Virus record (IMG/VR): IMGVR_UViG_3300022591_000002
DNA from: a virus
Taxonomy: Duplodnaviria; Caudoviricetes
Length of the DNA stretch: 64,000 nucleotides
Reading direction: 5' to 3' (one strand)
Of the stretch, positions 1 to 64,000 are shown in pieces; the first letter of the stretch is position 1; each line of letters opens with the position of its first letter. Position numbers and translations under genes: made by a program. The notes beneath the pieces are model-generated. The model was not told the origin of the DNA. It worked only from the letters and a program-made list of their open reading frames with translations, and searched no databases.

Positions 1-948
1 AAAGTACAGACATGGCATAAGATGTATCCTAACTATGCTAACCATATCAGTACTGTAACACAAGAGGGCGGAAGTTTGATGCAAAAGATCAAACACGAAT
101 TGATCAATCCGTTGCCAGGTAAGCCTCCACGCTATGATAATATTATCATCATGGTGGGAGAAGATCAAGCCAACATGCCCATTGCAGGCGCACTGATGAA
201 AGCGGTTAACAAGTTTCAAGGGTACGAACACGTTAAAGTTACATTAGAAGCTACACCACGCGGTACTGGCATGAGCTTTACTAAGTTGCGCAATATTTTA
301 AAAGATCCTAATGCTACTCCAGAACAACAGTTAAAAGTTTGGTGTCAAGGATTTGATGTTAAGAAATTAGGTGCCGAATGGATTAAACATCTAATGGACT
401 TAACTCGCAAAGGTATGGGCATTGCCCCGACACACGTAAGTCCAAGTGGTGCTAAGACTAATATGAGTCCAAAAGATGACGACTACGCAATTAACTATGG
501 AAAAAATGGTATGGCCGCACAAGATAAACAAGAACAACCTATGTCTGAAAGTAAACAGCCATTAGGTAGACTATTCAACGAAATCATTGGTGTTGCTAGT
601 CCTGTCACAGAAGCTATGCTACCTAAGAAAGCATTTGCAGGTGCGGACAAGAACAAACTAGGCACAGCAGGACAAGCACGTGGAGAACCTAAGAAAAGTC
701 AAAAGGCTCCACTAAAAGGTCTAATGGTAGGCGAAGATGGTGTTGAAGAAGCCGCTATTGCTATTGCTAAAAAGAAAAAGAAAGATGTTAAAGAAGTAAA
801 GCAACGCCTTGATCCAAAGTGCTGGAAAGGTTATCGCAAAGCTGGTACAAAGATGAAAGGCGGCAAGCGTGTTAATAACTGTGTCCCAGTTAGCGAAGAC
901 GTTGAAAGCGTAATGGGTAGTTTGATTGCTATCCTAGAATCAAAATGA
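1..948 (+). CDS. Phage hypothetical protein, probably virion/internal head protein; 5' end outside the window
   Basis: Frame of ORF 22..948 stays open back to position 1. Lys/Glu-rich C-terminus with DPKCWKGYRKAGTKMKGGKRVNNCVP, a motif I recall from T4-like phage hypothetical proteins. Confidence 0.6.
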   Translation, partial: KVQTWHKMYPNYANHISTVTQEGGSLMQKIKHELINPLPGKPPRYDNIIIMVGEDQANMPIAGALMKAVNKFQGYEHVKVTLEATPRGTGMSFTKLRNILKDPNATPEQQLKVWCQGFDVKKLGAEWIKHLMDLTRKGMGIAPTHVSPSGAKTNMSPKDDDYAINYGKNGMAAQDKQEQPMSESKQPLGRLFNEIIGVASPVTEAMLPKKAFAGADKNKLGTAGQARGEPKKSQKAPLKGLMVGEDGVEEAAIAIAKKKKKDVKEVKQRLDPKCWKGYRKAGTKMKGGKRVNNCVPVSEDVESVMGSLIAILESK

Positions 949-1247
949 AACAGTTTAAGATAACCACAGAACACTTAAATACAGATAGTCCAGATGACGC
1001 CTACCTTGCGCCAGATGATCCTATACACGAATTAAAAATTGTACAGTATCTAGCAGGGTTAGGGTCAGAAGCTAGATTACAAGAATACAGAATAAAAACA
1101 GCCGAGCAACAAGGTGGTAGTAATATAACAAAGACTGCTAACGAAAATGCTCGGATTATGCGTGAACAAAACATTAAACCCGGAACACCAGAGTGGTTCA
1201 AGTTATGGTTTAGTTTACCGTACTTAACAGGCGAAAAGAAAGAATGA
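945..1247 (+). CDS. Hypothetical protein
   Basis: 100-aa ORF with 4-nt ATGA overlaps to both neighbours (translational coupling). Confidence 0.7.
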   Translation: MKQFKITTEHLNTDSPDDAYLAPDDPIHELKIVQYLAGLGSEARLQEYRIKTAEQQGGSNITKTANENARIMREQNIKPGTPEWFKLWFSLPYLTGEKKE

Positions 1248-1621
1248 GAGCAAACGAATTTATCAATGAAGGCAAAAATAAAATGCCTGACTCTGCTACA
1301 CAAGGAATTCCTGGCGCACATCGCTGGGATCAATTAGATAACTCTAGCCCGTATCACGCATATCGCTTTGGTGTAGCTCTTGCAGGCATGCCTGACTATC
1401 CTATGAACTTAGAAGGCCCAGTTGGACAAAAGACTGTAACAATTGGTTACACAGAAGCCGACGATGAAATTATTAAAGCAACTGGCAAGCACTTAGGATT
1501 CCAAGGTCTTGTACTAACACCGCGTGGTAGTAAAGAATTATCAGACACTGATACAAAGAGTCCAGTAGCAGATTGGCGTAAGAATGATACGGAAAAAGCC
1601 AAGGTTGCAAAAAAGAAATAA
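1244..1621 (+). CDS. Hypothetical protein, putative internal head protein
   Basis: 125-aa ORF; N-terminus MRANEFINE resembles the T4 capsid-targeting sequence MKTYQEFIAE. Confidence 0.6.
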   Translation: MRANEFINEGKNKMPDSATQGIPGAHRWDQLDNSSPYHAYRFGVALAGMPDYPMNLEGPVGQKTVTIGYTEADDEIIKATGKHLGFQGLVLTPRGSKELSDTDTKSPVADWRKNDTEKAKVAKKK

Positions 1622-1633
1622 AGATGTTATAAT
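1605..1633 (+). promoter_or_regulatory. Sigma70-type promoter with extended -10
   Basis: TTGCAA (1605-1610), 17 nt, TATAAT (1628-1633), preceded by TG at 1625-1626. The ATG at 1640 lies at the expected +1. Confidence 0.65.
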
Positions 1634-1639
1634 ACTAAC

Positions 1640-2494
1640 ATGAAAAAAGATGAATTTGCACAAGGAGTAGGAAATACAGCTTTCCAAGTTGGAAAAGCCC
1701 TATCTCAATCTAAACAAGCACCAGTTAAGTCAGGCGGATCCAGTGCGCCTAAAATTTATCTAGATATGGACGGAGTGCTTGCAGACTTCTTTACTGAATA
1801 TGCTAAACTTGCTGGAATTACTAACGGCAACTATAGAGATATTCCTCCAGCAAAAACAGATCCAACATTAAACAAAATGGTAGGCACAGACTTCTTTGCT
1901 CGCTTACCAGAATGTCGCAATGCACAGCAAGTAGTAGAGATGGCATTAGAATTTGCTAAATCGCATGGTGCCAAGGGGTATTGCATTTGCTCTAGCCCCC
2001 TACGTGGCGATCATCAAAACTCAGAAGTACAAAAAAGAATTTGGATTCAGAAACATCTAAACCCGCAACCTACTGAAATTATTATTGCGGCTGACAAATC
2101 AAAGTACGCTGTACAACAAGACGGTACTCCTAATATCTTAATTGATGACAGGGGCAGTAATATCAGCGGTTGGGAAGCTAAGGGCGGAATTGGTATTAAA
2201 TACCAAGCAGATGAAAACGGCTTAGATGTTATCGTTAACGGCCTAAGTCGTGCTAACAAGATCTTAAAAGGTCAAGAAAAGCACAAACCCCAACAGATGG
2301 TTAGTAAAGATCGCAGTATGCCTGTAGCAACACAAAAAGATCATCCAACCAGTGCGGCTGACGTTAAAGAAGCCGCAACTGGAGGTAGTACTAGTGTTGG
2401 TTCTGGAGTTGGCGGTGGTGCCGCTGTGCCTGTAGTTGTAGGCGGCAAAGGCAAGAAAGCAAAAGTTATAAGACGAGCAAGCATAGTAGTCTAA
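1640..2494 (+). CDS. HAD-superfamily 5'(3')-deoxyribonucleotidase with low-complexity C-terminal tail
   Basis: HAD motif I IYLDMDGVLADF, motif II ICSSP, motif IV ILIDD; about 60-aa Gly/Ser/Lys-rich C-terminal extension. Confidence 0.8.
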   Translation: MKKDEFAQGVGNTAFQVGKALSQSKQAPVKSGGSSAPKIYLDMDGVLADFFTEYAKLAGITNGNYRDIPPAKTDPTLNKMVGTDFFARLPECRNAQQVVEMALEFAKSHGAKGYCICSSPLRGDHQNSEVQKRIWIQKHLNPQPTEIIIAADKSKYAVQQDGTPNILIDDRGSNISGWEAKGGIGIKYQADENGLDVIVNGLSRANKILKGQEKHKPQQMVSKDRSMPVATQKDHPTSAADVKEAATGGSTSVGSGVGGGAAVPVVVGGKGKKAKVIRRASIVV

Positions 2495-2503
2495 GGAACG
2501 GTT

Positions 2504-3277
2504 ATGATCAACGAACACAAAAAAGGCGTCAAAGCCGTAAAATATACAAAAAAAGCCAAAGGTATAGAACCAATGAAGCCACGCAACTTTGTTGCAAAGA
2601 ATGCCGTTAATACTGGTGCAGGCGCACATACTGATAAAAAGAAAGCCGCAAAGCAAGGCATAACAAAACACAAAAAGAGTTATGCTGAAGCATTAGAAGC
2701 TGAATTGAAACAGTTAAGCGAACTAAAAGATACTACAAAAGCCAGTTACAAAGAAAAAGCACAAGCTCAAGTTAAAGAATTAGAGCCACACGCTAAAAAC
2801 GGTGAGTATAAAGATATTGCCCAACGTGCGATTGACCGCCGTAAAAAAGGTTTAGCAAAAGTTAAAGAAAGCTGGACACACGATACATTAGCCGCAGAAT
2901 TATTTGAAACTCCGTCATACGAAACTCGTCTACAAGAAATGTTAGAAGGTGCAGTTGCGTTTATGGAAGGTGGTACTGATGATGGTGTTACAATGTTTTC
3001 AAAGAGCCCAGGTAGTCATCAACATTTAAACGATGCAAGTGACGACCATAAATCAAGAGAAAAAGACCTAGAGGGCGATACTGTTAAGAATAGTTTGCAC
3101 ACTATTGTTCGTGTAGCTACTCATTTAGAAAAAGCAGTAACTGATGACGAAGAATTTCCAGAATGGGTTTCAGAAAAGATTGGTGCTATCAAAAGCATGA
3201 TGGTAAGTGTTATGGACTATGTTATTAGTTCGCATGAACAACAAGACGGAGATCGATTAGATCACGGGCCTAAATAA
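2504..3277 (+). CDS. Hypothetical protein, probable virion/head-associated
   Basis: 257-aa Lys/Glu-rich ORF with a PEWVSEKI..MDY motif near the C-terminus. Confidence 0.6.
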   Translation: MINEHKKGVKAVKYTKKAKGIEPMKPRNFVAKNAVNTGAGAHTDKKKAAKQGITKHKKSYAEALEAELKQLSELKDTTKASYKEKAQAQVKELEPHAKNGEYKDIAQRAIDRRKKGLAKVKESWTHDTLAAELFETPSYETRLQEMLEGAVAFMEGGTDDGVTMFSKSPGSHQHLNDASDDHKSREKDLEGDTVKNSLHTIVRVATHLEKAVTDDEEFPEWVSEKIGAIKSMMVSVMDYVISSHEQQDGDRLDHGPK

Positions 3278-3296
3278 GCCAAATTACAATCAAGAC

Positions 3297-3325
3297 TTGA
3301 CAATCTCCTGTTGCTAGTATATAAT
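3297..3325 (+). promoter_or_regulatory. Consensus sigma70 promoter
   Basis: TTGACA (3297-3302), 17 nt, TATAAT (3320-3325), followed by an AGGAG RBS and the ATG at 3346. Confidence 0.85.
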
Positions 3326-3345
3326 TACTAACACAGGAGATTTTT

Positions 3346-3648
3346 ATGAGCAAAGTATTTGGCGCACCAGAACAGGCTAAGATTAAACAATTGATTTCTG
3401 AGGGTGTAACAGTCCTACAAGAAATTGAAGATTTGAACGAAGGCCTCAACGACACTATCAAAGCTGTCGCAGAAGAACTAGAAGTTAAACCTAGTATTAT
3501 TAAAAAAGCAATCAAGATCGCACAAAAAGGCGACTGGGATCGTGTATTCACAGAATTTGATGATTTGGAAACTATCGTTGAAGTTAGTGGTCACGCTATT
3601 CGTCAAAGTGATTACGATGCAGAAAATCCAAACCGTACTGAAAATTAA
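3346..3648 (+). CDS. Small dsDNA-binding protein (T4 DsbA / GapR-like)
   Basis: 100-aa helical protein. The pattern KQLISEG..VLQEIEDL.E.LNDTIKAVAEEL.VKP..IKKAIK resembles the DsbA/DUF2312 fold; located upstream of the polymerase. Confidence 0.5.
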   Translation: MSKVFGAPEQAKIKQLISEGVTVLQEIEDLNEGLNDTIKAVAEELEVKPSIIKKAIKIAQKGDWDRVFTEFDDLETIVEVSGHAIRQSDYDAENPNRTEN

Positions 3649-3938
3649 TGATTGATACGTTGTTTGAACCAACATTAAGGTGGATTAAAGATGACTGGAG
3701 TTCTAATAAGTTTAGGTTCCTTATTGAGCTCCTTGCTTGGGCTATATCTATTGGCTGTTCTATTACGATGGCAGTCACAGTCCCTAATCCTCCTCTTCTC
3801 ATACTATATCCTATCTGGATTAGTGGCTGTGCTATGTATGCATGGGCTAGCTGGACTCGTAAGAGCTTTGGCATGTTGGCTAATTACATCCTGCTAGTCA
3901 GTATCGATACAGTCGGTTTGATTAGAATGATTGCTTAA
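3648..3938 (+). CDS. Small membrane protein
   Basis: 96 aa with about three hydrophobic segments. Confidence 0.65.
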   Translation: MIDTLFEPTLRWIKDDWSSNKFRFLIELLAWAISIGCSITMAVTVPNPPLLILYPIWISGCAMYAWASWTRKSFGMLANYILLVSIDTVGLIRMIA

Positions 3939-3957
3939 ATAATATTGAGAAAGGTTC

Positions 3958-4009
3958 AGCGAGCCATAAATCGCTATTTAGAAGGTTAACCGGCCATAAG
4001 CGGTAGGAG
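3958..4009 (+). promoter_or_regulatory. Tandem hairpins with matching 8-nt loops abutting the DNA polymerase RBS (putative translational operator)
   Basis: AGCGA-GCCATAAA-TCGCT (3958-3975) and ACCG-GCCATAAG-CGGT (3989-4004), immediately followed by AGGAG (4005-4009) and ATG 4015. Confidence 0.7.
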
Positions 4010-4014
4010 AAAAT

Positions 4015-6687
4015 ATGAGTTACGTAGATGCCATCTGGGATCGCGACAAAGACGTTGTACGTGTCGTTGAGCGAGATCCAAAAAAGGGCCGAATCTTTAT
4101 TGATTACCCAGCCCGATATCAATTTTACTATCCCGATCAAAAGGGCAAGTACACATCAATACATGGTGAGTCATTAAGCAAAGTCACAGCTAAGACTTTC
4201 AAAGACTTTATCAAAGAACAAAAAATTCACAGTACCCACAAGTTATACGAATCAGATATTAATGCTGTATTCCGTGTGCTTGAAGAAAAGTATCTAGGTA
4301 CTGAACCTCCCAAATTACACACAGCCTTTTGGGATATTGAGGTGGACTTTGATCCAGAACGCGGCTATGCATCTCCAGAAGATGCGTTCATGCCAATTAC
4401 TGCGATTGCTGTTCACCTACAATGGTTAGATACACTAATCTGTCTTGCAGTTCCTCCTAAGACACTTACAATGGAGCAGGCAAGAGAACAAGTTAAGGAA
4501 TTTCCTAATACACACTTGTTCGAAACAGAAGCAGAAATGCTTGACACTTTCTTACAGCTAATCGAAGATGCAGATATCTTAAGTGGTTGGAACAGTGAAG
4601 GCTTCGATATGCCGTATACTGTTAATCGTATTATTAAAGTTCTAAGCAAAGAAGATACACGCAGGCTGTGTTTATGGGATCATTTCCCAAAGAAGAGAGA
4701 ATATGAAAAATACGGAAAAACTGCGATCACTTATGATCTCGTGGGCCGAGTACACCTTGACTCATTGGAACTTTATAGAAAGTATACATATGAAGAACGC
4801 CACACCTACAGACTTGATGCTATTGGAGAAATGGAAGTCGGAGAGAGCAAAACAGTTTACGAAGGAACTCTCGATCAGTTATACAACAACGACTTCAGAA
4901 AGTTTATCGAATACAACAGACAAGACTGTGCGCTACTAGACAAATTAGATAAAAAACTAAAATTCTTAGATCTAGCCAACACACTGGCGCATGAAAATAC
5001 TGTATTGCTACAGACTACAATGGGTGCCGTTGCTGTTACAGAACAGGCTATTATTAATGAAGCACACCATAGAGGTATGATTGTTCCAAGTCGTCCTAAA
5101 CGTGATGACACAGAAAATAACCAAGCCGCAGGTGCTTATGTTGCTTATCCAAAGAAAGGTCTTCATGACTGGATTGGATCAATGGACATTAACTCACTGT
5201 ATCCATCTGTGATTCGTGCATTAAACATGGGCCCAGAAACTATTGTAGGACAACTGCGCCCTACAAAGACTGATGAATTCATTGAAGAACAAATGACCTT
5301 ACAGAAAAAGTCCTTTGCCGCGGCATGGGAAGATAAGTTTGGCACATTTGAATACGAAGCTGTTATGGATAAGGATCGAGCATTTGAAATTACTGTTGAC
5401 TGGGAAAACGGTGGCAGTGATGTAATGAGTGCCGCAGAAGTCTACAGATTGATCTTTGAAAGCAATCAACCGTGGATGCTAAGTGCTAACGGCACAATCT
5501 TTACACATGAGCAGGACGGTGTTATTCCAGGTTTGTTAAAACGCTGGTATGCTGAACGTAAAGATATGCAGAAAAAATTAAAGGAGGCAATCGATGCTGG
5601 TAACAAAATTGAGGAAGAGTATTGGGATAAGCGACAGCTTGTTAAGAAAATTAACCTTAACAGTCTATACGGTGCTATTCTTAATGCTGGTTGCAGGTTC
5701 TTTGATAAGCGTATTGGCCAATCCACAACTCTTACAGGAAGACAAATTGCTCGCCATATGGCCGCAAAAGTAAATGAAGTGATTACTGGAGAGTATGACT
5801 ATAAAGGCAAGAGCGTAATCTACGGTGACACAGACTCTGTGTACTTTAGTGCGTACTCTAGTCTTAAAAACGAAATTGCCAAAGGACAGATTCCTTGGGA
5901 TAGAGATACTGTTGTTCAACTGTATGATACTATTGCTACTAACGTGAATAGTACATTCCCAGAATTTATGCTGGAAGGGTTCCATTGTCCAAAGAGCCGC
6001 GGTGAGGTTATCAAGGCAGGACGTGAAATTGTTGCCGTCAAAGGCTTGTTCATTACTAAGAAACGTTATGCTGTACTGTATTACGATAAAGACGGCAAGA
6101 GACAAGACGTTGATGGTAAGCCAGGTAAGATCAAAGCTATGGGCTTGGACTTGAAGCGTTCAGATACTCCAGAATTTATGCAGAAGTTCCTAGAAGAAAT
6201 TTTAACTAACGTGCTTAATGGTGCTCAGGAAAAAGAAACTCTAGAACGCATTAGTGAATTCCGAACTGAGTTTAAGGCAAGACCTGGTTGGGAGAAAGGC
6301 AGTCCAAAACGTGCTAACAACATCACAGACTATCAAGAACGTGAAAAGAAAACTGGAAAGATTACTATTCCAGGCCATGTACGTGCTAGTATGAATTGGA
6401 ATACTCTAAAGACCATGCACGGTGACAAATACAGTCAACAGATTGTCGACGGCATGAAAGTAATTGTTTGTAAAATTAAAGACAATCCATTAGGATATAC
6501 TAGCGTTGCATATCCGGTTGATGAATTGCGTTTGCCAAAATGGTTCCAAGATTTACCATTTGACCACTCTGAGATGGAAACAACAATTATTAACAACAAG
6601 TTGGACAATCTTATTGGTGTTTTGGAATGGGATTTAGAATCAACAGTACAAAATAATACATTTGGCAAATTGTTCTCATTTGATTGA
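4015..6687 (+). CDS. Family B DNA polymerase (T4 gp43-like) with 3'-5' exonuclease
   Basis: ExoI FWDIEV, ExoII GWNSEGFDMPY, ExoIII YNRQD, motif A SMDINSLYPS, motif B KINLNSLYG, motif C YGDTDS, KKRY. Confidence 0.97.
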   Translation: MSYVDAIWDRDKDVVRVVERDPKKGRIFIDYPARYQFYYPDQKGKYTSIHGESLSKVTAKTFKDFIKEQKIHSTHKLYESDINAVFRVLEEKYLGTEPPKLHTAFWDIEVDFDPERGYASPEDAFMPITAIAVHLQWLDTLICLAVPPKTLTMEQAREQVKEFPNTHLFETEAEMLDTFLQLIEDADILSGWNSEGFDMPYTVNRIIKVLSKEDTRRLCLWDHFPKKREYEKYGKTAITYDLVGRVHLDSLELYRKYTYEERHTYRLDAIGEMEVGESKTVYEGTLDQLYNNDFRKFIEYNRQDCALLDKLDKKLKFLDLANTLAHENTVLLQTTMGAVAVTEQAIINEAHHRGMIVPSRPKRDDTENNQAAGAYVAYPKKGLHDWIGSMDINSLYPSVIRALNMGPETIVGQLRPTKTDEFIEEQMTLQKKSFAAAWEDKFGTFEYEAVMDKDRAFEITVDWENGGSDVMSAAEVYRLIFESNQPWMLSANGTIFTHEQDGVIPGLLKRWYAERKDMQKKLKEAIDAGNKIEEEYWDKRQLVKKINLNSLYGAILNAGCRFFDKRIGQSTTLTGRQIARHMAAKVNEVITGEYDYKGKSVIYGDTDSVYFSAYSSLKNEIAKGQIPWDRDTVVQLYDTIATNVNSTFPEFMLEGFHCPKSRGEVIKAGREIVAVKGLFITKKRYAVLYYDKDGKRQDVDGKPGKIKAMGLDLKRSDTPEFMQKFLEEILTNVLNGAQEKETLERISEFRTEFKARPGWEKGSPKRANNITDYQEREKKTGKITIPGHVRASMNWNTLKTMHGDKYSQQIVDGMKVIVCKIKDNPLGYTSVAYPVDELRLPKWFQDLPFDHSEMETTIINNKLDNLIGVLEWDLESTVQNNTFGKLFSFD

Positions 6688-6716
6688 TTGACAAATACCA
6701 AAAACCTAAATATAAT
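6688..6716 (+). promoter_or_regulatory. Consensus sigma70 promoter
   Basis: TTGACA (6688-6693), 17 nt, TATAAT (6711-6716); AAGGA RBS before ATG 6736. Confidence 0.85.
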
Positions 6717-6735
6717 ATAGAAAAGGAATATTAAT

Positions 6736-7470
6736 ATGAAAGCAATATTACAAGACATCGTATCTCATACACACAATCTAGGTTTCCTAGAGATTGTTAA
6801 AGTTACTGGTGACGACAAAACAACTAAGATCGATTCCATGGCAGACGATCGTACAGTTATTATGACTGCAGAAACTGCAAATCCATACGCAGATATCCAA
6901 GGCGTATTTGGTATGCCACAACTTAACAAGTTGAAGATTCATTTAGACTGTCCGGAATATCGCGAAGATGCCAAGATTGATGTTGTTAAGGCACAGCGTA
7001 ACGGTGTTGACATTCCAGTAGGTTTACACTTTGAAAACAAAGCAGGCGACTTCCAGAATGATTATCGCTTTATGAACATGGAAGTTATTAACACAAAATT
7101 AAACGTGCCTAAGTTTAAAGGTGTTAACTGGAACGTAGATGTTGTTCCAACTGTTGCAGGTGTACAGCGTTTTAACTTTCAAGCTACTGCTAACAATGAA
7201 CACACAACATTCACTGTTAAAACAGATGGCAATAAATTAGTATTCTCATTTGGCGATGCATCAACACACGCAGGTGAGTTTGTGTTTGCCGAAGGCATTA
7301 CAGGTAAGCTGAAGAACCAAATGAGCTGGCCAGTTGCACAAGTACAAAGCATCTTGAAGATCGCCGATGTAAACAATACAACAATGAGCTTCAGTGATGA
7401 AGGTGCGTTACAAATTACTTTAGACAGCGGTTTGGCAACTTACAAATACATTTTACCAGCACAAGCATGA
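6736..7470 (+). CDS. Probable sliding clamp (gp45/PCNA-like)
   Basis: 244 aa with a two-domain beta/alpha pattern and C-terminal ..DEGALQITLDSGLATYKYILPA; directly downstream of the DNA polymerase. Confidence 0.6.
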   Translation: MKAILQDIVSHTHNLGFLEIVKVTGDDKTTKIDSMADDRTVIMTAETANPYADIQGVFGMPQLNKLKIHLDCPEYREDAKIDVVKAQRNGVDIPVGLHFENKAGDFQNDYRFMNMEVINTKLNVPKFKGVNWNVDVVPTVAGVQRFNFQATANNEHTTFTVKTDGNKLVFSFGDASTHAGEFVFAEGITGKLKNQMSWPVAQVQSILKIADVNNTTMSFSDEGALQITLDSGLATYKYILPAQA

Positions 7471-7877
7471 TAAAAGGTTTAATGGGCTCAACAGGAGTTA
7501 TAGTCGACGGCGGTAATACATCATTGCCGTGGACTAACTCAAATGACAGTGACAGCTATCAAGGCATGTTGCGCCTTAGAGGTAGTGACATACAGTACTA
7601 TAACGCAGGAGTTTGGCAGACATTGCCTACTAGTTATGCTACTGTAAGACTTGACGGATCGGTAGAAACTCTGTTACAATGGGTAAGACAGAAGCAACAA
7701 GAAGAAACTGAATTTAAAACAATTCTTGGAAATCACGAACACCCTGCTGTACAGATTGCACAAGAAAACCTAAATAAAGCTATTGCCGCAGTAAAACAAG
7801 CAGAATTACAATTAAAAATAACCAGCAAACTTGCCGAAGATACTTATGTAGGCACAGAGGAAATGCAAGCACCATGA
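7467..7877 (+). CDS. Hypothetical protein
   Basis: 136-aa ORF coupled by ATGA overlaps; C-terminal coiled-coil-like segment. Confidence 0.7.
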   Translation: MIKGLMGSTGVIVDGGNTSLPWTNSNDSDSYQGMLRLRGSDIQYYNAGVWQTLPTSYATVRLDGSVETLLQWVRQKQQEETEFKTILGNHEHPAVQIAQENLNKAIAAVKQAELQLKITSKLAEDTYVGTEEMQAP

Positions 7878-9394
7878 GCAAACAACCAGTTAATTTAACA
7901 CCATTACAGAAGGACTATGCTGTCTATTTGCCAGCTATTAGTACTTTCTTTTCAACTTACATAAGCAAACAACGTTTTGACAAGTTTGTTCCTGATGATC
8001 GTATTCCTGCGGGATTTGATCGTGGGATTGAAGGTATGAACTTTCTTAATCCGGAAGAAGGGTACTTTACTTACAAGTATGGTTTGTATTCAGCAGGTCA
8101 CGCACAGTTGGATTTGCAAAAGACCATGATTCAAGATGCTATGTTGCAAGATCGTGATCGTGCAAACACAATGATCCTAGGAGACTCCGGTGGTTACCAG
8201 ATTGGTAAGGGTGTTCTTAAATTTGACTGGGCAGACTTTGAAGGCGCAAAAGCCAACAAGACTCGTGATGACATTCTCAATTGGTTAGAACTAACTGCCG
8301 ATTGGTCAATGTTACTAGACGTTCCTACTTGGGCATGTGACCATATTCATAGTCCAAAGACAGGTCTTAAATCATTCCAAGACTGTTTAGATAAAACACT
8401 ACACAACAATGATTACTTTTTGCGTAATCGCTTAGGTCAAACTAAGTTCTTGAACGTGTTACAAGGCAGTGACTGGGAAACCGCAGAAGCTTGGTATAAC
8501 GCAGTAAAGCATTTGCCTACAGAAGGTTGGGCAATGGGTGGTAAGAACATGTGCGATATGGAAGTTGCACTCAAACGTCTTATCATCTTACGTGATGAGA
8601 AATTGTTAGATGATCGTAACTGGATGCACTTCTTGGGTACTGCCCAATTAGACTGGTCATGCTACTTAACTAGTATTCAACGTGAAATCCGTTCAACTGT
8701 AAATGAGAACTTTACAATTAGCTTTGACTGTGCAAGTCCTTTTATTGCAACAGCACACGGTCTAGTTTACACAAACGCACAACACACTAACAAGCGTTGG
8801 TCAGTTATTATGGACAAGGCGCCAGATAACAAGGCACTTGCATCTACAGATATTCCTTTCCCATTCGAAAGCGAAATTGGTAACCGTTTGACAATGAAAG
8901 ATATTTGTCATTACAAGCCAGGTATGTTAAACAAGATCGGTAAGGAAGGCAAAACAAGTTGGGATAGCTTTGGTTATGCTCTAATGATGGCACATAATAC
9001 ATATTGTCATATTCGTGCTGTACAACGTGCTAACGTTCTTGCTGATATTGAAAGCCATAAGATACAGCCAGACTATCGTTACTGGAAACGTGTTAAAGAA
9101 CGTGATATGAGTGATGAATACTCAGATTGGGTTCCACGCAACATTCTGTATTTCAATGCGTTTGTTAAGGATTTGTTTAAATCTCAAAACCCAATGCAGA
9201 TGATTGAAGATGCAAAACCAATGCTTAACAGCATGATGGGTATGCGACTACGTGGTGGTACTGCTTCTAATACATTTAAGAATTTGTTTGAAGAAGAAAC
9301 TGCTACTAACATATTGGGCGTCGAAGATCTTAATGATCCAGATGATGAAAAATTGTTAGAACTCGAACATGAGTTCAACGAACAGAAAGGTTAA
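7874..9394 (+). CDS. dpdA: TGT-fold guanine transglycosylase (DpdA-like)
   Basis: TGT motifs ILGDSGGYQ, MLLDVP, NVLQG, GWAMGG, MHFLG, FDCASP and C-terminal MAHN; clustered with folE and queE. Confidence 0.8.
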   Translation: MSKQPVNLTPLQKDYAVYLPAISTFFSTYISKQRFDKFVPDDRIPAGFDRGIEGMNFLNPEEGYFTYKYGLYSAGHAQLDLQKTMIQDAMLQDRDRANTMILGDSGGYQIGKGVLKFDWADFEGAKANKTRDDILNWLELTADWSMLLDVPTWACDHIHSPKTGLKSFQDCLDKTLHNNDYFLRNRLGQTKFLNVLQGSDWETAEAWYNAVKHLPTEGWAMGGKNMCDMEVALKRLIILRDEKLLDDRNWMHFLGTAQLDWSCYLTSIQREIRSTVNENFTISFDCASPFIATAHGLVYTNAQHTNKRWSVIMDKAPDNKALASTDIPFPFESEIGNRLTMKDICHYKPGMLNKIGKEGKTSWDSFGYALMMAHNTYCHIRAVQRANVLADIESHKIQPDYRYWKRVKERDMSDEYSDWVPRNILYFNAFVKDLFKSQNPMQMIEDAKPMLNSMMGMRLRGGTASNTFKNLFEEETATNILGVEDLNDPDDEKLLELEHEFNEQKG

Positions 9395-9396
9395 GA

Positions 9397-9924
9397 ATGA
9401 AACGTGAATATACTGACGGTATTTCAGAAGACGTCTTGTTCTTTATTGGAACAGAAATTGAACGCACACCTGCATTTAATATGAAAACATTATTTGTAGT
9501 TGGCGTCCAAAATGAGCAGACTATTGTTAACCTAGCCGCAGATAACGGATGCACACATATCTATTTTGGTGCCAATCAAAGTTTTCCAAAACTAGAAACT
9601 AATGATGCAAGCAACTGGCGTCTATGGGAAGATATGATTCAGTATTGCCTAGATGCAGGTTTTTGGTGTACACTAGACTTTGATGTTGCGCAAACTGAAG
9701 GTTTATTAGAAAGCGGTCTGGTTGAGTATAGAAAATTTATTCCGCAGATTTCGGTGAAATTGCCCTATTTACAACAGCTAGGATATAATGCTACAATTAA
9801 GATAGACGATATCGGCTTTGAAGCAACAAATCCAGGTGTCTGGTGTGTACCAATTGGCGCTGTTACACAACGTAAGTATTTTACCAATTGGGATGAATAC
9901 AGTAACGATGAGATTATTAAATGA
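9397..9924 (+). CDS. Hypothetical protein inside the deazaguanine operon
   Basis: 175-aa ORF between the TGT-like and T-fold genes, coupled to the latter by an ATGA overlap. Confidence 0.75.
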   Translation: MKREYTDGISEDVLFFIGTEIERTPAFNMKTLFVVGVQNEQTIVNLAADNGCTHIYFGANQSFPKLETNDASNWRLWEDMIQYCLDAGFWCTLDFDVAQTEGLLESGLVEYRKFIPQISVKLPYLQQLGYNATIKIDDIGFEATNPGVWCVPIGAVTQRKYFTNWDEYSNDEIIK

Positions 9925-10364
9925 GTATTGAAACTATTAAAGAAGCCGCACAACGGCAAATTTGGGTTACCTTTCAAAAGGAAGGCATTCACTGCTATCC
10001 TGCCGCGGCAACAGACCCAGCACTTGCTACAGGAGATGAATATGATGTATCGTTTTTGGGCACTCCTCATCGTCATATCTTTCACTTCCGGGTGTCAATC
10101 GATGTATTCCACAATGACAGGGACATCGAATTCATCCAATTCAAACGGTGGCTCGAGAGTCTCTATACCGGTAACAACACTAATAACGGTTCCGTTTTAG
10201 CACTTAACTACAAGTCTTGCGAAATGATTGCAGATGATTTGTACGACCAGATTGCGTCACGATACCCAAATCGTAACGTAGTAATTGATGTATCCGAGGA
10301 CGGCGAGAACGGATGCATCATTCATTATAACCTTACTCGCCCGTCACAATCCATTGTAATTTAA
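9921..10364 (+). CDS. dpdL: T-fold QueD-like protein with LxxxHRHxF motif (DpdL-like CDG decarboxylase candidate)
   Basis: EGIH, LGTPHRHIF, DIEF, SCEMIA and VSED align with QueD T-fold motifs, but HRH replaces HGH and there is no CxxxHGH. Confidence 0.6.
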   Translation: MSIETIKEAAQRQIWVTFQKEGIHCYPAAATDPALATGDEYDVSFLGTPHRHIFHFRVSIDVFHNDRDIEFIQFKRWLESLYTGNNTNNGSVLALNYKSCEMIADDLYDQIASRYPNRNVVIDVSEDGENGCIIHYNLTRPSQSIVI

Positions 10365-10376
10365 GGAACTTAAAAA

Positions 10377-10622
10377 ATGGCACAGCCAAAGTGGCTCGAC
10401 AAATATCTGACTATGAAGCCTGAAGTCAGCAAGATCTTTGATGATCTTGAGGCATGGCACGATCATTGCCGTTTTGAAATGATCAACTTCAACCCTGCAG
10501 ACTTATACAAGTCTAAGGCGTACCGCGACTGGCAGTACTACAAGTCGAAGGGCAAGCGTCCGTTTGTGCATCGCGATGACCGTGAGCGCAAGCCATATCA
10601 GGGTAAGAACCCTAGATACTAA
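10377..10622 (+). CDS. Hypothetical protein
   Basis: 81-aa ORF with an AAGGA RBS upstream. Confidence 0.7.
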   Translation: MAQPKWLDKYLTMKPEVSKIFDDLEAWHDHCRFEMINFNPADLYKSKAYRDWQYYKSKGKRPFVHRDDRERKPYQGKNPRY

Positions 10623-10623
10623 T

Positions 10624-11730
10624 ATGACAGTATTCCTAGTTGATCTAGAAGCTGTTGAGACAAGGTACACGGGTCAGTGGAAGACTCATGTACCTGCTCT
10701 CTTACGTAAAGAAGGACACAATGTTCAAGTTATATCCGGACCTACTGATATACCTAGTGCTACTACTCCTGGCGCTTTTCTTAACTTTGGCGGGACTAAC
10801 ATCTACAAAGCTAGTCAAGTGGAGCAGATGGGTCGCCTATTTTGCTCCGGAGCAGTACATCCTGGGGATCATTTTTTGTTTACTGATGCTTGGCATCCTG
10901 GTATCATAAACTTAAAGTACATGAGTGAGTTGTTAGATATTCCTGTAACAACACACGGCTTATGGCACGCTGGTAGTTATGATCCTCAAGATTTCCTAGG
11001 TCGACTAGTTGGCAATAAACCTTGGGTTCGTAGAGCAGAAGCAAGTTTTTATCACGCATTTGATCACAACTACTTTGCTACAGACTTTCATATTAAACTA
11101 TTCTTTGATGAATTGTTAATGGGTGGTTTGAAATCTGAGAATCCTTGGTATGATGACGATATTGCAGAAGTGCTAGGTGGATTAAATCCTAAGATTGTAC
11201 GCACTGGTTGGCCAATGGAGTATATGGATAATACTTTAACTACGTATAAGAACATGGACAAGCGTGATCTTATCTTGTTCCCACATCGTATTGCTCCAGA
11301 AAAACAAGTTGAAATTTTTCGCGATTTAAAAGAACACTTGCCACAATATGAATTTATTGTGTGTCAAGATCAACAGTTAACAAAGAATGAATATCATAAT
11401 TTGTTAGGCGAAGCAAAGTTAGTATTCAGTGCTAACTTACAAGAAACATTAGGCATTAGTTGTTACGAAGGTGCAGTAGTAGATGCAATACCTATGGTGC
11501 CAGATCGTTTAAGTTATACAGAAATGTATTTTGATACATTTAAGTATCCTAGTGAATGGACTGAAAGTTTTGCTTCTTATGAAGCTCATCGTCCAGAACT
11601 GTGTGGTAAGATTATTCAGTATATGAACAACTATACACATATGGTTCCGCAGATTCGTAAGCAAGCAGAATCATTGACAGAGAATTTTTTTAGTGCAACA
11701 GAGTTGTTAAAGAGGTTTAAAAATGAGTAA
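10624..11730 (+). CDS. GT-B fold glycosyltransferase (GT4-like; resembles GTDC1/QTMAN)
   Basis: ILFPHRIAPEK and QETLGISCYEG..DAIPMVPDRLSYTEM match the GT-B donor-binding region. Start moved to ATG 10624 to avoid overlapping the upstream gene. Confidence 0.8.
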   Translation: MTVFLVDLEAVETRYTGQWKTHVPALLRKEGHNVQVISGPTDIPSATTPGAFLNFGGTNIYKASQVEQMGRLFCSGAVHPGDHFLFTDAWHPGIINLKYMSELLDIPVTTHGLWHAGSYDPQDFLGRLVGNKPWVRRAEASFYHAFDHNYFATDFHIKLFFDELLMGGLKSENPWYDDDIAEVLGGLNPKIVRTGWPMEYMDNTLTTYKNMDKRDLILFPHRIAPEKQVEIFRDLKEHLPQYEFIVCQDQQLTKNEYHNLLGEAKLVFSANLQETLGISCYEGAVVDAIPMVPDRLSYTEMYFDTFKYPSEWTESFASYEAHRPELCGKIIQYMNNYTHMVPQIRKQAESLTENFFSATELLKRFKNE

Positions 11731-12520
11731 AGTAGGTATTATAGGTTTAGGATTTGTAGGTAACGCAATTAAGCAATCATTTTATGACGATACTAATCTA
11801 GTGCTAGTAGATAAAAATCCCGCACTCGGTCGCGATCCGTTTCAAGATTTAACAACCACTGATGGTGTGTTTATTTGTGTTCCAACTCCACAAGATGACG
11901 ATGGAACATGCCATACTGATATTTTAGAAGATATTCTTGCCAAGTTGAAATTAATCAACTACGAAGGAGTTATTATCAGTAAGTGTACTGCACCTCCCGA
12001 TACCTATACACGGCTTAATGAACAATTTCCAAACCTTGTACATGCTCCAGAATTTTTAACTGCGGCTAATGCTGTACGTGATTACACTAGTGGTAAGTTT
12101 GCTATTATCGGTGGTCGTGTTAAAGCCTATCGCGACTTAGCTGAAACAATTATTCGCAGATCACAATTAGATTTACAAGCAGTACACCATTGCACTATTG
12201 CAGAAGCAAGTTTAGCAAAATACGCTATCAATACCTTTATGGCAACCAAGGTTACATTTATGAATGAAATGTATGCTCTTGCCAAAGCTAGCAACTGTGA
12301 TTATAATAAGATTGCACATATGATTAAAAGTGATGTACGTATTGGAAATAGTCATTTACAAGTTCCTGGGCCAGATGGTGCATTTGGGTTCGGTGGAGCG
12401 TGTTTTCCAAAAGATACAAGCGCATTACTCAAATATGCAGAAAGCGTTGACGTACAAATGAATGTATTGGACGCCGCAGTTAAAAAGAATTTAGTACTAA
12501 GATTGACAGAACCTAAATAA
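11723..12520 (+). CDS. ugd: UDP-glucose/GDP-mannose dehydrogenase family protein (short form)
   Basis: Rossmann GIIGLGFVG, FICVPTP, APEFL, AKYAINTFMATKVTFMNE, catalytic GFGGACFPKD; 265 aa. Confidence 0.9.
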   Translation: MSKVGIIGLGFVGNAIKQSFYDDTNLVLVDKNPALGRDPFQDLTTTDGVFICVPTPQDDDGTCHTDILEDILAKLKLINYEGVIISKCTAPPDTYTRLNEQFPNLVHAPEFLTAANAVRDYTSGKFAIIGGRVKAYRDLAETIIRRSQLDLQAVHHCTIAEASLAKYAINTFMATKVTFMNEMYALAKASNCDYNKIAHMIKSDVRIGNSHLQVPGPDGAFGFGGACFPKDTSALLKYAESVDVQMNVLDAAVKKNLVLRLTEPK

Positions 12521-12531
12521 TATTGTAAAAT
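12503..12531 (+). promoter_or_regulatory. Sigma70-type promoter upstream of folE
   Basis: TTGACA (12503-12508), 17 nt, TAAAAT (12526-12531). Confidence 0.65.
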
Positions 12532-12571
12532 AACATATAAGTCATCCACGACTTAAACTCGGAGAAATTAA

Positions 12572-13342
12572 TTGACAACATTTACATCAGAAGATTTACG
12601 AAACGTACTAGCTGGCGCAGAACAGCAAGGCGATGACGATAAGAATTATAAAGAAGCATACTTAGGCGATCACCTTCGTTTTAAAATGAAACGTGAAGGC
12701 AAACGTTTTTGGGCAGGTGACAATATCAGCGAATATGTTACTGAAGAGTTTAAAGAAAAACTAATCGACGAAGCAACAGAAGCATTTGAAACAGTACTAG
12801 ATCGATTGCTTATTGATCGTGAAAACGATCCTAACAGCAAAGGCACAGCACGTCGGCTTGCCAAAATGTACTTTAACGAGATAATGGCAGGAAGATATGA
12901 ACCAGGACCAGATGCAACAGCATTTCCAAATGACTCGCAGGATCGTTACGAAGGTATGCTCGTTGTTCGTAGTGAGCTTCGCAGTATGTGTAGTCATCAT
13001 CACCAACCCGTATCTGGTGTTGCTTATATTGGCATTATTGCCGCTCAGAAACTTATCGGCTTATCAAAGTACACACGTATCGCACAATGGTGCGCCAGAC
13101 GTGGAACTCTCCAGGAGGAACTTTGTAATGACATTGCTAGGGAGATCTCAAAAGCAACTGACTCAGAAAACGTAGCAGTCTACGTTCAAGCAGTTCATGG
13201 ATGTTGCGAGAACCGCGGCATTATGGCACACTCTAGTCTAACTCAAACTACTGTATTAAAAGGTACATTTAAAGATGATCCTCATACAAAGAAAGAGTTC
13301 TTTGACAACATCAAACTACAACAAGAGTTTGCTCCAAGATGA
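12572..13342 (+). CDS. folE: GTP cyclohydrolase I
   Basis: TARRLAKMY, SMCSHHHQP, LIGLSK..RI, LQEE, HGCCENRG; TTG start after a GGAG RBS. Confidence 0.95.
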   Translation: MTTFTSEDLRNVLAGAEQQGDDDKNYKEAYLGDHLRFKMKREGKRFWAGDNISEYVTEEFKEKLIDEATEAFETVLDRLLIDRENDPNSKGTARRLAKMYFNEIMAGRYEPGPDATAFPNDSQDRYEGMLVVRSELRSMCSHHHQPVSGVAYIGIIAAQKLIGLSKYTRIAQWCARRGTLQEELCNDIAREISKATDSENVAVYVQAVHGCCENRGIMAHSSLTQTTVLKGTFKDDPHTKKEFFDNIKLQQEFAPR

Positions 13343-13566
13343 CCAGCGACTTAATTCTACTTTCGATTGTATTGGGCTTAGGTATTCTTATCGGTCGTAA
13401 TTGGCACGGCGATAAAGAACACGAGTATAAGAAACGGTTGCTAAAAGAAATCAATAATGACATCAAGAACGAATTAGAAGTAGCAACTAATCTAAACGAA
13501 AGTCTCAAAGAAGACATTGTAGAATTAAAACGTAAATTACGCAAGTTTGAACTGGAAAGGAAATAA
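13339..13566 (+). CDS. Small protein with N-terminal TM helix and coiled coil
   Basis: Hydrophobic LILLSIVLGLGILIG followed by a heptad-rich charged segment. Confidence 0.65.
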   Translation: MTSDLILLSIVLGLGILIGRNWHGDKEHEYKKRLLKEINNDIKNELEVATNLNESLKEDIVELKRKLRKFELERK

Positions 13567-13567
13567 C

Positions 13568-14473
13568 ATGGCAACGCTTGAAGAAAAAGAAAAGTTAATG
13601 GAAGTACTTAAATTTACTCCACGTACCTACAAAATTTCAATGTGGGGATATGGTGGTGAAAAAGTTATGGGTACTGTAGATCGTAAGATTTACGATTACT
13701 TTAAATATCGCAGACTTGATCTTAGCGACTACGCATGGGACAGCGACTATGCCGACGAGCATAACATTCCCGAAGATATGCAACCGTTCCCATCGGGTAG
13801 TTGGTACGAGTGCGATGGTATGGGACATGCAGGCGGTGTTAGCCGTAACGCAGGCACACTTCAAATTGAAGATGAAAATGGCGAAGTTATATACGAACGT
13901 AGTCTAGAAGATTTAGACGGCGGTGATGATAGTCCAGAGTTGACATGCTATGACGAAGTTTGGATTGATTCACAACCTGCAGGTACTGTAGTCTTTATTG
14001 GTAACAGTAACGAAAAAGGTACATTCTTTGAATCAGAATTAGAGCTTACTGCTCCGTTTGATATTACTAAACTAACTCTACAATACGATGAAATCGACGG
14101 TGAAGAGATTGTTAATACTGTAATGTACAACAGTGAAGACATTGATAACTGGGGTGGTAGCACAGATGGCAAGAGTTCAGACTTTGGCTTTTACATCGCT
14201 CACTCACAAAGCCAAACAGGCAAGTGGGAAAAGTATACCAATATGGATGACATTGAGTATGCTATGACTGACTGGTTTCCTAAAAAGATTAAACCTGTAC
14301 GCAACGGCATCTACATGGTTAAGACTGCTGGCAAGAACAGTTACACGTATCAGTGCAAGTGGACTGGAGAACGTTGGATCAGTGCGTGGCAAGAAGATAC
14401 TCCAGAAACTGACGAAGTTAAAATTAAAGAATGGCAGGGTCTTGCCAATAACCCAGATGAGGTAACACAATGA
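13568..14473 (+). CDS. Acidic hypothetical protein
   Basis: Long open frame; start set at ATG 13568 after GGAAAGGA. Confidence 0.7.
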   Translation: MATLEEKEKLMEVLKFTPRTYKISMWGYGGEKVMGTVDRKIYDYFKYRRLDLSDYAWDSDYADEHNIPEDMQPFPSGSWYECDGMGHAGGVSRNAGTLQIEDENGEVIYERSLEDLDGGDDSPELTCYDEVWIDSQPAGTVVFIGNSNEKGTFFESELELTAPFDITKLTLQYDEIDGEEIVNTVMYNSEDIDNWGGSTDGKSSDFGFYIAHSQSQTGKWEKYTNMDDIEYAMTDWFPKKIKPVRNGIYMVKTAGKNSYTYQCKWTGERWISAWQEDTPETDEVKIKEWQGLANNPDEVTQ

Positions 14474-14781
14474 ATTTCCTAAGCAAGTGGCTTTTTAAAA
14501 AGCTCAAAGAAGGTGCGGAGCAAGAACGCGAAGAAAATATGTATAGTAACTCTATCCCTAAAACAATGGCCATTAGCGGCCGCGATATTGAGAATAGACT
14601 CGATAGCGATCGCGGTATTCGTTTTAATGTATATAAAGCCACAGGCGGTACAATCATCGAAACTCAGTTTTACGATCGTCAAAGAGATCGCCATCATAAT
14701 GCGCTACATGTTATTACCGAAGATAAAGATATTGGTAAAGAACTTGGCAAGATCATTACAATGGAGTCATTAAAGACGTGA
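14470..14781 (+). CDS. Hypothetical protein
   Basis: 103-aa ORF, coupled overlaps at both ends. Confidence 0.65.
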   Translation: MNFLSKWLFKKLKEGAEQEREENMYSNSIPKTMAISGRDIENRLDSDRGIRFNVYKATGGTIIETQFYDRQRDRHHNALHVITEDKDIGKELGKIITMESLKT

Positions 14782-14975
14782 GTTATACCGGACCCGTATT
14801 TGATGGCCCTAGTTTAGACAAACAGACAAAATGGATTAAGAAGTATCAAGTTGATCCGTTAAAATTAGGACGTATGTGTGAACAGTTTCCGGGGTTGCAA
14901 AAATCCTGGAATGAGTTTAAACTAGTGTATGAACTTTGTAGGAGTGCAGATGAAACTAACCGAACGATTCCTTAA
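14778..14975 (+). CDS. Hypothetical protein
   Basis: 65-aa ORF with a GTG start overlapping the upstream stop (GTGA). Confidence 0.55.
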   Translation: MSYTGPVFDGPSLDKQTKWIKKYQVDPLKLGRMCEQFPGLQKSWNEFKLVYELCRSADETNRTIP

Positions 14976-15438
14976 CTGGTTAGATCGACACGGCCGTAAA
15001 CGTGTCATTATGGATCGCGAATGTAACGAACCTTATTTGGAACGTTACTATGTCTTTTTGAAAGATCGTAAATGGTTTCCATTTAACGTATTCATTCATA
15101 AATTTTTAAAATCAGACCCAGATGAGGTACATGATCATCCATGGCCTTACGCTACCTTAATTCTTAAAGGTGGTTACTACGAATGGATTCCAATGTTTGC
15201 ACCAGATGGAATTAAAGTTGGCGAAACACGCTACTGGCGTGGTCCCGGACATTTCCGTATTTGTAGTCCTAAGAGTTTTCACCGTATTGAATTGCACCCA
15301 GAGGTAACTGCTTGGACTATGTTCATGCCAGGCCCACAAGTGCGTGAATGGGGATTCTTAGTAGGCAAATTTGAGAATCAAAAGTGGGTACACAACGAAC
15401 AATATTTGGAGGCAAGACGTGAACAAGCTGGTAATTGA
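14950..15438 (+). CDS. Cupin-fold protein
   Basis: VHDHPW...LILKGGYYE and FHRIEL give a His-rich cupin metal site; GGAG RBS before ATG 14950. Confidence 0.7.
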   Translation: MKLTERFLNWLDRHGRKRVIMDRECNEPYLERYYVFLKDRKWFPFNVFIHKFLKSDPDEVHDHPWPYATLILKGGYYEWIPMFAPDGIKVGETRYWRGPGHFRICSPKSFHRIELHPEVTAWTMFMPGPQVREWGFLVGKFENQKWVHNEQYLEARREQAGN

Positions 15439-15955
15439 TGATGCAAAATTTAAAGGCCTAGTTGCCAAAATCTGTAGAGATATTTTACTCAGCGATTGGC
15501 GTCCTGATTATATTGTAGGTATTACTAGAGGCGGACTATTGCCAGCTGTAATGATTAGCCAATACTTAGATATACCTATGCATACACTCAACGTAAGCCT
15601 GCGTGATAATCAAACAGATTTAGGTCCGGAGAGTAATTTATGGATGGCTGAAGATGCCTACGGATATAATGCAGAAAACGTAGGCGAGGCGTTGTGCAAA
15701 AACATTTTAGTAGTTGATGACATCAACGATCAAGGCTCAACTATAAACTGGATCATGGAAGATTGGCGTAGTGGTTGCTTACCTAATGATGCACGTTGGG
15801 AACAAGTATGGAATTACAATGTTCGATTTGCAGTAATTATAGATAATTTATCTAGCAAGTGCAATGTAAAAATGGACTACGTTGGTATGGAAGTTAACAA
15901 AGCTGAAAAAGACGTATGGATCGAATTTCCTTATGAGGAATGGTGGGCTAAATGA
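15419..15955 (+). CDS. Type I phosphoribosyltransferase (xanthine/guanine PRT-like)
   Basis: IVGITRGGLLPA and PRPP loop ILVVDDINDQGST; GTG start 15419 after GGAGG. Confidence 0.85.
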   Translation: MNKLVIDDAKFKGLVAKICRDILLSDWRPDYIVGITRGGLLPAVMISQYLDIPMHTLNVSLRDNQTDLGPESNLWMAEDAYGYNAENVGEALCKNILVVDDINDQGSTINWIMEDWRSGCLPNDARWEQVWNYNVRFAVIIDNLSSKCNVKMDYVGMEVNKAEKDVWIEFPYEEWWAK

Positions 15956-16236
15956 ATTCGCAAGAAAAAGAAGTAATGGATATTCTGCAAGAAGAATGTG
16001 CAGAAGTTATTCAAGCAGTTAGTAAAATTAGTCGCTTTGGTTTAGACAATTACAAACCAGGCAAACCTAAAACTAACCGCGAACATCTAGAAGAAGAACT
16101 AGGTGATATGTTGGCTATGATTGATATTTTGCAAAGTATGGATATTGTTAGCTATGCTAATATCGAACGTGCCCAAGAAGCAAAAATTGAAAAACTTAAG
16201 AAATGGTCTAACATTTATGAAAACAATATTACCTAA
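15952..16236 (+). CDS. MazG-like NTP pyrophosphohydrolase
   Basis: EECAEVIQAVSK and EEELGDMLAMI all-alpha NTP-PPase motifs. Confidence 0.85.
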   Translation: MNSQEKEVMDILQEECAEVIQAVSKISRFGLDNYKPGKPKTNREHLEEELGDMLAMIDILQSMDIVSYANIERAQEAKIEKLKKWSNIYENNIT

Positions 16237-16402
16237 AGAAGGCAGTAGATGGTCCGGCACTGAGAGGGAAGTTTTTATTGTCCTGCATACCGTTGAAGTA
16301 GACGGTCACACTTGGGTCCATTACAGAAAAAATTCTACTGATACAGAATATAGCTGTTACGTGGAAAGTTTTTTACAAAGATTTAATCCTATATTAGAAT
16401 GA
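16217..16402 (+). CDS. Small hypothetical protein
   Basis: 61-aa frame (MKTILPKEGSRW..) filling the gap between the MazG-like and cupin genes. Confidence 0.55.
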   Translation: MKTILPKEGSRWSGTEREVFIVLHTVEVDGHTWVHYRKNSTDTEYSCYVESFLQRFNPILE

Positions 16403-16758
16403 CACAATTAAAAGGCTTAGTTCCAAAAGGCTGGGGTTCAGAATTTATCTGGGCCACTAATGACAAGTACTGCGGCAAGTTTATGAACTTCAACGCAGGT
16501 GCAAAATTTAGTATGCACTTCCATAAAGATAAAGAAGAAACTTGGTATATACAATCAGGTAAATTTATTATCCGCTGGATTGATACTAACAACGCAGAGG
16601 TTTACGAGAAAGAAGTTAGTGATGGTACCGTATGGCATAACCCCCCGTGCATGCCACATCAAATCGAATGTATCGAAGCAGGTACTGTTATTGAAGTTTC
16701 TACTCCAGATTCAGTAGAAGACAATTATCGTGTAGGCAAGGGCGATAGTCAAAAATGA
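16399..16758 (+). CDS. Cupin, sugar isomerase/epimerase-like
   Basis: KGWGSEFIW, SMHFHKDKEETWY, PHQI, IEVST; adjacent to the RfaE-like genes. Confidence 0.75.
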   Translation: MTQLKGLVPKGWGSEFIWATNDKYCGKFMNFNAGAKFSMHFHKDKEETWYIQSGKFIIRWIDTNNAEVYEKEVSDGTVWHNPPCMPHQIECIEAGTVIEVSTPDSVEDNYRVGKGDSQK

Positions 16759-17156
16759 CAAAGGTAATTGTTAATGGAACTTTTGATATACTACATCGCG
16801 GCCATTTGGAACTACTTGACTACGCTAAAAGTTGTGGCGGGTATTTGCTTGTGGCTATTGACACAGATCGCCGTGTAAAAGAATTAAAAGGCGACAGTCG
16901 TCCTATTATTAGTCAGTATGATCGTAAGTATCATTTAGAAATGCTTAAACCAGTCGATGAAGTTAGACTGTTTGATAGCAAAGAAGAACTTGTAGAAATT
17001 ATTAAGAATTATAATCCAGACATTATGGTCAAGGGCAGTGATTACAAAGGCCGTAGTGTAGTTGGAGCAACATACGTACCAGAGGTAATTTATTTTGAAC
17101 GACTCGGCGAATACTCAACAACCAAAACAATTGAACATATTACTGCTAGGGGATGA
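16755..17156 (+). CDS. Cytidylyltransferase-family nucleotidyltransferase (RfaE/HldE domain II-like)
   Basis: NGTFDILHRGH (HxGH), DRRVKELKGDSRP, KGSDY, YSTT. Confidence 0.9.
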   Translation: MTKVIVNGTFDILHRGHLELLDYAKSCGGYLLVAIDTDRRVKELKGDSRPIISQYDRKYHLEMLKPVDEVRLFDSKEELVEIIKNYNPDIMVKGSDYKGRSVVGATYVPEVIYFERLGEYSTTKTIEHITARG

Positions 17157-17859
17157 CGGTTTAGACGTCTATCAGTTTGGTAGCGTAGATCGTATTAGCC
17201 CAGAAGCACCTGTTCCCGTCTTTAAACATTCTTATGATATTCATCGGGCTGGCATGGCTCGTAACGTTTGCGAAAACTTAGAAGCATTGGGTTGTAAAGT
17301 AAGTTTCCTACGAGGCCAAACTAGCATCAAGACTAGACTAATTGATATTCGCAGTAAGCAACAAATTGTTAGGATTGACAACGATGTTGAATCAGATCCT
17401 ATTGTGTTTGAAACTAATATTCCCCCAGTGTATGATGCCATTGTTATTAGCGATTATAACAAAGGCACAATTACTTACGAACTAATTGAAGATCTAGTAA
17501 AAACTGTTAAATGCCCTATCTTTGTTGATACAAAGAAAACTGACCTAGCACGATTGGAAGGCTGTATTATTAAAATTAATAAACACGAATACAGTTTGTT
17601 AACTAGCAAGCCAAAAACAGGATTAGTTATTACACAGGGAGAAAATGGTGTTGTATGGGACGGTTGGGCATTTGGCGCAAAGACTGTAGAAGTAGCCGAT
17701 GTGTGTGGAGCAGGGGATACGTTTCTATCTGCACTTACATACCAATACCTAAATACAAACGACATGCACATGGCAATTAACTTTGCAATAGATGCAAGTG
17801 CAGTTACAGTACAACATTTAGGTTGTTACGCACCCAAACTGGAAGAGATAAATGGATAA
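17131..17859 (+). CDS. PfkB-family sugar kinase (RfaE/HldE domain I-like)
   Basis: RISPEAPVPV, GMARNV..NL.ALG, ISDYNKG, DVCGAGDTF; probable TTG start at 17131. Confidence 0.9.
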   Translation: MNILLLGDDGLDVYQFGSVDRISPEAPVPVFKHSYDIHRAGMARNVCENLEALGCKVSFLRGQTSIKTRLIDIRSKQQIVRIDNDVESDPIVFETNIPPVYDAIVISDYNKGTITYELIEDLVKTVKCPIFVDTKKTDLARLEGCIIKINKHEYSLLTSKPKTGLVITQGENGVVWDGWAFGAKTVEVADVCGAGDTFLSALTYQYLNTNDMHMAINFAIDASAVTVQHLGCYAPKLEEING

Positions 17860-26572: not shown

Positions 26573-26574
26573 AA

Positions 26575-26844
26575 ATGGCAGATACATTAGATCAAGGTCA
26601 AGCAGAACAACAAGCACCAGCTGGAACAGAAGCACCAGCGGCCGCTCCAGAATTAACTATTGCTGATCTTACAAACTTACGTTCAGTTATTGACGTAGCC
26701 GCACAACGAGGCGCATTCCGTGCCGCTGAAATGAGTGCAGTCGGCGCAGTTTTCAATAAACTAAACGCATTCTTAGAGGCAGTTTATCCTCAACAATTAC
26801 CACCTTCTGAAGGCACACCAGACGGCGTAAAACAAGACGCTTAA
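26575..26844 (+). CDS. Hypothetical protein
   Basis: 89-aa ORF with an AGGAG RBS. Confidence 0.75.
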   Translation: MADTLDQGQAEQQAPAGTEAPAAAPELTIADLTNLRSVIDVAAQRGAFRAAEMSAVGAVFNKLNAFLEAVYPQQLPPSEGTPDGVKQDA

Positions 26845-26854
26845 GGAGCTCAAT

Positions 26855-27442
26855 ATGAAACACGTTGGTAAAATGAAAAACAATGGCGCGAAAGTTGCTA
26901 TTGTTTACCGTACTTTGCCAGGAGATCCTTTAAGCGCCTTAGTAGTCGGTACACAAGGATTAACTGATATGCATCATGACGGTTTAATGACTGTTGTTGA
27001 AAGCGAAAGCGGTCAACAAGCAAATGAACTAGCTGATGTTTTGGCAGTACGTAAATTTGCTGATGGCACAAATATGTTGGCATTTTTACATACCAACGGT
27101 CATTTGAAAAAAGTTCCTACAGTGAACGTTACAGTTACTCCACAGTTGAATGCTAACCACATCCAATTAGACGAGCTTAATGTTTTGATTGCTGAACAAA
27201 AAGGAATTGCCTTAGAGGACTTAGCAGTAAACGATGGTTCTGAAGCTAAGAAAGTTGCTCCTAAAAAGAAAGCAACTACACCTACAGAAGAATCAGTAGA
27301 AGACGCTAACAGCGACTTTGAGCTTACTCCTGCAGAATTACGGTCACGTGCTGATGCTTTATTCAAACAAGCACAGGCACTACGTAAGCAAGCAGATGCG
27401 ATTGATCCACCAAAGAAGAAAACAGCAAAAGCTGAAGCATAA
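26855..27442 (+). CDS. Hypothetical protein
   Basis: 195-aa ORF with an AAGGAG RBS; last gene of the + block. Confidence 0.8.
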   Translation: MKHVGKMKNNGAKVAIVYRTLPGDPLSALVVGTQGLTDMHHDGLMTVVESESGQQANELADVLAVRKFADGTNMLAFLHTNGHLKKVPTVNVTVTPQLNANHIQLDELNVLIAEQKGIALEDLAVNDGSEAKKVAPKKKATTPTEESVEDANSDFELTPAELRSRADALFKQAQALRKQADAIDPPKKKTAKAEA

Positions 27443-27471
27443 GAAAAGCTCCTTAATTGGAGCTTTTTTTT
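27441..27471. terminator. Bidirectional intrinsic terminator between the convergent blocks
   Basis: AAAAGCTCC-TTAATT-GGAGCTTTT with a T-run downstream and an A-run upstream. Confidence 0.85.
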
Positions 27472-29572
27472 AGACCTTAACTTCTATTACACCCGGACCG
27501 TCCTGCGCATTTTCCAATGCTCGGCCAATTACGGCTAATGGACTATCACCTTCTTTAAATGCTTCTGCATGACCTGGAGTTGCACTAGTAACTAGCAAGT
27601 CACCTTTCTTAATTGGGCCAACTACTCGACACGGAACACGACCTTTTAGTGCAACTTCAACTCCTTCAATTCCGTCATTCATTAAATGCGCAGGATTAGT
27701 TGAAACAATACCTGCCCAATTTAAACTAGCACGGTTGATAGATAATGTAGTTTCTGCTTCACCGCCAATTACCAAAACTGTGCCTGGTTCGTATTCATTA
27801 TCGGCAGTATATTTTTCTGCCAAGTCAGCGTATTGTGCCGATGTTGCTAAGCCATGGAATATGTTTCCGTAGAAATCAGTTCCGTGAAAATCGTTAGCAT
27901 AAACGTTTTTACTAGAATCACGTTGTACAATAGTGTTTGCTTGTGTGCCATCTGTTGTTGCCGCAAAGTAACCACCAGTACCCAATAATGAAGTTGCTTG
28001 TAAACTTGCACCAGAACCAATTTGCCATTGTCCGTAGAAGTTACCAGTGTCTGAACTATTAGCACCTGCTCTTAATGCAGGACCTTGGAAACTTGCACCG
28101 TAGAAAGAAATACCGCTAATGCCGCCGGTGCCATCACGCTGTACTAGAGTATTTTTAATTGTGTCAGTTGTACCAGATACTGTGGGGGTAATGTATGCAT
28201 CGCCTGCCGCATTTTTAAGACTGCTGGCCTGGAAAGAAGCGCCACTATCTAGTATCCAAGTACCTCTAATTTTAGGACTGTTAGTTCCGCTTAGACCGCG
28301 TACAGTTGCATATCCACTGCCATCTAATTGTAGTATTGATGTAGGTGTTGAGTCTGTTGCAGAGTGTATATAACCACCGTTATCTGCACTTTGTAAAAAG
28401 TTTGCGTTTGTTGCTAATCCTGCTGTAGTCGCGGCCACAGTACCACCGCCAACAACACTAATACTTCCATTTACTGTCCAGTTACCTGTAATAACTCCGT
28501 TTCCAGATGCAGGTGCAACTGTAGGTTCTGTTGCGCCCGGTGCTGTTAATGTTGCCGAAATTAAATTAGATGCATATAGTTTATTGAAAGAATTTCCAGA
28601 ACCAGTTGCACCAAGATTTGTTAATGCACTAGCGTTTGGAAGAATAGCATTAGTTGAGCCGCCCCCGTCAATATGGAATATTTCTGTTAGTGCAGAATTT
28701 TTTGTAACGTTAAAATTAATTCTACTAGCTTGAATGTTTGATAAGTTACCAACTGTGTTTTGAGTAACGTGTAAGTGAACAATTTTATTTGTACCTACAT
28801 ACAATCCATCGTCAACTGCAATATTAATTGCACCGCTAATACCTGCAAGTTCTGATTTTAATAAGTAATCATCACCGGTGTGAATAGTACTATAGTTTTC
28901 TGTTCTTCTTACTAGGCCTTGTGCAGAACTTGCAGTACCCCAGAACAAATAGTCTGTTGATATACCAATTCTATTTGCACCACGAACTGTAACACCTGCG
29001 CCAACAGCTGGATATTTTGCAATCAAGCCATCGCTGTTGTTTGTTATAAAACTAAAATCAGATATTAACGCAGGCACGTCGCCAGCAACTTGTTGAAGAA
29101 TTACTGATCGTTTAACAGCCGCATCATCTGTAATAGTACCAACGATTGCACCAGTAGTCAATGAACTACTTGAGCCAACTGGTCCAATTAGAACGTGTTG
29201 AGTTCCGTTATAAACATAAAGTTTTTGTAGTGCGCGGTCCCAGTAAAAATCACCGATAGTTTGATCAACTGGAAAGTATGATTCTAACGGATTAATCAAC
29301 GCTAGTTTTTTCCAGCCAGCTGTAGTCCCGTCTGTGTTTACATTCAATTTTTTATTTGCAGAATCGTACCATACTTGACCAACTACTGGCTTTGCAGGAC
29401 TTGTTGAGTTTGCAAAATTTTCTAGTAATTGAAAAAAGTTTTCGTTAACAACTTGTCCATAACCTGAATAATTCTTACCAACAAATGTTAAGTCAGCAGT
29501 AGTAGAATTAATGCTACCGTCTTGAATGACAGCAATTTGTTGTCCATTTGTTTTGTTTAAGATATATGGCAT
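27470..29572 (-). CDS. Tail fibre/spike protein with C-terminal intramolecular-chaperone-like domain
   Basis: Shared fibre N-module (LTFVGKNYSGYG..LLENFA..P.KP..GQVW), VQRD repeats, C-terminal YADLAEKY...VALKGRVP...KKGDLLV. Confidence 0.8.
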   Translation of the reverse strand: MPYILNKTNGQQIAVIQDGSINSTTADLTFVGKNYSGYGQVVNENFFQLLENFANSTSPAKPVVGQVWYDSANKKLNVNTDGTTAGWKKLALINPLESYFPVDQTIGDFYWDRALQKLYVYNGTQHVLIGPVGSSSSLTTGAIVGTITDDAAVKRSVILQQVAGDVPALISDFSFITNNSDGLIAKYPAVGAGVTVRGANRIGISTDYLFWGTASSAQGLVRRTENYSTIHTGDDYLLKSELAGISGAINIAVDDGLYVGTNKIVHLHVTQNTVGNLSNIQASRINFNVTKNSALTEIFHIDGGGSTNAILPNASALTNLGATGSGNSFNKLYASNLISATLTAPGATEPTVAPASGNGVITGNWTVNGSISVVGGGTVAATTAGLATNANFLQSADNGGYIHSATDSTPTSILQLDGSGYATVRGLSGTNSPKIRGTWILDSGASFQASSLKNAAGDAYITPTVSGTTDTIKNTLVQRDGTGGISGISFYGASFQGPALRAGANSSDTGNFYGQWQIGSGASLQATSLLGTGGYFAATTDGTQANTIVQRDSSKNVYANDFHGTDFYGNIFHGLATSAQYADLAEKYTADNEYEPGTVLVIGGEAETTLSINRASLNWAGIVSTNPAHLMNDGIEGVEVALKGRVPCRVVGPIKKGDLLVTSATPGHAEAFKEGDSPLAVIGRALENAQDGPGVIEVKV

Positions 29573-29575
29573 GGG

Positions 29576-31759
29576 TTAACTTCCGTTTCTAAATTTAATA
29601 ATTGGTAGTAGAGCAACGTTACGTGGTCTAACTTCATTTGCTGTACCTGCTGACTCTGTTCTGTTTTTAATTGTCCAAATAGTGTTGTCATTTGTACCAC
29701 CATCATTATAACTGGTGTCATTAATAGGTTGTACATAAGCACCATAACCTGCTTCTGGTTCTGCTTGCCCTAAGGCGTTACGTGCTGGGTAACCATAACT
29801 GCCATCTAAGTTTCTGCTTCCAGTAATTGGGTTAGATGCATCAGATTGTATTAACCATACGTCATCAATCAAGTGAGTATGGTTGCCGATATCACCAGTT
29901 TGGAATGATCCTAGGTTACGTCCGATATCAACTCCTCGACCTAAGTCAACACCTCTAATAAATTCACCCAACAAGTTAGGAATTTTAAATGTATTGCCTG
30001 CGCCGCCGTATGTATAACCAACAGCCGCAAATAATTCTGGGTATGAAGTGGTTACTAGTGAACTTCCATCGCACACTAAGTATCCGCCAGGTGCAGTAGA
30101 ACCGGCATGGTGCATAATTGTACCTGCAGGAACTGCTGTAAAGCCACTAAGTGCTGTGTTTAATGCTCTAGTCAATGCATCTATTTGATTTTGTAAATCG
30201 CTATATCTGTTGTCAACGTAGGTTTTAACGGCATGTTGAGTCGGCAATCTTGATGCTAGATTACCTGTTAATGCAACATCATCGTCAAACTGTGTCACTA
30301 TGTTGTTAACGCTGTCAGTAATAGAAACTAAATTTGCAGTTAAGGCGTTAGTTTGGACTGTTCTACTGATCACATCTCCAGCATTAAGAGATCTCCATGT
30401 ATTACCAGGGGCACCTAAGTTGTAACTTAGGTCATCGCTTGGAAGCATGTCTCCTTTAACTGACCAAGAACCAATTAGGTTACCTGGATTATTAAGACCT
30501 GCACTAAATGTTCTAGCATTAACTGTGTCAAAACGTTGAGTTGAATTACCTAAGTTATTTGAATAGTCTGCATTAGGAACGATTGTTGCATTTGTATCTA
30601 ATTTCCAGTTACCTGCAATATCACCAATTTGTGATCCTGAATCAATAGCACCAGTATAAACTTTATTAAAACGTAGTACACTAGTTCCTAAGGTGTTACC
30701 TAAGTCAGCAAAAGGTGCAATTAAACTGTTATTAGTTAATTGCCAGTTACCTTCAATGGTGCCGTTGGCAATTGCCGATCCTGCACTTAGTTCTAGACTG
30801 TAAACATTTTTCCATACGTTATTTGAATTACCTAATTGTTGACGATTATAGTTTGCAGGAATAATACCTTCTTGCAATACTTGAGCTACTTTATTTGCAC
30901 CATCGTTAACAAACAAACTCATGCCCGGACCATATGCATTAACAATTAGATTGTCATTAATGTCATTGTTAAGTGTGGATGCATTTCTACCTATTGTTAC
31001 GCCCGATTGGAATGACCATAGGCTAGCAATAGTTTCAGTTTGATCACGCTGTGGGTATGTTGTATCTAATAAATTTGGAATACCGTATAGTGCAACATCA
31101 GTACTTGTAGTAACATGACGGTTAGCAATATTGTAATTTTTAAATGTAATACCTCTGTAGACATTTGGAAAACCGCTAGCAACTAGTGTAGCAGTTGACG
31201 CAAATGTTCTTTGAGAGAATATTGCCATTGCTTCGCCGTTGATAATCAATTCAACGACTGGGTGATTTGTACCTGTGCTGTCAGCTACCGCAGTAGAACG
31301 CATCTTAGTTTCTAAGAAACCTGGAACACGCTCTGGACCAATTAATTGATATCCTGTGCTTGTAGTAGCGATATATAGTTGACGGTCGTCACTCTTATAC
31401 CAGAAGTCTCCTGGCTGACTAGCGGCTACAGGAGCACCGCCTGCTCTTTGATTAATAGTTGTATCGGTAGAAGTTGTACTGTACAACATTGTACCAAGCG
31501 GGCGCCAATTAGTATTATCGTATACCATTGGACGTAACACGCTAGCAGAATTGTCAAACCAAATTTGTCCCTGTATTGGATTCAAAGGACTTTGTACATC
31601 AGAAAAATGTTCTAGCATCCATACAAAGTTATCGTTTTGATATTGTCCAAATCCGGAAACATTCTTTCCAATAAGATTTAAGGTAGTAGTGTTATCTATT
31701 TGCCCATCAGGAATAGATGTTAGTAGTGTGTTATTTGTTAATCTTATTAGATATGACAT
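29576..31759 (-). CDS. Tail fibre protein with tail-collar domain
   Basis: Shared N-module; about four internal P..D....LG....F/W repeats; collar VPAGTIMHHAGSTAPGGYLVCDG..YPELF; C-terminal RPRNVALLPIIK. Confidence 0.85.
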   Translation of the reverse strand: MSYLIRLTNNTLLTSIPDGQIDNTTTLNLIGKNVSGFGQYQNDNFVWMLEHFSDVQSPLNPIQGQIWFDNSASVLRPMVYDNTNWRPLGTMLYSTTSTDTTINQRAGGAPVAASQPGDFWYKSDDRQLYIATTSTGYQLIGPERVPGFLETKMRSTAVADSTGTNHPVVELIINGEAMAIFSQRTFASTATLVASGFPNVYRGITFKNYNIANRHVTTSTDVALYGIPNLLDTTYPQRDQTETIASLWSFQSGVTIGRNASTLNNDINDNLIVNAYGPGMSLFVNDGANKVAQVLQEGIIPANYNRQQLGNSNNVWKNVYSLELSAGSAIANGTIEGNWQLTNNSLIAPFADLGNTLGTSVLRFNKVYTGAIDSGSQIGDIAGNWKLDTNATIVPNADYSNNLGNSTQRFDTVNARTFSAGLNNPGNLIGSWSVKGDMLPSDDLSYNLGAPGNTWRSLNAGDVISRTVQTNALTANLVSITDSVNNIVTQFDDDVALTGNLASRLPTQHAVKTYVDNRYSDLQNQIDALTRALNTALSGFTAVPAGTIMHHAGSTAPGGYLVCDGSSLVTTSYPELFAAVGYTYGGAGNTFKIPNLLGEFIRGVDLGRGVDIGRNLGSFQTGDIGNHTHLIDDVWLIQSDASNPITGSRNLDGSYGYPARNALGQAEPEAGYGAYVQPINDTSYNDGGTNDNTIWTIKNRTESAGTANEVRPRNVALLPIIKFRNGS

Positions 31760-31769
31760 TTAGTGTTCC

Positions 31770-33614
31770 TTAAGCGATTGGGTTAGCTGGATCTGCTACC
31801 CAAGTTGAACCCGATACATAGTATCTGTAGATGTGTTGTACGCAAACTGGTTGTTGATTTGGCTGTGTAGCAACTGTAATACCTGGAGTTCCGTACAATA
31901 CTGATTGACTGTTTTGTACACCGCCCTTGTCAACGCTTACATACTGACCAGAGAATGTAACGTTAGTCAATAGTGACGGTATGATATAGTTTAGTGTGTT
32001 TACTCGAGCCTCTGCTTGGTCCGGAATATTATATAACGAACTTACAGGATCAACAGGAGGTAACATGATGTTCAAGAAGTTATTGATAACAAATGAATCA
32101 ACGTTTGCTTTACCTGTAATGTCTACTGTAAACACATATTTCTTGCTGGCCGCAATCTGTTGAACGCTGTCAACATAGCCTTTTGTAGCAAGAGTACTTG
32201 TGCTGTCTGAAATTAATGTTGGTTTAGCATTGATAATTTTCTTACCGCTGATATTAATATTGCCTAACGCAGGATTATTGTTCATTAAAACTAAATCACT
32301 GTTGTTAACCGTATTAATAGTCGATGTCGAAATACTAATATTACCAACTTGAATGTTTGTTAGTGTACCTACTGCTGTTAGGTCTGGAGCAGTTGTTACA
32401 TTACTCAACGCTAGACCAGAACCACCAGCAGTGAATACTTGTGTTCCATTAACATACAAACTGTTAGGAGTTGTAATGTTTACATTAGAGTTAAATTCCC
32501 ATGCTGGAATATTTGGTCTATACAAGATTGTATGATCTGTTGAGCCGTGTAGTACAATACCTGCACCATCTAAGTTTACATCTGGTAAGCTAGGATATGC
32601 AAGTTCAATTAATTTGTTTTCAACCTGTAATACTTTAACTTCTACGTGAGTAGCATTGCTAATAATGTCTAGATTACCTTGAATTCTAACATTACCCACA
32701 ACATCAAGATTATAATTTGCTGTTGGTGTGTCAGTCCAAATACCAATTTGTTTAGTAATTGGTTTGACTTTAATTGCTGTTACATCGCCGCCTAGGTTAG
32801 TACTAGCTACTTGAATTGTTAAATCTTGATCTAGCGTACTGCTAGAAATAGTGTTGCCTGTATAGTTGTCATTGTAAAGTTGAATACCACCGTTGACTGC
32901 AACTAGGCCGCCAACTGCAACTAATGTACCTGTAACAACCGCAGTAGTTGTATTAAAGAATGCAGTAATTTTACGTGAATCAACACCTGCAACACCACCT
33001 GCATTGGTCGCAGTTCCTTTAACAACTGCTGATGTTACTAGATTAAGACCTTGTACAACCGCTGTTAAACCGCCTACAGAGTTAGCTAACTGAAATGCTG
33101 TATCACTTAATATAGCAATTAATGTGCCATTGTTATATAGATTAGCAACAGTATGATCTACTAGTGTGCTATCCTGTAATGTTTCGATAACAAAACCTGC
33201 TTTTCCTGAAACATCTGAGTAACTTTTACCTGCTGGTGAATAAGAACCAGAAATACCATCGTAATATTTTAATTGACCGTTGACTGTGTCAATCCACAAG
33301 TCACCTGCAACAGGACCAACTGGTTGTAAGTTGCTGATAATAGGACCGCCAACTGGACGCGGTTGTAAGGATTCGTTGAATACATACAATCTACCTGCGT
33401 TGGTGTTGAACCAAATTTGTCCTGTCAATGGACTTCTTGGCGGTACTGTGTTAGCAAAGTTTTCTAATAGACCAATTAGGTTGTCGTTATAGTAAGTTCC
33501 GTAGGCATTGTAATTTTTACCTATCAAAGTCAAGCTAGAACTAACCTGATTAACTGTTTGATCAGGTACTGTTGCTAGGATATCACCGTTGGTTTTGTTA
33601 ATTGTATATGCCAT
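31770..33614 (-). CDS. Tail fibre-like structural protein
   Basis: Shared N-module (LTLIGKNYNAYG..LLENFA..PP..P..GQIW); Asn/Thr/Val-rich beta structure. Confidence 0.8.
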   Translation of the reverse strand: MAYTINKTNGDILATVPDQTVNQVSSSLTLIGKNYNAYGTYYNDNLIGLLENFANTVPPRSPLTGQIWFNTNAGRLYVFNESLQPRPVGGPIISNLQPVGPVAGDLWIDTVNGQLKYYDGISGSYSPAGKSYSDVSGKAGFVIETLQDSTLVDHTVANLYNNGTLIAILSDTAFQLANSVGGLTAVVQGLNLVTSAVVKGTATNAGGVAGVDSRKITAFFNTTTAVVTGTLVAVGGLVAVNGGIQLYNDNYTGNTISSSTLDQDLTIQVASTNLGGDVTAIKVKPITKQIGIWTDTPTANYNLDVVGNVRIQGNLDIISNATHVEVKVLQVENKLIELAYPSLPDVNLDGAGIVLHGSTDHTILYRPNIPAWEFNSNVNITTPNSLYVNGTQVFTAGGSGLALSNVTTAPDLTAVGTLTNIQVGNISISTSTINTVNNSDLVLMNNNPALGNINISGKKIINAKPTLISDSTSTLATKGYVDSVQQIAASKKYVFTVDITGKANVDSFVINNFLNIMLPPVDPVSSLYNIPDQAEARVNTLNYIIPSLLTNVTFSGQYVSVDKGGVQNSQSVLYGTPGITVATQPNQQPVCVQHIYRYYVSGSTWVADPANPIA

Positions 33615-33618
33615 AGTC

Positions 33619-35586
33619 TTAAGTCTTTATTATGTAATTTAAATGCGTCAACGGATACATTGCATCCCCTGGATTAACAACAACGTTGCCGTTATCTGCA
33701 TTTGTGCCGCGCCAGGTTAAGTTAGGCACTTTAAATGTTGTACCGCTACCACCGTAGTTGTATTGAATTACTCTAAACAAATCCGGATATTCTGCACGAT
33801 TGTAACTTGCGCCATCACAAATTAACCATTGATGCTTCTTTCCGTTTAGTGCTGGATAGTTTGAATTACTTGAATAGTCGTTGATATACGAGTAAGATGC
33901 GGGACCTGCAAAAGGAATAATACAGCCTGTTGTGATTAATCCCTCATATAAATCAGATAGGAAATCAGATTTTTGTTGTTTTAATAGAGTACCGTTACCG
34001 TGTGCGCCTGTATCAGGGACGTTAGCACCGTATTGATCCTGTGCTTGTCTATAAATGACTAGTTGATCTGAAACTCGTGTTGTTGCTGTAGAACCACCTT
34101 GTACTTTATATACAAAGTCAGGAGTAGCTCTAGTTTCAAATGTAACATCTTGTAATCCGTTAAAGGATTTTGGTGCATAAGAATTTGTGCCAGCATCAAA
34201 AGATTCTAAAGCACCAGTAATACCAAAGTTACTTGATCTAGAAATTCTTGAAGCAGATGATGCATTACCGTTAAATGTTGCGGCAGAGTTATTTGGTCCT
34301 GTATATAAATTCGCATATACATTACGCCATGCTACATTAGTATCACCAATGTCATAAATGCTAGCCTGTGAAGGATTTAATACTGATGTATTTGAATTTG
34401 CCGCATTAGTTATTGGGCTTGATCCAACAGTTAACGGACCTCTTAGAACGTGTTCGCCAGTAACTACCAGTGTGCCGCCAATGCCAGCACCGCCGTTGAC
34501 TATAAGAGCGTTGCTACCTGTTGCAGAAATATTTTCGTTGCTAGATTGTACAATCAATGTTTCAACTGTTGCATTAGCAGATACGTGTAAAGATCCTGTT
34601 ACATCTAATTCAGCTGTAGGATTTAAATTGTTAACACCAACTCTGTTTGAGTTACCGTCGATAACAACAATAGGACTGTTAATATTGTTCTTAATTGCAC
34701 GGAATACAAATCGGCCACCGGATGTATTTCTAGCACCGTAGCTGTTTAAGAATGTTGCATCATATTGATTCTGTCTTTGTATTGCAAATGTAGGATCAGT
34801 ACCAATTGAAATACCTTGATCAGTATTGAATGTAACTAGGTTATGAAATGTTTCTGGTATATCTGTTCTAGCAAATGCGTCTGCTGTGATAGGAGATGCT
34901 GAAGTGCTTTGTAATAGACCCTTGGCCGCATTGGCTGTTCCATTAAAGGCCGCAAATAAAGGACTTTGTGTTGTTCCAAAGTTTTTATTAGTTACGTTAA
35001 CGCCGGTTTTAATTGTGTTAAAGCCGTCAATTGCCTGTAATGGTGTAAATGTATCTGCTGAAACAATTTCAATAGCATTGCCATTTACATAATTGATAAC
35101 AATATTATGACTTAGGCCTGCTAGGTCAGTTGATGTTGTAGCATATGGACCAGTTTTACTAGAGCCTGCATAGTTAGGCCCTATTAGAATAAATGTGCTA
35201 CCGTTCCAAATATATACTTGTTGTTGGTTAGTGTCAACCCAAATATCGCCAACGCTGGCGTTAGTTGGTGCAAAGGCAGATTGATGTACTCCGTTAACAG
35301 GTGCCCATGTAGCATTGTGGGCTGTTCCATCATTTACCAACAGTTTCTTATTCAAAGGATCACTGGTGTTAAACCATAGCTGGCCTTCAATAGGGTTGTT
35401 TGGTGGACTTGAACTTGCAAAATTTTCAAGCAAGTGAACTAGGTCTTCTGAAACCGCAGGACCATAACCTGGATAGTTTTGTCCTACTAGTTTAAGACTA
35501 GTATCTGTTTGATTCAAGGTACCATCAACCACTACTATAGGTGTAGTCTTACCTGGATCAGAATAATAAACGTTGTAATTCGCCAT
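33619..35586 (-). CDS. Tail fibre protein with tail-collar domain
   Basis: Shared N-module; C-terminal collar GCIIPFAG...WLICDG...YPDLF..I.Y.YGG..FKVPNL. Confidence 0.85.
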   Translation of the reverse strand: MANYNVYYSDPGKTTPIVVVDGTLNQTDTSLKLVGQNYPGYGPAVSEDLVHLLENFASSSPPNNPIEGQLWFNTSDPLNKKLLVNDGTAHNATWAPVNGVHQSAFAPTNASVGDIWVDTNQQQVYIWNGSTFILIGPNYAGSSKTGPYATTSTDLAGLSHNIVINYVNGNAIEIVSADTFTPLQAIDGFNTIKTGVNVTNKNFGTTQSPLFAAFNGTANAAKGLLQSTSASPITADAFARTDIPETFHNLVTFNTDQGISIGTDPTFAIQRQNQYDATFLNSYGARNTSGGRFVFRAIKNNINSPIVVIDGNSNRVGVNNLNPTAELDVTGSLHVSANATVETLIVQSSNENISATGSNALIVNGGAGIGGTLVVTGEHVLRGPLTVGSSPITNAANSNTSVLNPSQASIYDIGDTNVAWRNVYANLYTGPNNSAATFNGNASSASRISRSSNFGITGALESFDAGTNSYAPKSFNGLQDVTFETRATPDFVYKVQGGSTATTRVSDQLVIYRQAQDQYGANVPDTGAHGNGTLLKQQKSDFLSDLYEGLITTGCIIPFAGPASYSYINDYSSNSNYPALNGKKHQWLICDGASYNRAEYPDLFRVIQYNYGGSGTTFKVPNLTWRGTNADNGNVVVNPGDAMYPLTHLNYIIKT

Positions 35587-35591
35587 CGTGG

Positions 35592-36260
35592 TTATCCGGT
35601 TATATTAGTTAGAGCCTGTACACGAACTGTATAGTCAATCTGTAACATACGGTTCAAACTCTTTTGTACTGGGTGGAAGATAACGTGAGTTAATAAGTTT
35701 CCTGTTCCCGGACCGTTAGGGCCGTATGCTCTTAATCCTAATTCGTCAAAAACAAAGTTGCTGTTTAATTGAGTAGCTGTGTCAAATGCTTGCTGACCGC
35801 TTGGTTCACCAAAGTCAAGTAAGCAACTTACTAGAATGTCTGTATATGCAGTACCTGTAATATGACGTACATCCATAAAGTTACGACTAGGATCTAAATC
35901 GCCAGGATTACTTGCATCAACTATCTTAATATAAGTTTGATTGTATAAATTAGCGGCTGTTCCTACAGAGTTGGGTGTCAAATATGTAATAATACCAGTT
36001 GGGTCAACCCGAGTTCCGCCGTTACCAAAGCACATTTCAGCGATCCAACCTTGCCCTTGATTACTTACAGCCTGCGCTAGTGCTAGACTAAAGTTCTCAT
36101 AGTGGATTGCATTTGGTTTATCGATAAACACTTCACCCGTTTCTGGATTGAATATTTTGATATGCCCACGCAAATAGATACCACTAGTTTCATCTGGTGC
36201 GGTTTCTGCTTGGGTTTCTTGCTGATTCTGAGCTAGGTTTTGTTGATTGATCTCTTCCAT
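35592..36260 (-). CDS. Virion structural protein (tail/baseplate-associated)
   Basis: Located in the tail operon; start set at ATG 36260, 5 nt after ATAAATA. Confidence 0.65.
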   Translation of the reverse strand: MEEINQQNLAQNQQETQAETAPDETSGIYLRGHIKIFNPETGEVFIDKPNAIHYENFSLALAQAVSNQGQGWIAEMCFGNGGTRVDPTGIITYLTPNSVGTAANLYNQTYIKIVDASNPGDLDPSRNFMDVRHITGTAYTDILVSCLLDFGEPSGQQAFDTATQLNSNFVFDELGLRAYGPNGPGTGNLLTHVIFHPVQKSLNRMLQIDYTVRVQALTNITG

Positions 36261-36265
36261 AATGA

Positions 36266-36272
36266 TATTTAT
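36266..36272 (-). promoter_or_regulatory. T4-like late promoter motif
   Basis: ATAAATA on the minus strand, 5 nt before ATG 36260. Confidence 0.5.
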
Positions 36273-36282
36273 CCAGTTATTT

Positions 36283-38187
36283 TTATTGTCCGATCTGTCC
36301 ACCTAAAGGAGTGTTAGTCCAAGGGTGTTTAAATGCGTTAAGTGTGTACATAATTGACACAGTATTAGTATTTGTTGATTGAGGGATCCAAGAAGCAAAC
36401 ACTCGATGAGTAGTATAGGTAGTTGTTGACACATCTACGTTTGATACCCAGTTAATATTGCTAGTTGTACTGCCGTTCACATCGGCACAATAACTATACT
36501 GCTGTTGTATATTATAGGCTCCGCCTGGAATTGCTGTTCCAACTAGGCGAGCTCTGTAAGAACGAACAGGTGTAACATTAGTTGATGTAGTTGTAGGGTA
36601 TTCAATAGCATCAATATCAATGTCAAAACTTGTTGGACCGTATTGACCAGGGTTAACAATACCAATGTAACCTACAGCGTTAGTTAAACTAAACACTTCA
36701 GTTACAGTCATAGCATAAGGCACAGCCGAAACAACACCGCCGTTAACGATTGCAGGAATAGGGTTTGACGATCTTACGTTCCAGATATTGTTAGGGTATA
36801 CTGTAGTTCCGGGAACTATGGTGCTATCTGATTTTTCGTAATCTCTGTATGAAAGTCCAGAACGCAATCTAGCAGTATCTTGTCCTGCATCGTGATGTAG
36901 CTGTCCTTTAACACTCAATCTGTTAGTTACTGTACTAATGTAGCTTCTTTGATAATTAATTGTCCAGTTTGTAGCTGTGTTATACGCTTCAACTACGTTA
37001 GGATATGTTGTATTTGCAGGAGCATTTGGATCAACAACTTTAATAATGCCTGCCATAGACAAGTGGAATTGGCAGTTATAGTATAATGTACTAGGTGTAT
37101 CGTTAGCTACTACCCAAGTAACAACACCTGTATCTGTACCGTTGTTTGTAATGCCAACGTTATATTGATTTCCAGTTCCTCTGCCAGCAACTGAATTAAT
37201 CCAGAACGGATGACCTGCCGCATTAAGATTAAATGTATATGTGTTTCCTCTAACTACCCACACAGTTGCATCATTTACACCGTCAACAGCATAGGCTTGG
37301 TGAGGAGGAACAACGTCAATAATAAATTGATGATTGTTTGCTTGTCCTTGTACTGATGTTTCGTAGAACGCACTAACAGCAGGAGTCCATGTTATGTACT
37401 GTTGACCGTAAAATACCGACCCATAGGCCGCCGGTGTAGCGGCGGTAATTGTAGCTGTGTATGGGCCGCCGCCAGTATCGTAAGTAAACGGGCCAGTAAA
37501 TGTAATTGTGGTTCCAATTATGTCACTTGCTTGATGCAGGCCTGCAGGTAATGCCATGTAGCCTTTTGTAAATTTCCAAGTGCCTGTTTGTGGAACTCCA
37601 CTGGTACCAGCTGTAGAATCCGCTGTTAGTGTTACAGTTGCAGTTGTAGCCGCAATTACAGGAGCTCCGCTAACATTTAATGTTCCATCGGACACTACTG
37701 ACAAACTTGTACCAACTTTAATACCACCCAATGCAGATGACGTAGCAGGAGTTAACGGTACTGCTGATGCACTTAAAACACCAGTAGTTGAATTAATCGA
37801 TAATCCTGCACCTACTACAATACCGCCCAATGTACTTGTAGTAGCTGTTGTTAAGACAAAACTATTTTGTGCGCTGATTGTTCCATCAGCAGTAACACTA
37901 ATATTCGCACCAATCTTAACGCCGCCCAAACGAACGCCTGTTGCTGTTGTTAAAATAAACGAAGCACCTGGATCCCCTTTTGGTCCCTGCGGACCTTGAA
38001 TACCCTGTATACCTTGCGGACCAGTATCTCCGTTTGGACCTTGAGGTCCTACAGCGCCTTGCGGCCCTGTTAGGTTAGTTCTAAGAAAACTATAAGTTAG
38101 TTTTTTGCTGATACCGCCATCAACTACAAGGAATGTAGATTGATCGCTTAGTTGGGTAACAACGGGCAGTTGTGTTATTTTTGTCAT
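36283..38187 (-). CDS. Fibre protein with collagen repeats and a cupredoxin-like domain
   Basis: (Gly-X-Y)11, three AT...LGG.K.G..L.V...G repeats, then GHPF...YNCQFHLSMAG. Confidence 0.8.
   Translation of the reverse strand: MTKITQLPVVTQLSDQSTFLVVDGGISKKLTYSFLRTNLTGPQGAVGPQGPNGDTGPQGIQGIQGPQGPKGDPGASFILTTATGVRLGGVKIGANISVTADGTISAQNSFVLTTATTSTLGGIVVGAGLSINSTTGVLSASAVPLTPATSSALGGIKVGTSLSVVSDGTLNVSGAPVIAATTATVTLTADSTAGTSGVPQTGTWKFTKGYMALPAGLHQASDIIGTTITFTGPFTYDTGGGPYTATITAATPAAYGSVFYGQQYITWTPAVSAFYETSVQGQANNHQFIIDVVPPHQAYAVDGVNDATVWVVRGNTYTFNLNAAGHPFWINSVAGRGTGNQYNVGITNNGTDTGVVTWVVANDTPSTLYYNCQFHLSMAGIIKVVDPNAPANTTYPNVVEAYNTATNWTINYQRSYISTVTNRLSVKGQLHHDAGQDTARLRSGLSYRDYEKSDSTIVPGTTVYPNNIWNVRSSNPIPAIVNGGVVSAVPYAMTVTEVFSLTNAVGYIGIVNPGQYGPTSFDIDIDAIEYPTTTSTNVTPVRSYRARLVGTAIPGGAYNIQQQYSYCADVNGSTTSNINWVSNVDVSTTTYTTHRVFASWIPQSTNTNTVSIMYTLNAFKHPWTNTPLGGQIGQ
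37966..38067 (-). repeat. Collagen-like Gly-X-Y repeat (11 triplets)
   Basis: GPQ GAV GPQ GPN GDT GPQ GIQ GIQ GPQ GPK GDP G. Confidence 0.9.
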
Positions 38188-38190
38188 TTT

Positions 38191-41100
38191 TTAATCACCT
38201 TCAATTGGGTTTCCGTTCTCATCTTGTAATACAGCTTCTGTTTCTAGGATAATTACCGCATCACCGCCGAAGTAGTTGTCATCTGGCAACTGAGCAGTAT
38301 CTTGCGATAGGAATCCTCGTACAGATTCTGTAAATTCTTGTCCTGGTCTTAATACTATTTGGCTTGCATGTGCAGGGTCTGCAAATTCTGATAGCTTGAA
38401 CATACTCTGACCAACTCGTTGTCTTACGACTAATTCTAATCCTGGCTGAACATCAATATTTAACTGTACTGTAGGAGTTGTTAAACTATTTGTTATCGTA
38501 AACTCTGGCATAATTACCACACTACTCAAGTTGCCGCTACTGTCTTGTTGATTAGAATCGTATGCTACTGGATTGAATACTACTACTGTATTTGTAGTAG
38601 GTTTCAGCAGTCTGCGTCCGCCGTAGAACACATCAACTTGATCCCAAGGGTTAGCAAGAGAGTTAAAGTTAATCATCTTGTCAGCACTTGTATCCGATGG
38701 ATTTAATACAAACGTAGTGTTTGTATTTGTTGACATAAACGTCTGAGTGATTGTTCTTTCTGCAACAGGAACATTTACGCCCGGGCCTTGGTCAATTACT
38801 TTTGTGCCAGATGGATATCCAGATCTTGCACCTGTTCCCATAGTACCACGAGTAAGTTGTCCTAACACATTGCCAAACTTAGTAAAGTATTCAATACGCT
38901 CACCGGCAACATAAATGATACCAGGTAAGTTCTTAGCTGGGTTAGGATCACTTAATACTGAACCATTTTCAACTAGTATAGTGCTATCAGTAATTAACAA
39001 CGGATTAGCTAGAGCTGTTGTTGCTTTATCACCAATGCGCTTGATACTTGTGCGACCTAAAATGTCTGTAAACATTCTATAGGTCATGCTACCAATAAAG
39101 GCATTTTGACTCATACTTGTAATAACAACTGTGTCATTTGTGCCGGTATAGAAACTTGGTCTGATAGTAATTGTTACACCGTCGCTAGCAACTGTGTAAT
39201 CAATATCTGCAATTAGACTCTTTTGATTGTACTCAACCCAGATGTAAGCGGTATCAAACACAGGTCTTTGAATCTGATATGTGTTTTGTACATTACCTTT
39301 GAATTTTTCTTTTCTAATAAAATCACCATCGTGATTGGTAAACGATGTAATTCTAATATTATCGTTAGGAGTTCTAGTTAGATTTTGCAATAATAATTTG
39401 TTATTGCTAATTTGATATTCGTAGTTGTCAAAGATTACAAAAGCAAGTGCATCTCCTTTCTGTAAACGACCTTCTGGGAATTCAACAATACCTTGTGCAG
39501 AATTCAAGAAATAGTTTAGAGGAGTTTGTTCTAATTTTTCACCGTTTAACCAAACTTCAAATATTGAATTATCAATTTGACCCTTAGTATAGTTAATGTC
39601 TTGATTTAAACTATAACCCTGTGCATCAATAATAGTCCACTCAATTGTTGATCCTGGAGGATAAGCATTTGTATTTCCTGGAGGATAAGCAATTATTGTA
39701 CCTGTAGATGTAGCGGTTGTAAACTGTGCAATAGTTCCTGTGCCTTTTAATTGGAAGGCTTTTAAGTTGTCTCCAACAATATAGTAAATTGTTGAAGGAG
39801 GAATTAATCTACGGCCATTAAGTTCAACAATCACCTGACTGCTGTAAGGACCTGCAACGCCTGGCGGTTGTTCTAAGTTGAACTGAATGCCCTGCGCTCT
39901 TGGAATTACTTGTGTATATACTTCGCCGCTGGCTTTGAATGGAGCATCAAAATACCAAACTTGTGTCTTATTCAACGCGGCATTGTTAATACCTTCAATA
40001 ACACCTGGTTTAATAATATTTAGATATCCACGAGGATTTTCTTCGTTCTCTCTGCCAACGGCCTTAGATAAGGTATAACCGTAAGTTTGATTTCCTGCAC
40101 CTGTAAACTTAGGAACTGGAATACCGTTTACTGTTACGTATACGCTACCAATGTCTTTGTAAGCTACTGGAGACAATACGTTGATAGTACGGGCCGCACT
40201 AAACACAACCTGTTTGTCCAACACGTTAACCCCGCCAACATCAAACGAACTAATGCTTAAGAAATCAGGACCAGGTAATGGAGCCAACAATCCCAAGTTA
40301 TTATTTGTAATATCTAACACATAGTCGACACCAAAGTGCAATGGCTTATTGCCAGCTACCACAATTAAAGAACTTGTGTTAGCAATGTTGCCCATGTTAA
40401 ATGACTGTGTCTGTCCATCTAACTGATACTTGTAGTTTTTAATAACAGGAGCACTTAAGAATTGTGTGTTGTTTGTTGTTGTGTTAACGCTAAACACGCT
40501 GATAGCAACAGACTCTTGAATTTCTCCAGGAATCATTTCTTCTGGCGCATGGCTAGCGTTAGCTGATAAGAATGAATCACCGTCAATAACAATTTCAGAT
40601 GCGCCAATACCTAAAATAACTCCTTGATCAAAGTTACCGCCACTCATTAGGGTATCTAGACTTTCTTCGTCAGTTGGAACTAATGTGCCGTCATCTGTAG
40701 AACTTCTAAACACTACAATATTGTTAGATGTAGAAATGGTTGTAATTCCAATACCAAAGTTACCTGGATCGGATGTATAAGATAATGTAACAGTGGTAGT
40801 TGATGCAGTTGTAGCAACGTAAGTACCATTGTATAGATCGTTACTGTTACCTGCAACAATCCAGTTACCTAAAACAGGCGCACTGGTTTGTGTAAAGATT
40901 CCTAAGGTAACTGCAAAAGGTCCTGTTCCTGTTTTACTTACAAAGTTAGTAACAGTTGTAGTTGGTAGGAATAAATTGTGTGGAATATAAACTGTACCAT
41001 ATGTACCTGTACCGTGTAATGGTAGTGTCACCGCTCCGGTTGCTGTATTATCAATACGGATTCCGTTTAGATAGGTATTAATAGTTGTACCTGTACTAAT

Positions 41101-44100
41101 CTTGAACGGTGTTATTACTGCTACATTGCCATTTGTTAAGTAATTTATTTGAGATGTTAAACTAGCAATTTCACCGTTAACAAATGATAACTGAGTTTCT
41201 ACGTCACCCAATTGTGAAATTAAAGTGGAGTAGTAGGGATTTGGAACCTGTTGAACTCCAAGACCTGTTGAAACAGTAATAAACTCTGGAACACTACCCA
41301 GTGTGTTGGTAATATAAGCAATTTGACTTGTTAAACTGTCTCGCTGTGATTGTGCCGCACTACGCTCAGTTAATAACAAACTTGCATCATTATTTGTAGT
41401 ATTCTGAGGATTTAGCACAACTGCATAGTTTTCACTAGGAGCATAGTTATCCCAAGATGTAGTCCAGTACGGCAACACTCCAAAGCCACCGGAGAAGCTG
41501 TATGGCAATGTATCTACTTTAACTGCCGGATAGTCAAATCCTACCATTAACTGACCAAGTTGGTTAGCACCAGGCATACCCGACATTGGAGCATAGTAAT
41601 CTTGTATTCTATCAACGGCTGTAAACAAACTAACGTCTTTTGGATATGTTATTTCAATCTTAGTTTGTATTGTAGGAACTGCATTCAACTGTAGAATTGC
41701 AAATTTCTTGTTGTACGAAGTATCTGCTTGCTCGTATGTAGTTGTACGGCCTGTTGGACTGTACATAACATATGATGAACCTGTGTTTGTTACAAAAGGT
41801 TTTTCAGAAGTTATAATAGAGAACGAATCTGCTAACTGTAAAACTCCGTTTATAGTTAATGTAATAAGTCCTTTGTCATGTGATGGTACCCATGTTAGTG
41901 GGAAACGATATGCACTACCGTCGGCTGTAAACTTATCAGTAAAGTATTTGCTACCAATTTCTCTTCCAAAACCCACACGGTCAAACTTTAATGTTACTGC
42001 TGTAGAGCGAACTTTATTATTTGCTAACTGTGCATAGGCTGTTGCTGTTACTACTTTTGGACCTCCTCCGCCTGTAATTACAACAGTTGGAGTTGATGCG
42101 TAGCCTGATCCAGGGTTGGTTACAATAATCTTGTAGACTGCACCGTTAGAAATATAAGCATCAGCAGTTGCGCCAGAGCCTAAGTCGCCAGGTGCTGGAA
42201 TGATTTGAACCGCTGGAGCAAACTGATATCCAGAGCCGCCGTTGGTTACTAATATTTCTCCAACGTGGTAAGCATAGTTTTTAAACCAGTTATTCCATGG
42301 AGCAACTAAAAGTTCACCGTTACCAAAGCCTACTGTACGGAAACGTTTCTGATTCTGATCCCAATAGCTAGGTAAGTCAAAGTCTGTAACTAGTGTACTG
42401 CTGTATTCAGTTGCTGTATAGTTTACAGTAAAGTTACGAATCTTAGTATGGTAAGGTTTAACTTCGTTAATGTAAGATTCATAGTAACTACTGTCTTGTA
42501 GTTTATATGTTGGACGTTGATCTAATTGACCAGCATGATTAGTTACGCTAATAAACGTAGTCTTAAATGCCCAGTCTAGATTCTTCTGTTCGCTAAACGC
42601 ATACTTAACTGCCTTAAAGAATAATGTATTCCAATTTACTTTTAGATCAGATATGAATAGATCTTTTCTTAACGCTTCTAAGATATAGAATAGTTCTGCG
42701 TCTGGGGTTTGGTCAAATTCAGTTTGGTCAAATGATGAAATTTCGTCAAACGCATATACAGAATTAACAGTATTCCATAGGTTGCTGGTAATTTGAATAG
42801 TACCGTTTTCGCTCACCATTAGATCCCAGTTAGCATCAAATGTACCTACAAGGTTACCTGGAGCAGTTCTTCTTAGGATTAGGTATCGGCCATCGCCGCC
42901 GTTTCTAACTTTTACATAGTTACCGGCTGGTAGATCTTGTACAATATCTAATTCGTATGTGCTATCAACTGTAGTGATAGGAGGCTGTAATGCATTGTAT
43001 GATGGATCGTACCAGTTTACATAATTCCAATAGTATGTTGTATTGAACGTTTGTGTCTTAGTCTTACTCCATTCCTGACGTCTAGCATTCCATTGATAGA
43101 TTGACCAACGGCCATTACTATTACTATCAGTTTGAACTGCTATAGTGTATGGACGAATGTTTGCGGTCGCCGTTGTGTAACCTGAACCAGGATTGATAAT
43201 GTCAAAGTTAAAAATTCTGCCTTGACTGTCTATCATAGTTCTTATAACTGCGCCTGTACCGTCACCTGTAATTTCAATATACGGTGCATTGTTTGGATTG
43301 TATCCGTAACCTGCATTTAAAATATTAACAGTATCAATACCACCGTTAGTGTTAGGAACAACTTCAACTACTGCCTGCACAAAGAATTTAGTGATTGTAA
43401 AATTCAATGTAGCAATGTCAGGAACTGTTGTATCGTAAAGTCCTAAATTTGTTGCTGGAATTTCTTCCATAGCATTTAAATTATCAAATTTACGAACTCC
43501 GTTGATTAGAGTTTTTGCTAATACGGTGTTTGCATATTCAAAGATATTTCGCATAGCTTCAAATCTGTCAACAAACATACTTTGGCGCGGACGGATTCCA
43601 ATGCCGTACTGCAAACGTTTTGGTAATGATGGATCAGGAACTGCGTTACCTAAAGTGTCATGACCTAAAATACTGTCAATCATCTTTTGCTCTAGCATAC
43701 TGTTAGGCATGCTTTCTGGATTGCCTTCCTCGACTAATAACCATTCTGTATGAATAGCAGTAGGATTGCTTATAGAATCCATTTCAATAGCAAGATGAAT
43801 ATTTTCAGATACTAATGAATTCTTATAGTTGACTAATGCTATTGCACTAGGGCCAACTATTGTTGCATAACGTAATCCCTGTGCTTGCGGATTACTAATA
43901 ATACTAGCAACTTCGTAAGCACTAATTCTTCTGTTAGTTGATGCAGGAATAACTGTTTTGTTCTTGACCCAGAAATAGTAAATGTTTGTAAATGAACTTG
44001 AAACAGAATTATAAACTTGTTTTACACTCATTACCGAGTTGTCACCAAATTTTGGTTGTCCGCTTACGCCTAACGCAAGGCCTTCTGGAGTATCTGCTAA

Positions 44101-47100
44101 CGCACTCCACTGGCTTGGTAAGTACTCACTGGCTACCCATTCGTAAACATCAAAAGTACTACCTGGGAATACTCCTCCCCAGTTGTTTCTTCTGTATTCG
44201 TAATCCCCTTGCTCATACCACATGTATTTTACTGAGCTTAGATCCCACCATAGTTCACCTACGTGTTCATCAATCCAGTTAGTGTTTGTGTCAACAACAA
44301 CACCTGTTACACCAATGCTGTAAACAGCAGGATCAAATAGAGATTTGAATCTTAACTCTTGATCTGCTTGCCCTGGAATATTGCCCTTAATTGGATCAAT
44401 GAATTCTAGGTAATCAACAATTTCTTCATTAAAATCGTCGATGGTGATTACACGGTTAACTTTATTAAGGTCAACTAGATCATTCTCAGTACGAGATAAT
44501 TTCCATGTTTCTGTTGTGCCATCTTTACCTGTGAATACTACAAGTTGTCCTGTACCAACTCCGTTGATCTTACTTGTTGGGGCGCCAACAAGTACTTTAT
44601 CTTTTGTAATAGTTGCATTATTACCAAAACTACTGCTACTAGCTACTTGGGCAGATTCAATTTGCTGACCGTAAGCAAAGTAGTTGTTGTACTGATTATA
44701 GACGTATGCAGATCCAGAATTTGTTATACCGGATACAAAGGTTGTTGCTCCGGAGTCCCAAGATGGAATATTAGTTCTCATGCCACTTGCAGGATCCAAT
44801 GTGTAAGGAGTAGCCGAAGTAGAGTTTATTCTTGCTGAATACTTGTCAAAAGTTGTAGTTCTTGTATAGGCATTTCCAAACGCTGTAATTACAAGTGTAT
44901 TATTATTTGTAGGGCTTACTGCAAAATCGTAGCCAAATGTTAGTCCGCTAATTTGATTTGGAGACTGGATAACTTGGTTAACTACATATCCTGCGCTAGT
45001 TAATGTTGAAACAACAACTGCACCTTTTGTAATTCCTTCTTGATAAGAAGGTAATGATGTAAACAAGAATTTTGCATCGTTAGACATAACAACTTTTACA
45101 CCAAGACCATATGATTGATCTAGTCCTAAAGATGCATAGGTAATTACCTGCGTTAGATGTAATGTTGTATTAGTTAAAGTATAGATTATAATTTCGCCGG
45201 CGCCCGGAGCACCAACAGCAACATATGACACACTAGAAGTACCGGTTGTTGTACCAAAGTCACTAATTGAATAACCAAATTGTGCATTTGATGTAGATGT
45301 TGTAATGTACAATGCCGATACGTTTGTTGCTGTAATGTTTACGTTTGTTGCAGTAACATCAGACAATGTATATTGATATACACGACCATTAGCTTCGCCA
45401 GGAGCACCAATTAACAAGAACTTACTGCCTGCCTGTTGTTGTATTGCCATATCTTGGCCAAACAAACTTCCAGCTTGTGCATCAGGACTACCAATAACGT
45501 GCAATGTGTTTTGGAAAGTTGTTAATGTATTGATGTTTGAAATTTTAACTAGGCCGCAATTATCTAATCGGTTGCCTGTTACATTATTAACACCGTATGC
45601 GACATGCTGTGTAGAACTTGTAGAAAGTTTTAAATTACTTGCATTTGGCGCACTAACAATAAACAATCCATCATCAGGTTGATGAAGAACTTTTGCACCA
45701 AAGTTTCCGCAAATTGCAGAGTCAGAATAGATAACTGAGGAATCGTTTAGTTCCCAGCTTGTAATAGAAGACAATGCTGTAACAATTTCATTGTCTACAT
45801 TTCTCACTAGTTCTTGAGTATAATAGTAAACGCGGCCGCCGCCTGTGTTGGCTCCTTGACCTAATGTAGAATTTACATATCCTGGTGCAGAAACAAGTAA
45901 TGTATTATTATCTGAGGACGCATAGATTGTTGATCCGTATCTTGCACCTTCGCTAGAAATACCACTAGTTAACGCATTGCTTGTAAAGTTATCAACTTTT
46001 TCAAACACGGCCCATTTGCCATATTGATCATTGACCCATACTTTATTACCTGCTGAAGATTTTTCTAGAACAGGATTGTATCGAATATCATCAAACTTGT
46101 CTAATCTTGCTGATGTAAATTGGAACAATAATCCAACCATTGTTTCTGAACTTGCTGGAATGTTTGTCAGTGTAGTGTTTACTAAGAATGTAAACGGACT
46201 AGGAACTCCAACTACGATGTAAATGGCATCTAAGCCTGTGCTAAAACGAGTCACACTAACAATGTCACCGACTTTTAAACCGTGTTGCATGTCAGTTGTG
46301 AATGAGAACTGATTTGGAGCACCTGTTAATAATTCAGCTGATACTGCTTTTGCATCAATCTGAGTATAACGCAATACATCCCAATCGCCGTCTTCTTTAA
46401 AGCCTAACCATAATACATCACCTTCAGAAAGTTGTGCAGGATTAGCAATATCTAAAATACTGTTTTTGTTATAAACTGTTGCCTTAACGTCGTCGTAATG
46501 TACAAATCCAGCTGTTGGCATTTTTATACTGTTACTGTTATAGGTAGCAGTAGTAGTTGCAAACACAGAATCTGAAGTATAATCATCAGGTTTTACTAAT
46601 AGATCGTAAGGTGTTTTGTAGTAAATTAAATCATTAGCTACTGTAGGTACTTGATCAATAAATTCAATCAGTTGAGGATTTTCAAAGAATTTAGAATCAC
46701 TCAATGACACTTCAAGTTCACGTTTTGTGTTAAGGCCGCCGTATGTACCAACACGCAATGCCCAAGTTTCATTATAGGTAACTTGTCCTTTTAGATTATG
46801 AATACTTGCTTTTGCTAGTTTGTCAATAGCATTCTTTGTACCTTTTTCTTTGATGTATCCTTGATAAAATTTGTACTGTGCAATAGGATCATTAAAGATA
46901 TTGTCTAGATAAATTCTAGGAGTATAGCCTGTTAGGTGCTGTGCCATCTTTTCTTGGCCAGCATCAAAGTTATCAATATCTAAACTATAGAAATCTTCAA
47001 ATTGATTAATCTTATAATCAAAGTTTGGATATAATTTAGGTACAGGTTTACCTGGTAACAAACTCCAAGATGCAAAATTAAAACTTGCTGTTCCTGGAAT

Positions 47101-50100
47101 TAATTTATTAGTACCGTAATATTTTCCGTTGTAACGAACAATGTCTCCTGCTTGGTAGTCAGTGTATTGTGCCCAAGTTTGAATTTCTGCATTGTCGTAG
47201 ACAAATCCAGGACTAAAGAAATCACCTGTCCAGTTTGCAGTTCTAAAGCCGTTTACATTAATACGTTGCTGACGATAGCCTGTTTCAATTTGATAGATAA
47301 TATCACCAAACAGACTTATGTTGCTCATAATAATAGCATGTTCTTTTTGTACTGTACTAAACTGTGTAAAGAAGATACCTTCAGTAGTATTAATTGTTTG
47401 AATTATGAAATAGCTGTCTTGACGGCTAATTGTATAATTGTGTTGGGGGAATGGACCGCCATCTGTTTTATACAGATTGTATTCGTAGTATGGATTTTCT
47501 AAATCGTCAACTACACCAGAAGTCATTTTAAATTTTACTTTATCAGCAAAAGGACTTAGTGTAATAATAGAGTTAGGTTGCCAGTTTTGTGTTGTCCAGT
47601 ATAAGAATTCTCTACCACTAAATGTCCAGTCCATTACTTCGTTTAAGTCTGGCTGTACTTCATCAAAAACAAATCCTTGCTCAGTTAACCATTCACCATA
47701 ACCGACGATTATATCAAATATTGCCTGTACAGTTGGAAATGTTGTGCCATAAGGTATTAACGTAACATCAGTATCAAAACTTGATGCGCCATAAACTGTT
47801 ACTCCGCCTTGGCTAGGCAATGTTGGAAGTTGCTGGAAATATTGTGAGCTACCAAATGACTGACCTGCTGTATGCGGCAATGTTGTAATGTAATATCCAC
47901 CTGCGTGTGATACATATTGACCTTTTTGGTAGAACTTACCGGCTGTCCATGTTACATAAGCAACACTTACGCCGCCCACGTTAATTACTGGATCAACGTT
48001 TGTTCTAATTGGTTTATAGATTCTAAAGTAAGGACGATGTTTATCGTAACCACGAATAGTGTAGCCATCTGTACCTTTCTGTACAATGATACCAGATGCC
48101 GCAAATGTGTTTGAAGGATTACTTTGATTAAAGTAAATTGCATAATCTTCTTGTGGTAACAATACGCCAGGGTTAGTACTTGTTGGGTCAACCGCATCAA
48201 TAATGATGCGCATTTTTTCTTTACTAATAAATCCGCCCATCTTGGCAAATAAATTATAGTCAATATTTGACAACTCTTTTTGCAACTGAGTAGCATAACC
48301 GTAGGTACGTTGATTATTTGCTTCAATCAATAGTACGCTGTAACCTGATGCACGAATTCTATTGCCGTTGATATCTGTTTGATTCCATAGCAATAGTTGT
48401 GAAATATCTAAGAACTTTTGAACATCTTCTTTAACTAACTGTGTTGCCTGGCTATTTGCAGTTACTAGTTTAGTTGTGTATCTATACTGGCCTGCTTTGT
48501 TCTTAATCATTCTGCTAGGGTCAAACATGTATGCAGAATAAATTGCAGGCTGTGTTAGTGCTAATAACACTTGTAAAGCAAACGGCCATAGACTGCTCTT
48601 ACGCCATGCTGTTTCTGCCGGGCCTTGGTCACCAAATGTCCACTGGCTGTCTAATAATGCACCATTGATGTTTCCTAAGATATTAACAACATCTAATGTT
48701 AGTAAGTTTCCTTGTTCATCTACAGGAATAATATCTAAAAGTTTAGGACGAACGTATAGAGGATCTATACCTGCACGGTCGCCTTGACGAATGCGGCCTT
48801 CGCTTAAATCTTGCCATAACAATAAATTGCCACGAGTATACGGATATGGACCATACTGAGTATCCCACCATGTTGGTTTGATTGTAAAGCCCAACATTTC
48901 CCAAGGGTGTGTATGAGGACGATCAGTGTCAAAATACCACTTGTAAACTGCTCTCCAATGTCCTGGTAAAGGCAAACCTGTTACAAGATCCTGTGCGGCA
49001 TGGTTGCCGTAGTTCCAAGTCTTTGGATCTAAAGAATTAAATGTTTCGTTAGTTTGATAATCAATACCAAAGAACCCTGCCCACTTTAGGAATTCAGGAA
49101 TTAAAATATTGTTAACGTCAAAAGGTCCGTACAGATTGTTACGGAACGCACCTGGAAGAATTTTATTAATGTCTAATAATTCTTTGTTGTAGTGTACTTT
49201 TAAGTTATTGTAAATTCTAGTTTCTAGTTCTAAAATAACATTGTCGCGATAGTCGTTGTATGCAACAGTAATGCTACCATCGTGACCTTGTATAACTTTA
49301 GTAGGTTCAATATAAGTGTCGTCTACATAAATTGTAGGCATATACGCTGGATACAATCCTAACTTTGTAGGAGTTGGAGGAACGTAAGAACCAGCTGTAT
49401 CACCGTAGTCTTTGACTACAATAGTATCTCCATTTTTTAATGTTGCAGATATATGAACGACAGGAGTTATTTGATCAAATGTATAATCTCTATCAACAAT
49501 CAGTTGAGTTCCGTTTAGATACACTAATACACAACGATCACTTAATACTGTGTTATCGTATTTTTCAATCAAGCTGTATGTTGTAATTCTATTGTCAGTA
49601 ACTGTATATGTTCTAGTAATTGCATCTGTGCCAAATGCAACCATATCAGAATAACCGTAGGCAAAAGAACTATTCTTACCAGTAGTTAATCCAAGCATAA
49701 CAGTATCTACTGCTTCTTCTGGACTGTAATTTCCTTGTAGCTCTGTTACTCGTTTTACAAAAGCTAACTTAAATTGTTGATAATGATCTGCAACTTTTTT
49801 AACTGCATCAATTACGCTATGTTCTTTATTACCAATAAAAAATTGTGCAAAACATAAAGGAGTACCGTGACTTATTAATCTAGTTCCGTATTGTGCTACA
49901 GGTCCTAGATCTCTTAAATTGCTATCACCAGGGAAATTGCCTACTAGATCAATAGGTTGTCCTACTGAAATATCTTTTAGACTGTGAGTTATTTCTGCTA
50001 GTGTAAATTCACTAATAGGTCCGTTAAGTGGATTATTAGTTGCAGATAATGTTAGGTCAAAAAATCCGTTACCGTTAGGAGGAGATTTTGTATAGATATT

Positions 50101-52350
50101 AAATTGTACTCGATCTTTGACAATTAGGTCACTTGTAAAGAACACAAAATAACGACTACCTTCTGATACAAACCAATAGTCAATGCCTGCGTTATAAAAG
50201 ATATCGTTTACATAAACATCCATCTTGATATCAGTTGCATAGCCTGGATTATTAATTGCATTAACTTCAATATTGTTTGTTGCTTCTTCAATTACCTGGA
50301 ACTGAATAATAGGAATGTTAATCCATGGATTTTCTACCCATGTGTTTACATAAGATTCATTTGCAACAGAAATAAGACCTTCTGTATTAATTGTACCAGC
50401 CTTTCCTAAACTAGCTGATAGCGCAGTAATTCCATTAACCTTTAAGAAATTATTTTTAGTCCAAGTCTGTATAATCTTGTTTTCAGAAATAACATTAAAT
50501 GTGTCAGTATTAAAATAGTTAACAAACAAATAGTCGCCAACGTTCGATACGTTTAGATAAGAAAGAGGAAATCCTAATACTGTATCAGGTGTTCCATTGC
50601 CAATCTTATAACCAAATATTTTAGTACCTTGGAAAGTACTTCTGTAATATGCAATATCACTAAAACTAATACCAGATTCATCAAACACATCAAATAACGG
50701 TGCTTGATTTAACGTTGTTCTTTGCTGAGAGAAATTCCATTTTATTCCATCAAACCACCAATTGCATCCTGCATTTTCTGTACCGCGAATAATTGACGCA
50801 CTTGCACCAATAGTTGGAATATGGTCATCTGTAGGAATTAAAGAAATAACTTTATTTCCTTTGATAGTTACAAACGTAACTTGATAAACTCTACCTCTAA
50901 CAAGACTATCATCGTCTGCATTAAAAATTACTCGATAGCCTTCTTCTAATTGTTCACCATCAACATAATAACCAGATTGCCCTTCAACACTCTTAAATGC
51001 AGATCCTGTGATATTGTCAATTACGTCAACTGGCGTAAACAACAAAGAGCCATAATTGTACAATTGAATATTAGGATAAAATTCAAGGATAGGTCGTTTT
51101 GCTCTAGATTCGTAAGGGAATATTTCTACTGTACCGTTTGCTTTTGCGGCCGCAGAAATGATATCTTTATGGAACCAACGATTGTAACGTGACCAAGGAT
51201 TTGAATCTTGACTAGAACGATTAATTGTAATATATTCTGGTGTTAACGGAATATTTGTAAAGTCGTCAAACGGAAAACCATCAAACGGTTGAGCATCAAA
51301 GTTAACATCTAAGTTTGTTAAAGTTTGACCACCAACTGATAATGTAGCCCAATCTGTTAAAATAATTGCAACTCCAACTCCTTCTACTACCCATTCTTTA
51401 TTGTTGTAATATTCAGGAGTAACATTACCGTTGAATCTAATTTTCATACCGTTGGAGAATTCAACTCCGTTACCTGAACTGTATGTTTGCTTGCCGATAA
51501 TTTCGCTTTCTACATCTAACTGTGTATTTGAATCTAAACTTCTAATTAAAAACTGTCCAGCAATAGTGCTGTCATCACCGGCAACATAGTATAAGATATC
51601 AGGAGTATTATCATCAACAACAAGAACTATTTGCCCAGTTGAAATACCGTTATTACTGATTGTTCCAAGGAACTCGTCTTGTGATCCGCTACTAATTGCA
51701 GTCTTAATCCATACGTTGTGTACACTATTCACATTGAACACATAGGTCATTCCTCTGTATAATGTTAATAATGGGTCTGGAGTAATTCCATCAGGAGTGA
51801 ATACAAAAATTTGTTCTGTTGGGTCGTCTTGAAGAATATATGTACTAACTGTATCTAACTGAGGACCTGTAATTTCAATTGCATCAGGCCCGTTAGGTAA
51901 CCAATAGTATTCAATATAATTTAAAAACTTGTCTAGGTCAATCTGTGGATCGTATGAATATGTTATACTCTTAAACAATCTATCGTGGTCTTTAATATTA
52001 CCTTTTTCAAAGGCAATTTGATTTAATAGGTCATCGTATGAAACAACTTTCTTAACGTTCTGATCTGCATCTCTTAATACTAATGCAGGCTGTAATTGAT
52101 AATCGCCCTCTAACTGATTAGCGGCCGGAATGTAATTATCAGTTTCAGGATTGTAGTTTGGACTTAGTGTACTACCAATATATCCGCTGATACGTTCTAT
52201 AACGGGCGGTTGGATTAACTGGTCAATTGTGCTAGATAAAAACTTTGTGTTCTTATCTGTTCGTAGGTATGTAGGTAATAGATCTACAGTTCTACGACTT
52301 GGAGCAGGATTGCCGGTATCAACTACATTTATGATTGAATTATTTGCCAC
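38191..52350 (-). CDS. Giant (4719 aa) baseplate wedge / tail structural protein
   Basis: Uninterrupted 14.2-kb ORF next to the gp6-like gene; contains propeller-like FG/GAP repeats, NxGSGY repeats and two W...Y..G..V...G.YY modules. Confidence 0.85.
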   Translation of the reverse strand: MANNSIINVVDTGNPAPSRRTVDLLPTYLRTDKNTKFLSSTIDQLIQPPVIERISGYIGSTLSPNYNPETDNYIPAANQLEGDYQLQPALVLRDADQNVKKVVSYDDLLNQIAFEKGNIKDHDRLFKSITYSYDPQIDLDKFLNYIEYYWLPNGPDAIEITGPQLDTVSTYILQDDPTEQIFVFTPDGITPDPLLTLYRGMTYVFNVNSVHNVWIKTAISSGSQDEFLGTISNNGISTGQIVLVVDDNTPDILYYVAGDDSTIAGQFLIRSLDSNTQLDVESEIIGKQTYSSGNGVEFSNGMKIRFNGNVTPEYYNNKEWVVEGVGVAIILTDWATLSVGGQTLTNLDVNFDAQPFDGFPFDDFTNIPLTPEYITINRSSQDSNPWSRYNRWFHKDIISAAAKANGTVEIFPYESRAKRPILEFYPNIQLYNYGSLLFTPVDVIDNITGSAFKSVEGQSGYYVDGEQLEEGYRVIFNADDDSLVRGRVYQVTFVTIKGNKVISLIPTDDHIPTIGASASIIRGTENAGCNWWFDGIKWNFSQQRTTLNQAPLFDVFDESGISFSDIAYYRSTFQGTKIFGYKIGNGTPDTVLGFPLSYLNVSNVGDYLFVNYFNTDTFNVISENKIIQTWTKNNFLKVNGITALSASLGKAGTINTEGLISVANESYVNTWVENPWINIPIIQFQVIEEATNNIEVNAINNPGYATDIKMDVYVNDIFYNAGIDYWFVSEGSRYFVFFTSDLIVKDRVQFNIYTKSPPNGNGFFDLTLSATNNPLNGPISEFTLAEITHSLKDISVGQPIDLVGNFPGDSNLRDLGPVAQYGTRLISHGTPLCFAQFFIGNKEHSVIDAVKKVADHYQQFKLAFVKRVTELQGNYSPEEAVDTVMLGLTTGKNSSFAYGYSDMVAFGTDAITRTYTVTDNRITTYSLIEKYDNTVLSDRCVLVYLNGTQLIVDRDYTFDQITPVVHISATLKNGDTIVVKDYGDTAGSYVPPTPTKLGLYPAYMPTIYVDDTYIEPTKVIQGHDGSITVAYNDYRDNVILELETRIYNNLKVHYNKELLDINKILPGAFRNNLYGPFDVNNILIPEFLKWAGFFGIDYQTNETFNSLDPKTWNYGNHAAQDLVTGLPLPGHWRAVYKWYFDTDRPHTHPWEMLGFTIKPTWWDTQYGPYPYTRGNLLLWQDLSEGRIRQGDRAGIDPLYVRPKLLDIIPVDEQGNLLTLDVVNILGNINGALLDSQWTFGDQGPAETAWRKSSLWPFALQVLLALTQPAIYSAYMFDPSRMIKNKAGQYRYTTKLVTANSQATQLVKEDVQKFLDISQLLLWNQTDINGNRIRASGYSVLLIEANNQRTYGYATQLQKELSNIDYNLFAKMGGFISKEKMRIIIDAVDPTSTNPGVLLPQEDYAIYFNQSNPSNTFAASGIIVQKGTDGYTIRGYDKHRPYFRIYKPIRTNVDPVINVGGVSVAYVTWTAGKFYQKGQYVSHAGGYYITTLPHTAGQSFGSSQYFQQLPTLPSQGGVTVYGASSFDTDVTLIPYGTTFPTVQAIFDIIVGYGEWLTEQGFVFDEVQPDLNEVMDWTFSGREFLYWTTQNWQPNSIITLSPFADKVKFKMTSGVVDDLENPYYEYNLYKTDGGPFPQHNYTISRQDSYFIIQTINTTEGIFFTQFSTVQKEHAIIMSNISLFGDIIYQIETGYRQQRINVNGFRTANWTGDFFSPGFVYDNAEIQTWAQYTDYQAGDIVRYNGKYYGTNKLIPGTASFNFASWSLLPGKPVPKLYPNFDYKINQFEDFYSLDIDNFDAGQEKMAQHLTGYTPRIYLDNIFNDPIAQYKFYQGYIKEKGTKNAIDKLAKASIHNLKGQVTYNETWALRVGTYGGLNTKRELEVSLSDSKFFENPQLIEFIDQVPTVANDLIYYKTPYDLLVKPDDYTSDSVFATTTATYNSNSIKMPTAGFVHYDDVKATVYNKNSILDIANPAQLSEGDVLWLGFKEDGDWDVLRYTQIDAKAVSAELLTGAPNQFSFTTDMQHGLKVGDIVSVTRFSTGLDAIYIVVGVPSPFTFLVNTTLTNIPASSETMVGLLFQFTSARLDKFDDIRYNPVLEKSSAGNKVWVNDQYGKWAVFEKVDNFTSNALTSGISSEGARYGSTIYASSDNNTLLVSAPGYVNSTLGQGANTGGGRVYYYTQELVRNVDNEIVTALSSITSWELNDSSVIYSDSAICGNFGAKVLHQPDDGLFIVSAPNASNLKLSTSSTQHVAYGVNNVTGNRLDNCGLVKISNINTLTTFQNTLHVIGSPDAQAGSLFGQDMAIQQQAGSKFLLIGAPGEANGRVYQYTLSDVTATNVNITATNVSALYITTSTSNAQFGYSISDFGTTTGTSSVSYVAVGAPGAGEIIIYTLTNTTLHLTQVITYASLGLDQSYGLGVKVVMSNDAKFLFTSLPSYQEGITKGAVVVSTLTSAGYVVNQVIQSPNQISGLTFGYDFAVSPTNNNTLVITAFGNAYTRTTTFDKYSARINSTSATPYTLDPASGMRTNIPSWDSGATTFVSGITNSGSAYVYNQYNNYFAYGQQIESAQVASSSSFGNNATITKDKVLVGAPTSKINGVGTGQLVVFTGKDGTTETWKLSRTENDLVDLNKVNRVITIDDFNEEIVDYLEFIDPIKGNIPGQADQELRFKSLFDPAVYSIGVTGVVVDTNTNWIDEHVGELWWDLSSVKYMWYEQGDYEYRRNNWGGVFPGSTFDVYEWVASEYLPSQWSALADTPEGLALGVSGQPKFGDNSVMSVKQVYNSVSSSFTNIYYFWVKNKTVIPASTNRRISAYEVASIISNPQAQGLRYATIVGPSAIALVNYKNSLVSENIHLAIEMDSISNPTAIHTEWLLVEEGNPESMPNSMLEQKMIDSILGHDTLGNAVPDPSLPKRLQYGIGIRPRQSMFVDRFEAMRNIFEYANTVLAKTLINGVRKFDNLNAMEEIPATNLGLYDTTVPDIATLNFTITKFFVQAVVEVVPNTNGGIDTVNILNAGYGYNPNNAPYIEITGDGTGAVIRTMIDSQGRIFNFDIINPGSGYTTATANIRPYTIAVQTDSNSNGRWSIYQWNARRQEWSKTKTQTFNTTYYWNYVNWYDPSYNALQPPITTVDSTYELDIVQDLPAGNYVKVRNGGDGRYLILRRTAPGNLVGTFDANWDLMVSENGTIQITSNLWNTVNSVYAFDEISSFDQTEFDQTPDAELFYILEALRKDLFISDLKVNWNTLFFKAVKYAFSEQKNLDWAFKTTFISVTNHAGQLDQRPTYKLQDSSYYESYINEVKPYHTKIRNFTVNYTATEYSSTLVTDFDLPSYWDQNQKRFRTVGFGNGELLVAPWNNWFKNYAYHVGEILVTNGGSGYQFAPAVQIIPAPGDLGSGATADAYISNGAVYKIIVTNPGSGYASTPTVVITGGGGPKVVTATAYAQLANNKVRSTAVTLKFDRVGFGREIGSKYFTDKFTADGSAYRFPLTWVPSHDKGLITLTINGVLQLADSFSIITSEKPFVTNTGSSYVMYSPTGRTTTYEQADTSYNKKFAILQLNAVPTIQTKIEITYPKDVSLFTAVDRIQDYYAPMSGMPGANQLGQLMVGFDYPAVKVDTLPYSFSGGFGVLPYWTTSWDNYAPSENYAVVLNPQNTTNNDASLLLTERSAAQSQRDSLTSQIAYITNTLGSVPEFITVSTGLGVQQVPNPYYSTLISQLGDVETQLSFVNGEIASLTSQINYLTNGNVAVITPFKISTGTTINTYLNGIRIDNTATGAVTLPLHGTGTYGTVYIPHNLFLPTTTVTNFVSKTGTGPFAVTLGIFTQTSAPVLGNWIVAGNSNDLYNGTYVATTASTTTVTLSYTSDPGNFGIGITTISTSNNIVVFRSSTDDGTLVPTDEESLDTLMSGGNFDQGVILGIGASEIVIDGDSFLSANASHAPEEMIPGEIQESVAISVFSVNTTTNNTQFLSAPVIKNYKYQLDGQTQSFNMGNIANTSSLIVVAGNKPLHFGVDYVLDITNNNLGLLAPLPGPDFLSISSFDVGGVNVLDKQVVFSAARTINVLSPVAYKDIGSVYVTVNGIPVPKFTGAGNQTYGYTLSKAVGRENEENPRGYLNIIKPGVIEGINNAALNKTQVWYFDAPFKASGEVYTQVIPRAQGIQFNLEQPPGVAGPYSSQVIVELNGRRLIPPSTIYYIVGDNLKAFQLKGTGTIAQFTTATSTGTIIAYPPGNTNAYPPGSTIEWTIIDAQGYSLNQDINYTKGQIDNSIFEVWLNGEKLEQTPLNYFLNSAQGIVEFPEGRLQKGDALAFVIFDNYEYQISNNKLLLQNLTRTPNDNIRITSFTNHDGDFIRKEKFKGNVQNTYQIQRPVFDTAYIWVEYNQKSLIADIDYTVASDGVTITIRPSFYTGTNDTVVITSMSQNAFIGSMTYRMFTDILGRTSIKRIGDKATTALANPLLITDSTILVENGSVLSDPNPAKNLPGIIYVAGERIEYFTKFGNVLGQLTRGTMGTGARSGYPSGTKVIDQGPGVNVPVAERTITQTFMSTNTNTTFVLNPSDTSADKMINFNSLANPWDQVDVFYGGRRLLKPTTNTVVVFNPVAYDSNQQDSSGNLSSVVIMPEFTITNSLTTPTVQLNIDVQPGLELVVRQRVGQSMFKLSEFADPAHASQIVLRPGQEFTESVRGFLSQDTAQLPDDNYFGGDAVIILETEAVLQDENGNPIEGD

Positions 52351-52352
52351 TT

Positions 52353-55300
52353 TTAAGTTCCAATAGTATTAACTACAATACTTGCGGTAGTATTGATTTG
52401 CGAAGCAGTTAGAGAACTAATTACTTCAATATCTTTAATTGTTGCGCCACTTACAAAAATTTCGTTTGACTGGCATGCAATTTCAAACAAACTACCAAAG
52501 ACGATATTTGTCTTTGGTACTAACACAAAGTTAGTAATATCTGGTGTTAGTGTATTAATAACATAAGTTGCTAACTCACCAAAGTTAAATGTTTGACCAA
52601 AGTCCCAGTTCTCAACAGCAAAGAAATCGTTGATTGCTTGTAAAATACTTGTGCTAATTTGATTTGAGCTCAATGTACTTGATGGACTTTGTACAGCCTT
52701 GAAGGTTGCTTGGAGCTGAGCAGGAGCTGAGCTACCAAATAAAACTTTATAATTTGCATGATGATAAACGATTGTATCGCTTACACTCTTGATAGGTTCT
52801 AACAAACCACTGTACTGTTCTTCTAACGCATTACTTGTTGGTGGAAGAGGTGCGGCACTTGTTGAACCAGATGTTAACCAATTTCTATATAGTGCATCAT
52901 ACGCAGATGACAGGACATACACATCAATGATGTTTGTCTTACTTGGATCTAAACGGCGTTCTTCTCCAGCATTGTGTTGATACTGGAATTTTAAATTGCC
53001 ACGTCCTGGTCTTCCAAAGTAACGAGGAGCAAGTACGTATGTATACGAGTAAGTGTTGTTGGCTAGTTCAGTTACTGTTGCTACAGATTTTACAACATTT
53101 GCTGAGTAAAAATAAACTAATTGTCCTACATCATACATCATATCGCTAGGCACTGAACTTTCGTCAGGATATGCAACAAAGTTTGATGGATCAACAGACT
53201 GATAACGCAAGCCATCTGATAATGTTTCAAAATAAACAAAGTTACACAGATAACCTGTTTGCGGACTTACTGTATAAGGGCTTGTAATTTCAATAAATGC
53301 ATCTGGATTATCTATTGCACCATCATTAGTTGCATCATAGAAACTTACTTTGACTTTTTTAGGTTCAACATAGCCATCTGGTTCTGTTACTGCGCTGTCA
53401 ATTTGCCAGTTGTAGTCTTGGCCAAGATGTTCTACTGTAGACATAGGAATGATTGACTGTGCGGGATTTGAAATGTGTACTGCCGATTGTAATGTAACAT
53501 TTGTTCCTGAATTAATAATGTGGATAGCGGTTAAGCTACCATTAGAAATTTCTGTATAGAATTTTCCATTTCCACTGTCTGGAACAGATATAGTTGGGTT
53601 TGATGTATATCCAGTACCTGGATTTGTAATAGTAAACGAAAGTATATTTCCAGGACCAACGGCCGTGATAGATAAACCTGCTTTGCCATCGCCTGTAGCA
53701 ATATTCACAAAGTCTCCAACTTTATATCCTGTACCCGGAGCACGTACTACGGCAGATGCAACTGCACCGGCAGGTACATTAATGTCAACTGTTAATCCGG
53801 ATCCGGATCCGCCAGTAGTAGCAACACTGTTATTAGATGTATAACCGGAGCCACCGAATGTAAGAATAATTCCTGTTACTGGACCAACTGTTGCTCCAAT
53901 TACTGCTTGAGCAGATTGATACGATGCCGGAGCCCAGTTTACTCCAAGTACTCTAACTGTGTCTTTGACCACACGGTTGTTTACATAATCATAATTTTGT
54001 TTTGTGGAATCAATATAGAAGCCAGTTTCGTTTGCGCTTTCAAATAGATAATCTAATATTCTATAGTAGACGTTATAGCTGTTGCCAGTCCACTGGAATG
54101 CTACCATCCAACTAGCATCTTTATTTGCGTTGGTTGTATCGCCTTGATATATTAAATCATATGGGCTCTTAAGATCTAAGTTAGTATCAACAATAATAAA
54201 CCATTGACGTGTGATGCGATCAAAACTTAAACCAAAGTTTCTATTAATAACACCTAGGTTAACAATTTGATTTTCTAATGCATAACTCCAAGTGGTAATA
54301 AAAGCAGGAATAACTTCGTCTGGAATTGCAGTTGAAGGAACATAGCCGGTTAAAGTAATTGGGCCTGTACCATCATTTAGTGTACCCTTGCCGCTGTTGC
54401 CACCGTCACCTACAATTTGCACAGCCTTGACCCACATGTAATCAGTTGTAGTATCGTCTTTAACTGTTGTAAGTTTTCCTGTAGGCAAGAAATATTGACC
54501 TAATGGAGGTACAAATTTAATTAATGCGCCGGCAGTTACATACTGCATATTGTCAGAACTAAAATATCCTGTTTCAATTGCATTACCGTATTTGTTTTTA
54601 AAGTAACCCTTTGTTTGATTTGTTGCGCTGTTAACTGCTACCCATGTTAACGACAAATTAAGCAAAGTAGGTCTTGGATAATTTGCCATGTAGAAGTTTT
54701 TAAAACTTGCGCTTTGAACAATAGGTTCTATTTTATTTTTTAATGTACCAAAGAAATCATTTCTAGATGTAAATTTAAAATTAAGAGTTTGTTGACTTTG
54801 CTCTTTATAAAGAATACCGTCATCGCAGAATATATTTGTACTTGAGTACTTGCCTGTAATGTCGTTTAATTCAAAGTATTTTGAAATGCCGCTACTTGCA
54901 CGATTGATACTTTTTACTTTTAAAATGTCTGTGCCAACAGTTAGAGGACCAATTTGATAGTCTTCTGCTGTAACCATGCGATTTTGTAGATAGTATGTTT
55001 GCGGTGCTTTCTGTTTAATAGATGCAATAGATTCTGAACCTGAACTATTTGTTACAGTATATTGTAAAGTCAATACAATCTTAAGTGTGTTTAGTTGTCC
55101 GCTTTTATTGTAGTAAGGTATCTGTACAGTGATACCACTCATTTGCTCAGGAGTGATTGAGTAGGTCAATCCGTTACTTTGACGATAGAATAAACGGAAA
55201 TTACCTTTAGGTAAGTTACCAAAGCTACCGTCAGCAAAGTTTAAATCAATTTGATCTTGATCACGTGTTGTGACAGCATAGACATTTCTATCATCTTTAC

Positions 55301-56264
55301 CTATACTGTTATAGATAACGTTATTGCCAACTGTAGAATTAACTTTACTCCACAGAGTTTGATATTTTCTGCCACTGCCATCCTGCCATAGCCACACATC
55401 AGTGTCGTTAATATTAGCCGCATTGATACCAACTAGCTCGTCGGCAACTGGATTAGTAATTACAAAGTCGGAATAGTTTAAACTACCTTGACGGAAGTGT
55501 ACAAAGAAACCAGTGTTTGCAGATCCTGCACCCTGATTATCATTTTGAAAGATCAAGCTAAATGTATTTCCGGCTAGAGGAGCATCTTCATATACATAAG
55601 TCTTGCCTGAAAATAAAGATCCTACAAGTTCAAAAGGCATATTAGTACCGTTGATTGACTGTTGGAATCCGTATACAGGTACATCTGTATTTGCTGTGTT
55701 TAATCTATACTGCTCTGTTGGAATACCACCAATAGTAGCTTTGTCATAGGGCTGGCCAAATGTAAATGATCCAGGCATTGCTGAATTCATAATGCTAACA
55801 AATTGTTGATACCAGTTGGTATTTGTTGGGTCGTTCCATCCAACTACTGTGTTTGCTAGATTAACACCGTTAGCATCAATAACGTTGTCTGTTGTTGTTA
55901 GGGCTGTAATTTTTAAGAACCCGCTTGCAGGTGTGTTACGCTTAGGATTGTAACTGATCAACTGCGCCAGACGTAGTACGCTATCACGTCTTGTAGCTGT
56001 TTCTAAAAAGTTCTCACGGGCATTTAAGTCGATACGAAAACTTAGGTTTTGACCCAAATAAGCAATGAGGTCTACTAGGGCAATATACTCACTGCTGTCA
56101 ATATAATCGTTGAAATCCTCTGGATAATTTTCACGGAGGTATTGAATCATTACACGGCGTAGCGTGTCAAAATCGTATGATGTAAAGTCGGAGTTTTGGA
56201 ATGATTGGTAAATCTTTTTCCAATCTTCTGCTACTAGTAATTTAGAATTCGTTGATGGTATCAT
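52353..56264 (-). CDS. Baseplate wedge protein (T4 gp6-like)
   Basis: N-terminal SYDFDTLR..MI.YL....PEDFNDY..SSE..ALVDLIAY...RENFLETA..R.SVLRLA..ISY.PKR; RMVTAEDY. Confidence 0.85.
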   Translation of the reverse strand: MIPSTNSKLLVAEDWKKIYQSFQNSDFTSYDFDTLRRVMIQYLRENYPEDFNDYIDSSEYIALVDLIAYLGQNLSFRIDLNARENFLETATRRDSVLRLAQLISYNPKRNTPASGFLKITALTTTDNVIDANGVNLANTVVGWNDPTNTNWYQQFVSIMNSAMPGSFTFGQPYDKATIGGIPTEQYRLNTANTDVPVYGFQQSINGTNMPFELVGSLFSGKTYVYEDAPLAGNTFSLIFQNDNQGAGSANTGFFVHFRQGSLNYSDFVITNPVADELVGINAANINDTDVWLWQDGSGRKYQTLWSKVNSTVGNNVIYNSIGKDDRNVYAVTTRDQDQIDLNFADGSFGNLPKGNFRLFYRQSNGLTYSITPEQMSGITVQIPYYNKSGQLNTLKIVLTLQYTVTNSSGSESIASIKQKAPQTYYLQNRMVTAEDYQIGPLTVGTDILKVKSINRASSGISKYFELNDITGKYSSTNIFCDDGILYKEQSQQTLNFKFTSRNDFFGTLKNKIEPIVQSASFKNFYMANYPRPTLLNLSLTWVAVNSATNQTKGYFKNKYGNAIETGYFSSDNMQYVTAGALIKFVPPLGQYFLPTGKLTTVKDDTTTDYMWVKAVQIVGDGGNSGKGTLNDGTGPITLTGYVPSTAIPDEVIPAFITTWSYALENQIVNLGVINRNFGLSFDRITRQWFIIVDTNLDLKSPYDLIYQGDTTNANKDASWMVAFQWTGNSYNVYYRILDYLFESANETGFYIDSTKQNYDYVNNRVVKDTVRVLGVNWAPASYQSAQAVIGATVGPVTGIILTFGGSGYTSNNSVATTGGSGSGLTVDINVPAGAVASAVVRAPGTGYKVGDFVNIATGDGKAGLSITAVGPGNILSFTITNPGTGYTSNPTISVPDSGNGKFYTEISNGSLTAIHIINSGTNVTLQSAVHISNPAQSIIPMSTVEHLGQDYNWQIDSAVTEPDGYVEPKKVKVSFYDATNDGAIDNPDAFIEITSPYTVSPQTGYLCNFVYFETLSDGLRYQSVDPSNFVAYPDESSVPSDMMYDVGQLVYFYSANVVKSVATVTELANNTYSYTYVLAPRYFGRPGRGNLKFQYQHNAGEERRLDPSKTNIIDVYVLSSAYDALYRNWLTSGSTSAAPLPPTSNALEEQYSGLLEPIKSVSDTIVYHHANYKVLFGSSAPAQLQATFKAVQSPSSTLSSNQISTSILQAINDFFAVENWDFGQTFNFGELATYVINTLTPDITNFVLVPKTNIVFGSLFEIACQSNEIFVSGATIKDIEVISSLTASQINTTASIVVNTIGT

Positions 56265-56288
56265 ATATGTTATCTGCCCTAGATAACA

Positions 56289-56295
56289 TATTTAT
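56289..56295 (-). promoter_or_regulatory. T4-like late promoter motif
   Basis: ATAAATA on the minus strand in the 52-nt gap upstream of the gp6-like gene. Confidence 0.5.
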
Positions 56296-56316
56296 GAAAA
56301 AAATTAAGTGCGCGGA

Positions 56317-56757
56317 TTATTGTTGTTGAATTAAACCAACTTCTTTATCAAAGGCCAGTTTAAGAATATCTGTTTGGTTTGTGCCAACGTACTGAAGTGT
56401 TGATTCTAGCAGTAAACCGTAAGGTTGTTCTAGTAAATTGATGGAAATAGGAGTAACTCTTGGATCAAAATTTAAAATACGAGTGACATCTTTTACCACA
56501 AGTTCTTTCAGTTGATCGGTTAACGGATCATAGATTATATCCCAAATTACAGTACCAAAGTCTGGGTGCATTACCCTTTCTCCCTGGCGTGTTTGAAACA
56601 TATTAAGTATGTCTTGTTTAATTAAATCATAGTCATATAGCTTAGGATTAATCTTAGAATCGTCTATCGTACTAAAGCCTTTATAGAACTGTGATGTCTG
56701 ATTTGACACAACAGGACTGTAATTTGTAGGCTGGATGACTATATTTTTGTATGGCAT
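56317..56757 (-). CDS. Baseplate wedge subunit (gp25-like)
   Basis: LIKQDILNMFQTRQGERVMHPDFGT..WD..YDP...DPRV. Confidence 0.88.
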   Translation of the reverse strand: MPYKNIVIQPTNYSPVVSNQTSQFYKGFSTIDDSKINPKLYDYDLIKQDILNMFQTRQGERVMHPDFGTVIWDIIYDPLTDQLKELVVKDVTRILNFDPRVTPISINLLEQPYGLLLESTLQYVGTNQTDILKLAFDKEVGLIQQQ

Positions 56758-56762
56758 GATTG

Positions 56763-56769
56763 TATTTAT
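56763..56769 (-). promoter_or_regulatory. T4-like late promoter motif
   Basis: ATAAATA on the minus strand overlapping the upstream stop, 5 nt before ATG 56757. Confidence 0.5.
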
Positions 56770-58922
56770 GAACCGCTAGTAACCGGTTTTCCTGAGCTAT
56801 CTGTTAGTACTCCGCCTGACCCTGTTTTAACTGCATTTGATGCTGTGGTAGTTTCTGTGCCAGCGTTAATTCCTTTAGATGTAAACAAATCTTTGTAATA
56901 TGCATAAGCACTTCTGCGCTGTGCTAGCCCGTTAGTGCCGCCGTTAACTAGTGCAGATACTGAATCTACATCGTCCCAGAATTTTTCAGTATCTGTATAA
57001 GGCTGGCTCATTGTTTTATTTTTAAATCCAGGAGTTTTAAATTTAGTAAAGAAGAAAATAACACTCTTAGAAGCAAGTTCAATTTGCTCAACTAGCTCTG
57101 GAGAACCTAGAACATCTTGTCCAAAGAAATCAGTCATGCGCTGATACAACTTTCTACCTGTACATTGAATAAATCCACGACCTTTAAATCGAATACCGTC
57201 TCCAGACTGTGTATTACCTAAGTCTGCACGGCCTTCATATTCTCCGCCGCTAGCAAGTTCTCGCAAGTAAATGAAGCCGCCTGACTCAACTTTACATTGT
57301 GCCATCCAAGCCGCAAGTTTAATTGGGTTAGTAATTCCTGCATTAATTAAAGTCTGTTTCAAGAACGCTTCGTTTGCGGCCGCATTTTTTCCTAAAGGTT
57401 TTCCAACAGGATTATTGTTTACAGGAACTTTACCGCCTTCAGCTGTTGGACCGCTTGGAGCATCGAGTGGTTGATTAACCTGTGTATCAGTCTTGTCTGG
57501 CGTGAAATTACTTGGGTTAATATTTTCGTGATGATCCCACGGCTCGTGTGTTGGCACACGTTGCATGATACTTTGAATGTCAGTATCTTTATAAAATTTA
57601 TTATTTGACCATCCAGATCCCGCCGATCTATTCGGTAATGAAAATAGTTCTAAAGGTGTTGGTTGATCCGGTGCTGTTGCACCATCTGTAGCTACAGAGT
57701 TTAATAGTAATTGTTTGCCGACAATTTTCTGTACCCCACTTGCACCTATGCTAATATTAGCATTAGATGCCATTACAAAATCTCCGCCGCTAACAATACT
57801 TGTTTTTGCAGTAGCCTGTTGACGTATTTCTGCACCAGCAGATAAGTTATAGTTTCCTTGGAATTGAACTTTGCCGTCTGCACCTGCTAATAGGTAGTAC
57901 TGTTTAGCAACGTTAGTTTCCATAGTGCCGCTAGCACGGATATGCATGTTGCGGCCGGCTTCAAAATTGATATCACGGTCAGCACGGAAGTTAAAGTCTT
58001 GTTCAGAGTGTATGCTTACAGAGTCTGCGGCATAGATATCTATCTTACCATTGCTGGTCATTTCTAACCATGCAGTACCTTTAGCATTACCTATGTAGAT
58101 CAAGTCAGCTGTATTATGTAATAGGATCTGATGCCCTGTGCGTGTTCTTAAACGTACAAGCTCATTCTTACCGTCTTGATCACCATCGTCCATGACAAAT
58201 GTTGTGCCGCCTAATCTGCTAACTGGTGCCATAACAGTCTTTTCAATACCAATGTTTCCACGTTTGGCATTAGAGGACGTATCAATAGGACCCGGAGTGC
58301 TTATTCCGTATACTTGACTAGGAACTTCGCGACGAGCACTAGAACTAGTAACTCCTCGAATCGTATCTAGTAATAGACCCTGTGTTAATAACCGATCTGC
58401 AAAAGGATGTATTGGTTTGCCAAACGTATTAGGTTTTGGAATTTCTAGAGTTCTACTTTTCTTGTGAAACTCTGCAACAGGCAAATAATTTGTACCATAC
58501 TTCTGCTGTTGTGCAGGAGTCATTTCTGTGTACTTGCTAGCCGCAATACCCGGCATCATATGATTTTGATAGCTGTCTTGAATACAGCCCATCCAATAGC
58601 CTGCGTTAGTATCGCCGTCAATAAAAATACACAAGACAGTAGCACCAATATCAGGTGGAATCATCCACATGCCATAAGATTTCTGCACATCATTAAAGCT
58701 GGCAGAATTGTTACCTTCGTAATCTACGTTGGTAGTTCCTGCAAAGGGACTTAGATAACGGACAGGAATTTGAGTTCCTATCTTTTCCATGCTACCTGTA
58801 GTACCTTTTAATAAAGTAACTTCAAGCATACCCATGTAGGTTGTATCTAAGTGGTTTGTGACGATGCCGATATACGGGCCAACGCCTATCTTTTTACCAG
58901 CAAGTCTTGCATCAATTGTCAT
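56766..58922 (-). CDS. Baseplate hub/central spike (gp5-like) with C-terminal GH19 lysozyme/chitinase-like domain
   Basis: OB-fold YGMWMIPPDIG..VL..FIDGD...GYW; beta-helix region; C-terminal AQCKVESGGF.YLRE...YEGRADLGN..GDG.RFKGRGFIQ.TGR and VNGGTNGL..R. Confidence 0.85.
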   Translation of the reverse strand: MTIDARLAGKKIGVGPYIGIVTNHLDTTYMGMLEVTLLKGTTGSMEKIGTQIPVRYLSPFAGTTNVDYEGNNSASFNDVQKSYGMWMIPPDIGATVLCIFIDGDTNAGYWMGCIQDSYQNHMMPGIAASKYTEMTPAQQQKYGTNYLPVAEFHKKSRTLEIPKPNTFGKPIHPFADRLLTQGLLLDTIRGVTSSSARREVPSQVYGISTPGPIDTSSNAKRGNIGIEKTVMAPVSRLGGTTFVMDDGDQDGKNELVRLRTRTGHQILLHNTADLIYIGNAKGTAWLEMTSNGKIDIYAADSVSIHSEQDFNFRADRDINFEAGRNMHIRASGTMETNVAKQYYLLAGADGKVQFQGNYNLSAGAEIRQQATAKTSIVSGGDFVMASNANISIGASGVQKIVGKQLLLNSVATDGATAPDQPTPLELFSLPNRSAGSGWSNNKFYKDTDIQSIMQRVPTHEPWDHHENINPSNFTPDKTDTQVNQPLDAPSGPTAEGGKVPVNNNPVGKPLGKNAAANEAFLKQTLINAGITNPIKLAAWMAQCKVESGGFIYLRELASGGEYEGRADLGNTQSGDGIRFKGRGFIQCTGRKLYQRMTDFFGQDVLGSPELVEQIELASKSVIFFFTKFKTPGFKNKTMSQPYTDTEKFWDDVDSVSALVNGGTNGLAQRRSAYAYYKDLFTSKGINAGTETTTASNAVKTGSGGVLTDSSGKPVTSGS

Positions 58923-58924
58923 TG

Positions 58925-61900
58925 TTAACCTTCACCCCAACCATTGTTGACGTTGCCTTTATTTGTAGATGCCACTAGTGTATCTAATGGACTTGTTGTT
59001 CTAAGCGAGCCAAGTTTTGCGGCCGCTGTATTTGATAAATCTGCGGTACCTGATTGTACCATAGTTCTAACCGCTGATATGTTTGATTCTACTGATCCTA
59101 GACCAGCTTGCGAAGGTAATAGTCCAGTTAAACCGTTAGACACATTAAGCGATGAACCAACAAGGTTATTTAAACCTGATTGAGCCGCGGTCAATTTATC
59201 TGTGAGTGCTGTTGTTCCTACTGCACCAAAGCCTTGTGCTAGTCCGCCTGCGGCCTGTCCTACAGTATTAGTAAGTTGATTTAAACCTGCAACACCCGAT
59301 AAACTTGTCTTACCAGCAGAAATGGATGCATTGGCTTTAGCAATAGTATCGTTGATGTTTGTCGATACTGCTTCTTCATTTTGTAAAGGAGGTAGATTAG
59401 CAATATTATCTTTTGTTAAGTTTGCCATAACTAAACCCTGGCCTTTAAATCCGTTTAAATCTACGTTAGCAGGAATGTTGCTTTCTAAATCTTGTAACTG
59501 TCCAAGTATTTTACTCTTGATTGATGGATCTAATCCAGATAACTGTGCCGGGTCAATACCAACTCTAGCCGCAAGTGCTGTTGGATCAACATTAGGTATG
59601 CCTTGAGTAACTGATGCCACCGCAGAACTTGCTCCGTTTAGTAATCCGTCTGCTTGTCCTTTTAACTGATTAACTTTATCAACTGCTCCGCCAGTTAGTC
59701 CTGCAACTGCGGATGCCGCACCTCCAGCATTTGCTACTTGACTTGCAACGCTAGATGCTAAAATAGCAGATGAGTTAGCTGTTGGCAATACTCCATTGAC
59801 AATATTATTAACGCTAGCTACTGATGCAGGTGCAAGTTTTGAGACGCCGCCAATAATGTTTGATATTCCGCTTGTAGATAATCTAATACCCTGTGCCAGA
59901 GAATCTATTCCGTTAAGACTTGCGCCAACGTTAATACCTAGCTGAGGAGCAATAGTTCTTACCTGTCCCACAATATTTTGTACTGCACCGCCAACGCCTG
60001 CAATAGAAGTTAAGCCTCCAGTTACTAGGCCAATTGCTCCAGCAATACCGCCACCGGCCGCATTAACAAAGTTAGGAATAGATCCTGCGCTACCAATATC
60101 TGGTAATCCTCTAAGCAGACTTGCAACTTGGAAATCGTTTGGTCGTGTTCCGCTAGTCTGTACTCCTGCAGGTGCAATATCTTTAACCTGCTGTTCTCCT
60201 GGTTTAGGTGTTGCTTTGTATCCAGAGTCTGTGCTGGTCTTCTTAGCTTCAATTAATTGTCCCGGCATTCTTAACAGTTTAAGATTCTGTTTAAAATTTC
60301 CGCCAGCAAAATCTGAAGACACTTCTGTTACTTTATAAATTCCACTGAAGGGCAATATTTGTGCATCAAAGTATACTGAGCCACCTTTTTCAAATGTGTT
60401 GTAATCAACTGGTGTGCGCCAATTAACATTAATATAGACTTCTCCGGCATTTATAGGAGCTTCTCCATTTTTAGTAATGCCCTTGTCTGCTAGGTCATGT
60501 GTTTGATTTCCAATACCACCGGTAACCAAATAGTAAGGATCGCCAAATATATCAATTGTACAAGTTGCCAAGTCTACTGATTGTACAATAGCATTATGCA
60601 TTGTTTGAGCAAGAGTATGGTATGGTGTGTTCTGGCGTGATTGCCCTGATAAACCGTTTGATGCAACGAACCCAGCTGGGATTGACATTATTTTAGCTGT
60701 TGGATTTTTATTGTCTTTAACTGTTTGTGTATCTGCTTTTGGTGCTTGTAGTTCTTGTGTGTTTGCCGCACCTGCGCCTGTTGCCGCACCGCTTGAATCT
60801 CTTTCACCTGTTCTTGGTGGAATAGATTGAAAATACAAATTATTAAATTTTAAATTAAAATTAATAACGTCTTTGTTTTTGCCCATGTACAAATAGTCAT
60901 AGGTACGTTTAATTTGCGTTTTAATACCTTTGAAATCTGCAATACCTAATTGCTCACCTGGCAATCTTGTATAGTGCATCTTATATGGTACAACAATATA
61001 ACGATATAGTTTATTCTTTGCTAGTCCTTGAGGATCTACACTACCTTCTAATACTTCAACTTCTGTACGAACCATAAAATAGGTAAGCATTCCGTCACCT
61101 TTTTTAATTTCGTCAAGATTTTTAATAATGTCTTTAGTATATTCGCTATCTCGAATTACTGCTTCAATAATTTCGTGTACGTTTGCGCCCTGCGGAAATG
61201 CTGTTTGATTTGTGCCCGGCTCGTACTTTATACCTTTGTCCTCAGCCGACGGATTATTTGTTTTGTTTTCTTGACCTTTATATCCAGGACCCGGATTAGG
61301 AGCGTCTGGAGTGGCCATTGCAGGAGTTTGATTACCGCGGAGTCCTTGGTTTAACTTGGCCGCAAATATACTACCGCTTTCTGTCCACTCAGGTGTTCTA
61401 CCGTTTCTCATTGAAACCATTGTAGTTCCAGGAGCTTCTGGTTTGGCAAAATATATTTCAAATTCGTCTCTATTTCTAGACTCGGGGCCTTTTGTTTTCT
61501 TAGCGTCTTCGGTTACTGCTTCGTTTAAATTTTTAAACATGTCTTTTAGCAGTTCGCCGACTGTATCGCCTTTCATTTTTAAATCAGATTTTAATTTTCC
61601 AATTTCGCCAAATGTTTTTTGTTCGATAGGCGTACAGGTCACGTGATAGGTTGTGCCTTTATCTGTCGTTTCTACTGTAACACCGTTTACTAGTACAGGA
61701 TAATAGCGTGTGCTATTAGGAATTAACTCAGGACTACCATCAGGGCCAGTTGACTTATCGTTGTATCCGTAGAATTCTAATTTAAAAACAAAGTGTGCGG
61801 CTGGATATGTTAGCGCACCGGTTGCTTGGGATGCAACTGATAGGGCTTGCAAGAAGCCGCCCATACTGTAGGGCTCAATTACATCAAAAGAAATTTTGGT

Positions 61901-62383
61901 AGGTAAAGATGTTCCAGCTTCTTTGGAAAATGCCATTAGGCCTGCAATCTTTACGTTGTCAATAACAAAGTCAAATCTGCCTGCACTTTCTTTGTTAAAA
62001 CCGTTGATCAAATCAATTACTTCAGAATAGTTTGTAGCGGTATTGTTAATTACGTCTGTGCTTAATTTATTGGTAATTTGAGCAGAACCTTTACCAGAAG
62101 ATTTTGCAATAATAAATTTCTGGCTAGACTTTTCGTATGACTTAGGATCTGTTAATGCTTTATCTTCCAGCGCACTAAAAGTAAAAACATAGTTCCAAGA
62201 TCGATAATTGTGCAGTACATTGACTTCACTGCCTTTAAGAATAAAGGGCTGATCTCCACCAAGCGTTGTGCCGGCCGCGCCCTTGTTATTTGTACCAGGA
62301 ACTGCACCCTGTTGGGCGCCCGCTTGGACCGTTTGTGTGTCCTGATTTGTTTTGACTTCGGCCACGCCTTGTGATTCTGGCAT
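58925..62383 (-). CDS. Probable baseplate hub protein (gp27-like) with low-complexity C-terminal third
   Basis: Sits between the gp5-like and gp53-like genes; I.IFGDPYYL and SGIYKVTEV.S.F.GG.F.Q.L.L.R resemble hub motifs; Ala/Gly/Ser-rich tail. Confidence 0.6.
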   Translation of the reverse strand: MPESQGVAEVKTNQDTQTVQAGAQQGAVPGTNNKGAAGTTLGGDQPFILKGSEVNVLHNYRSWNYVFTFSALEDKALTDPKSYEKSSQKFIIAKSSGKGSAQITNKLSTDVINNTATNYSEVIDLINGFNKESAGRFDFVIDNVKIAGLMAFSKEAGTSLPTKISFDVIEPYSMGGFLQALSVASQATGALTYPAAHFVFKLEFYGYNDKSTGPDGSPELIPNSTRYYPVLVNGVTVETTDKGTTYHVTCTPIEQKTFGEIGKLKSDLKMKGDTVGELLKDMFKNLNEAVTEDAKKTKGPESRNRDEFEIYFAKPEAPGTTMVSMRNGRTPEWTESGSIFAAKLNQGLRGNQTPAMATPDAPNPGPGYKGQENKTNNPSAEDKGIKYEPGTNQTAFPQGANVHEIIEAVIRDSEYTKDIIKNLDEIKKGDGMLTYFMVRTEVEVLEGSVDPQGLAKNKLYRYIVVPYKMHYTRLPGEQLGIADFKGIKTQIKRTYDYLYMGKNKDVINFNLKFNNLYFQSIPPRTGERDSSGAATGAGAANTQELQAPKADTQTVKDNKNPTAKIMSIPAGFVASNGLSGQSRQNTPYHTLAQTMHNAIVQSVDLATCTIDIFGDPYYLVTGGIGNQTHDLADKGITKNGEAPINAGEVYINVNWRTPVDYNTFEKGGSVYFDAQILPFSGIYKVTEVSSDFAGGNFKQNLKLLRMPGQLIEAKKTSTDSGYKATPKPGEQQVKDIAPAGVQTSGTRPNDFQVASLLRGLPDIGSAGSIPNFVNAAGGGIAGAIGLVTGGLTSIAGVGGAVQNIVGQVRTIAPQLGINVGASLNGIDSLAQGIRLSTSGISNIIGGVSKLAPASVASVNNIVNGVLPTANSSAILASSVASQVANAGGAASAVAGLTGGAVDKVNQLKGQADGLLNGASSAVASVTQGIPNVDPTALAARVGIDPAQLSGLDPSIKSKILGQLQDLESNIPANVDLNGFKGQGLVMANLTKDNIANLPPLQNEEAVSTNINDTIAKANASISAGKTSLSGVAGLNQLTNTVGQAAGGLAQGFGAVGTTALTDKLTAAQSGLNNLVGSSLNVSNGLTGLLPSQAGLGSVESNISAVRTMVQSGTADLSNTAAAKLGSLRTTSPLDTLVASTNKGNVNNGWGEG

Positions 62384-62386
62384 TTA

Positions 62387-62689
62387 TTATATTCCTAATA
62401 CTGCTTTAAGAGTTGTAATTTTTGGAACGTAGATAATTTTTCCAGGAACCAGATCGTATATTGGATCTTTAATTAGGTCTTTATTTCTTACAGCAAACAC
62501 CCACCACAAGCCTGCATCTTGATAAAAATCATAGGCTAACAAATCTGGTCTATGCATATATGTTGGTGTAACTGTAAATTGTATATCGTCCGCTTGATAT
62601 GGAATATCTCTAAATGTTGCAACATCTAGAAACCCTGAAGACTGATCAGTAAAATAATAGGGACTAGTTTTAGCGTATGATGATGACAT
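62387..62689 (-). CDS. Baseplate gp53/LysM-like protein
   Basis: RPDLLAYDFYQDAGLWWVFAVRN...GKIIYVP. Confidence 0.8.
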   Translation of the reverse strand: MSSSYAKTSPYYFTDQSSGFLDVATFRDIPYQADDIQFTVTPTYMHRPDLLAYDFYQDAGLWWVFAVRNKDLIKDPIYDLVPGKIIYVPKITTLKAVLGI

Positions 62690-64000
62690 TATAGATATCC
62701 TTTACCTGCCAACGCACCTTGCAACCATTTATCAACACCGTAGCCCATCATTTCTTGTCTACTGTACATGATGTTTAATGTTATTGAAAGTGTGCATGAT
62801 GTTGGCACCATTGTGTTTCCATACCCTGCTATCCCACGTCCTACCGCAATGTAGTCAACTTGGTCTGGAAGTTCTAATTTAAAATCTGCAACCGATACAG
62901 GTACATTCTTAAACTGATAATCACCAAACGCATCTAAGCGACAGATTGGAGGAGGTGCACCAGCATTGGTATCATCGCCCCATTTCATTTTTGTCAATGC
63001 TCTAAGTACGTGTTGGGCGGCTAATATGATTGCGGCTTCGTATTCGTTCTGTGCAGTAAACTTACCACTAACTGAAATAGGTCCTACTGAACTGCTCTGA
63101 AAGTTGTAAAACTGATAGTTAGAGTGTGTTACTTTATTTTGATTGTATGTTGCTTGGTTTGAAACGCTAACTTGTGGAGTATAAGGAAACAGTATTCCGC
63201 CTAGTTGAGCTAGGATGCCGTTAGGGCCTGCGGCAGGACCAACAAGATAGTTAGATGGTATACGCAACTTAACTCGCATGTCTTGAGAAGAACCAAACCC
63301 AGCAACGGCCGCAACTGGTTTAGATGGCATTGAACTTAATACACCTCTGCTTGCGCCGGCTTTGTCAAAGTTAATTCCAATGCCGCCGCCAACTGCTTTT
63401 AATCCTGTGCCTATTGCAGATCCAACTGAGCTTAATCCTCTAGATGCTCTATCTTTTAAACTCGATAAACTATCTAAAGAACCAATACCGCCACTAATAT
63501 TACTTGACGATGGATTTGTCACTGACGTGCCGCCAGTTGGATTGTCTAATGCTGTTTGTGCCGCAGTAACTTCTGCATCTGCATTAGTAATATCGTTTTG
63601 TGCATCTTCTAATGTTTTCTGTGCGGCTTCTAATTGTAGTTGTGCATCATCTACTGCAACAGGATCTACAGGATCTGCTGTTTGTGCTAGGTCCAATGCA
63701 TCTTGTGCCTGCTGAACTGCTGTTTCTGCGCCAACGGCTAACTGAACTGCGGCAGTATATTTTGCATTGGCATTGTCTAATGCCGCTTGTGCGGCTGACG
63801 GTCCAGTTGCTGTGCCATCTGTTGCAGGTGTTGAACTAGTTGTGCCGTCAGTATTAGTTGTTAATGTACTACCATCATCAAATGTTTGTACTGTTTGACC
63901 GCCAGGTAATTGTGAAGTATTTGCTCCAGGTGCACCACTAGGATTAGTTGCTTGGTCTGGATTCTCTTTAAGAGTTGTTTCTGAAGTTGATGCCGGTGTA
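62689..64000 (-). CDS. Tail tube initiator / baseplate-tube cap (gp48/gp54-like); 5' end outside the window
   Basis: ILFPYTPQVSVS..ATY....THSNY....FQSS.V..ISVSG.F. Hand translation shows the frame open from 63696 to the window end. Confidence 0.65.
   Translation of the reverse strand, partial: TPASTSETTLKENPDQATNPSGAPGANTSQLPGGQTVQTFDDGSTLTTNTDGTTSSTPATDGTATGPSAAQAALDNANAKYTAAVQLAVGAETAVQQAQDALDLAQTADPVDPVAVDDAQLQLEAAQKTLEDAQNDITNADAEVTAAQTALDNPTGGTSVTNPSSSNISGGIGSLDSLSSLKDRASRGLSSVGSAIGTGLKAVGGGIGINFDKAGASRGVLSSMPSKPVAAVAGFGSSQDMRVKLRIPSNYLVGPAAGPNGILAQLGGILFPYTPQVSVSNQATYNQNKVTHSNYQFYNFQSSSVGPISVSGKFTAQNEYEAAIILAAQHVLRALTKMKWGDDTNAGAPPPICRLDAFGDYQFKNVPVSVADFKLELPDQVDYIAVGRGIAGYGNTMVPTSCTLSITLNIMYSRQEMMGYGVDKWLQGALAGKGYL

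What the first reader, a model, noticed from the sequence alone, without database searches (positions are those of the whole stretch)
3948..4017. Twin hairpins with near-identical 8-nt loops in the DNA polymerase leader: putative autogenous translational operator
Seen: two units, each GA(A)AGGTT, then a stem, loop GCCATAA(A/G) and stem. The stems differ (AGCGA/TCGCT versus ACCG/CGGT) while the loops are conserved, which is internal covariation. The second hairpin directly abuts the AGGAG RBS. Known: T4 gp43 represses its own translation through a hairpin with an 8-nt loop just upstream of its SD. Inference: a duplicated operator with a different loop sequence, bound by the polymerase or another RNA-binding protein.
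Basis: partly seen in the sequence, partly recalled or inferred. Interest (0 to 1): 0.7.

Follow-up and report, generated by a model that had tools for sequence, protein, structure and literature searches.

The report
Twin pseudoknot leader of phage polymerase
The messenger RNA leader of this uncultured giant phage's DNA polymerase gene holds two small, strongly conserved RNA pseudoknots pressed against the ribosome-binding site; they are in no RNA catalogue and most likely limit how much polymerase is made, as phage T4 does with a simpler hairpin.

Summary
Window 3953-4004 holds two units directly before AGGAG-N5-ATG of an 890-aa family B DNA polymerase (T4 gp43 homologue).

- **Conservation:** both units are kept in every one of 128 distinct leaders of a large uncultured jumbo-phage clade. 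The stems covary heavily and the loops stay GCCNNAAN.
- **Each unit is an H-type pseudoknot, not a plain hairpin:** the upstream GGY pairs with loop GCC. Wherever the loop is GCU the upstream triplet is AGU, and I found no incompatible combination in 234 units next to the ribosome site.
- **Gene-specific:** the element occurs once per genome and only at this gene. It is absent from 185,579 prokaryote genomes, from Rfam 15 and from the papers I could search.
- **New here:** sister lineages (polymerase 60-65% identical) carry one such pseudoknot. In many of them the GG of the Shine-Dalgarno lies inside the stem. Other relatives have none. The unit next to the ribosome site is therefore the core, and the twin looks like a clade-specific duplication.

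This points to control of translation initiation. Binding by the polymerase itself, as in T4, is the best guess but is untested. RegA is absent, and I found no link to the phage's deazaguanine genes. This scan had already reported the same motif on other genomes.

The parts
3648..3938 (+). Upstream ORF (96 aa, weak YwiC-like membrane-protein match). Its TAA stop lies 14 nt before the first GGU.
   Evidence: The same gene (C-terminus ...IDxVGLIRM...) precedes the leader in most relatives. In relatives without a leader its stop abuts or overlaps the polymerase start.
3953..3975 (+). Pseudoknot unit 1: S1 5' strand GGU 3953-3955; L1 UC; S2 AGCGA 3958-3962 with UCGCU 3971-3975; S1 3' strand GCC 3963-3965; L3 AUAAA 3966-3970.
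   Evidence: Stem pairs carry 43-45 double changes per 100 sequences with 0-1 unpaired. S1 first pair: G-C 91, A-U 8. S1 third pair: U-G 86, C-G 9, U-A 4.
3976..3983 (+). Linker AUUUAGAA between the units; variable in sequence.
3984..4004 (+). Pseudoknot unit 2 (next to the SD): GGU 3984-3986; L1 UA; S2 ACCG 3989-3992 with CGGU 4001-4004; GCC 3993-3995; L3 AUAAG 3996-4000.
   Evidence: At least 16 different inner stems occur within the clade. Across clades the S1 combinations are GGU/GCC 133, GGC/GCC 51, AGU/GCU 42, AGC/GCU 4, with no mismatch.
4005..4009 (+). Shine-Dalgarno AGGAG, starting at the first base after the 3' strand of unit 2.
   Evidence: In relatives an SD-like word begins 4-7 nt after the loop, that is at or inside the end of the stem. 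In sister clade X its GG is inside the stem.
4015..6687 (+). Family B DNA polymerase, 890 aa, homologue of T4 gp43.
   Evidence: 25% identity to T4 gp43 over 693 residues, E 1e-53. Pfam PF00136 and PF03104 on relatives.

Best explanation
The 76-nt stretch between the upstream gene and the polymerase start is a cis-acting RNA operator made of two tandem mini H-type pseudoknots.

Each unit reads GGY, a 0-3 nt loop, a 4-7 bp stem, GCC (which pairs back to GGY), an A-rich loop NNAAN, and the 3' strand of the stem. The second pseudoknot ends where the Shine-Dalgarno begins.

When the folded state is held in place by a trans-acting factor, it keeps the 30S subunit off the SD and lowers polymerase synthesis. 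When the weak 3-bp helix opens, translation proceeds. The factor is most likely the polymerase itself when it is not engaged on DNA, as with T4/RB69 gp43.

- **Shown:** the two stems, the pseudoknot pairing, the position against the SD, and the restriction to this one gene.
- **Inferred:** the effect on translation, its direction (repression), and the identity of the binder.
For: **Structure**
- Covariation in both stems.
- The pseudoknot pair G-C changes to A-U with no mismatch. Unit 1: 95 GGU/GCC, 17 GGC/GCC, 9 AGU/GCU, 4 GGU/ACC.
- These changes sit at 3 or more separate places on the polymerase tree.
- In the SD-proximal unit across clades there are 186 G-C, 47 A-U, 1 G-U and 0 mismatches, with at least 4 switches on a 305-sequence tree.
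- G-U pairs are frequent: 38 of 100 at one stem pair, and 86 U-G in S1. They would be A-C mismatches on the other strand, so the sense-strand RNA is what folds.

**Link to translation**
- The SD starts at the end of the stem in the twin clade.
- In 44-48 of 109 distinct sister-clade leaders the GG of GGAG is part of the 3-bp stem CCG/CGG.
- In L291 the element sits before the SD of an 11-codon uORF whose stop overlaps the polymerase ATG.
- Relatives without the element have the polymerase start fused to the upstream gene's stop.

**Gene specificity**
- Covariance models R1 and R2 hit only the polymerase leader in the window and in five large relatives, one of them 331 kb and 93% complete.
- 69 of 69 pattern hits in IMG/VR precede the polymerase.
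- Hits in prokaryote genomes are chance only.

**Analogy**
- T4 gp43 represses its own translation through a hairpin with an 8-nt loop plus sequence overlapping the RBS. RB49 has UAAA in that loop, and the 3' AA/AC loop bases matter (PMC3014915).
- The protein here is a gp43 homologue.
- The general T4 repressor RegA is absent from relatives, and the T4 positive control rings.
Against: - There are no binding or expression data of any kind.
- The polymerase is only 25% identical to T4 gp43, the operators share no alignable sequence, and some T4-related polymerases do not autoregulate (PMC3014915).
- 70 of 305 related polymerases, including near-complete genomes G009 and G010, have no such element. 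The control is therefore dispensable.
- In this window the SD itself is not paired, only abutted.
- S1 has only 3 bp, and the whole leader is no more stable than shuffles.
- Nearly all invariant letters are explained by the fold, so they do not point to any particular binder.
Confidence: 0.5

Rival explanations
1. A structural element that needs no factor. The pseudoknots set a fixed, low rate of initiation, uncouple polymerase translation from the upstream membrane-protein gene, or protect the processed mRNA 5' end from RNase E or exonucleases.
For: - Almost every invariant base is accounted for by the fold alone.
- Relatives without the element couple the polymerase start directly to the upstream stop.
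- The element is gained or lost about 21 times on the polymerase tree, as expected of a tuning device.
- Weak UUG starts are common in sister clade X.
Against: - A passive barrier would not need an invariant GCC/AA core kept across polymerases only 60% identical while the stems change freely.
- It also would not need duplication of the same unit.
Confidence: 0.2
2. An operator for another RNA-binding protein, phage-encoded or host (for example a dimer that reads the two like units), rather than for the polymerase.
For: - Two near-identical units about 31 nt apart suit a dimeric or bivalent binder.
- Precedents from my own knowledge: ThrRS and CsrA operators use two sites.
Against: - One site per genome, always at the polymerase gene, argues against a regulon-type repressor.
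- RegA is absent.
- Sister clades manage with one unit.
- The neighbouring genes gave no RNA-binding family.
Confidence: 0.15
3. A tandem small-molecule riboswitch. Each roughly 22-nt pseudoknot would be a minimal aptamer (same topology as preQ1-I) sensing a nucleotide-pool metabolite such as a dNTP or a 7-deazaguanine precursor.
For: - H-type pseudoknot with an A-rich third loop, and SD bases in the 3'-most strand in clade X, which is the layout of preQ1-I translational switches (my own knowledge).
- Tandem like units recall guanidine-II.
- The phage carries deazaguanine DNA-modification genes at 7874-19811 (earlier notes).
Against: - No Rfam riboswitch model matches at E up to 10 or up to 1 on 15 relatives.
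- There is no loop between S2 and S1 to hold a ligand-pairing base.
- L1 and two of the five L3 positions vary freely, so there are too few conserved unpaired bases for a pocket.
- The DpdA-like gene is present in relatives with the element (G001, G006, G007) and without it (G009, G010) alike.
Confidence: 0.08
4. A DNA-level signal: a hairpin promoter, primase site or origin read on single-stranded or extruded DNA.
For: Conserved loops on variable stems also describe the N4 virion-RNAP hairpin promoters (my own knowledge).
Against: - Frequent G-U pairs (38% at one stem pair, 86% at one S1 pair) are strand-specific and poor in DNA.
- The position is fixed relative to the SD and start codon rather than to any replication feature.
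- Pseudoknot covariation is not expected of such DNA signals.
Confidence: 0.03

Closest known systems
Translational operator of T4 / RB69 / RB49 gene 43 (autogenous repression by DNA polymerase gp43)
   Same: - Lies in the leader of the homologous gene.
- A stem of about 5 bp with an 8-nt loop lies 5' of the SD.
- The loop is A-rich, with UAA(A) as in RB49.
- It is unique in the genome.
   Different: - No alignable sequence: T4 is AGCCU[AAUAACUC]GGGCU, ending 21 nt before the AUG.
- The T4 hairpin is single and, according to the review, not a pseudoknot.
- Here there are two units, each with a covarying loop-to-upstream helix, and the second touches the SD.
- Binding is untested.
T4 gene 32 leader pseudoknot (autogenous control by the single-strand binding protein)
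   Same: A small H-type pseudoknot in the leader of a replication gene that serves translational autoregulation.
   Different: It belongs to a different gene. It lies far upstream of the RBS as a nucleation site for cooperative binding, is single, and has different stems and loops.
preQ1-I riboswitch (RF00522)
   Same: A minimal H-type pseudoknot with an A-rich third loop. The 3'-most strand can include the first SD bases (clade X).
   Different: No match to the Rfam model. The first helix has 3 bp instead of 5. There is no L2 with the ligand-pairing C. The conserved unpaired positions are missing.
Guanidine-II riboswitch (mini-ykkC)
   Same: Two tandem small hairpins with near-identical conserved loops and free-varying stems, next to an RBS.
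   Different: Its loops are ACGR tetraloops that kiss each other. Here the loops have 8 nt and pair with their own upstream GGY. No Rfam match.
E. coli rpsO (S15) and rplT (L20) pseudoknot operators
   Same: A pseudoknot at or near the RBS, stabilised by the gene's own product to block or trap the 30S subunit.
   Different: They are ribosomal-protein genes, with larger pseudoknots that mimic rRNA sites.

Membership tests
T4-type gene 43 translational operator | Lies in the 5' leader of a gp43-homologue gene, just upstream of its SD | tested here: met
   position; gp43 homology, E 1e-53.
T4-type gene 43 translational operator | Hairpin with a short stem and an 8-nt loop, followed by a single strand that includes the SD | tested here: met
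   compared with T4. Here, however, the loop is also engaged in a pseudoknot.
T4-type gene 43 translational operator | Loop sequence of the -UAAC-/-UAAA- type, with the 3' AC/AA bases important (PMC3014915) | tested here: inconclusive
   The loops read GCC-A-U/C-A-A-N in unit 1 and GCC-N-N-A-A-N in unit 2. The AA is invariant, but it sits at other loop positions than in T4's AAUAACUC.
T4-type gene 43 translational operator | Sequence or structure homology to the T4/RB69 operator | tested here: not met
   No alignable similarity. The named jumbo phages closest by polymerase lack the motif.
T4-type gene 43 translational operator | Specific binding by its own polymerase, and repression of translation | not testable with these tools
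   Needs binding and reporter assays.
H-type RNA pseudoknot | Strand order S1a-S2a-S1b-S2b, with both helices supported by compensatory changes | tested here: met
   S2. S1: G-C to A-U with no mismatch in 125 distal and 234 SD-proximal units, and at least 3 and at least 4 switches on the trees.
preQ1-I riboswitch | Match to RF00522, and an L2 loop with the ligand-pairing cytosine | tested here: not met
   No Rfam hit at E up to 10 or up to 1. S2a runs directly into GCC, so L2 = 0.
Guanidine-II (mini-ykkC) | Two hairpins with ACGR tetraloops | tested here: not met
   The loops are 8-nt GCCNNAAN. No Rfam hit.
RegA translational regulon | A regA gene is present and there are several target RBSs per genome | tested here: not met
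   PF01818 is absent from G001-G005, and the T4 control is positive. There is one site per genome.

The most novel reading that the evidence does not exclude
Each roughly 22-nt unit is a self-contained ligand-binding aptamer, which would be the smallest natural one known. The tandem pair would then form a cooperative riboswitch that ties DNA polymerase synthesis to a nucleotide-pool metabolite during infection.
Probability: 0.08. Interest if true: 0.9.

Novelty: new variant of a known kind. Interest (0 to 1): 0.62.

Why it matters
**A new RNA family.** It would add an uncatalogued, very compact structured RNA to the short list of phage translational operators. It is present in at least hundreds of contigs of an abundant group of uncultured giant phages, and their polymerase has thousands of relatives in public metagenomes.

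**A natural series to compare.** The family comes with no element, with one pseudoknot holding the SD in its stem, and with two pseudoknots abutting the SD. That series makes the evolution of such control directly testable.

**If the polymerase is the binder,** autogenous control of replicative polymerases would reach far beyond the T4 group, through an unrelated RNA. It would also give a 20-25 nt RNA ligand for a family B polymerase, suited to structural work that is still missing for gp43-RNA complexes.

Tried and rejected
- **Genome-wide promoter or regulon motif.** Rejected: pattern and covariance-model scans find it only at the polymerase leader. A look-alike hairpin at 14987-15006 lies inside a coding region, scores 10 bits and is at chance level.\n- **Known RNA family.** None in Rfam 15.\n- **Close phage in GenBank.** None by DNA. 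The best protein hits are about 50% identical (Phosso, Atu_ph07, Rak2-like), and their polymerase leaders lack the motif.\n- **Sigma-70 promoter just upstream.** None in this window.\n- **Loop pairing with the start of the coding region (CAUAA with UUAUG).** Not conserved: this window has UUACG, and many unit-2 loops differ.\n- **GGU boxes as decoy SDs.** Rejected: in sister clade Y the triplet context is GUAGAGU, which is not SD-like.\n- **CCA-end mimicry by 'GCCA'.** Rejected: unit-2 loops are often GCCG or GCCU, and GCU variants are compensated upstream.\n- **Link to deazaguanine genes.** No correlation. Pfam TGT does not detect this phage's DpdA-like protein, so the window's own protein had to be used as the query.\n- **Prokaryote genomes.** 5 pattern hits, none with stems.\n- **Literature.** Five searches found no description. 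PMC137073 (Petrov and Karam 2002) is not held.\n- **Reaching relatives at intermediate identity.** The protein search returned only relatives at 83% identity or more. The intermediates came from a search seeded with the Phosso polymerase.
Full report
**What is in the sequence**

Between the TAA of a 96-aa upstream ORF (3648-3938) and the ATG of an 890-aa ORF (4015-6687) lie 76 bases. They read:
- GGU-UC-AGCGA-[GCCAUAAA]-UCGCU (3953-3975)
- a linker, AUUUAGAA
- GGU-UA-ACCG-[GCCAUAAG]-CGGU (3984-4004)
- AGGAG (4005-4009), AAAAU, then AUG

The ORF is a family B DNA polymerase. Its best named relatives are only 43-50% identical: Sinorhizobium phage Phosso, Agrobacterium phage Atu_ph07 and Rak2-like jumbo phages. 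It is 25% identical to T4 gp43 over 693 residues, E 1e-53.

The whole leader, however, is no more stable than shuffled sequence (z 0.44). Thermodynamics alone would not have made the case.

**Conservation and covariation**

A scan of IMG/VR with the polymerase gave 80 loci at 80-92% amino-acid identity, and two further scans gave about 150 more. Together they hold 128 distinct leaders, and both units are recognisable in all of them.

On 68 distinct leaders:
- The drawn pairs are standard pairs in 90.9% of cells, against 74% in column shuffles.
- The covariation score is 0.567 against 0.258, reached by 0 of 500 shuffles.
- Versions with the 3' partner slid by 1-3 columns reach at most 0.17.

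On 100 other leaders aligned by a covariance model the values are 91.6% and 0.593. Each of the four inner pairs of either stem has 41-48 sequences changed on both sides and 0-1 unpaired. RNAalifold predicts the same two hairpins without being told. There are at least 11 different inner stems in unit 1 and 16 in unit 2, while the loops stay GCC-A-Y-A-A-N and GCC-N-N-A-A-N.

**The units are pseudoknots**

The conserved GGY before each stem is complementary to the first three loop bases.
- In unit 1 the combinations are GGU/GCC 95, GGC/GCC 17, AGU/GCU 9 and GGU/ACC 4, with none incompatible. The spacing is fixed at 7 nt in 115 of 125 leaders.
- In the model-based alignment the first pair is G-C 91, A-U 8. 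The second is always G-C. The third is U-G 86, C-G 9, U-A 4.
- On a polymerase tree the AGU/GCU state sits in at least three separate places, for example L017 as sister of L013 and L044 as sister of L030.

One caveat applies. The two positions are 12 nt apart, so exchange of whole leaders by recombination could carry both changes together. The number of truly independent double mutations may therefore be lower than the number of places on the tree.

The geometry is a classical H-type pseudoknot:
- S1 has 3 bp.
- L1 has 1-3 nt and crosses a 4-7 bp S2. L1 shortens as S2 lengthens.
- There is no L2.
- L3 has 5 A-rich nt, with two invariant adenines that could dock in the minor groove of S1. This last point is inference.

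Frequent G-U pairs would be A-C on the other strand, so the sense-strand RNA is what folds.

**Where it occurs**

- A covariance model of the tandem element (R1) and one of a single unit (R2) hit only the polymerase leader in the 64-kb window. The same holds in five large relatives, one of them 331 kb and estimated 93% complete.
- A search by motif pattern, independent of homology, returned 69 stretches from 2.9 million viral contigs. All 69 stand before a polymerase beginning MSYVD or a close variant.
- The same pattern found 5 stretches in 185,579 prokaryote genomes. That is about the number expected by chance, and none has stems.
- Rfam 15 gives nothing, even at E up to 10.
- I found no paper describing it.
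- The scan's own notes show that other readers and follow-up agents had already reported the same motif on other genomes of this clade, with the same reading. My analysis was done on the data before I read those notes, and it agrees.

**Sister lineages**

A search seeded with the Phosso polymerase fetched lineages whose polymerase is 60-65% identical to the window's. Two more searches enlarged them. Their leaders fall into three types.

- **Type X:** a different covarying hairpin (GAGUCG-stem-loop-stem-CAUGA), then one pseudoknot, typically GGC-UAA-CCG-[GCCAUAAA]-CGG-AG. Here the GG of the Shine-Dalgarno GGAG is the end of the 3-bp stem. This holds for 44-48 of 109 distinct leaders, and the start codon is often UUG.
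- **Type Y:** the same first hairpin, then AGU-NN-stem-[GCUNNAAR]-stem. This is the A-U version of the pseudoknot pair, now in the unit next to the SD.
- **Type Z:** no leader at all. The polymerase start abuts or overlaps the stop of the upstream membrane-protein gene.

Over all clades, 234 of 305 distinct polymerases have the SD-proximal unit:

| Upstream triplet / loop start | Count |
|---|---|
| GGU/GCC | 133 |
| GGC/GCC | 51 |
| AGU/GCU | 42 |
| AGC/GCU | 4 |
| GGU/ACC | 2 |
| AGU/ACU | 1 |
| GGU/GCU (wobble, a plausible intermediate) | 1 |
| Incompatible | 0 |

A 305-sequence tree needs at least 4 switches between G-C and A-U, and about 21 changes of presence or absence. Two near-complete relatives without the leader have no unit anywhere.

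The SD-proximal pseudoknot therefore looks like the old core. The twin in this window looks like a clade-specific duplication that replaced another hairpin.

**How it probably works**

Every line of evidence ties the element to the ribosome-binding site of this one gene:
- It ends at the SD, or contains it.
- In one variant (L291) it sits before the SD of an 11-codon uORF whose stop overlaps the polymerase ATG.
- Where it is missing, the gene is instead coupled to the upstream ORF.

A 3+3 to 3+7 bp pseudoknot is weak enough to be opened by the ribosome. It would block the SD if something held it shut. I therefore read it as a translational operator.

One site per genome argues for a gene-specific regulator, and the simplest candidate is the gene's own product. 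T4, RB69 and RB49 gp43 repress their own mRNAs through a hairpin with an 8-nt loop next to the RBS, and the 3' AA/AC loop bases matter there (PMC3014915). RegA, the general T4 repressor encoded next to gene 43, is absent from relatives (with a positive control).

None of this shows binding. The T4 and present operators share no sequence, and the review notes that some T4-related polymerases do not autoregulate.

| Claim | My odds |
|---|---|
| The element controls translation initiation | about 0.8 |
| The units are pseudoknots | about 0.8 |
| The polymerase is the binder | about 0.4 |

**Rivals**

- **Passive tuning or stabilising structure (0.2).** It fits the frequent gain and loss. It does not explain the invariant core or the duplication well.
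- **Another protein (0.15).** It would suit the two like units, but it has no candidate.
- **Riboswitch (0.08).** The topology is that of preQ1-I, and the phage has deazaguanine DNA-modification genes downstream (earlier notes). Against it: no Rfam model matches, there is no loop to hold a ligand-pairing base, and few unpaired bases are conserved. The DpdA-like gene is also present in relatives with and without the element. Pfam's TGT model misses this protein, so the window's own sequence had to be used as the query.
- **DNA-level signal (0.03).** It is contradicted by the strand-specific G-U pairs.

**Verdict**

The element is a new RNA family of a known functional kind. Its three natural forms (none, one unit holding the SD, two units) make it readily testable.

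Noticed in passing
L402-L481 and L482-L561, about 40-70 nt before the polymerase start (e.g. L411:230-300): Sister clades have a different first hairpin with covarying stems and variable loops. It is flanked by conserved GAGUCG and CAUG(A/U)A. In clade Y the 3' flank reads AUGUAG, a start-stop pair; in clade X it reads AUGAAUCAUGG.
   Followed up: partly
L291 (reverse strand), about 2774-2880: In one relative an 11-codon uORF (MIDIKYRGKPE*) lies between the second pseudoknot and the polymerase. Its TGA overlaps the polymerase ATG (ATGA).
   Followed up: partly
window 14981-15007: A hairpin GACACG[GCCGTAAA]CGTGTC with GGT 6 nt upstream lies 36 nt inside an ORF that starts at 14951. It scores only 10 bits with the unit model, so it is probably chance.
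   Followed up: partly
window 3930-3950 and the same place in relatives: A TAAATA(A/T)T word lies 6-10 nt before the first GGY in most leaders. It includes the upstream stop codon, but it also looks like a -10 box or a T4-type late-promoter box. L001 has TTGACA 17 nt upstream of AATAAT. The promoter scan found none in this window.
   Followed up: partly
window 7874-9391: The 506-aa DpdA-like protein noted by earlier readers is not detected by Pfam TGT (PF01702). It does have homologues at 50-76% identity in all five near-complete relatives tested.
   Followed up: partly
L256 (polymerase ORF 948 aa) and L289 (1049 aa): Two relatives have polymerase ORFs 60-160 residues longer than the usual 888-890. 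This may be an insertion or an intein.
   Followed up: no
L404-L449 and others of clade X: Many clade-X polymerase genes appear to start with TTG, 7-8 nt after a GGAG that is half buried in the pseudoknot stem.
   Followed up: no

Follow-up and report, generated by a model that had tools for sequence, protein, structure and literature searches.

In an uncultured jumbo phage, a GT4-type glycosyltransferase gene was found in close linkage with a gene for a DpdA-family guanine transglycosylase. We consider it roughly an even chance (probability near 0.5) that the enzyme glycosylates a deazaguanine base in DNA after DpdA has inserted it, the acceptor being suggested by the gene linkage. The window, that is, the whole stretch of 64,000 nucleotides analysed here, carries both genes within a replication and modification block that spans 4-22 kb of the + strand. 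The transferase is best explained as a soluble, retaining-type GT4 (GT-B) enzyme. Its resemblance to the queuosine mannosyltransferase QTMAN/GTDC1, which an earlier note on this DNA had pointed out, held for one of its two domains.

Predicted fold and active site of the transferase

The transferase gene (P0001) occupies positions 10624..11730 of the + strand, from an ATG at 10624 to a stop codon ending at 11730, and encodes 368 aa. The start is correct, because relatives align from residue 1-3. The translation contains ...ILFPHRIAPEKQVEIF... and ...LTKNEYHNLLGEAKLVFSANLQETLGISCYEGAVVDAIPMVPDRLSYTEM..., and the two strings quoted in the earlier note were both present in it.

An AF2 model built on the 54-sequence alignment A1 reached a pLDDT of 95 and a pTM of 0.92, with two Rossmann-like domains separated by a cleft. 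Foldseek searches of this model against PDB and Swiss-Prot returned GT4/GT5 enzymes along residues 1-367 at E values of 1e-8 to 1e-11. The matches included glycogen synthase, PimB, and PglA, as well as the small-molecule GT4 enzymes BshA, MshA, and tetrahydrobiopterin glucosyltransferase (5zer/9v0l). On this model, the protein is a two-domain GT-B/GT4 glycosyltransferase with a confidently predicted fold. Residues R222, K227, E274, and E282 were invariant or at least 90% conserved among the 54 relatives of alignment A1. R222 and K227 are the phosphate-binding Arg/Lys of GT4 enzymes, and E274 and E282 form the E-x7-E motif. The donor-site residues are intact.

The protein alone matched no Pfam, PHROG, or NCBIfam model (PF00534 gave nothing at E ≤ 0.1), and a single-sequence PDB search returned nothing useful. 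PF00534 was matched weakly, at E ≤ 1, by 39 of the 54 relatives, with a best value of 3e-8. Neither a membrane segment in the protein nor polysaccharide-cluster genes around it in the window were seen. The transferase was acidic (pI 5.5 in a bulk computation), and no DNA-binding feature was seen in it; both points speak against a DNA target, although the neighbouring DpdA-like protein is acidic too.

The invariant N-domain residues of the family, located from alignment A1 and the AF2 model, all lie in loops after beta strands. In GT-B enzymes, these are the cleft-facing acceptor loops. Their conservation points to one acceptor shared across the phage and bacterial members. These loops contain many aromatic and acidic residues and few basic ones.

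Size and distribution of the transferase family

The first search for relatives yielded at least 8,000 candidates, all passing E ≤ 0.001, and an exhaustive search at the same threshold gave 1,089 clusters at 50% identity. Alignment A1 comprised 54 diverse full-length members that were 28-52% identical to the window's transferase, except for four close ones. Close relatives (78-87% identity) were numerous in IMG/VR and in collections of metagenomes, where jumbo-phage contigs reached 353 kb. A megablast search of GenBank phages with the region gave no match. The transferase itself was found in 22 GenBank phage records, 17 of them with a full-length match: Phosso, eleven PA5oct-like records, two ACP17 records, BUDD, X1, and BCSR5. 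At least six phage lineages, whether cultured or not, carried it together with a DpdA-like gene, among them those of PA5oct, ACP17, and BUDD. If real, the modification would be widespread in lake and ocean waters, with consequences for sequencing, restriction, and the biology of defence systems.

Relationship to QTMAN

QTMAN is an alpha-mannosyltransferase that modifies queuosine-34 of tRNA-Asp with GDP-mannose as the donor, and we came across no other glycosyltransferase with a described activity on a 7-deazaguanine nucleoside (PMC11755703). QTMAN and the phage transferase are both two-domain GT-B/GT4 proteins of about 360-390 aa with similar GT4 donor domains. The motifs H-R-x-x-x-[ED]-K, [HQ]-E-x-x-G-x-x-x-x-E, and P-x-R-L-[SA]-Y-x-E are present in both. 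Each is also tied to a TGT-family enzyme that installs 7-deazaguanine, but the partner is a tRNA TGT in one case and a DpdA-type DNA-modification enzyme in the other. Furthermore, QTMAN mannosylates a cyclopentenediol, which the likely base here, 7-deazaguanine (DG) or 7-carboxy-7-deazaguanine (CDG), does not have.

Two conserved family peptides from a 15-sequence alignment were used as degenerate patterns to scan 596 Gb of prokaryote genomes. The scan recovered relatives of the phage enzyme and approximately 25 bacterial proteins whose similarity was restricted to residues 230-310. All eight of these partial matches that were scanned against Pfam consisted of QTMAN_N (PF12038, 159-197 bits) and PF00534, and a profile built from the eight recovered 24-25 QTMAN_N loci in all. 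Bacterial PF12038 proteins carried ..LVWNHRWEYDK.., ..STA.HEF.G..V.EA.., and ..P.RL[AS]Y.E... The motif P-[DN]-R-L-[SA]-Y-x-E is common to both groups, and the confirmed full-length hits of the 596-Gb scan came from the phage-transferase and QTMAN families only.

Since the first QTMAN proteins had been picked via the shared motif, an unbiased sample was drawn. Of 401 Pseudomonadota genomes searched for PF12038, 29 contained it, and the full ORFs were scored. The A1 HMM of the phage family gave 57-87 bits against the motif-selected proteins and 42-78 bits (median 58) against the 29 bacterial proteins chosen by N-domain alone. The strict motif occurred in only one of these 29, most of the others reading P-[DN]-R-L-A-Y-x-E. 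PDB-wide HMM scores served as the control for generic GT4 similarity. Among 177,635 distinct PDB sequences, the best A1 score was 25 bits (8xsg), and other solved GT4 enzymes scored at most 15 bits. In the reverse test, members of the phage family reached a median of 55 and at most 78 bits with a QTMAN-like profile (A3), compared to 31 bits for the best PDB match of that profile. Direct hhalign comparison of the two family alignments gave a probability of 99.7% (E 1.6e-26). The earlier note had named, as one outcome that would speak against it, profile searches in which ordinary GT4 enzymes are nearer than the GTDC1 clade; at the sequence level, they were not the nearer group. The QTMAN family is, by these profiles, the nearest named family in both search directions.

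The likeness was unevenly distributed between the two domains. When hhalign was repeated on split domains, the C-terminal nucleotide-sugar domain matched that of QTMAN with 99.8% probability (E 1.5e-28), but the N-terminal acceptor domain matched QTMAN_N with only 2.3% probability over 35 columns. PF12038 was absent among the Pfam matches listed for the 54 relatives (25 families, E ≤ 1), and true bacterial QTMAN_N members score 149-209 bits on this model. The window's protein was therefore rejected as a member of the QTMAN family, its N-domain having neither PF12038 nor a usable hhalign match. The N-terminal acceptor domain is specific to this phage and bacterial family. Judged by sequence comparison, the QTMAN likeness is real, specific, and far beyond chance, and it is confined to the C-terminal domain.

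The N-domain of GT-B enzymes holds the acceptor. A signal in the C-domain only therefore argues for shared donor-binding ancestry rather than for a shared queuosine-like acceptor. Common descent with QTMAN and a related donor site are thus supported at the level of sequence profiles, and a common acceptor is not. Through this domain-level kinship, the deazaguanine pathways of RNA and DNA are concretely linked in evolution.

By fold, QTMAN did not stand out from ordinary GT4 enzymes. The Foldseek check suggested in the earlier note placed QTMAN no nearer than generic GT4 enzymes (TM 0.74 vs 0.73-0.79). ESM Atlas TM values to the window's transferase were 0.73-0.74 for QTMAN_N clusters, 0.73-0.79 for generic GT4 enzymes, and 0.87-0.96 for its own family. 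GTDC1 was not among the best 30 Swiss-Prot fold matches listed.

The DpdA-family neighbour and base-synthesis genes

Upstream of the transferase, a DpdA-family (DpdA3-like) guanine transglycosylase of 506 aa (P0122) is encoded at 7874..9394 (+ strand). The catalytic TGT hallmarks D104-S-G-G-x-Q109, D149, Q197, and D285 were invariant in 32 relatives with 22-87% identity. The best 50 PDB fold matches of its AF2 model (pLDDT 85) were all bacterial TGT enzymes at E values of about 1e-8. In a profile search against PDB, 40 of 42 weak matches were transglycosylases, with the TGTs at E values of 0.06-1. Family-model scans gave no direct match. The protein is 43% identical to PA5oct gp0316, and hhalign matched it with 95% probability to the ACP17 dpdA product, a protein that Cui et al. 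treated as the DpdA of that phage (PMC10516641). The earlier note had described the transferase as lying next to a TGT. A TGT-fold gene does lie upstream, but in the window it ends 1.2 kb away with three small genes in between, so that the adjacency is loose here and literal in PA5oct, ACP17, BUDD, and BCSR5.

A DpdL-type T-fold protein of 147 aa, a QueD paralogue and proposed decarboxylase of 7-carboxy-7-deazaguanine, is encoded at 9921..10364 (+ strand). Its sequence LGTPHRHIF fits the published DpdL signature LxxxHRHxF (PMC10516641). With this ORF as query, tblastn found the DpdL of phiST (33% identity, E 3e-8) and homologues in ACP17, PA5oct, and Phosso.

FolE, a GTP cyclohydrolase I, lies at 12572..13342 (+ strand; PF01227, E 2e-39) and represents the first step of the deazaguanine pathway. 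A QueE-like radical SAM enzyme (7-carboxy-7-deazaguanine synthase) is encoded at 18954..19811 (+ strand). Five NCBIfam QueE models matched it at E values of 1e-10 to 1e-14, below their curated cut-offs, and Pfam Radical_SAM matched weakly. It was also homologous to the QueE annotated in PA5oct, ACP17, and Phosso. QueD was not found within the window; it was present in three related records, one of which is a 98%-complete, 353-kb IMG/VR relative. In this relative, the only candidate for QueC was a PP-loop match that was rejected as weak and partial (26 bits, profile positions 4-68 of 210).

Therefore, from the evidence for the DpdA-like protein, DpdL, FolE, and QueE and the presence of QueD in relatives, the module is of the phiST dDG type (FolE, QueD, QueE, DpdL, DpdA3) with a transferase in addition. 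The phiST DpdA3/DpdL system likewise has FolE, QueD, and QueE with no clear QueC, a DpdL with LxxxHRHxF, and a divergent DpdA beside replication genes (PMC10516641). Unlike the window's clade, PA5oct, ACP17, Phosso, BUDD/X1, and BCSR5, phiST and its kin have no transferase homologue. With a transferase added to a phiST-type module, the end product may differ from plain dDG.

Linkage of the transferase with DpdA

A DpdA-like gene was located within 3.8 kb of the transferase in 106 of the 128 loci fetched, and in 104 both genes had the same orientation. Many loci are closely related, so that they represent roughly ten independent lineages. The remaining loci were mostly truncated contigs or had a DpdA too divergent for the profile. 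In PA5oct, where the transferase is EST35_0317, and in ACP17, BUDD, and BCSR5, the two genes directly adjoin each other or overlap. In contrast, none of the 25 bacterial QTMAN_N loci sampled had a DpdA-like neighbour. The adjacency spans phage lineages at 23-48% identity as well as Alphaproteobacterial chromosomes whose flanks are otherwise unrelated. It also persists where DpdL and pterin-pathway genes are absent from the flanks examined. DpdL was present in all 17 phage records with a full-length transferase, and twelve further DpdL records, including the phiST group, had no transferase. A complex prediction of the DpdA-like protein with the transferase scored 0.00, was run without controls, and counts neither way.

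The earlier proposal that a deazaguanine in nucleic acid may be glycosylated is suggested, though not demonstrated, by the strong linkage with DpdA. Homology speaks for a related donor site and not for an acceptor shared with QTMAN.

Bacterial islands

The transferase and DpdA-like pair was also found in about 30 Alphaproteobacterial and other genomes, in the genera Pelagibacterium, Devosia, Ochrobactrum, Azospirillum, Methylobacterium, Magnetospirillum, Sulfitobacter, and Shimia. In Magnetospirillum, the gene order was CoiA-nuclease-like, transferase, DpdL, DpdA-like, and QueD, with a HEPN protein nearby. In 16 bacterial loci, a Vut_1/YhhQ-type gene lay directly upstream of the transferase; this is the family to which queuosine-precursor transporters belong. 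Islands with the Vut_1 gene often contained a MASE1 histidine kinase, a LuxR regulator, and an uncharacterized 585-aa protein. The source of the base varies between islands, and the transferase-DpdA pair is constant.

These islands resemble the bacterial Dpd system (DpdA/B/C with restriction genes) in that they combine a DpdA-like gene with nuclease-like (CoiA_nuc) or HEPN genes and a base supply. The islands differ from it in the glycosyltransferase, the Vut_1-type transporter or DpdL, and the MASE1 kinase with LuxR. Among the annotated ORFs of two islands, no DpdB- or DpdC-type family was matched. If the proposed function is correct, a pair beside a deazapurine transporter or nuclease may represent a new self/non-self marking system.

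Proposed function and alternatives

In the proposed pathway, FolE, QueD (encoded outside the window), and QueE would produce 7-carboxy-7-deazaguanine, which the DpdL-type protein is proposed to decarboxylate. The DpdA-family transglycosylase would then exchange guanine in DNA for the deazapurine. The transferase, via its QTMAN-kin donor domain, would take the sugar of a nucleotide sugar and attach it to the inserted base or to some derivative of that base. The product would be a bulkier glycosylated purine that shields the DNA from nucleases. GDP-mannose as the donor is suggested only by analogy with QTMAN, and the window's own sugar-nucleotide genes were not conserved in the other lineages compared.

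Several reports are relevant to this proposal. The DNA of PA5oct is resistant to enzymes whose sites contain G and is known to carry a G modification of undetermined chemistry (PMC12191111). A deazaguanine system was listed for this phage by Iyer et al. (PMC7824862). Cui et al. defined DpdA3 and DpdL and found dDG in phiST, but their attempt to reconstitute the ACP17 genes did not succeed (PMC10516641). A sugar step might explain why ACP17 dpdA and dpdL gave no product in E. coli. Because phiST-type phages make plain dDG with DpdA3 and DpdL (PMC10516641), the transferase is not needed for insertion. In the literature searched, we found no paper on a glycosyltransferase in these clusters or on glycosylated deazaguanine in DNA, and no mass-spectrometric evidence of a glycosylated purine.

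The chemistry of the base counts against this reading. DG and CDG have no alcohol like the cyclopentenediol of queuosine, and therefore they offer no chemically obvious acceptor atom. The sugar would have to be linked to a ring or exocyclic N, O6, the carboxylate, C7, or a further-modified side chain.

The alternative that survives best, although we regard it as improbable, is that the transferase acts before insertion on a free deazapurine, a pterin, or a nucleotide intermediate, and that its product is the DpdA substrate or a storage or export form. The aromatic and acidic acceptor loops with few basic residues would suit a small heterocycle, and the acidic pI, together with BshA, MshA, and tetrahydrobiopterin glucosyltransferase among the fold matches, is also consistent with this. 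Furthermore, in Phosso, PA5oct, and ACP17 the transferase gene adjoins that of the T-fold protein DpdL, and in bacteria it comes after the base-transporter gene. TGT-family enzymes, however, require a free N9 and a base that fits their pocket. The nearest family, QTMAN, acts on a base already in the polymer, and the linkage with DpdA holds even where DpdL and pterin-pathway genes were absent from the flanks examined.

An ordinary GT4 enzyme with a target other than nucleic acid, such as the host envelope, the capsule, or a phage protein, and merely located in an early-gene region, is distinctly less likely. This explanation would account for the PF00534 matches in most relatives and for the ordinary GT4 enzymes among the best fold matches. 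It does not account for an adjacency to DpdA-like genes that is retained between divergent phages and in Alphaproteobacteria with unrelated flanks, and neither a membrane segment nor polysaccharide-cluster neighbours accompany the enzyme. Slightly less likely still is modification of tRNA by the TGT-fold protein and the transferase as a true functional analogue of TGT and QTMAN, which would fit the C-domain kinship and the neighbour's fold matches to tRNA-guanine transglycosylases, but is opposed by the location among DNA polymerase, clamp, and flap endonuclease genes, the G-modified DNA of related phages (PA5oct, PMC12191111; phiST with full dG replacement, PMC10516641), the neighbour's homology to the ACP17 dpdA product, the missing PF12038, which is the tRNA-side domain of QTMAN, and the lack of DpdA-like neighbours at the 25 bacterial QTMAN_N loci sampled.

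A hydroxymethyl-pyrimidine target was also considered and rejected as unlikely, since no thymidylate-synthase-family gene was present in the 98%-complete relative. The T4 alpha- and beta-glucosyltransferases resemble the transferase as phage GT-B enzymes and, on the proposed reading, in using an NDP-sugar once the modified base is in DNA, but their acceptor is a pyrimidine hydroxymethyl group (5-hydroxymethylcytosine). No sequence relation was seen; these enzymes (GT63/GT72) appeared neither in the best 50 PDB Foldseek matches nor in the PDB profile matches.

Returning to glycosylation of the inserted deazaguanine, the system might tentatively be viewed as a DNA counterpart of the TGT to QTMAN pathway, with a new acceptor domain and the first glycosylated purine known from any DNA; we hold this fuller version to be somewhat less probable than the glycosylation itself. 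To our knowledge, every known sugar modification of DNA is on a pyrimidine, namely glucosyl- or arabinosyl-hmC and base J on hmU. In DNA, a 7-deazapurine with a sugar attached would amount to a new class of base. Widespread freshwater and marine jumbo phages carry the transferase-DpdA pair, as do the therapeutic candidate PA5oct and Alphaproteobacterial islands. The prediction is testable in the cultured phages PA5oct, ACP17, Phosso, and BUDD.

Other genes of the replication and modification block

The genes of this block lie on the + strand. A family-B DNA polymerase (4015-6687) and a clamp-like protein (6736-7470) precede the DpdA-like gene. Between dpdA and dpdL, a conserved protein of 175 aa (9397..9924) has homologues in the same place in the compared loci L088, L089, L092, L093, L095, and ACP17. 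Between dpdL and the transferase, a small basic ORF of 81 aa (10377..10622) is kept in the window's clade and a marine sister clade, and BLAST located it at the same position in loci L088, L089, L091, and L092. Neither ORF had a family match, the former in Pfam, PHROG, and NCBIfam scans.

A truncated UDP-glucose dehydrogenase-like protein of 265 aa follows at 11723..12520 (PF00984, 1e-23; PF03721, 3e-12), and its start overlaps the transferase stop. The catalytic GGACFPKD motif is kept, and the C-terminal UDP-binding domain is missing (TIGR03026 positions 73-293 of 413). Elsewhere, this gene was seen only in loci L091 and L094, and it is accessory, outside the conserved core. The UDP-glucose dehydrogenase-like gene, a 2OG-Fe(II) oxygenase gene (20088-20699), and the RfaE-like kinase and nucleotidyltransferase genes were rejected as core components, as they are absent from most other lineages.

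The oxygenase and a flap endonuclease come after QueE, and the block also contains MazG, a cupin, a small nucleotidyltransferase, a PfkB kinase, and a HIT protein. A type I phosphoribosyltransferase (15371..15955; PF00156, 1e-12) has homologues in loci L002, L088, L089, L092, and L093. Retained in PA5oct and the marine clade, this enzyme may act on the free base.

Genes near the transferase in the window

The stop of the transferase gene overlaps by 8 nt the start of a UDP-glucose-dehydrogenase-like gene (11723-12520, plus strand). Its product, at only 265 aa, retains a Rossmann motif along with GGACFPKD, the catalytic motif, and the C-terminal UDP-binding domain is entirely absent from it. 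This short protein might oxidise a sugar without bound UDP. The gene was not found in most related clusters.

Further along the plus strand, genes for a cupin and a 133-aa cytidylyltransferase-like protein form a run with those for a PfkB kinase and a HIT protein (16399-18253). The run looks like a split RfaE-type set, comprising a sugar-1-phosphate kinase and a nucleotidyltransferase, and may serve as a sugar nucleotide supply made by the phage. Of these genes, HIT alone is seen again in sister clades.

A phosphoribosyltransferase gene adjoins MazG (15371-16236, plus strand), and the phosphoribosyltransferase is also present in the cultured phage PA5oct and the marine sister clade. This enzyme could convert a free deazapurine to the nucleotide; if it does, this bears on whether guanine replacement is entirely post-replicative.

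Related clusters in other phages and in bacteria

In Xanthomonas phage BUDD, a PAPS-reductase-family (PP-loop) gene lies between FolE and the transferase (L155, 7374-7868). Its position hints that the 7-carboxyl group may be amidated or otherwise changed in some transferase-bearing clusters.

Four contigs (L092, L093, L094, and L095) hold the same block as the window phage, consisting of the clamp, DpdA-like, DpdL, transferase, FolE, QueE, and flap endonuclease genes. Their labels are those of MAGs of Neomarinimicrobiota, Methanobacteriota, Legionellales, and Pacearchaeota, and the L092 contig is 335 kb in length. Most likely, these are jumbo-phage contigs binned with cellular MAGs.

Islands with the transferase and DpdA-like pair were observed in bacterial chromosomes (L111, 6324-12053; L110, 5629-12306; L097, 6089-9035) and displayed two architectures. 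The first places a CoiA-nuclease-like gene, DpdL, and QueD alongside the pair. In the second, a Vut_1/YhhQ-like transporter gene accompanies the pair, together with genes for a MASE1 histidine kinase, a LuxR regulator, and an uncharacterised 585-aa protein. These islands may represent a new DNA-marking or defence system based on deazaguanine.

Glycosyltransferases with the QTMAN_N domain (PF12038) were detected in 29 of 401 sampled Pseudomonadota genomes (approximately 7%; L157-L185), with one copy in every positive genome. None of the 25 bacterial QTMAN_N loci checked (L129-L153) had a DpdA-like neighbour. To our knowledge, no function has been reported for these bacterial enzymes.

Large minus-strand ORFs in the window

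The minus strand of the window carries a 4,719-aa ORF (38191-52350), flanked by big ORFs of 600-1,300 aa on the same strand. These large ORFs presumably encode jumbo-phage virion proteins or injected proteins.
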